DNA from: Harriotta raleighana
Lineage: Eukaryota
Direction of reading: 5' to 3'
NCBI GenBank assembly: GCA_050575255.1
Contig: JBNZDD010013408.1
Location: 128,599 to 192,598 of the forward strand
DNA length: 64,000 nt
Position numbers and translations under genes: made by a program. Every line of letters starts with the position of its first letter. Position 1 is the stretch's first letter. Shown here one piece after another: positions 1 through 64,000 of the stretch. Below the pieces are notes generated by a model. The model had not been told where the DNA came from and ran no database searches. It worked only from the letters and a program-made list of their open reading frames with translations.

Positions 1-343
1 TGTATAGATTTGACATACTTTAAGAAGTAAAATAGCCAGATACCAGGTAAGCAGGTCTCAGGATATGGATCAGAAGCCAGTTTGAAATATTTGGGATTTA
101 ATGTTTCTAACACAAAGTATTTTGAACTAAGTAACAAAGTCTCAAAGTTTTGAGTGATACAGTCTCAAGGTACAGAATGCCCCACACACCCCCTCCCAAT
201 TGGCATAAATTTACAATCTCACTCTAGAAATACATAATCAAGCATAGTGATGGAAATGAAAATCTCACACTGGTCAAGCTGCCTGCCAATAGAGAAAGGA
301 GGCAAACTAGGTATCACTGGAGACTGACTGGCTCCAAGGTGGC

Positions 344-665
344 ATAATAATCATCCTTGCGTATGATGTAGCGCTTTTCATGTCTTCTAGACATCTCAAA
401 GCACTTCACAGAATATACTGTAAAGTGAATTGATTGTATATTTGTGGGTGAAGTGCAGCAGCGAATTGCGCAGAGCAATGTTCCACAAACAGTCGTGGAT
501 TGAAATTAACAATTTATTATCGTTTTATTTTAGAGGGATTATTATCAGGTGTGTGGAGTAAGAAAATATACTCCACTACCAAAAGGTTTCGCCCTGCCTG
601 GAATTGAACTCTTGTCTCTTGGGGTGCAAGACAAGTGCTCTACCCACTGAGCTACAGAACTCCAC
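344..665 (-). mobile_element. tRNA-derived Deu-domain SINE (elephant-shark SINE2-like), near full length
   Basis: Reverse complement reads gtggagttctgtagctcagtgggtagagcac...gttcaattcc (Pol III A/B boxes), central gcgcaatt-gctgc core, tail tgtgaagtgctttgag...gcaaggat(tat)n. Confidence 0.9.
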
Positions 666-819
666 AATATCATGTCTGGCTAAGAGAGAGCAGAGTGGAG
701 TTGGCATTCCTCATGGTTTATCTAATCCAAACTGTGGAACTGCCAAACAGTCTCTGCTTCTCAAATCAAACCTGAAGTTACAGATTCATTCAATCTAATG
801 GATTTTTTTTTTCTTTCAG

Positions 820-931
820 TGCGGGGATTGCTGTTGGTTTCTATGGGAATGGTGAGACCAGTGATGGAATCTTCAGGTTAACTTATTCAATGCGACATGC
901 GAATCGCACTATCGCAGGAGTTGAATACCTG
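820..931 (+). CDS. TTYH3: TTYH3 coding exon 3 (exons 1-2 lie upstream of the window)
   Basis: ttctttcag|T...CTG|gtaagt; 112 bp; encodes (S)AGIAVGFYGNGETSDGIFRLTYSMRHANRTIAGVEYL, matching the Tweety-3 AGIAVGFYGNGETSDG motif. Confidence 0.96.
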
Positions 932-3015
932 GTAAGTGTAGATTTGTAATAATTGTCCTTTTCAGGAAACCTGATTTTCCAGAATTCAGTCTTGGAGACA
1001 CACCCCCCCCCCCAAAAAAAAATGCTTTCCGGTGAACTCAATAGACAAATATTGTCTGCTGTATTAATAGAAATTAACGAGCTCATATTTTCTGTGTTAA
1101 TAGAAACCTAAGGAGCATTCAGCAATCTTGTAATGATTTGTGAAGTGGTCTGATATTACATGAGAGAGGTTTGGAATATGGTTACCTGCCAGCTATGTTC
1201 TAGATACGGGGGAGGTTGTAAAAACATGAGACCAGATGGGCCAAAGAGCCTTCTTCACCCGAAGAAACAACTGCAGATGTGGTTAATCTATGTGATTTTT
1301 ATACCAGTGTCTGAAATTGATTTTATACGATTGTCTGAAATCTCTTTTATACGAGTGATTGAGGGGGAGAAAGAGAAAGTATAGGGCATTAGTGGATAAT
1401 AAAAGTACCAAGATAGGAATAAATGAAAGTAATGCAGAAAGTATTGAGGGTTTTCTGGGTCATTGGATGTTTCTCATTCAAGTGTAAGTTCATTTTTGCT
1501 CCTTTGAAGTATCTTGTGGGTAGTTCAAAGTGTTACTTAGCATGGAATAAAATGTTGTGAATGACTTTCTGCCAGCCAACCCATTTCTTCTGTATTTGAC
1601 TGCAGTTAAAATGAAAATTCAGCAGTTTTGTGGAATCTTTTCTGTCTTGAGAAGGTTTGCATATTTTAAAAAGTTTGTTTCCTTAGGGTCCTCTGTACCA
1701 TATTAGTGAAGGCTCTGATAACTGAGCTTTTTTTCTCCTACTCTTTTTAAGAGTATTCTCTTTTGCACAGTACAAGTATTTTTTAGTGAAGCTTCTGTTC
1801 AACAGAATAACGTTTTCCAACTGCAATTTTAGGAAATTGTTTTTATGTGCATGCATGCTCCATAAAATGTTCCATAACCTGTGAATTTTCAAAGGCTATA
1901 GATGCAACAACAATAAAATTAGATTTGTAGAGCGTCTTTCACGTCGGGAGTACTTCCCATTCCTGCAAATGGAGATCAGAGCTAGTTCAATATAGTAGGG
2001 AATTTTAGAAAGGAATGAAGATTAATTATCTAAAAGGTCATAAGGAAAACAACAGTAAAATGAAGTTCATACTCCATTGAATGATAAGTATAACACAGCC
2101 AGGATAGGTTGAATGATGCCCTGACTTGGGCAACGTTCAGTGCCTTGGGACGTCCTCCCAGAGTGTACAAATGTAATTTTGTTGTTGGTGTATTACAATA
2201 TATTCTTTAATCTTAAAAAAAATTCAAATGCATTGGTAAAATAGTTAAATTGTAATCTGAAATATTGCAATCTGTAAGTTTAAATTTGATCTTGTTAGCA
2301 TTCATCATGAAGGCTAAACCCTAGCATGTTTTTCCCGTTAATGGGTGGGCAGATGAACACATCTCAAGATCTTTATTCAGAATAAAACTCATTAGAATGT
2401 TCACAAACTGTTTGGTTTCAAGAAGCAAGCATGAGCCAGCAGCTAGACTTGAAGGAAGAAAGGGATCAGTGTTTCTCTAACAATTTGTATTTTTAAAACA
2501 AAAGCCTTTCTTACAGACTTCATTCATCACAGAGCCCTGAAGTTAAACCTTTGGCTGTGTGAAATAGTGAAGCGGGTGCATTCCAATGATTGTAGCCACA
2601 GAAATTCCCCACAGGGTGCATCCGCTTCCTAGCACTGATGTCATGGTGTTCTGATTCCAAAGTAGTTTAGAACCAATTTTTATACTGCCTTTAAAAAATC
2701 TTTGACTGCTCTGAAATGTTGCATTATTGATGGAGGGGAAGAAATAATGTGCAATAATACCAAGTTTAAAACATCAGAAGTAATCAAAATTTGGTGTCCT
2801 GCCTATTTGCAAGGGAAAATGCACTAAATCTAAATAAGTCCAATTTTTATTTGTAATTAATCCTTTAGGTCATTATTAGAGGTTTTGTTTTGTGTCTATA
2901 TATATTCCTCTTTTCTGCCCCCACTCCTTGTTGTGCTGACTCCTTTCTGTCATACAATATACATGTAAAGATTTGAGGACAAGACACTAATACAGTGGTT
3001 TCTGCTTGCTCTTAG

Positions 3016-3236
3016 GTGTCGGAGAGCACTCAAGATCTGAATCATACAGTCGATATAAACCTCCAACAATTGGAGATAATATTCATCAAAAAACCGGATT
3101 ATCTGGAAAAAATACGAAAGTCAAAGGGCCGGCTTAATGAGCTTGTCAGACAACTAACCGAAATTCCATTTTGGGAAAACAGTGATCTATCTTTGGAAGA
3201 TCTAGCGGTCCGCACAGAGCTGTATGACTATTACAG
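3016..3236 (+). CDS. TTYH3: TTYH3 coding exon 4
   Basis: cttag|GTG...TACAG|gtatgc; 221 bp; VSESTQDLNHTVDINLQQLE...IPFWENSDLSLEDLAVRTELYDYYR; phase compatible with both neighbours. Confidence 0.95.
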
Positions 3237-3421
3237 GTATGCATCATTTAAAATCTGATTATTGCTGACAATATTAGTGTATGCTTTTTTGGTGGAGATG
3301 TATCTTGATGATTTTACTACAAGTTGAACACCACAACTAGCACACTTGAATTTTAACAGTCATTTTTTATTTTGATTGTTTCTACCTATCCACCCTTGCT
3401 AAATTCTTTCTAATTATTTCT

Positions 3422-3724
3422 ATTCTGTAGCTCAGGGGTTGGAGCCTTACAAGCGAGAGACCTGGGTTCAATTCCAGGCAGGGTGAAACCTTGGGCAAGT
3501 TTCCTTACTCCACACGCCTAATAATAATCACTCCAAATTTTTTTTTAAAATTGTCATTTCAATTCAAGCACTGGTTCCCTATCCATTGCTGTGCGCAATT
3601 GGCTGCCACATTTCTCCCACATACATACAGTCAATTCACTTTACAGTATATTCAGTGAAGCACTTTGAGATGTCTAGAAGAGGTGAAATGCGCTATATCA
3701 AATGCAAGGATTATTATTATTATT
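3422..3724 (+). mobile_element. Same SINE family, near full length
   Basis: tgtagctcagg...gggttcaattcc head, ccttgggcaagtttccttactccac, gctgtgcgcaattggctgcc, tail caaatgcaaggattattattat. Confidence 0.9.
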
Positions 3725-3764
3725 TAAGATGCGTTTCTTTTCAACTCATTTAAATGTTTGTTTC

Positions 3765-4467
3765 CTGGTCCATGCCTTTGTCACCTCTCGGCTGGACTAT
3801 TCCGATGCCCTAAAAAAACACAGAAGTTGCTGGGGAAACTCAGCAAAGCAGGCAGCATCCTTTCTCCACTTCTCTTGTGTTTTTTTCAGATTCCCAGCAT
3901 CTGCAGTATTTTGTGTTTTATTCCAATGCTCTCCTTGCCGGTCTCCCCTCCACCACAATCCATAAAATCCAACTCATCCAAAACTCTGCCGCCCACATAC
4001 TCACCCGCACCAAACTTCGCTTCCCCCATTACCCCAATCCTTTCCAGACTTCACTGGTTCCCTATCCAGACAGGATCGATTTCAAGATCCTCACCGTGGT
4101 CTTCAAATCCCTCCAATCCTCTGCACCCTCGTACCTCTCTGACCTCCTCTCTCAAACCAGCTCCTGTTGCCTTTGCTCCACTGGGTCTGGCCTCCACCAT
4201 GTCCCCTGAATCCTACACTTCACCCTCGGGCGGCCGTGACTTCAGCCACTATGCCCCGAGGCTCTGGAATTCCCTTCCTCACTATCTTTGCCTCGCCCCC
4301 TCTTTTCTCAGCTTTAGTCCCAGCTGAAGACCTTTCTTTCGACCGTGCCTTAGGTCATCTTTCTACCCCTGCCCCTGGCTTGGGACCGGAATCCGCTTTT
4401 GTGAAGCGCTCTGAGACGCCGTCCGGCGTGGAGGGCACTATATAAATTGTTGTTGTTGTTGTTGTTA
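3765..4467 (+). mobile_element. L2-clade LINE 3' fragment (RT C-terminus plus tail), interrupted at 3812-3918
   Basis: LVHAFVTSRLDYS / YSNALLAGLPSTTIHKIQLIQNSAA / PITPILSRLHWFP / RIDFKIL / APRLWNSLP across frameshifts; ends gagggcactatataaatt(gtt)n. Confidence 0.9.
3812..3918. mobile_element. Short inverted-end insertion of the Penelope-like repeat family, with target-site duplication
   Basis: Flanked by tattccgatgccct (3798-3811) and tattccaatgctct (3919-3932); shares sequence with 36068-36203 and 52555-52860. Confidence 0.65.
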
Positions 4468-5689
4468 TCGTTTCAAGCTTGGCTTGTTCTTCCCTTGCTG
4501 TGATTTTTATATGCATTCTCGCATTGTTGAATGTCAAACTGGAAGCACAAATGATTCACCACATTGTTCCTCTGTGACTAATGATGAAGTCGCTAGCTCT
4601 CCTCTTTTGCTAATTGTCAGTGATTCAGGCATTTCAAGAAGGACATTTCTATGATGAACTTTTAAAGAGGACATGCTATCTGTGATCTGAAATGCTGAAG
4701 TGTCTGAAAACACTATTGTAACTTTGATAGGTTAAAAACTTGTCATTTTTATGAAAAACAAATGTTTATTGTTATCTGAAAATTTCAGTCCAGAATGGAA
4801 ATTTGCAAACAGCCTTTTCTTTGTGCAGTAAATCATCACTCCAATAATTTGTGTAATGTGTTAGGATTGCACCAAATCTTAATGAGACTGTTCTTGTCAG
4901 AATCTTGGCTGCTTCGAAAATTATCTGGCAGTTCCATAAACACTAAAATGTCATTAGAGTAACTTGCAAACTCTTTGTGGTGTTTTCACCAAATATGGAA
5001 AGGAACATTTTATCATCAGGCTAAGTCTTCTTTTCAATACTGGTACAGTATAGCCTTTGTGCCTGCTTGTTTGTCCATGAAGGTAGGCAGATTTCAATAC
5101 TGTGCTGAGTGTTTCAAGGAAAGGGTGATGTTGCTTTTTATTCTAGCAGATGGTCTTATCTGAATGGTTTCATTCTTTAGAATTCTTTAGAATCAGCTCT
5201 TGAAATTTAAGGTCAACAAAAACTGGCCACAAAGAGCGGCTGAAGATGACTGTGGTTATAAACATTACTCTGTTTAAATCACAACAAAAAATTTAAATGT
5301 TTTAATTAAAACAGTTAAGTGGCAATTGTTAAATAACTGTTATTGCAAATTATATCAGATGCTGTTGAGTGTCAATGAACTCTAGTTATTTTGTGCCTTT
5401 GTCCTTTCATGATAACATTCAAGTAACCCTTTGAATGCTCATTTGCTGTCTTTACTTTTTTTTCATAATTGTGAAATAGAAATGTATTTCTATAAATTCT
5501 GTAAATTGTCAATTGATACCAAGCTCTAAATATTATTAATCTTGTTATACATTCTGTCCTATTGGTGAAGAAATGCTACAGAAATGCTCGAACAAAGCAC
5601 AATTGTTTTTAACATATTGGTCTAGATTAAGTGAACGACCCCCGCCATTCATTGGAGCTAGGGAGGCTAAAAGTAATACCTGAAAATAT

Positions 5690-5790
5690 TTCATTATGCA
5701 AAGCACTGAAAATTTGGAATGCACTACTCCGGAAGGCCGTTACTGCAGAATTAATTGAGATGTTTAAAAGGGAAATTGATAAAGGCAGTA
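5690..5790 (+). mobile_element. Degraded CR1 LINE remnant just upstream of the exon 5 acceptor
   Basis: Translates as KIWNALLRKAVTAELIEMFKREID, like the CR1 ORF2 C-terminus (WNxLP..V.A.....FK.ELD). Confidence 0.6.
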
Positions 5791-5823
5791 AAGCTGAATC
5801 CTTTGAATATTTTTTGTATATAG

Positions 5824-5919
5824 GTGGCTGGGATACCTTGGTCTACTACTCTTCGATGTTCTTATCTGTCTTCTGGTGCTGTTTGGACTGATCCGAAATT
5901 CAAAAGGAATCCTTATTTG
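5824..5919 (+). CDS. TTYH3: TTYH3 coding exon 5 (transmembrane helix)
   Basis: tatag|G...TG|gtaagc; 96 bp; WLGYLGLLLFDVLICLLVLFGLIRNSKGILI. Confidence 0.96.
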
Positions 5920-7521
5920 GTAAGCATAGCAACTACTTTTTATACACTTTGGATAAACTTCCTTGTTGTTTGAATAAATGTACTGTTGGGATTCTGGAGC
6001 TTAGTATATGAATGTGTTAAGATGTTGAGTGGAAATATTCTCATGGGTTGAGAGTTGCTCAGGCCATGAGGAAGAGAGGAAATTGTTTTGATCCTTATTG
6101 CTGTGTCACTCTTGCCGACTACAGTGCACCTCATTTGTTTACTTGCACAGTCAGGGTATGATCGGTAGTGCTGAGCATCAGAACTTCGAAGATAAATGTG
6201 TTTTAGATTTATTTACTTGCCCCATTTTGAGCCATTTTAATTGTTTAGTTGTTCAGCATCGTCTTTTTTCATTTTTTTTATTGCAGCATGCATAACTTGA
6301 GAGTATTCTATATATATCAATCAATCAAAATTACATTTAAATAATTTTTATATATCTTGTTTACATTACAAGTGGAATATTTTAAGTAAATTTTCAGGGA
6401 TGTGTAACTAAGCTGTTTAGTTGTTCTCTTGAATGTACTATCTTGATTATTATCCTGTACTCAAGCATGGTACAGAAGATCTAGCGGAGGTGGGGATATG
6501 GGGAGGAGATTAAAAGGTCTATCTGCCTTCATTTTCTGAGCTTGTCTTCTGCATGATATTAAGTGTCATTCATGACCAGTGAAAAGGGTGCTCCATCAAT
6601 GATTTCAGTGTATCAGTATCACTACAGTATCTGTTGTCAACAATAACTTGCAATTATATAGTGCCTTTCACTCTTATGATGTATTGACTTGCATTTTCTA
6701 CAGTATTGGATCTGTCAATAAATTAGTCTTAAGTTTATTATGTATCTTATTTCAGTAAGATGCAGATGTCTTATTTTTGACAATCTTAATTTAGGATTAT
6801 GGTGGTATGATATTGAGAATGGGTTCATGTACCAAAAACCTACAATATGAATTTTATATTGAAATGGATTTCAGTTCACAGAAATGAAATTATTTCAAAA
6901 GTACAGATTTTGTTTTGATACTACGATAAATCTTGGATATTGATTACAAAGATGCAAACTTGGCTTTTTTTTAGTTTTCCTCCACTCTTGAGATTGAAAG
7001 CTTTGTGATTCCACAATAACTTGAGTTGAATCAATAATTCAAGCAATAGTAAACTTGTACTTTAATTAATATCACATTTGAGAGCTTAAATGGAAAGTAT
7101 GAAATGAATTTATTGAGAGCAGAAAGAATAGTAGCATTGATACATGAAGACCAGACCTCTGACTGTATTGCCTTTCTTTGGATCCTGTTTTTATGAACTG
7201 TGCTTGTGGAAATTATGGTATTCTGAAAAATTTGAGCTGCTGTGGAATCCTAGCAAATAGCTGCATGTGATGAGCTATTAGAAGCAGCAGATTCGTATTG
7301 TAAGATTTTATTTTTTGCAACCTTGAAAATAACTTTACAAAAGCTCATCTATTAGCTATTAGGATTTGCATTGTGAAAATGATTACAAAGCATCCCATTG
7401 TTGTGTAGATGTGCCACTTGTTGTAGATGTTCCACTGTAAAGTCAGTATTGTACAGCCTTTCATGAAGGATGGCTTTCTTTTCATGCACTCGTGCTGATC
7501 GTCTCTTCTCTTTGTGCATAG

Positions 7522-7594
7522 TGCGGCTCTCCTGGGAGTGATGACTTTGATTATCAGTTGGACATCATTGGGTCTGGAACTAGCAGTTTCAGCG
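7522..7594 (+). CDS. TTYH3: TTYH3 coding exon 6
   Basis: catag|T...GCG|gtgagt; 73 bp; AALLGVMTLIISWTSLGLELAVSA. Confidence 0.95.
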
Positions 7595-8943
7595 GTGAGT
7601 GATTCGCACGTACCTGCTGCAGATTAATGGGCACAGATTGTATGTAACTACCAGTATGGAAAATACTCAAGAGAATGGAACTTTCAGATGTTCTTTTATT
7701 CCCTCCCATCCACCCCCTTCCTTTGACTGTGATTTATTAAATTCTATTAACTGTGGCCTGTTTATAGGTATCATTCAAATGTCTCCTTATTTTACCTTGA
7801 TTTGAAATCTGTATCCAGTGATAGATTGTTGAAAATTTATACAAGAGAACCCCCACAAAACAGTGCCCGTCATTCAATATAGTGTTATCTGGCTTTGCAC
7901 TAACTGAAAGAATGTTACACTCAGCTGCCAGCATTCACCAGCTGGCTTATTGTGCCAAAAAATTGCCGAAAGTCTGGTGGGTGCAGGTAATACTGATGTG
8001 ATTTCCTATTTGCTATGTGTGCCATTGTAGCAGCTGGAAGTTGATCATTTCTCAATACCTCACTTTATTCGGTTGGTGGGACATTGGACTCAGCCAACAG
8101 CATTGTAAAGAGTTGTACCAGTATTAAAGCATGACAGATATTTGGATTAAAATTGAATGCATTCCACCATCTGTCTTTTGTCATGACATCAGTATCATCC
8201 TCCTTGTTCCATTGTAGAGATTCCCTGCTGTCAGGTTCGATGTGGAGAAAACATGAGCAACAATGTCTTTCTTTCACTTGACCCCTTCTGTTTCCATATA
8301 GTAGAGAGTCTTGTCTCACAGATGTAATTGTCAGTTTATTTATCCCTCCATGTCATTGGTTGTTCTTACAATGCACTTAGTGGAAAAAGTGGAGGCGAGA
8401 GAGTCATCATAATTATGATTGCTGGAAAAATATTCAATCAGATTGCGCAAGATTAGTTTCAATTTGCAAAGTTGCTTCAAAGAATTGGCAGCCTTTGAAA
8501 CCAAGCTGCACCAAGAGTCGTCTCTTCAAGAGAAAATCAATGGGAAAATAATAATTAAAATAAATTTATTATTTAAAAACTTTTTATTTAAAAAATTTAG
8601 TTTGTCCAGGTGATAAGTTTGGTGTATTTTTGGAGCCTGTGTTTATAGTCTGACAATGTTCACAATAGATATGATGACAGTTATTGAAACATTCTTGTCT
8701 TCAGTTAATATGAAAAGATAGGCGGACAGCTGGGATAACCACATCATTATATTATCGCAGGATCACTGTTATAGAACATTACCTTTATATCGAAGACCAA
8801 TGTTGGGTGGATCAGTTGGTCAGACTTGACTTGTCTTTTTGATACAAATTGATTGGCCATCATTCCTTTCTTACTGGTGTACAGTCTTGTTGACTATTGC
8901 TTAAGTCCAAAATTTATTAATTGTTTTTACATCTTTTGATCAG

Positions 8944-9019
8944 GGTTCCAGTGATTTCTGCGTCTCTCCTGATGTATACGTATCCAAAATGGCAGAGGAG
9001 AATGAGGTTATTTTTAAAG
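8944..9019 (+). CDS. TTYH3: TTYH3 coding exon 7
   Basis: atcag|GGT...AAAG|gtaaag; 76 bp; GSSDFCVSPDVYVSKMAEENEVIFK, containing the Tweety SDFC motif. Confidence 0.96.
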
Positions 9020-12000
9020 GTAAAGTGCGCTTGAATATGGAGAGAGAAAAAAATGGAACTAGGGGTGTTAGACCATCTCAACTCAAGTTAGCTTTGGGAA
9101 GAGGCTTTGTAGCATCTGGAGACCTCCCATTCTCTCTGGGGGAGGGTATTCTGGGCTGGTCCTCAGGCCATTTGGAAGTGATGGGCTCCATTAAAATGAA
9201 TGTGCAGTAGTTTCTACACTTATGAAGTCATAAATCCAATAACTCAGATATTCAGTATTTGTCACAAATATTTTCTTTGTGTTAATTAATGGGGTTGAAT
9301 TGTCAGGTGTATTATATAATAATGATCCTTGCACTTGATATAACTCCTTTCATGTCCGGAGGATATCCTAAGGTGTTTCACATGATTCACTGGAAAATGT
9401 ATTGACTAGTTTTTATAAAAATAAGATAGTTATTTAACTCCTGCTTTCAAAGAGCTAACTTTTGATCTTAAATTTCTGCAAGGGTTGCGTTTGCAGATTT
9501 TTGCTTGATACTATTAATAGGAGCATGGCAATATCAGACAGCAAAGATAATCATTTATGGCAGGAGTTTCTCCCAATGTGAGACTTAAACAAGTAGTCCT
9601 GCCTCCAGTAAAACAGTGCCAGAGACAATTCAATCACATATAATTTGTTTGCTTATGTACCAATAGCATTTGAAAAGAATTCATTAATAATGGAATGTTT
9701 ACATTTTCCTCCCCAAATTAAGTCTGTTCATGTGCGACTTAATAAATATACACATCCTTTTATGATTGTTCCTATGTTCAGAGTAAAACCTTTTATTTTG
9801 CACTAATGTGTGAGCTACATTCATCAAGCTTGCATAATACCCCACCCTTACATTTGATACAAATGTACCAGCATAGAAATCTGCTTCAGCTGCAGTGAGG
9901 CAGAATGTTGTCTCCTGCAGGCTTTTGGGACCATGTCAATTATTTATCTGGAAAAAAAATCATGCAATTCCAAACCTTTACAGTTTAAACATTATGTGCG
10001 TCTGCAAACATTCTTGAGTACCATAGGGCATAAGTCTTGTATTTATATAAATGTTAACTCTGGAAAATGTTTTATAGATTTACTATATGGAGGTGTTTAT
10101 AAACTATTCATCTTGTGAAGCTGAAATTATTTAAGAATTTTGTGCTTTTGGCAAATATTGAAAGATTCCAAAAATGATTTCTGCAAGGTTGTGCTAGTGC
10201 CGTCAAGATATTCTAACCCCTGGAATATTTACTGTGTGCTTTGAATGAAATTGAATTGTTTAAAATTGATGTAGTAATCCTGCACTTCTCAAAGAGGAAT
10301 TAAGTGATTATCAATTATTCGGATTTGGGGCTGAGTACAAAGCACTGTACAAACAAATTACATTGTTCATCCAGGTCAGTAAATCTCCGGGGAAAACAGA
10401 TGTTTAAGGAAACTTCCGCTAAGGTTAATGAATTATAAACTAGTCAGAAAGCATGGGATCTGGAATTATAACCTTGCTGTTCTTCAAATGCTGTGCTGTA
10501 ATCGTGCGCATCATCGAGCCTGATCTGTACATCTGGTTGGACCCTAAAGCAGTGTTTAAGGTGACAGCATCCACAATCTTGGTTCAATTAATAGTGAAGA
10601 GACATCTTGTTATAAAATACTGAATTCTATCCTTGATGCTTCATTCAAGCCAGGAAGATAAGTAATCGAATTTGAATTGTATAAATGGTTTTAGACAGCA
10701 GTGCTCCATTATAAGAAACACAGCCCCTTTTTGGTACAGTACAGTAAATTTAAAATATTCTGTAAGCACTGGGTATTTATATAATTCTGCTACAACATGT
10801 TTACAAATGCGTTGAAGAAATTACATCTACAGAGTTCAGAATTTACATGACTTGAAATTTATATTTTCAAGTGTGACAAATAGGATGATTTAACTTACTT
10901 GTTTGAAAACATAGGGAGACACTGGGTCAAATTATTTCATGTTTCAGACACAAAGTTCTTAATAACATTCTCACATGATGAAATATACTGCAGCACCACA
11001 ACAAAGAGTTATAGGTTCAAACTGAGATGAATAAAGTAAATAGACATTTTCAGTTTAATTACTTGTATGTAGGATTGATTAATTTGTGAAAATTTTGCCT
11101 GTGTGGGTGGATAGCGTGGGCATTTTCGAGATAGAATTGGATAGGTTTTTGTTGTCAAAGGGAGGTGCGAGAGAAAAGGAGTGACAGCACAGAATTCTTT
11201 GAATATTGGTACATATATATGTAAATGCAAGTAAAGTGCAAATTGTACCAGCGACGGGGGCATTGATCATGTCACAATTGATTTATTTTCCATATTGACT
11301 TTGGTCAATATGAAGTTTGCCCTGGCTTTAGGTTTTTTTTGTGTGTATCGTGTAGCGGAGTGGCAGAATTATTGGTGTGGTGTGATATTATTCATTTGAG
11401 TTCTGTTATGGTGGTGCAGAGAGTTCATCTGGGTTTCTGGATACAGTATAATGTTCTCGTGGGAAATGTTGCCAGAACATTTTGGGACTGTATTCTTTGA
11501 AGATTCAGCCTTGGTTCATGGTGGAAACTATGTACACTACTCAGATTTGCTGAGTTTAGAATAGGGAGGAGGAGAATCTCAAGAAATATTCCAAACACTG
11601 GATTTGTTCAATTTACTGACAACCAGAGATAATTTTTGTGCCTTGTTTCAGAACATCATCTCTGAAACAATTGGGATACAAATTGTATTGAGGAATTCAA
11701 TGACCTTGATGGAACAATTGTTTGATTGTTCCTTGATTTTATCCGATTTTTGCATTTAAATTGGATCATGTCTGCTCAGCAACTGTTAAACCCTATACTT
11801 TTGGGAACAATAGGCCCTTCACTGTCACACAACTATAATACTTTATTATGTTTCAACACAACTAAAACATTTTGAACAATGTGTTGGACACATTTTTACT
11901 TATCCTCACCTGTGATATAGAAAATTGCCCAACGGGCAAGAGTGAAATGTTGATCTTATTTTAACCATAGATTGGTTTGCTTAGATGTGTATAGATCATA

Positions 12001-12221
12001 CAGAATTTCATCATAATTGAATATTCCTATTTCCACATTTCTTTAAGCATTAAAGGCTTTTAATTGTGAATGAAATTTGTAATTTGGCAAAAATTTCCTG
12101 TGTTCATTCTGTAATAAGCTTAGAGCTGTTTGAATATGGAGTTTCAATTAAACTTTGTAGAAGTTGTTTACCAAATAATTGTGTGAAAGATTTAAAGGTT
12201 TTAATTTTGTTTTATTTGCAG

Positions 12222-12277
12222 AGACTCTGAATTACTACCTGGTTTGTAACGTTGAGTATCCTAATCCTTTTCAACAG
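12222..12277 (+). CDS. TTYH3: TTYH3 coding exon 8
   Basis: ttgcag|AG...CAG|gtgagt; 56 bp; ETLNYYLVCNVEYPNPFQQ. Confidence 0.95.
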
Positions 12278-12856
12278 GTGAGTCATTGCCACAGTGATAA
12301 TGTACACCTGAATTCCTCAGTTAGCTATAGGATGTCCATTGCTTTTTAGGAGATGTATTTTTATATAGAGGATTAATAGCTGTGTAAATGGGAGGACTGA
12401 TTGAGGCAGGATTCTATATTAGTTTTGAATGGATTGCTTTTCAAAGACGGTCACAAACACGATGGGCCAAAGGGCCTTTAATCATTCTAAGATAATTATT
12501 TTGAAGCAGAATATGATGTTGGATGTTCCATGTTCTTGGTGGCAAAGAACTATTTATTTCAATCTAATTGTTTAATGTCATTTGCAGATGGAGATGGCAG
12601 ATAACTGATAAATTTGGTTTAACCTGTCAGCTTCCTCTGTATGACAGAAGTTCTTTATCTTTACTTATTAATTTTCTTTAGTTTTAACCTTGACATATGG
12701 CAATATCCAGATCCATCTAATCACAGAATGAAACTAACTTTACAAACTTGAAATTGAATACCATACTGCTCCTGAGCCTTTGTTGTTGAGACAATAGTAA
12801 TTGTATCATTAAGCAAAAATATCTTAATCCCATTCATTTGTTTTTCTTTCCTGCAG

Positions 12857-12949
12857 AAACTTTCAAGTAGCCATAAAGCTCTGGTGGAGATGCAAGATCA
12901 TGTAACAGAGCTTCTGAAATCAGCTGTACAACAGTTCCCACACTCTAAA
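12857..12949 (+). CDS. TTYH3: TTYH3 coding exon 9
   Basis: ctgcag|AAA...AAA|gtaagt; 93 bp; KLSSSHKALVEMQDHVTELLKSAVQQFPHSK. Confidence 0.96.
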
Positions 12950-13368
12950 GTAAGTAGAGTAGGCCTGCCTTAACTCGTCACCCAAGGATTTTACTGTATA
13001 GTTTCTGAAATGCTATGATATTTACTGCTAAGTTTGTCAATGTTGCATTGAGAGAAATTGCTTTGTATACTAAACCAGACAAAACCAACTTGTCTGTTGA
13101 ATTTTCAGTATATGCAAAGGGTATAAGTCAGGGAACATTGAACACGAACAAGATAAACCTTTATAAACAAAGATAAGCTATGTAGAGTTTGGTTTGTTTC
13201 TTTGTTGTAGGGAAATTGTATTTGTACTGGGCATGCTGCTGTTCAGTATTAACGTTGTTTATCACCAGTTGCAATGGATTTCCCACATAAACCCCACTCA
13301 TGAGACTCACAACTGTGCTATGAATTCTCATTATCTGTGAAAATAATTACTGTTTGTATCATTAACAG

Positions 13369-13461
13369 GAGCATTTGGATCGGATTCAATTAGTATTAAA
13401 CACAACGGAGACCAGCTTGCAACAGTTGACAGCTTTGGTGGATTGTCGCAGTCTGCATATG
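13369..13461 (+). CDS. TTYH3: TTYH3 coding exon 10
   Basis: taacag|GAG...ATG|gtgagt; 93 bp; EHLDRIQLVLNTTETSLQQLTALVDCRSLHM. Confidence 0.96.
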
Positions 13462-14877
13462 GTGAGTGTTGGGAGTTGGTGTGAGATTGATGTGGAGTTC
13501 CTGCAATCATTTGATCTGCCAGTAATGAACCCTGAACCCTGAGACAATAGAATCAGTTTGGTGACACTCCCAAGTGAAAACAATTTAAATACCGTGTTAA
13601 AATTCTATAAAAGAATATGTTTCTGTGCCCTAACATATTTTGCATGTTCTAGACATTGACCATTTTTACATCAAATCAATTTTCATCCTCCAGCCCAAGC
13701 CGTTGCTTCTGACTTCACCGTTGACTTTACAATTGTATTAAATTAGCTTGACTAGCTTCTCAAAACAAGTGAACGCAATACTGAAAGGCTTCACGAGGAA
13801 TAAGAAAAAACGCAAACTGCAGCCAATTTACAGACAAATTAAGCCTCCCAATCCACTTTATGCCTTTTGGCCTGTCTGTTGTCAAAACGTTAATGTCCAA
13901 ACCCTATTCGCCGCAGGACCATAAGAAAATCAGTTCTCCATCAAATAATTTTAAAATTATGCATACACGAATGTTTTTAATGCGACTAAATTACATAGTG
14001 CTGCAAAAACACGAATGGTGTATGTATGAAAATAGCACTTGCTGTTCCTGTTGCACACTCCACTTAAAGCCTCAGGGCAACTCACTCACTGAGTATGCCC
14101 CAACGCTGACATCACAAGCTGAATAGATCTTGAAAGCTTATTGCCATGGGAATCACCACTTGCATTATGTAAGCGTTCAGTAAAATAAATCAGTCTATTA
14201 TTGTACGGGCGAAGATCTGCACAAATGACAAAAGCAAAGGTGGCATTGAGCATTGTGCTAAATCACTGTCAGTGTAGTTTTTTTATTAATACTTTTAAGA
14301 CGAGGAGTTTTTCATTTAGAAGAATTTTATCTGAAGTAAATAGGTCTTTCTGTCTGGCCGCATTCCTACTTTGGATTAGATGACAACTGTATTTTTTGGC
14401 TTTGTGAATAATCTTTCGCCCATTCCTTCTTTTCATTGATGTAAGCAAATATTCTTGGCTCATGGCACTTTACAGATTATATGACACTGGCACATGCATA
14501 TTTTGAAGATCTTGTCATTCTGCAACTTTTGGCAGCAGAGCAGTACTTATTTAGACTTGCTTCTAATTTGATTCTTGACTGATTTTAGACTTCATTTCTG
14601 TTCATGGGGAGTGAACAACCTACCCAAATATGTAACTTCAAGTAACTGTTTGGTAAACAGATTTTTAGGAAGCATTGCAAATGAAGAGGCTTTTTTTAAA
14701 AAAAAAAGCCCTTTTAGAGCAGAATTCTAGTAACCACGTTCCAATTTTCAATCGGCATTTCTGTATGTTGAAATGAATCAGATGCATTTAGGAATTTTAT
14801 TTCAGGAATTGGCAATGGTAATGACCTAGAAATATTTTCATTCTTCTCTTGAATGATATGATTACCAAAACACAGTA

Positions 14878-15505
14878 CAGTAAAAGCCCGTCTATCCAGC
14901 CTCCACGGGACCTGGCCAGTGCCGGTTAAACGGCTTTTCAGTTGAATGTTTTTAAAAAAAAAATAAAAAAAAATATTTTAACACATACATATTAATAATA
15001 GACTAAGTAATAACAGATAATAATGGAATTGTATGGGTATTTTATTGTAAATGTTGTACACTGTACCATATAAATAATACACTAAATACAGTAATAACAG
15101 AGATTGTAGTAACAGAATATTGTATGGCTACTTTATTGTAAATTTTGTACGCTACTATATAAATGATAGACGAAATGCACTAATATCAGGTACTATAATT
15201 ACAGAATATTGTATTAGTACTTTATTATTTATACTTAACTTCTGCAATGGCGGCCACCACGGGAGGAAAACAAAATGGCAGCGAGACTTTTAAACAAAAA
15301 ACAAGGCAGTAGCACTAAAGTCTTAGGCTCGACTTGCGGCCAACTGATATACCTACACAGTATTCGTGTGCGACCATCGATTCATTAAATGCGTCAATGC
15401 TATTCTGCCGGATAACTTTCGGTTTATCGAATCTGGACTTTTTTTGAGGTGCCGGTTCAACGAGTTTTCCGGTTCATCGAGTCATGGATGAATAGGTTTT
15501 TACTG
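14878..15505. mobile_element. Tc1/mariner superfamily (Tigger/pogo-like) non-autonomous DNA transposon (MITE)
   Basis: TA|cagtaaaagcccgtctatcc ... ggatgaataggtttttactg|TA: imperfect 20-bp TIRs with CAGT ends and TA target duplication; no transposase ORF. Confidence 0.8.
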
Positions 15506-16794
15506 TACATTATATTATTTTCCTCTCACATCTCCCTCTTGCAACAATCCCTCGCTTTACTGCTGAAAATGATATGTACTTTTTAATCTTAAGGATATGT
15601 CAGTAACTATCACTGGACAGATAGCTGAGTTGGCATGATGTAGAAACTCTCAGTAATTAAATTTGGAGGGTTTGCCAGTATTCCCACCAGTAAGAGCTTT
15701 GCTGGCCAACCTCTGGGGCCACTTCAAGCCTTTGGGACTTTCAAGAACAACAACAACTTCGATTTATATAGTGCCCTCCACGCCAGCAATTGAACCCTCC
15801 ACCCCGAACATTTGCATTAGTATAATAATAATTACATTTGATGTAGCGCCCTAACACATTGTTGAGACATCGCAAAGCACTTCATAGAATATACTGTAAA
15901 GTGTAGTGACTGTGTGTAGGTAGTGTGTTTCAGTTTTTTTCTTGATTAAATATTTGATTATGGTATAAATCAAGCAATATTCAATGAAGAAAATTAATTT
16001 TGCTGACCAACCACTTAGTTAGGGAGATGCGTTTAGTTTGAGGTGCCCATGAAACAAGAAATAATTTGATATACATAGGGATTTTGTAACTGACTTAGTG
16101 AGGGAGTGGCAATAGCAAAACGTACATCTTTATGTGATATTATTGATAAAATTGCACTGCAATCTTCACAGCGTAAAATGGTTCAATCTGAATTTGAACA
16201 GTTTCAATCTGAATTGGAACAGTTTGGAAATCTGATCAGAGTACTTCTATCCATGCTGACCTATTTTCTGACAATGAAATATAGATTATCACTCCACAAC
16301 CCCACATTGCTTCAGTCTTAATTAATCTCACTTGTGCATCAAGTGTGCGAATGTCATGGCTGTCGCCATTTGCTATGTCAAAGGAAAGGAATGGAACTCC
16401 CCCACCATCTCTCGAGTATATATTTGTGAAAGGACACAAGGGAATAACTTAAATTTTAAGATTCTTGTAATAGTCATATTTTAAAATAGCTGACCTTTCA
16501 ATGACATTTCTGGTAATCATCCTACAACATTCTATGCTTTTCTACTTGAGAGTTTATTTTACGTTTAATTATATCCATTGTATATTTATTCTTGTTCTTT
16601 TTTTCTTTTGTTTCTCAATTAAAACATTTTTTTTCTGCCATACGTGTCCATCCACATTTAATTGCTTTTGCCCTTTAAGGCACATTGTTTTACGTTGGTC
16701 TTTTTGCTGATTCTCTCATTTTCTTTTATGTTCCATTGTGTCTTGCTAATAATTCTGTACAGTATTCTCAAAATGTTCTTCTCACTTTTCACAG

Positions 16795-16934
16795 GATTAT
16801 GTGCAGGCTCTGACTGGATTGTGCTATGATGGCGTCGAGGGTCTAATATATTTGGTTCTGTTCTCCTTCGTAACTGCCCTAATGTTCAGTTCGATTGTAT
16901 GCAGTGTTCCTCACACCTGGCAACACAGCAAAAG
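16795..16934 (+). CDS. TTYH3: TTYH3 coding exon 11 (last transmembrane helix)
   Basis: tcacag|GAT...AAAAG|gtacat; 140 bp; DYVQALTGLCYDGVEGLIYLVLFSFVTALMFSSIVCSVPHTWQHSK(R). Confidence 0.96.
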
Positions 16935-16938
16935 GTAC

Positions 16939-17280
16939 ATAAAAAACCTGTACATTTGATTATAGTCTTCGAGACTTCTCAAAGCACTTCACAGAATATA
17001 CTGTACAGTGAATTGACTATGTTTTGTGGCCAAATGCGGCAGCGAATTGCACGCAGCAGTGTCCCACATACAGTGGTGGATTGAGTTATCAAATGGATCA
17101 TTACCTCCGGAAAAACGATCCACTAATCGACTAACAACCAGGTTCCTACTTACTGCTAGGTAAATAGAAGTGTGTGTAGTGTAAGGAAACTTCCCCAATG
17201 TTTTGCCCATCCTGGGAATCTAACCCAGGTCCTCTCGTTTGTGAGACGAGTGCTCTAACCACTAAGCTACAGAACTCCAC
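16939..17280 (-). mobile_element. SINE of the same family immediately after the exon 11 donor
   Basis: Tail remnant starts at about +5 of the intron; ctcaaagcacttcacagaatatactgt; head ...ctctaaccactaagctacagaactccac. Confidence 0.85.
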
Positions 17281-18435
17281 AATAAAATAAAATGAACCTC
17301 ATATTATGAGTTGTTTTATGCTGTGAAGTTAATGCATGACTCATTCTGTTGCAAGCAGCATAAAGTACAATTACCCTGCTGACAATGCAAATTCACTGCC
17401 TGGTGTGAAACTGAACTAGCTAAACAAGGCAGAAGTGAGTCAGCTGCTTTCTTTTCCTCTATCTAGATTACAGAGGAGGACACGGAGGGGCGAGATTCAA
17501 TTTTTCTCATTCTTGGTTGTGTTCCAGGGGTTTATCATAAATTGGTTTGGACGAAGAGGCCCTTTGACCCATCTGCTCTCACCCTCTAGAACACCCAGCC
17601 TACTTTTTCTCCTAGCGTTGCACCAAACTGATTTTTAAATGACTGAAACTATGATTAGAAGTTGGGTGAAAACCAATCCGACTGTTTCAAGGCTGTGTTT
17701 AATTTTCCTGGAATATCAAGAATACGTTTTTCAAGGCTTTTGCTTCGGAAACACAATCTTAAACATGTTCTGATTAAAAGGCTGGGAACAGACTGTGCAA
17801 AATAAAAGAACCTAATGCAAGCCGTAGTGCAAGGTTACAGCCTGTGTAGCACTGTCTTCTAGTGGCTGCTATTTGCCATTGCATTTTGTCAATTCCCACT
17901 AACGATTTTAGGTTCGATTAGTTTTACAGTTTACAACGATTTTTAAAAATTCCTCAATAGAACTACAGTATTTGCATATTTTTAAATCAGTGCAACATTT
18001 TGAAAGAGCCAGTTTGGAAACAAAAGTCGTGAAAATAAATTTGTTTAGTTTTTGACTGTTTCCTCATTTTTATCATGTTTCTGCATTTTGCACCCTTTCA
18101 CTTCACTGGATTTGGGTGAATGCAATCGTGGGGGAAACTGAAGGAACATGTTCTCGCAGTAGAAATAGTTCTCTCAGCCCCATGGGGAATGATAAATCAG
18201 TTGCTATCCTTACAGTAACACAGCGCCATGTAGACAACACCATGCTAATACTCCAGCACATTTTTGTTCAAGGTGAAACAGCAAAATTTACCAATTGAGG
18301 TGTTTCCTTATGGTCTTATCCCTTTGCTAAATTGGCAAGTGTCAGTACAGAATGCATTTGCTCAACTAAAGAGTTCTCTCCAGCTTATCCTAACGATGCC
18401 TGTTTTTTTTTTCTCTCTCCCTCCCATTTGTGAAG

Positions 18436-18618
18436 GGGTCACGGTGACGTCGATGGAGAGGAGGAAATTGGGACTGCACAGGGGAGCCGTCACCAGCATG
18501 ATAATCTGTACAGAGTGCACATGCCCAGCCTGTACAGCTGTGGGAGCAGTTTTGGCAGTGAAACCAGTATTCCTGCCGCAGCGCACACAGTCAGCAATGC
18601 TCCTGTCACGGAGTATAT
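18436..18618 (+). CDS. TTYH3: TTYH3 coding exon 12
   Basis: gtgaag|G...TATAT|gtaagc; 183 bp; GHGDVDGEEEIGTAQGSRHQHDNLYRVHMPSLYSCGSSFGSETSIPAAAHTVSNAPVTEY. Confidence 0.95.
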
Positions 18619-18789
18619 GTAAGCAACCGCAACGCGTTCGTTCTTCATTTGTTTTCTTTTTCCCCCCGCACTGGCAATAGATGACCAACCAAAAACAAGA
18701 CTAAAAATTAGAGCTATTAAAAAAAAATGACATGTTCAAAATTGGGTGCTTTTGGTTGTGATATTCTGATTTGTAGTGTAGCCTCAAAT

Positions 18790-18960
18790 CATCGCAGAAA
18801 CAGGAGGAGGCCATTCAGCCACTCGAGTCTGTTTTGCCATTCTATAAGATCATAACTGATCTGTACCTCAAGTCCAATTACCCGTCCTTGCCCATATCCC
18901 TTCATATCCTGACCTCACAAATATCCACCTCAGTCTTGAAAATGTGAATGGATGCAGCAT
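18790..18960 (-). mobile_element. CR1 LINE 3' end fragment
   Basis: aaacaggaggaggccattcagcc...gccattctataagatcataactgatctgtacc is the reverse complement of the CR1 3' UTR seen elsewhere in the window. Confidence 0.75.
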
Positions 18961-19201
18961 CTTTTAAGTGATTGCAGACTGTAGCTTAACTTTGGTGTGT
19001 GAGCAGTGAGCATCAAAAACTATGTTTAATTTCATTCCCAGGATTGTATAATACAAACTGGCTTAATTCAGTAATTCATGTAGTTTAATAAAAATGTATA
19101 GCTAAGGAGTTCTAGTTCTGTTTCGATCTAAAGCTATCCCAGTAGCACCATCTTCCAAAGACTTGCACTGATCTTAAAGTTTCTCCCTCTAAATTATACA
19201 G

Positions 19202-19277
19202 GAGCCAGAATACAACTTATCAGAACCCTCGGTGTGAGAATACACCTCTGATCGGCAGAGAATCTCCTCCCCCTTCT
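19202..19277 (+). CDS. TTYH3: TTYH3 coding exon 13
   Basis: atacag|G...TCT|gtaagt; 76 bp; (M)SQNTTYQNPRCENTPLIGRESPPPS. Confidence 0.96.
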
Positions 19278-22093
19278 GTAAGTTAAATCTTTTTACTGTT
19301 TGTTTTTATGCAGAATATTGATTTGACTACAATACACGCACCTCTTTTGGAAAACCATGCGTTTGTGTTCCTATGGTCATGATCAATAAGGGTCATTATA
19401 TCTGAAATGTTTTTTCTCGAATGAATCCTACATCAGTTAGCTGGCAGCTATGAGTTTTCGTTTGCTTGTCCTGCTGCTGGGAATTTTATGCAGACCTTCA
19501 GATTTTTGAAGACCATGGTGATGTTGTCTTCTGGTGAAGGGATCATTTATATTGAAACACATCTCTGAACTGTGCTGGCTGAGGATATTCTGACAGCACC
19601 ATCTCTAAAGAAGAACCAAACGAGTACCATTCACCACTCTCATAAAAATATGAATCTTAGCAGAACAAACACAAAACTACCAGAGTTTTGTTATACAGAA
19701 ACAGTGTCTGGTCCACCATAATCTTGATGTAATGTGTGGTCTCCTTCTGTAGAAGAACCACATAAAACTGTCTTCATCACACACCACACTACAAAGAACT
19801 CTTTGTATGGCTCCAAATGACCTCTGTATGGAGGGGTCTAGTGTATGCTGGTAAGTGTTGTATTATTTTATTGCCCACAACTTTTGATACAGATTCTGTT
19901 TACATTTTTACGTCTTCCGTGTACTGAGACATTAAATACTATAAGCATTATTTCTACTTAATCCTTTGAGTACAGTGAAGTATTTAGCACCATTCTAATG
20001 GTTAAATTCAAGGCGATTAGAAAGCTTCAGCTCAGAAGCCACTTGCACATCTCTGGGATAATTAAATAGAGTTTCTTTTAAATACTGAAATGTACAGCTA
20101 CTACACCTCATTCCAAGACTACTGTTGTTAATGTTGAGCTGAAGGAACTCAAGTTATATGCAAAAGGGAAACCTTTCTAAATTCAAGGAATGGTTTTAAA
20201 CAATGTAATTGGATTTGTTCTTAATGTTGATATTTTGTTTGCAGAATATGATTCCTGAACAATCATTCTTTATGTGCGGTTGCTATCAACTTTGTTGTAA
20301 CATGTAACTCAATTGAGCTGTCATGCATTTGTTTTAAAACAACATAAAATGATTTAAATGTGCTAACTATCTAAAATAATAATAATGTTTTTTTTTAACC
20401 TCTGGAAACTTATGAATCAAACCATAAAACAATGAAAGACTGAGAAATGTTTAAACCATTTGTTGTCAGTCCCACTTTGCTAGCCAAACAAAAAATTATT
20501 TTGAGATAACCAGATGGTGGTAAAGGGTTAAATCATGTCTGAATGTCTTTAATGAAGAGCTGCTGTGTTGTGTATTCCTTGCATTTTGTAATGGGTTAAC
20601 CTGACAATGTGGGAACCAAAATCCATCTTTTCTGATTCGGGTTTGCACACTTCAAAACTACCTATGGCATTGGCATTTTTGGATATGAGAACTGCTTTGT
20701 ACTTGCAATGAAAATCAGGACATTGCATTTTTAAGACACTTCATTTTATTTTAGCATTTTATAATTGATTTTCCTCTTCATCTTCTAGTTTATTTTAGAC
20801 TCCTGTTCGATCTGCTTTCCCCCCACCCCCCCCCATTATCTCTGCCTATCGCTATTTTATTTTTTTACTTTGACCCATCTTATTGTTTCTGTCCATATTT
20901 TGCACGATTTCCCAGGACTCTGCGAGTTCATAGATACCGTGTAGTACATAAGTCTTCAATTGAGCTGTCATGCATTTGTTGAAATGACTTCCAGTAAGTG
21001 TCTCTGCGGCTCTCTGTATTGATCGTGATTCGTTTGAAAAAGCAGGCGAGGCACTGCTGAGCGACATTTACTGCCTGTGGGAAATGTCATGGTTACTTTT
21101 AAAGTGTTGTTTCTTATTTTGCTCAGTTCGAGACACTGGTATAATGTATTATTGGGGAATATTGAGACTCTATTATCCAGCCTCTTAAGTTTAAATTGGC
21201 AGTTTCCTTCCCACACTGTGACGTTAACTTACTTTATATTAAAAAAAAGCCTAACAGCATTGTGATTCATGAGCTTGTGCAGGTCAATGTGAAGAAAATA
21301 TTCTATACCTACAAATATGTATGGGTCCTGGTGGTTTAAAAAATTGTCCAGTTGCAAGTGATGTGTAGAAAGAAGCCATAATTAATCCCTTTAAACACCC
21401 AAACCTGGGTCAGTTTGAAGTTCCTTTAGTTTCCAGATACTCAATGTTATTGCTTTGGAACAAAATTGTTTGTGCATTTTAATATGGTAAAAAGCACTCT
21501 GGTTTAATATAAAGAGTTAAGATTACGAGCAGATATTTGAAAAGACGGGAGCACAAAACCGTGTTTCTTTCAATGGACATTTTCAGCAAAAAAACTTACT
21601 TTTGTGGACGGATTTTACACTGGGAAAGAAGCAAAAACTGTTCTCTTCATTATTTTGCAATCTTGAAAATAAAAATGGAATGTACGGAACTTAATAATGA
21701 ATTTTTAGGTGCATTTTTGTTTTATTAAACAGAAATATTTGACCTTGAATTATTTTCAGCTGTGGGGCATAATTCTGCAGTCCTCAAAGGGTTAAACTCC
21801 GTTTCATTAGCTGTTAACAAGTCATACACTTATAATGTTAACAAATCAGAGAAAATAAAAAATTATATTTTCGAAAGTGGGTGGGTTTAATATGATGAGT
21901 GTTTTAATGGTGTACATTGTTCTATATCAAAATATTTCTAGAGATTGTGTTGCTCCTAATTGTTCCTGTGTTCCCTCCTTCTGTCCTGGGATTGTCCCTG
22001 GGTGTTTTTGTGGGTTGTGCTCCCCTTTACACTTGCTTGCACTGGATTTATCTTTGAGGCTGCACTCTATTTCTCTCTCTTGCAATGCCACAG

Positions 22094-22180
22094 CTGTATT
22101 TGGCTGCTCTGGACAGTGGCAGTCATCTGAGCTGGCAGCCAAAGACCTGCGACAGTGCGAGAACGAATTCTTACTGGTAA
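22094..22180 (+). CDS. TTYH3: TTYH3 candidate alternative C-terminal exon (coding part; exon may extend to a donor after 22202)
   Basis: tttctctctcttgcaatgccacag| acceptor, phase 0 after exon 13; LYLAALDSGSHLSWQPKTCDSARTNSYW*; resembles a mammalian TTYH3 isoform tail as I recall it (not verified). Confidence 0.8.
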   Translation: MYLAALDSGSHLSWQPKTCDSARTNSYW

Positions 22181-25100
22181 AGAAGGCAGCAAACCAGAAC
22201 AGGTACTGAAACATGGCTTTATATCCCATTCCCTACTGCTTTAAGTTTCTTAAAGTATTCACTCCTACTAAAGAGCACAGTATTCCGAATAATACCCTTT
22301 CCCCACTGTCTGATTCTCCTAAAATAGACACTATCCTCTTAAACAGCACAGCATTTTGAATTGCTGCTAGAACATGGCATTAAACTGCATTCCATGCTAT
22401 TTCTTATTCCTTAAGAGTATTTTCTGAATAAACGTGGTTTAATTTCTCCATTGCTTCGAGCTCCCTAAATCCTGCACCATGTTAAATAGCAAAATACCTG
22501 AATATTACAGTATTCTAGCATTGAAAAATGATGTTCCATATTCTACCAGTGATGTCACAACTTATTGTACGTGAATACGTACTGTACCATGGAACCATAG
22601 ATAAGTTGATCCTAATCTGGGATGTGCTATTTCAAAATGCCGATTAGACCAGTGCAAATAGTTGCACTGACAAGTACTTTTTAAGTACATTCTTTCACTG
22701 AAATAAGTTTATACAATAGTTTGAGAAGTGGCCAAATTAGTGTTATGCAATTATCAAACTTTGTCGTTTTGATGTTTGAGGTTTCAAACTATCTCGACTG
22801 CTCAAATGTTTTCAATGTAATTTCAATATTTCTTGTAATAAATCCCATAGAAAAAGTATTACAATTACAGTACTAGCCTTTTCATATGAATTTTTGAAAG
22901 AAAAAATGTGACGAATGGCATTTCCACTATGTTATTTTAAAGCTGGATTTTTAAAATGGCACATTTTTGAAGGTACAATTATTGTGACATCCCTGTTATT
23001 TATCTATTGTGTTCAGTCCTTAGATAAATGCATCCAGCTGAACACAATAATCACCCTTTTCAATGGTCACTAAAGCATGGCTTTAATACTTTGAGCACCA
23101 CAGTCACCTTTTTGCACCAGAATGAACAATATTTGATTTGATTTTTTTTTCAGCTTGCTGAAAGAATGCTCTGAAACATTCTGTGCTTCCATATGCTTTT
23201 CTGATTGTTATGGCAAGAAACATCATATTTATTGCTATTTCATGATGGAAAATAGATGTGTATTTTCAAAGCTGTATTACAAATTCAGTACATTTTAAAG
23301 ATTCATCTCCCATTAGCAATGCTTTAGATTTCCTCAGATAAATGCTGTGCTGAAATTCATAGTGTTTCAATTAGTTCAGAAAATGTGCTTTTGATCACTA
23401 ATTACCATGTATCTTATTATTAAACATACTCGTTTATACAATAAGTCATGCCATTGCATTTTTCTGATATTTTCTTCATCAGTGAGAATATTGGTTCAGT
23501 TTGCAATATTTACAGATCGTTTTGTTGCCTTTATTGCAACTTCTGATTTGCAAATATTCAACTGCAAAATCAGCAGCCGGCAAATTCCTACCATGAATCT
23601 ACATTTATATTTTACTGTAATAAGGTAACTTCAGGAAGTTATTTTCCTGTATTTAGTTGTGAAATATGAATACAGGATGGACATTGTTTGTGTGTTTAGA
23701 CTTTGGTGTGGATGTGAGATTAAAGCTACAGTTGTTTTGGTTACATTTTGAGTTCATACACTGTTTAGTCTTTAACACAACCCTTTAACATTCTGCTGAT
23801 TCCGTAAGTGGACCTTTTTTTTCCTTCCTGTGATCTGGAATCTTGTTCTGTATCTGTGCTCTTAACGTCTCAGAAGATTTGTGATACAGGAAATAAGGCT
23901 TTACTGCTACCAGAAATACAAATAACCTGTGCTCTATTGTCTCTCATAAGGCAGGTATCAGTCATGATCAATTAGAATAGTGGACATGCTTGAGGGGCTA
24001 AACGGCCTAATCTTGTTTCTATTGTGCCATGGATTGGTAGATAGATTGTGTATAAAAGTATGTTTTATTTACAGGAAACATTTTCAGGAAGCACTTAAAG
24101 GCAAGCGATCAAACATAGTTCAGCAACATTCAATTTTATAACTTCTCCAAAGGTTCAGTTGTCCAGATCAAACTCGTAGTCCTAAATTAGGTGTCTTTCA
24201 AAATCTTCAGCGGTTGCTTGGCCAACTCGGAGTCACCGTAACCAGCTTTTATTGAATTGGTGGTGAATCCTGGAGTTCACTTGGAACAAAACAGAAATGG
24301 GATCCTGTTTTATGTTTCTTGTTTATAAACCTCATAGGATGTTATTATTCAGTTCAAACTACAGAGTCAATTTGGTGGAATCCAATTAACAAACCTTCAA
24401 GTCAATCAGTGTAATTTCAGATCCTGTGCAAGGCAGTTTAAATACAAAGCAATCCACTTTGTCCTAAAGTCCTTCAACAAACATTTCCTGGATAAATTAA
24501 TGTCTGGTTACACTTTTATAGGAATCTTTACAAAGTGTTATGCCTTTACTGTTTTCATTCTGAAACATTCCTTCTAATTTTTTTTACAATAAGATTAATT
24601 ATCTGTGCACTTTAATTAAACTATAACATATTGGGAGATAAAATTTCAAAGGTGGGGTGAATTTCTAAAGTGTGTGTATGGTTATATTCATTAATCTTAG
24701 CTTTTTAATGTCAATTTGATTTTACCCATCGTAAACTGGACCTACAGGTAAACCAGTAAACAAACAAAATGGAAAAATCTTAAGAGCTGAACAGTTTGGC
24801 TCTTCATTTACTGTAACTGTTTACTGATATGGCAGCTGGTCTGTTGGGTAATTCAAAACCTTTGTCGTGAATAGGTGTTGTGTTGAATGGTGTGCAGGGT
24901 TAGGCTGGCTGCTTAAGGACTTTCCTCTACCTTCCTATTTTTCAAGCTACAGTATTAGCAACTTGAGAAAATTAAATTAAAAAATTACCGAAATGTATAT
25001 CTACAACAACTTGCATTTATTTAGTGGGTAATGTCTTGAAGCGCTTCATGGGGATTCAATGGCAGTGGTACTATTGAATGCATCCTGCTTCCATTTATCT

Positions 25101-27048
25101 ATGATAGATCCCACTGAGTGACTAATGAGATTAAGGCATAAAACTGCCAATCTAGACTGCAATACTGATGAAGAATAGTCAGGCTGACGGGGAAAGCCAT
25201 CTTAATCAACAAAGTTGATGCTATTGAAACACTGAAATTCTTGAGATGCACCCATAGGGATTGAGGACAGACAACAGGTCTGCTTGGAGCTACTTCCAAA
25301 GCTGCTGGTCGAGAACATAACTGCTGTGAAGATCAGAGTCCCAAGAGAAATGATGTTTATGTCTGTGCATCTCCAAAAGAAATTAATCTTTGCCTCTGTA
25401 ATGACAGAAATGCACTGTTTGGTAGAATTGTTTTTTAAAGTCTGTAGTTCAGCATATCTGCAAAAGACTGGCACTGGTTTCATGTATTGTGAATGTTGTG
25501 AACCTCTGTCCTTCTGAACCTTCTTTAACTGATCCAAAGATAAACTTTGAATTGTGTTGGTCCTTTTAAGTGTTGGTGTTGGGGGGTGGGGGTGGGGGGT
25601 GAGGGCGGAATGTGGGGAGAGAGGGAGAGAGACTCATTGGGAATGTTCAGCAATAAAATTCCAAATGGCTTCTGGGACTGTCAAATTTGCCCCAATCACT
25701 AAACTGAGATAATCTCATTTAGACTTTTAAAGTGCCTGTGCTTGAGAAATGGATTTGATCTGTTGGTAATTGCTTATTGCTTATTGCTTGAGATGCATAC
25801 ATTGCTTGCTGAATTGAATGGTTTCATTTATTCTGCACTCACTTATTCTACCGACTTTATTGCATTAAAACTATAAAATTTAACATTTAGAAAGAATACA
25901 AGATAATCTCATTGCTGATACAGGTAATCTCATTCAAACTCCTCGGTGATTGCCCAACAGTACTGCAAGTGTTGTTTCTGATTTATGTTTTGAGTATTGA
26001 ATGTGAAATTCAGACGCTTTTGTTTAGAGCAAAAAGTAACATCCATATTTATTAATAATAATCCTTGCATTTAATATAGCACCTTGTCAGGTCATTGAGA
26101 CGCCTCAAAGCGGTCACTGGACCTATTGTAAAGTGTAGTGACTTCTTTTGTGTGCAAAACATGGCTCAATTGTTATTCGATCAAAATATCTCCCGCAATA
26201 ATCTTGTCACCTACCTAGGTCAAATTGAACATATGTAGAGATCACACTAGTCTTCTCTTCAGGTGCAGATAACACCATTTATTTGATACCATTCACCTTG
26301 TGTCTGTTCTTTGGTTTCTTCAGTTTAAAAAAATATATTTTCAGAAAATGTGCTACAGTGTTCTTTCTCTCTTGTTTTAGGCACCTCAAACTGCACTGGT
26401 CTAGCACCTTTCACGTCAGGAGGACGGCCCAAGGTGCTGGGCTACATACAGCACATGCTAGACTAGTTATCGTTGGTCAGGCATACAGTCCAAAGTTATT
26501 TTATTCCAGTGGCATCTCCTCTTTGCATGAAACTAACAGCAAACTTTTATTTTAATAAAAGCTTTCACTTCCACCTTTTAATTTCCTGTTTCTGTAACCA
26601 CTCCACTTTTGCATTTAATGTTCCCTCTTCCTTTTAAGGAGATTCCAGATTTTTTTTCTTTTCCAAAAAAGGCTGCCCTTTGCAGCTATTGATTCCGACA
26701 CCTCGTGCACATTGGTTGCATCAGTCAGCAACTTCAAAAATGTTCTGAGTGCATTGTAGAGCATTTACAAGAGGTGCTTTTATCTTTTAGATAAAATAGT
26801 TGAGATACTTTTAGTCTACAGACCTTATAAAGTCAATCCAATTTTTTTGGGGGGTGGGGGTTGCAAGAGGAGAAGAATAGTTTTGCGTCTGACTGGAAAG
26901 TGTGGTTTTGATTCATGCAATTGTAAAACATGTCAAAGGGAGATTTGAAGTTATTTTGTGTTTGAATAAAGACAAACCAGCTTATTCAATAATGCAATGC
27001 GCATTTTAACATTTTTACTATTAATCTTTTGTCTTCCTTTTCCCACAG

Positions 27049-27114
27049 TACTCGAACAGCATGAGAGCCAAATACCTCGCCACAAACAGGCCTGAGACCA
27101 ACACTGACCACTGA
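27049..27114 (+). CDS. TTYH3: TTYH3 terminal coding exon 14
   Basis: ttcccacag|TAC; YSNSMRAKYLATNRPETNTDH*, TGA at 27112-27114; completes the SPPPS|Y PY motif. Confidence 0.95.
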   Translation, partial: YSNSMRAKYLATNRPETNTDH

Positions 27115-30100
27115 GCCTGCAGAGGATGGGGATGGTGGGGTGGGGGGGGAGGGGGCAAGCTGGGTGGATGGGAGAGAGAGAGAGTACTGGAACCACTTTT
27201 GCATGTCTAATGCCACTAACAATACAGTTACTAACCTAAGGAGAACTGTATTACTCTTAATGGTTGTTGTACAGCTGTACAGTAATAGGCAGACTACCAC
27301 TGGAATGAACAAATTCTGCTGAAGTAAATTGCCTGCGGATTTTCCTACCCTTTGCCACAGTTCCGTCATTCAGTTTGCTTCAGTTCAAAAATGTTGTTAA
27401 TTCCTAGATTGTAATCGGGATGTCAAGATATATCTGTGTACCAGTATATATCACAATGAGAAAGAGATCACACTACAATTGTATTGGCTGTTTTACACCC
27501 ATTGTAATAATTGTAAAATGCAATAATCATTGTAGTTTAATAAAAATATGATTCAGATGAACAGTCTTATTTATCTGGAAGAGAGGCCAACCTGCCAATC
27601 AGTTGTGATACTGTTTGATGTTTCATGACATCCCTAGAACTGTTATTACTAGAAATGTGAAGACTGAAAGGGATTTTCTAAATTTACGATAAAGCCTACA
27701 GTCTTGTTTTAAGTTTTTTCCATTGTTGTAATACCTTTAACCACTTTTAAACTGAATATAATGGAGGGTTCGTTTCCTGTGGTAAGGGGAAAAGATAATA
27801 CAGGAAAGGGGTTCATGTAAATATCTGAGGGAAAATGAAAATCCACTCAGAAAACCAGCCAACTCTTGATTAGTTAACTGCTAAGTAAACCTGATGATCT
27901 TTGGAAATAATTGCTGATTTCTGGATTGGAAACTGTTCCTCAACTTAGATCTGAGAATATTTATGTACTGCCGGGTGCATGTTTCCGACACCACTCTTTT
28001 AACTAAACGTTTTACTGTATTTCACACGAGCCTGCAACGCCATTTGTTTTTAATATATGAAGAAAATGCATGTTATTACAAATCATTCCTGAGGTTTTCC
28101 TATAGTGTTGCTTATATTTCTCCCCTTCCCCCAATTTAAAATAATTTCTTGTCCTGAAATTGAGTTAATGGACCTTTTTGTTCAGTTTCAGCAGCTCAGT
28201 AGATTTTTAAAAAAAACGTATAATTGGCCCAAAGTTTTTTTTTATTGTAAGCATATCAAAATCTCTATCCACTTGAAGAGTAAGGATCTTTGTAAATTAA
28301 CAACGAGGCAGGTCATTCTCGTACTCAGAATGGGCGGAAATATCTGCTTACTGCTGTATTCTTCAAAATATTCTGAACTGTTTTGTCACCAAGGTGCAGA
28401 AATTTATTGCAGCCTTCAAAAAAAGATTAATACTGGCCTATAAAGCATGGATAACCAACAGTGACTTTTATTGTTGCTTTACATTTTAAGTGGGTGAAAA
28501 TTGCAGTTGTGTTTATTTTATATAAAAAAGCCCCATTTGGATTCAAGAACATTCCTCTCTCCAGCGGGCGTTTTATTTAACGTAACATCAAATTAAAAGG
28601 GCGTTTGGGATTGACATGCTCAAATTTTAGTTGATATCTTTCAGACTCCCGATGTGTTGCCTTTCTGTCTGTACATTATCGTAATTAAGTGCTCAATAAT
28701 AACTGGCCTGCCACTGCCATCACTTCAACCTCGATGAACAAACAATGTATATTAAAAAAAGGGAATCCTGCCCTTTCTACCCTGAAAAAATTTTTATAGC
28801 ACTGAAAACATGAAAACATCCTCTCAATGTCAAATTCTTGTCCTACCTTGACCTAGCCTCGGATACTTATACTTATAAATACTTGCATTTGATATAACGT
28901 CTTACAGAGATGTCTCTGAAGCAACCATAGCCCCACAAAATAATAATATAATAATAATCATTACATTTATATGGCGCTTTCTACATCATATCGACGTCCC
29001 AAAGCGCTTTGTACATTCCTAGGAATCTTGATTCTGCCTCACAAACTACTTTGAAAAATACTCTTGCTTTTCACTGATAACATGATTTGCACTAGAATAC
29101 CAGAACTTGCAGCAAAAGTATTTTGGCAATAAATTGATGCAAAACAGAACTGTTTTTGACCGCACCATGATTGGATTTAATACCATTTTTTTTGTGTGTG
29201 TGTGTGATTGTGTGTGTGATCCAAATACTTCTAAGTGCTTCTTGTTGTTTTTCTGGATATTATTTTTTATTGTAGTGGAATCCCTTTGATTCATGACCCG
29301 CAATGCAACGTCTCTATAAAAGAGATTGTTTATTGTTCTGTTTGTTGGAGCTCAGATGGTTCTAGAAACTGTCTTATCATCGATCCCCCCACCCAGTAAG
29401 GGGCCCTCACACTATACATTTTGTTTTGTCGCATTTTTTTTCCTTCAGTTTATATGTAATTAAACCTTAAACTGCTGGCAGGTCCCCACAGGTTTATGGT
29501 TATCTGAGCCAACTGTTCTATATTTTCAGCACCAACTCGACACTGGAAAACAAAATACAAGTACAGTAACATTAATGAACTGAGTCCAGCATTACCGTAG
29601 CTTTCTTGCTGAAATACTGATGCCAGTCCACTAAAATAAATTCCCCCCCCCCACCCCCAAAAAAGTAACTTTTCTCTCACTTTGTTTTTATTTTTTCTGA
29701 CCAGTTTTAAATTTTTTAAGGTATGCCATTCACTGTTTATTCCGAGTCTCCACCATTTATTCTTCTCCACTGGAAGACGAGAGAAAGACTTTTTTTTATT
29801 GTTGTTTAAAAAAAATAGTGTTTCTATTAGCTTGGCATTCGTTCATTCGCCCAAAACTGGCCAAAGTGTTTGTTTGCAGCCAAACAAAACCTTTATCCAT
29901 TGACATGAAAGCTGCTTTGAAGCATCAATGACTTTGAGACTAGGCAAGCGAACTTAGGGTTAAATCACAACCTGATGTGTGATCAAACAAGTCATTCAAA
30001 TAATATGCATGTGGAAGGGACACTTTCTCAAGTTAATTTGGCGAAACATATCTATAAAGGTTTGACTTGAAACATATTGAAACACGAGACTCCAAATCGT

Positions 30101-31990
30101 ACTGTAGAAACGGAGTTAGATCCTGCCACTGGGCAGGTAGGATATCTCCACAAACATCTTTAAGGGTAAAATAATGATTAATTGTAGTCAGACCCAATTT
30201 TTAATCATATAAATATATATTATTAAAAAAAACTTAGCTGTAGCTTGGAAGGTGGGGTGGGAGATACATGGTGCTATTCCGTAGACTTATGTGCACTCTT
30301 TTTGAGTGGGTGCTGACAGGGTTTATAAATAAAAAGTCCTAGGTGGATAGAACCTCCATCCGTCAGCTGAACAAGATATTCTCCACTTCAGTTCAGTGAC
30401 CGCTGAATCCGATCAGGTCTCTCGGCAAGGCCACGAGACGATTCGGTCGGCCGAACGGTGGAATTTGCGAGCAGTTTCACTTGTTTTCAGAAGCACAAAC
30501 TTGCTTTAATTCCTTGAGCGTTAGTGGGTTTATCCAGCGTGGCATGTATGTCTTTTGCACCTTGGAAAGCACACATCCATTCCAATCCAACCTCGAAAAA
30601 ATGTGAATTCTGGAGAGGCTGTGTAAAATTTAACACAGCCTCGGACTTTGTGGTGTTTGTAATATTATTAGCTGTGAATTCCCTAAGCATTACTACACAT
30701 TTAACTAGGGAGTGTTGTACGCTATGCATTTAATTCTTAATCTCTTGCGAGTGTGACCTCTCTAGTACCTTTGGATGTTTGAACTTCTAAACCAGCAATT
30801 TTTGCTTAATAATACATTACAAATGAGTCATTATTATTTTGTGACTGGGGTTAATGTGAATTTAACAGCAAAACTAAATGGCCAAACAAATAAAAATAAA
30901 TAGTGGGGGGTGTTTATCCCTGTTTAGATGTATTGTCTCCACGTCATTTGGTCTTTTGACTTAATCAAGGGTTTTTGTTCATTCTGCGTTTTTTTTAAAT
31001 TGAACTAAAACTAAATAGTCATTTTGTATAATAATTTTGTTGTTGGGAGTCTGTTTTGAATGTGGAACCGGCTGGTTTAAGTGAGTACAGAAATGAAAAC
31101 CCAACTCCTTAATGCCAAGTATAACGCGGAAAAGTTTATTGATATTAATAGGTTTCAAGAGGAATACTTGCGAAAGGCGCTATCCCAAGTTCTGCTGAAA
31201 ATACAAATAACCTTATTTGGGTATGTGTCTTAAACTGCCCATTTTCGTGAAGCACCCTTTATAGTGTATCCCGAGACTAAACAGAATTTATTTTTACTTA
31301 AGAGAACCCGTTTCTTTCGAATAAGAAACGTCGCTTCAATTTATCAGTTTTTCTACTTAAAGTTAAATGAACCTAAATCACCCGTTTACAATTTTAACAC
31401 GTTAGCTAAGGTGTGACTGGACACATCTGAAATAATTTGGAAAATGCTGTCAAGTGAACTTTTTTTTTAGTCAGGTGTAATCTTTTTACTTATATTGTGA
31501 AACCAGTTATTCTGTTGTGTTAGTGAGACAATCCTGTGTTTTAACTAAAATATATTATTTGTAGAAAAGATATATCCACAAACCAATATCTCTTGCACGA
31601 GCAATGTGCATTGAATGGTAAAATGTAATTTGCCTTTAATGTACTTTTTAACCATTTCGACGAATTTATTGTGTAACATACTGCTTCAGTTATTACTTGT
31701 ATGTAATCTAAAACTAGTAATTTTACTGTTGTAGTAGTAGCATAGTATTGTGAAGTCTGTTTCCAAAACAGCAATTTTTATTTTTTAAGAAAAATTCTGT
31801 GACTTAAACGATTGCTCCTTTTATTTTTGCTAAAATTTGCTGTAACTCTTAAATGGGTTTATAACGTGTTTTAAAACTTCTTTCCAACAAGTAAAATGTT
31901 GTAAATGTCAAACCTGTGGTTTTCATGAGCTTGATTGAACTTAAATGTTTTCAAAGTGAAATTAATAAAGTTTGTTGGACTTACCAACAG
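27115..31990 (+). other. TTYH3: Probable long (~4.9 kb) TTYH3 3' UTR
   Basis: AU-rich, largely repeat-poor sequence after the stop, ending at AATAAA 31964-31969 just before the repeat-dense region; the end point is inferred. Confidence 0.55.
31964..31969 (+). terminator. Candidate distal polyadenylation signal of TTYH3
   Basis: AATAAA followed by a U/GU-rich stretch (tttgtcctaatttcttcttggt); more proximal AATAAA hexamers exist near 27539, 30328 and 30888. Confidence 0.55.
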
Positions 31991-32839
31991 AAGATTTGTC
32001 CTAATTTCTTCTTGGTACGAATGCTTTGCACTGGATTAATCCTTGCATTTCATGTAGCGCCTTTTACGTCGTCAAGAACTCTCAAAGAGCTTCACAGGGT
32101 AAAGTGTTAAGTGAAATGACTGTATAGTTTGTGAGCGAAATGTGTATACTGTATTCCACGTGTTATTGACTCAAATCATTCTTCACACCTTTGCTTTCCT
32201 GCCCGGTACTTACATTACTGATTGCATATCTACAGTCCCAACAGAGCAAACCTTACAATTACAGTATTGTATTCCCATCCGCGTGGGAGTTATTTTATTT
32301 TAGCTCTGGTTTGACGCTGAAAGGCGTCTTCCTTTCGTGCAACTCACTGTTTAACTAACGCTCAGGGAAATAGTTTCAGATTTCTTTGCCGTTTAATAAT
32401 ATATTTGAAATAATCCTTAACACATCTTGTTTGATCCTCTCTCTCTCTTAATGTTTTCCATGCCAATAATTGATTGCATTTCCGACNAGTTTCAGATTTC
32501 TTTGCCGTTTAATAATATATTTGAAATAATCCTTAACGCATCTTGTTTGATCCTCTCTCTCTCTCTTAATGTTTTCCATGCCAATAATTGATTGCATTTC
32601 CGACAAACCTGAGGAGTCAGTGGAGTCTAAATCTGTTGGAATTTGATTCAACGCATCGGTTATTTTTAATCAGCCGCAAAAGCCACCGATTTAATTAATA
32701 AACTGATTAGTAAGTTAAGCCAGTGGCTTCCAAATGTTGTACCTCAAGCAAACAGCAGAGGACAGCAGGACCACATCCCAAAGAGACATAGTTGACTAAC
32801 GATGTGGTCTTGTCTGCCTTGCTCCTCTGTCCCCATGAA

Positions 32840-33310
32840 CACAAACATGTTTGTGTGTGGGGGGGGGGGACACACACGCCGCTGTGCACAATTGGCTGCC
32901 GCGTTTCGCCTACAAATATATACAGTCTCCCCAGATATACACCTGGTTTTCCTTCTCTCTTCCTCCTACCCCAACCCCTCCCCTTGCCCTCTTTCCCCCT
33001 TTCAATCTCTGGCCCTCTCGCTTCCATGACTGTTTGTGGGGACACTGCTGTGCGCAATTTGGCTGCCGCGTTTCGCCCACAAATATACAGTCAGTATTTT
33101 CCTGCTTTTCTTCCCCCGACCCCTCCCCCCACTTGACTGTACAGCGCCTTGGGACGTCCTCCTGACGTGAAAGGCGCTATATAAATACAATAAATAAATA
33201 AAAAACAGTCCTTTCGCTTTACAGTACATTCTGTGAAGCGCTTTGAGACACAGTCTAGAAGACGTAAAAAGCCACTATATTAAATGCCAGGATTATTATT
33301 ATTATTATTA
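32840..33310 (+). mobile_element. Composite of nested SINE cores and an L2 tail
   Basis: Two gctgtgc(a/g)caatt(t)ggctgccgcgtttcgcc cores, an L2 tail (cagcgccttgggacgtcctcctgacgtgaaaggcgctata), then a SINE tail ending (tta)n. Confidence 0.75.
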
Positions 33311-35439
33311 ACTACAAAGGTGGCAAATCCTCACACCAAAAAATTCCTGTGCAATAAAAAGCATCGAAACAAAAAGCAAGAGAGAGAGAGAGTTGTGGAA
33401 CTATTGAAAGTTGAAACAGGATGGAGTGGGAACCCTTCTTGACAACTAGATCGATCTGTAAAGTGCGGTGAAAGGACAAAGTGAATTGATTTAACTCGCT
33501 TTAACTCCCACCACCATATTGCTTTGTGTTTATGTAACGCGTGTGTTTTTCAAGAGAAAATGTTGCTCGACAAAACGTTCTTCCTTCTTCTCTCTCCTCG
33601 CCCCCCCCTCCCACCACCACCCACAACCCTCCCCCAATTTAACTGGTGTTTGTCAAGCTGTGGAGACAAAATCAAAATGAATTGGTTTGGAATTGCCTGC
33701 AAAATAGCCAATTTCCATAGCCAATTTGCTGGTCAAGACGACAGCACAGTAATTCCGCCCAAACAAACTAAAGTGTTCGTAAGAAAGGTTCCTGTCTACT
33801 CGGGGTTTCTATAATGAGACGTGATGATGGCGAGCAGCGGACGGATTAGCAGCGACGGTGAAATGTTAATCATTGTACTGGCTTCTGTCTGAGCACATGT
33901 GAACTTACTTACACACACCCTGTAATCGCCTTCCCTAAAACACACGACACTTATCAGGAAATCTTAATTCGATCAAAATACTACTGCTGTACTAATAATC
34001 CTTGCATTTGATATACAGCAATAATAATTCTTGAATTTTGATATGTCTTATCATGTCTTCTGTTGACTGTATATTTGTGGGCGAAACATGGCAACCAATT
34101 TGGTCGTGGATTGAAATGACCAAATGATTATTGTTTTAAGATCTATATTATTACCCCTTNGTCGTGGATTGAAATGACCAAATTATTATTGTTTTAAGAT
34201 CTATATTATTACCCCTTAAGGGTTTATTATCCAGGATGCAGAGTAAGGAAACTTGCCCAAGGTTTCACCCCCTACGGGGAATCGAACCCAGGCCTCTCGC
34301 TCACAGAGCCTTATCGCGGCGTCGAGACATCTCCAAAGCGCTTCACGGGATCTACAGTAGGTGGGGAAGGAAGGGGCGAGGAGGAGGGATAGAGGGGGGA
34401 GAGTGTTCCAGAGTTTCGGAGCGTATTGGCTGGGAGGGCGGCTCGCGAGCTGTGGGATTTACCTCTGGCCTCGGCTGACTTTTCAAGAGTATTCCAGCAA
34501 GCGGAATTAGCAGCGTAAATAGAATGACTTACTGTATATATACGCTACAATAAAATAAAACTGCCTGAAATTCAATTCCCTTTTCGTTTCGAGTATTGCG
34601 ACCTGTTCTCTGAAGTTCCTGGGGAAGACTACGCAGCATGAAATTAGACACCCCCCCCAACCTAAATGAAAACGCAATATAAATGTAAATGACAAACCGT
34701 TTTCGATGCGTTGTGAAATGGCAGGACTTTAAAAAAAAAGCCAGAGCTACAGACCTCCCAGCACATCGCATTTCATTTCGTTTAGTTTTGTTTCAATAAC
34801 ATACTATTTTTACGGTTCTCTTGGGATCCGTGCCCTTTCCTCCACTTAACGGCGGGCCGGGCTCTAACTGAGGAAACAAAGCAAAGCGACTTAAGGGTTC
34901 TAAAGGATAATAATAATAATGATAATCCTTGCATTTGATACAGCGGCTTTTCAGCCAATTGCTCACAGTTGGCAGCGTCCCCCACAAACAGTCGTGGGTT
35001 GGAGACGAGCAATTTTTATTATTCATGTGTGTTTTTTTTCGGAGGGATTATTATTAGGCGTGAATTAAATTGGTTAATTGAAGTGGATTATCAATGGATG
35101 CACGCAGAGAGGAATTATCTATCGGCAGAAGCCTGGCAGAAATGTTTTTTTTTCGCTCTCCTTCCTTGAGTAGCCACCCAGTAGAGTGTGTATCGAAACG
35201 GTTAACTGACTTCCGAAAGGTTTGTACAAAGTCACTGACTTAACTCCCTCTCCCCACAAACCACCCTCCAACCTCCCCACCCCCTCCACCCCCANGTCTC
35301 CCCACAAACCACCCTCCACCCCCAACCTGATCAAAATCGTTTTGATTCGGATAAAGGGTGTCAAGTTTATTTGAGAATTTAAAGGAACGACCTCACAAAC
35401 TCAAAACAGGACATTGACGAGAAGAAAACAGTCCATTCA

Positions 35440-35590
35440 GATGATCAAGACTGAAGTGGGTAGATTTTTATCAGGTGTCAAGAGTATTATCAGACACGGG
35501 GGGCAAGGGTGACTGGAATTTGAGGTACAGATCAGCCCATTGATCTTGTAGCATGGACGGAACAGGCTCGAGGGGCTGAATGGCCTCAAT
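35440..35590 (+). mobile_element. CR1 3' end fragment
   Basis: tcaagactgaagtgggtagattt...gaacaggctcgaggggctgaatggcctc. Confidence 0.7.
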
Positions 35591-36067
35591 TCAAGGATTA
35601 CATGATGACTGGGCTCTTAAATGCTGGTTGAAGGAAGAATCTGTATTAATCTTTAGGAGGAGAAAATTAGACCCTGCCCCCCCAAAAAAAAACGCACTAT
35701 AGAAAAAGAAGGAAGGAGTGGGGGAAAAGGCGGAGGTTCAGTGAGGCTAAGCAGACTGCTGTGTCAGAGAGAGAGACACACACACAATAAGACCTAGACG
35801 GTCTCCTTCAGTCCTATATAAATGTCTGACGAGGACTCTGTTTGCTCAAACAAATGAAATGAATGATGTTTCCTCCTGCCTTGTTAAATAACAGAAGGCA
35901 GCTCCTGTGGTTATCTGTCTCCCTCTCTCCCTCTCTCTCTCTCTCTGTCACCGTTTGACCAGAACTCATCAAGCGAGAAGCAGAATAATTCACGTTCCCA
36001 CAAAAACAACTGATTTGAAAAAGGCCACATCATCCAATTCTCCAGTCAGTCAGTCAGTCAGTCAGTC

Positions 36068-36203
36068 AAAACACAAAATACTAGAGGTTGGAAATCTGAA
36101 ACAAAAACAGAAGTTGCTGGGAAAATTCAGCAGGTCGGGCAGCATCCATGGAGAGAGGAAAATGAGTCAACGTTTCAGGTCCACGACCCTTTGTCAGAAC
36201 TGG
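36068..36203 (-). mobile_element. Penelope-like repeat terminus with decayed minimal hammerhead ribozyme core
   Basis: Minus strand: CTGACAA-A-GGGTC-GTG-GACCT-GAAAC-GTT, followed by ...ggatgctgcccgacctgctgaattttcccagcaacttctg. Confidence 0.55.
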
Positions 36204-36239
36204 GGCTTGTTGGGAGGGAGGGAGGGAGAGTTTTTTTTG

Positions 36240-36610
36240 GAAAATGACTAATTTTTATTCTTGTGGGGTTTTTTTTTGGAGGGATTATTATTAGGTGAGT
36301 GTGCGTGTGTGTGTGTGTGTATGTGTGTGTGTGAGAGGAGTAAGGAAACTTGCCCGAGGTTTCACCCTGACCTGCCTGGATTCGAACACGGGTCTCTCAC
36401 GCTTGTAAGGCGAGCGAGCGAGTGCTCTAACCACGGAGCTGCAGGACTCCCACTTGTCAAGGAGCGCAATTGGCTGCCAGGTTTCGCCCGCAGATACACA
36501 GACAGCCAGTTCACTTTACCGTATATTCTGTGAAGCGCTTTGAGACACGGTGGACAAGATGCGAAAAGCCACTCTTATCCAACGCAAGGATTATTCTTAC
36601 TAGTATTATT
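36240..36610. mobile_element. SINE with inverted 5' half
   Basis: 36240-36452 is the 5' half on the - strand (head at the junction); 36464-36610 is the 3' half on the + strand. Confidence 0.7.
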
Positions 36611-37239
36611 ATTCTTATTGCTGTGTGTTTCTGCCTGGATCCGGAGAGGGTTAACGTGGACAGGTTTCGGCCTGTTGTGATCTGCTGCTGCGGGAAGGAC
36701 GTGGTGACTTTGACCAATGCAGCACAATCGATAGGCCGTGGCTGTCAGCCTGCTCTCCGAGGGCTCTGTGAAGGGATAAGATTATTTTCGAGGGTGTTTT
36801 AAAATGCCGAGTGACGCAAGGCGCAAAGCGGGAAGAAAACGTCCGACCCCCCCCCCCCCCCCCCAAACAGCGGGCGAATCACACTCTGGCTGGTGTTTCA
36901 ACCTCAGCGATTTCTGTCCCTCCCACCCCCCCCTCCCCCGGCCCGCTCATCCCAACCCCACCAACCCCCCACCTTCACCCTTGCCCCCGCTCGCCTGTCC
37001 TTGCACAAACTGATCACTCACAAGTGTTTTGTTTGTTTGTTTATTTATTTATTTGTTCTACGGGGGGGCTTGTCACTTCTTTCATTCTCAGTCCCAACGT
37101 GCACACACACACACATAACGCACAACATACCTACACACCCAACACACACGCAACGCAAAACACACACACACACACACACAACACACACACACACACAAAG
37201 AACACACACAATTCCCATCTTGTCTAGGTTTCCACAATG

Positions 37240-37325
37240 TCATAGAATTATAGAATCATAGAATTATATACAGACACAAGAAGGAGGCCATTCGGTCCAT
37301 CGTGTCTGTGATGGCTTTTCCAAAT
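37240..37325 (-). mobile_element. CR1 3' tail
   Basis: catagaattatagaatcatagaat is the reverse complement of the (ATTCTATG)n CR1 terminal repeat, followed by agaaggaggccattcgg. Confidence 0.75.
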
Positions 37326-63344: not shown

Positions 63345-63574
63345 CCCCGCCGCCCCCCACAGAGTCAAAGGACACACTAGTCGTTTGGGATAAGACTTTC
63401 AACTGATCGATGGATGGTAACGATCCCATGGACACACCATTAGAGAAGGTAGGTTTCTCCCAGTATCCTGGCCGCGAATCCCCACGGACAAAATTGGTCT
63501 TTTACTTTTACGGGGCATATTTTTACGGGGAGATTGGCTGCCTCGTAGTACAGATCGACTTCCTCTAGGGATAA

Positions 63575-63804
63575 TAAATAATGATAATAAGCCTGAGTTT
63601 GTTTGTTTATGTAGAGCGGCTTTTCACGTCTTCTAGAGCGTTTCACAGAATGTACTGTCAAGTGAATTGACTGGATATTCTGTGGGCGAAACGCGGCAGC
63701 CAATTGCGCACAGCGGCGTCCCCCACAAACNGTCATGGATTGAGATGAACAATTTTTTTAATTATTGTTCTCTTTTGAGGGATTAAAGTATTATCATGCG
63801 TGTG

Positions 63805-63881
<77 letters not shown>

Positions 63882-64000
63882 NACTGGATATTCTGTGGGC
63901 GAAACCTGGCAGCCAATTGCGCACAGCGGCGTCCCCCACAAACAGTCATGGATTGAGATGAACAATTTTTTAAATTATTGTTCTCTTTTGAGGGATTAAA
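63575..64000 (-). mobile_element. SINE of the same family, partly duplicated across single-N joins
   Basis: gcggcttttcacgtcttctag...gcagccaattgcgcacagcggcg. Confidence 0.8.

Follow-up and report, generated by a model that had tools for sequence, protein, structure and literature searches.

The window, i.e. the whole 64-kb stretch of DNA analysed here, carries a gene of the Tweety family, TTYH3, the first ~97 codons of which fall 5' of the window. Ten upstream coding exons are followed by a penultimate constitutive exon ('exon 13') and by a terminal exon (Table 1). The near-identical homologue P0001 matches PF04906 at 3e-180, the matched proteins are named TTYH3, and TTYH3 chains are the sole PDB matches of the exon at 3016. 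Two runs of a relative, X1 and X2, which we infer to be RNA, both contain spliced constitutive joints, and four such joints of TTYH3 are present in the two runs alike. The intron between exon 13 and the terminal exon contains an optional exon, the main subject of this work, and a second candidate exon.

Table 1. Positions in the window of the TTYH3 exons and of the signals around the last intron
Feature	Position	Strand	Remarks
Ten upstream TTYH3 coding exons	820-18618	+	tblastn with P0001/P0002; all AG/GT bounded
First five of these exons	820-931, 3016-3236, 5824-5919, 7522-7594, 8944-9019	+	
Last five of these exons	12222-12277, 12857-12949, 13369-13461, 16795-16934, 18436-18618	+	
Penultimate constitutive exon (exon 13), 76 nt	19202-19277	+	ends in phase 0; SPPPS codons, then GTAAGT donor
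ENTPLI, putative dileucine sorting pattern	19236-19253	+	fits [DE]xxxL[LI]; common to both isoforms
PPS part of the PY motif	19269-19277	+	from exon 13
Second candidate cassette exon, 98 nt	19753-19850	+	TGTAG/ ... CTG/GTAAGT; open frame; same intron
Upstream intron flank	21744-22093	+	UG-rich stretch near 21900-22020; better conserved than other intron pieces
Acceptor region	22060-22093	+	9-nt UC run, UGC at -13 and -8, CAG
Alternative cassette exon, 109 nt	22094-22202	+	28 codons, stop, then 22 nt 3' UTR; from translation, run X2 contigs and homologous tails
Donor GTACTG (CAG/GTACTG)	22203-22208	+	6/9 consensus matches
ATTAAA (22379), AATAAA (22427)	22379-22432	+	possible poly(A) signals for terminal-exon use
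Coding part of terminal exon	27049-27114	+	after CCACAG; first codon TAC = Tyr of PPSY

An optional exon in the intron that splits the PY motif

A sequence-only reading of this DNA had proposed that the last intron splits the PY motif of TTYH3 and that an alternative exon within it acts as a switch of this motif. The split is as described, exon 13 giving SPPPS and the terminal exon at 27049 the tyrosine (PPS/Y). The canonical tail encoded by the terminal exon is identical at 17/21 and 19/21 residues to two chondrichthyan canonical tails, and all three TTYH3 sequences in the PDB end with the PY tail. PPPSY was found in all 96 canonical-tail proteins counted, in a search that ranked proteins by their likeness to this tail. 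Exon 13 also encodes a stretch of the form [DE]xxxL[LI], a dileucine sorting pattern, and a pattern of this type occurs in 65/65 proteins with the alternative tail, the query having favoured likeness in that region.

The acceptor of the alternative exon (CACAG/22094) opens the frame LYLAALDSGSHLSWQPKTCDSARTNSYW, which is closed by a TAA stop at 22178-22180. The predicted loss of PPxY upon inclusion was borne out by the databases, since an [LP]PxY is absent from the final 130 residues of all 65 alternative-tail proteins. The PPxY removed is the only one of the cytoplasmic tail, so that the motif is present in one isoform and absent from the other. The stop indeed lies 22 nt before the donor CAG/GTACTG at 22202. 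Stops within 50-55 nt of the last junction escape nonsense-mediated decay (NMD), and escape is thus predicted for the included form. The score of this donor (6/9) is the same as that of 7 of the 11 constitutive donors of the gene, and mammalian read-through models ending ...SDRY would fit the same donor letters. Another possible donor, at 22176 (CTG/GTAAAG, 6/9), was discarded, as an X2 contig continues unbroken across it.

The joint from 19277 to 22094 (GT..AG), which had been named as a test of the exon, is present in one of the two runs (X2), in a single contig whose shorter side measures 30 letters, one below our 31-letter bar for a bridge; the constitutive joints listed with it have shorter sides of mostly 25-35 letters (one of 92). 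A second X2 contig covers exactly 22094-22202 with one difference and ends at the donor. The exon thus has AG/GT bounds and, in one contig of the relative, is spliced from the exon upstream, as expected of a cassette exon. Among the joints listed, neither 22202-27049 nor 19277-27049 occurs, and divergence or filtering may remove contigs of the last exon. The contig depths of the joint and of exon 13 (371 to 1530) give no estimate of inclusion, because the parts of one gene cannot be ranked by the depth of their contigs. Run X1 has zero cover at the alternative exon; it also has none at 19232 in exon 13, and its gap is therefore uninformative on tissue specificity.

In the intron flank upstream of the exon, 15 of 378 letters differ (the 378 include 30 exonic letters), against 51/661 in the three other X2 intron pieces listed (Fisher p 0.017, post hoc). 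Ten TGT[GT] motifs lie in 250 nt of this flank, a number reached by 2.5% of 518 background windows for one of eight motifs tried.

The second candidate exon has intact splice sites and frame, and its peptide matches the tail of Callorhinchus milii isoform X2 (P0060) at 27/32 identical residues, with an E of 9e-23 for a search within the window. Its inclusion would also remove PPxY, with the protein ending in the shifted frame of the last exon. No junction for it was seen in runs X1 and X2, where bin depths of 0.29 and 0, respectively, are uninformative either way. Neither alternative peptide matched Pfam.

Conservation of the alternative tail

We searched 5.8 billion proteins with the 40-residue in-frame peptide. 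The homologous exon was found beyond the species of the window in two elasmobranch NCBI isoforms (E 3.6e-10 and 6.3e-8), whose tails are identical to that of the window at 27/28 and 25/28 residues. The human isoform that the sequence-only reading had named exists as database record XP_016868144.1 (P0017), and the primate tail P0009, which equals the human tail, is identical at 19/28 residues. In the human and other NCBI TTYH3 records (isoforms X1/X2 of many vertebrates) the same tail follows SPPPS at the same position, and the stop likewise lies shortly before the last junction. The suggested conservation across jawed vertebrates also holds: counted over cluster representatives, 65 of the 120 TTYH3 proteins listed carry the tail, from sharks to human. 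By a hand count of source names, these comprise 2 elasmobranch, 31 ray-finned fish, 3 amphibian, 4 squamate, 4 bird, 1 monotreme, 5 marsupial and 15 placental records. Both tails are on record in each of six mammals (human, baboon, pig, opossum, Tasmanian devil and platypus), so that included and skipped forms occur within one species. A further 27/120 proteins have unrelated tails, many of which resemble annotation read-through.

Alignment of the alternative tails shows gaps of whole residues and conservative substitutions, with identity falling to 11/28, a pattern indicative of selection on the peptide. Fifty-four of the 65 end in [ST]-x-W, even across the two-residue insertion of cartilaginous fish, and in the other 11, from several mammal lineages, the final four residues are missing or have been extended. 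Conserved in this way as a protein, the new tail probably has a binding partner of its own. Class I PDZ ligands have [ST] at -2 and an aliphatic residue or Phe at the C-terminus; 0/65 tails match this pattern, the -2 residue fitting and the Trp at position 0 lying outside it. A beta-TrCP-like DSGxxxS in the tail of the window is shared by only 9/65 tails. We also considered the exon as a tandem duplicate of the terminal exon and rejected this, as five within-clade pairs of the two tails showed no homology (shuffle p 0.06-0.63).

The 48 matches among 50% representatives, mostly single-exon fragments, were uninformative on jawless fish and invertebrates, and the data thus place the origin of the exon no later than the jawed-vertebrate ancestor. 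Among the Callorhinchus milii records listed, the 22094-type tail is absent.

Dataset S9 of PMC5989265 contains an entry for a mouse cassette exon of 101 nt (CA-78339-25581-26840-26941-28500), which from its position and length is a probable orthologue; the cartilaginous-fish exon is longer (109 nt) and its tail has two additional residues. A vampire-bat model without the stop, with 33 codons followed by the last exon in a shifted frame, fits a length of 101 nt. We read the tag [1/34] of the mouse entry as rare inclusion. The exon is therefore already in databases, among the RefSeq isoforms and probably in the mouse cassette-exon catalogue. A human VastDB event of 85 nt (HsaEX0068285) could not be linked to the TTYH3 alternative exon and was left unused. 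Our literature search found no paper on the function of a tail-swapping exon in TTYH3.

Competing readings of the exon

With the exon bounds, the upstream joint, the loss of PPxY and the spread through jawed vertebrates established, we favour, with some confidence, the reading that this is an ancient optional exon that swaps the end of TTYH3, and that the included form is likely to evade direct binding and ubiquitination by ligases of the Nedd4 family and likely to gain another partner. Skipping would keep PPSY, and inclusion would exchange it for the conserved tail of 26-28 residues. The included mRNA, presumably spliced from 22202 to the terminal exon, would be spared from NMD. Loss of PPxY would abolish binding of WW domains and reduce ubiquitin-driven endolysosomal sorting of the included form, and the new tail would take on a binding role.

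He et al. (2008) reportedly described the control of TTYH2 and TTYH3 by Nedd4-2, and in the primary Nedd4-2 paper the PY mutant is said to have been assayed on TTYH2, not on TTYH3. Ubiquitination or regulation of both proteins by Nedd4-2 is stated in review and discussion passages of PMC8273234 and PMC2824488, which cite He et al. and leave isoforms unmentioned. Protein and ligase are the same as in our case and the canonical tail bears the PY motif, and resistance of the included form to Nedd4-2 is plausible. The dileucine-type motif is present in both isoforms, and loss of the PY motif therefore does not necessarily make the protein more stable at the surface. TTYH proteins form dimers and have a disordered cytoplasmic tail, and a mixed dimer would still present one PY. 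A search of the supplements of a protein-level splicing study gave no TTYH3 row, and hence no peptide support for the tail.

The sequence-only reading had further taken the exon for a neural one, repressed by PTBP1 and activated by SRRM4. The UC tract and the two UGC motifs on which it relied are present: among the 13 acceptors of the gene, that at 22094 has the longest UC run and the most UCUY/CUCU matches (8), with both UGC within 20 nt, and together with the conserved flank this resembles neural exons of that class; the joint is also visible in one of two samples. However, UGC occurs in the same region at 2/12 constitutive acceptors, 5-6 UC matches are found at two of the 12 and a UC run of 8 nt at one, and the PTB motifs of the 250-nt flank are equalled by 9% of background windows. 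With 109 nt and a stop codon the exon is also unlike this class, being too long for a microexon. Neither of two catalogues has it as a target. In PMC5989265 the probable mouse orthologue scored 0 as a target of Ptbp, Rbfox, Nova and Mbnl and lies outside the 2883 developmentally regulated cortex exons, although the authors call their own sensitivity estimates conservative, and TTYH3 is absent from 314 SRRM4-induced exons (change of at least 25, HEK293). No Ttyh3 row was found in the supplements searched of PMC4387716 (5/6 files), PMC11195221 (1 file), PMC12358039 (9 files), PMC5630039 (11 figure files and Table S4, of 27 files) and PMC7561204 (12 files). Neural regulation of this kind thus appears doubtful.

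As regards the protein, a clearly less likely reading than the favoured one is that loss of the PY motif is incidental, the exon being kept for its new tail while Nedd4 ligases reach the isoform through adaptors or a dimer partner. A bare stop codon would suffice to drop the PY motif, yet a tail has been retained from sharks to human; dimerisation of TTYH proteins supports reach through a partner, and an adaptor route for Nedd4-2 is named in the title of PMC13654932. This is opposed by the invariance of PPPSY in the canonical tails counted and of its loss in the swapped ones, and by the extreme C-terminus, which changes in several mammal lineages while the PY-less state persists.

We regard it as improbable that the exon serves as a terminal exon in its own right, polyadenylated at a site of its own, the main effect then being that the 3' UTR changes together with the tail. 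ATTAAA and AATAAA lie downstream of it, three mammalian models (P0021, P0064 and P0238) read through the donor, and the joint to the terminal exon is missing among those listed. Against this, the X2 contig ends right at 22202, the exon catalogued in mouse is a cassette exon, and the vampire-bat model runs on into the last exon. Three listed pieces account for 94.9 of the mean depth of 95.3 in the bin 21924-22537, a weak hint that there is no room for abundant read-through past the donor.

Still more improbable is that the exon serves as a poison exon, adjusting TTYH3 levels through NMD, and yields the peptide as a by-product. An in-frame stop does lie upstream of a junction, and the exon shows 1 difference in 109 letters against 18/323 in two constitutive exons (run X2, p 0.055); high nucleotide conservation is typical of poison exons. 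However, in a poison exon the stop precedes the last junction by more than 50-55 nt, whereas the distance is 22 nt here, provided that no 3' UTR intron follows, and some 20 nt in mouse, assuming that 26 residues are encoded by the 101-nt exon; moreover, the peptide itself is conserved, with gaps at the level of residues and conservative substitutions. Cryptic splicing or a chance reading frame, for which the 196 YAG sites in the intron and the unrelated tails of the 27 proteins could be invoked, is refuted by the conservation data, i.e. the E value of 3.6e-10, the same tail in eight vertebrate groups and the exact junction.

Meaning for TTYH3 biology

An optional exon that exchanges a PPxY-bearing end of TTYH3 for a conserved tail, the reading that we prefer, is a further case of a known type of splicing switch. 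In ERBB4 (CYT-1/CYT-2), splicing sets the presence of a PPxY site for Itch, a ligase of the Nedd4 family, and the form bearing PPxY is more ubiquitinated (PMC4303208). In both genes splicing thus governs a PPxY motif of the kind used by Nedd4-family ligases; the piece included in ERBB4 is internal and in frame, with 16 residues that bring the motif in, whereas in TTYH3 the intron splits the motif, and inclusion eliminates it and exchanges the entire C-terminus. The surprise is therefore limited, the exon being already annotated and this type of switch having a precedent. What the present analysis adds is the conservation of the tail as a protein, the dileucine-type motif in both isoforms and the second candidate exon at 19753-19850.

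The current view of TTYH proteins is that they deal with lipids and do not conduct chloride, and TTYH2 acts together with APOE in endosomes (PMC8361169, PMC12328215). According to a 2025 paper, the role of the cytoplasmic tail of TTYH2 and the partners of TTYH3 remain open, and a 2021 review states that the differential expression and function of tweety splice variants are not known. A natural PY-less isoform, found from cartilaginous fish to human, provides a ready pair of constructs for the effect of the tail on location and turnover. More speculatively, and with less confidence than we place in the exon swap itself, the intron inside the PY motif may constitute a routing switch as old as the jawed vertebrates, which would drop a Nedd4 handle, install a hitherto unrecognised binding motif ending in [ST]-x-W-COOH and re-route TTYH3 to a different compartment in particular cell types, chimaeras perhaps having acquired a second PY-removing exon independently in this intron. 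If so, this switch would decide where TTYH3, a probable lipid-transfer protein, works.

Gene structure and the split PY motif

On the + strand, the 3' part of TTYH3 lies within the window's first 28 kb. Its coding exons were located by tblastn with two elasmobranch proteins and show AG/GT at every boundary, and PDB matches of one exon were TTYH3 chains only. Exon by exon, the nearest protein is that of Callorhinchus milii, which is not identical (e.g. 57/72 residues, versus 43-47/72 for three elasmobranchs); the source is therefore probably a chimaera other than this one. At the exon 12/13 junction, a Mobula isoform (P0002) has one residue that both the window and horn shark lack, which suggests a tandem acceptor there in rays. 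An intron of the gene contains two short tandem repeats.

SPPPS is encoded by the last codons of exon 13, which ends in phase 0, and Tyr by the first codon of the terminal exon, so that the PY motif (PPSY, of the form PPxY) is split by the intron. The acceptor at 22094 opens the reading frame LYLAALDSGSHLSWQPKTCDSARTNSYW, followed by a stop and a donor, and the features named in the sequence-only reading are thus all present. Skipping gives PPSY; inclusion puts a Tyr one position off, and the motif is lost. Both isoforms contain ENTPLI, five residues before the PY motif, a match to the pattern of dileucine sorting signals.

Features of the window, by position
Feature	Positions	Strand	Remarks
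Tandem repeat	15028-15226		89-nt unit x2.2
Tandem repeat	16182-16225		21-nt unit x2.1
Short repeats	~15900, 17000-17270, 18800-18960, 26050-26090
Exon 12/13 junction	19199-19204	+	site of extra Mobula residue
Exon 13	19202-19277	+
ENTPLI	19236-19253	+	fits [DE]xxxL[LI]
Second candidate cassette exon	19753-19850	+	AG, open frame, donor at 19850 with 8/9 consensus matches
UG-rich stretch	21900-22020	+	10 TGT[GT] in 250 nt
Alternative exon	22094-22202	+	stop 22178-22180; donor after 22202, 22 nt past stop
Poly(A) hexamers	22379, 22427
Terminal exon, coding part	27049-27114	+	first codon Tyr at 27049
Reading frame	49163-49618	+	resembles end of a LINE, presumably CR1-type
Class A peptide-receptor GPCR	57758-59077	-	intronless, 439 codons

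In PDB the GPCR is matched best, and with similar scores, by the NPFF, kisspeptin, CCK-B and orexin receptors (E about 1e-31 to 1e-30), so that solved structures offer no clear human orthologue.

Conservation and splicing of the alternative exon

A query of the 62 C-terminal residues of the horn-shark isoform retrieved 370 proteins. Among the best 120 of these, 65 ended in the alternative tail, 28 in the canonical PY tail and 27 in other tails, many resembling intron read-through; 65/120 is no frequency, since the query favours the alternative tail. The 65, assigned by hand from source names, come from elasmobranchs (2), ray-finned fish (31), amphibians (3), squamates (4), birds (4), a monotreme (1), marsupials (5) and placentals (15), which bears out the proposed conservation across jawed vertebrates, and they include the human isoform that the sequence-only reading had pointed to (XP_016868144.1). 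In nine comparisons, identity to the window tail was 27/28 for horn shark, 19-20/28 for tetrapods and 11-16/28 for ray-finned fish.

The early Tyr and central Trp are invariant by construction, because the filter demanded both; by eye, no clear alternative tail was missed among the 27 others, one protein (P0096) being doubtful. Two features were not imposed by the filter: a C-terminal [ST]-x-W in 54/65, and the lack of [LP]PxY, which occurs in 0/65 over the final 130 residues (a single protein has LPDY, but at residue 340, well before the tail). The 11 records lacking [ST]-x-W are those of pig, peccary, goat, cattle, dolphin, armadillo, two bats and puma, plus two opossum models. Artiodactyl, dolphin and armadillo records have lost four residues at the end, and stop loss extends the tail in two bats and puma; the mammal records with a changed end are P0021, P0024, P0025, P0027-P0031, P0064 and P0238. 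A canonical-end query found 393 proteins, and PPPSY, which the ranking favours, occurred in 96/96 counted among the best 120 (94 new, plus P0069 and P0070). For six mammals, both forms are on record. No homology is detectable between the two tails.

Two runs of one study (X1 and X2, guessed to be RNA and without tissue label) were compared with window positions 12100-30500. Both showed four constitutive joints and ~4-7% differences from the window in coding exons, and therefore represent spliced RNA of a relative. The GT..AG joint from 19277 to 22094, which had been set as a test of the exon, is present in one X2 contig with 30 letters on its short side, one below the alignment tool's 31-letter threshold. 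A 109-letter X2 contig spans exactly the alternative exon with one difference, and its end at the predicted donor suggests an assembly branch there. Neither the joint to the last exon nor the skipping joint is among those listed for X1 and X2. In post hoc counts on pieces listed by the alignment tool only, X2 divergence was 1/109 in the alternative exon versus 18/323 in two constitutive exons (p 0.055), and 15/378 in the upstream flank versus 51/661 in three other intron pieces (p 0.017). The short repeats attracted contigs of other origin in the thousands.

For mouse Ttyh3, two cassette events are catalogued: one exon of 76 nt, as long as exon 13 in the window, and one of 101 nt that lies between the first and the following acceptor. 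By position and length we take the latter as the orthologue of the alternative exon, which is supported by a vampire-bat model without the stop, whose 33 codons before the last exon, read in a shifted frame, equal 101 nt. Under the 50-55 nt rule, a stop this close to the presumed last junction is predicted to escape NMD; in mouse, a tail of 26 residues would place the stop 20 nt before the junction, so this layout looks conserved. Besides this probable cassette use, the exon may have a minor use as a terminal exon, given the two poly(A) hexamers.

Regulation and a second candidate exon

A neural exon repressed by PTBP1 and activated by SRRM4, as proposed from sequence, found no support and appears unlikely; we go no further against it because the target catalogues are incomplete. 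No other of the 13 acceptors in the gene has as long a UC run or as many UC matches as the alternative one, which also carries two UGC. UGC occurs at 2/12 constitutive acceptors as well, however, and for PTB motifs 9% of background windows match or exceed the count in the flank. Within 250 nt there is neither an Rbfox nor a QKI motif. In the mouse catalogue (PMC5989265) the presumed orthologue is not called as a Ptbp, Rbfox, Nova or Mbnl target, nor does it belong to the 2883 cortex exons with developmental regulation; TTYH3 is absent from a set of 314 exons induced by SRRM4 in HEK293 (change of at least 25). The upstream UG-rich stretch is a weak signal: 2.5% of background windows attain its TGT[GT] count, and 8 motifs were tried; it may reflect CELF or TDP-43-type binding.

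The second candidate lies in the same intron. In C. milii isoform X2, the tail shares 27/32 residues with the translation of 19753-19848. As in that record, a protein that includes the 98-nt candidate would finish in the last exon in a shifted frame, with PPxY lost too. This tail occurs in no other of the best 120 of 370 records, and no junction for the candidate was found among the X1 and X2 joints listed. The candidate may thus be an exon specific to chimaeras, or else conserved noise.

Predicted consequences for Nedd4 binding

He et al. (2008) reportedly found that Nedd4-2 binding follows the PY motif, with a mutant test on TTYH2. A review and a proteome-array paper state that Nedd4-2 ubiquitinates or regulates TTYH2 and TTYH3 (PMC8273234, PMC2824488). 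As inclusion removes the motif, loss of direct WW binding is likely. ERBB4 has the same kind of switch with opposite logic (PMC4303208).

The literature consulted comprises PMC8273234, PMC2824488, PMC5794986, PMC9732526, PMC12328215, PMC8361169, PMC4303208, PMC5989265, PMC7935315 and bioRxiv 10.1101/2021.08.15.456437, with supplements checked for TTYH3 (PMC5989265, 12/15 files; PMC7935315, 12/19 files; PMC4387716, PMC11195221, PMC12358039, PMC5630039, PMC7561204). Full-text searches of largely non-subscription literature listed no paper whose title or abstract concerns the exon or a PY-less TTYH3 isoform. The exon is real, ancient and already annotated; for its effect on the PY motif we found no prior description.

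A simple on/off picture is tempered by three points: ENTPLI is in both forms; TTYH proteins are dimers, so that mixed dimers would keep one PY motif; and the new tail is conserved. This conservation far exceeds the need of motif removal and points to a putative partner of its own. The tail end is class I PDZ ligand-like at -2, and the usual pattern fails at position 0 (0/65 match). We consider it rather probable that inclusion would both abolish the PY motif, and with it direct WW binding, and supply a new tail with its own partner.
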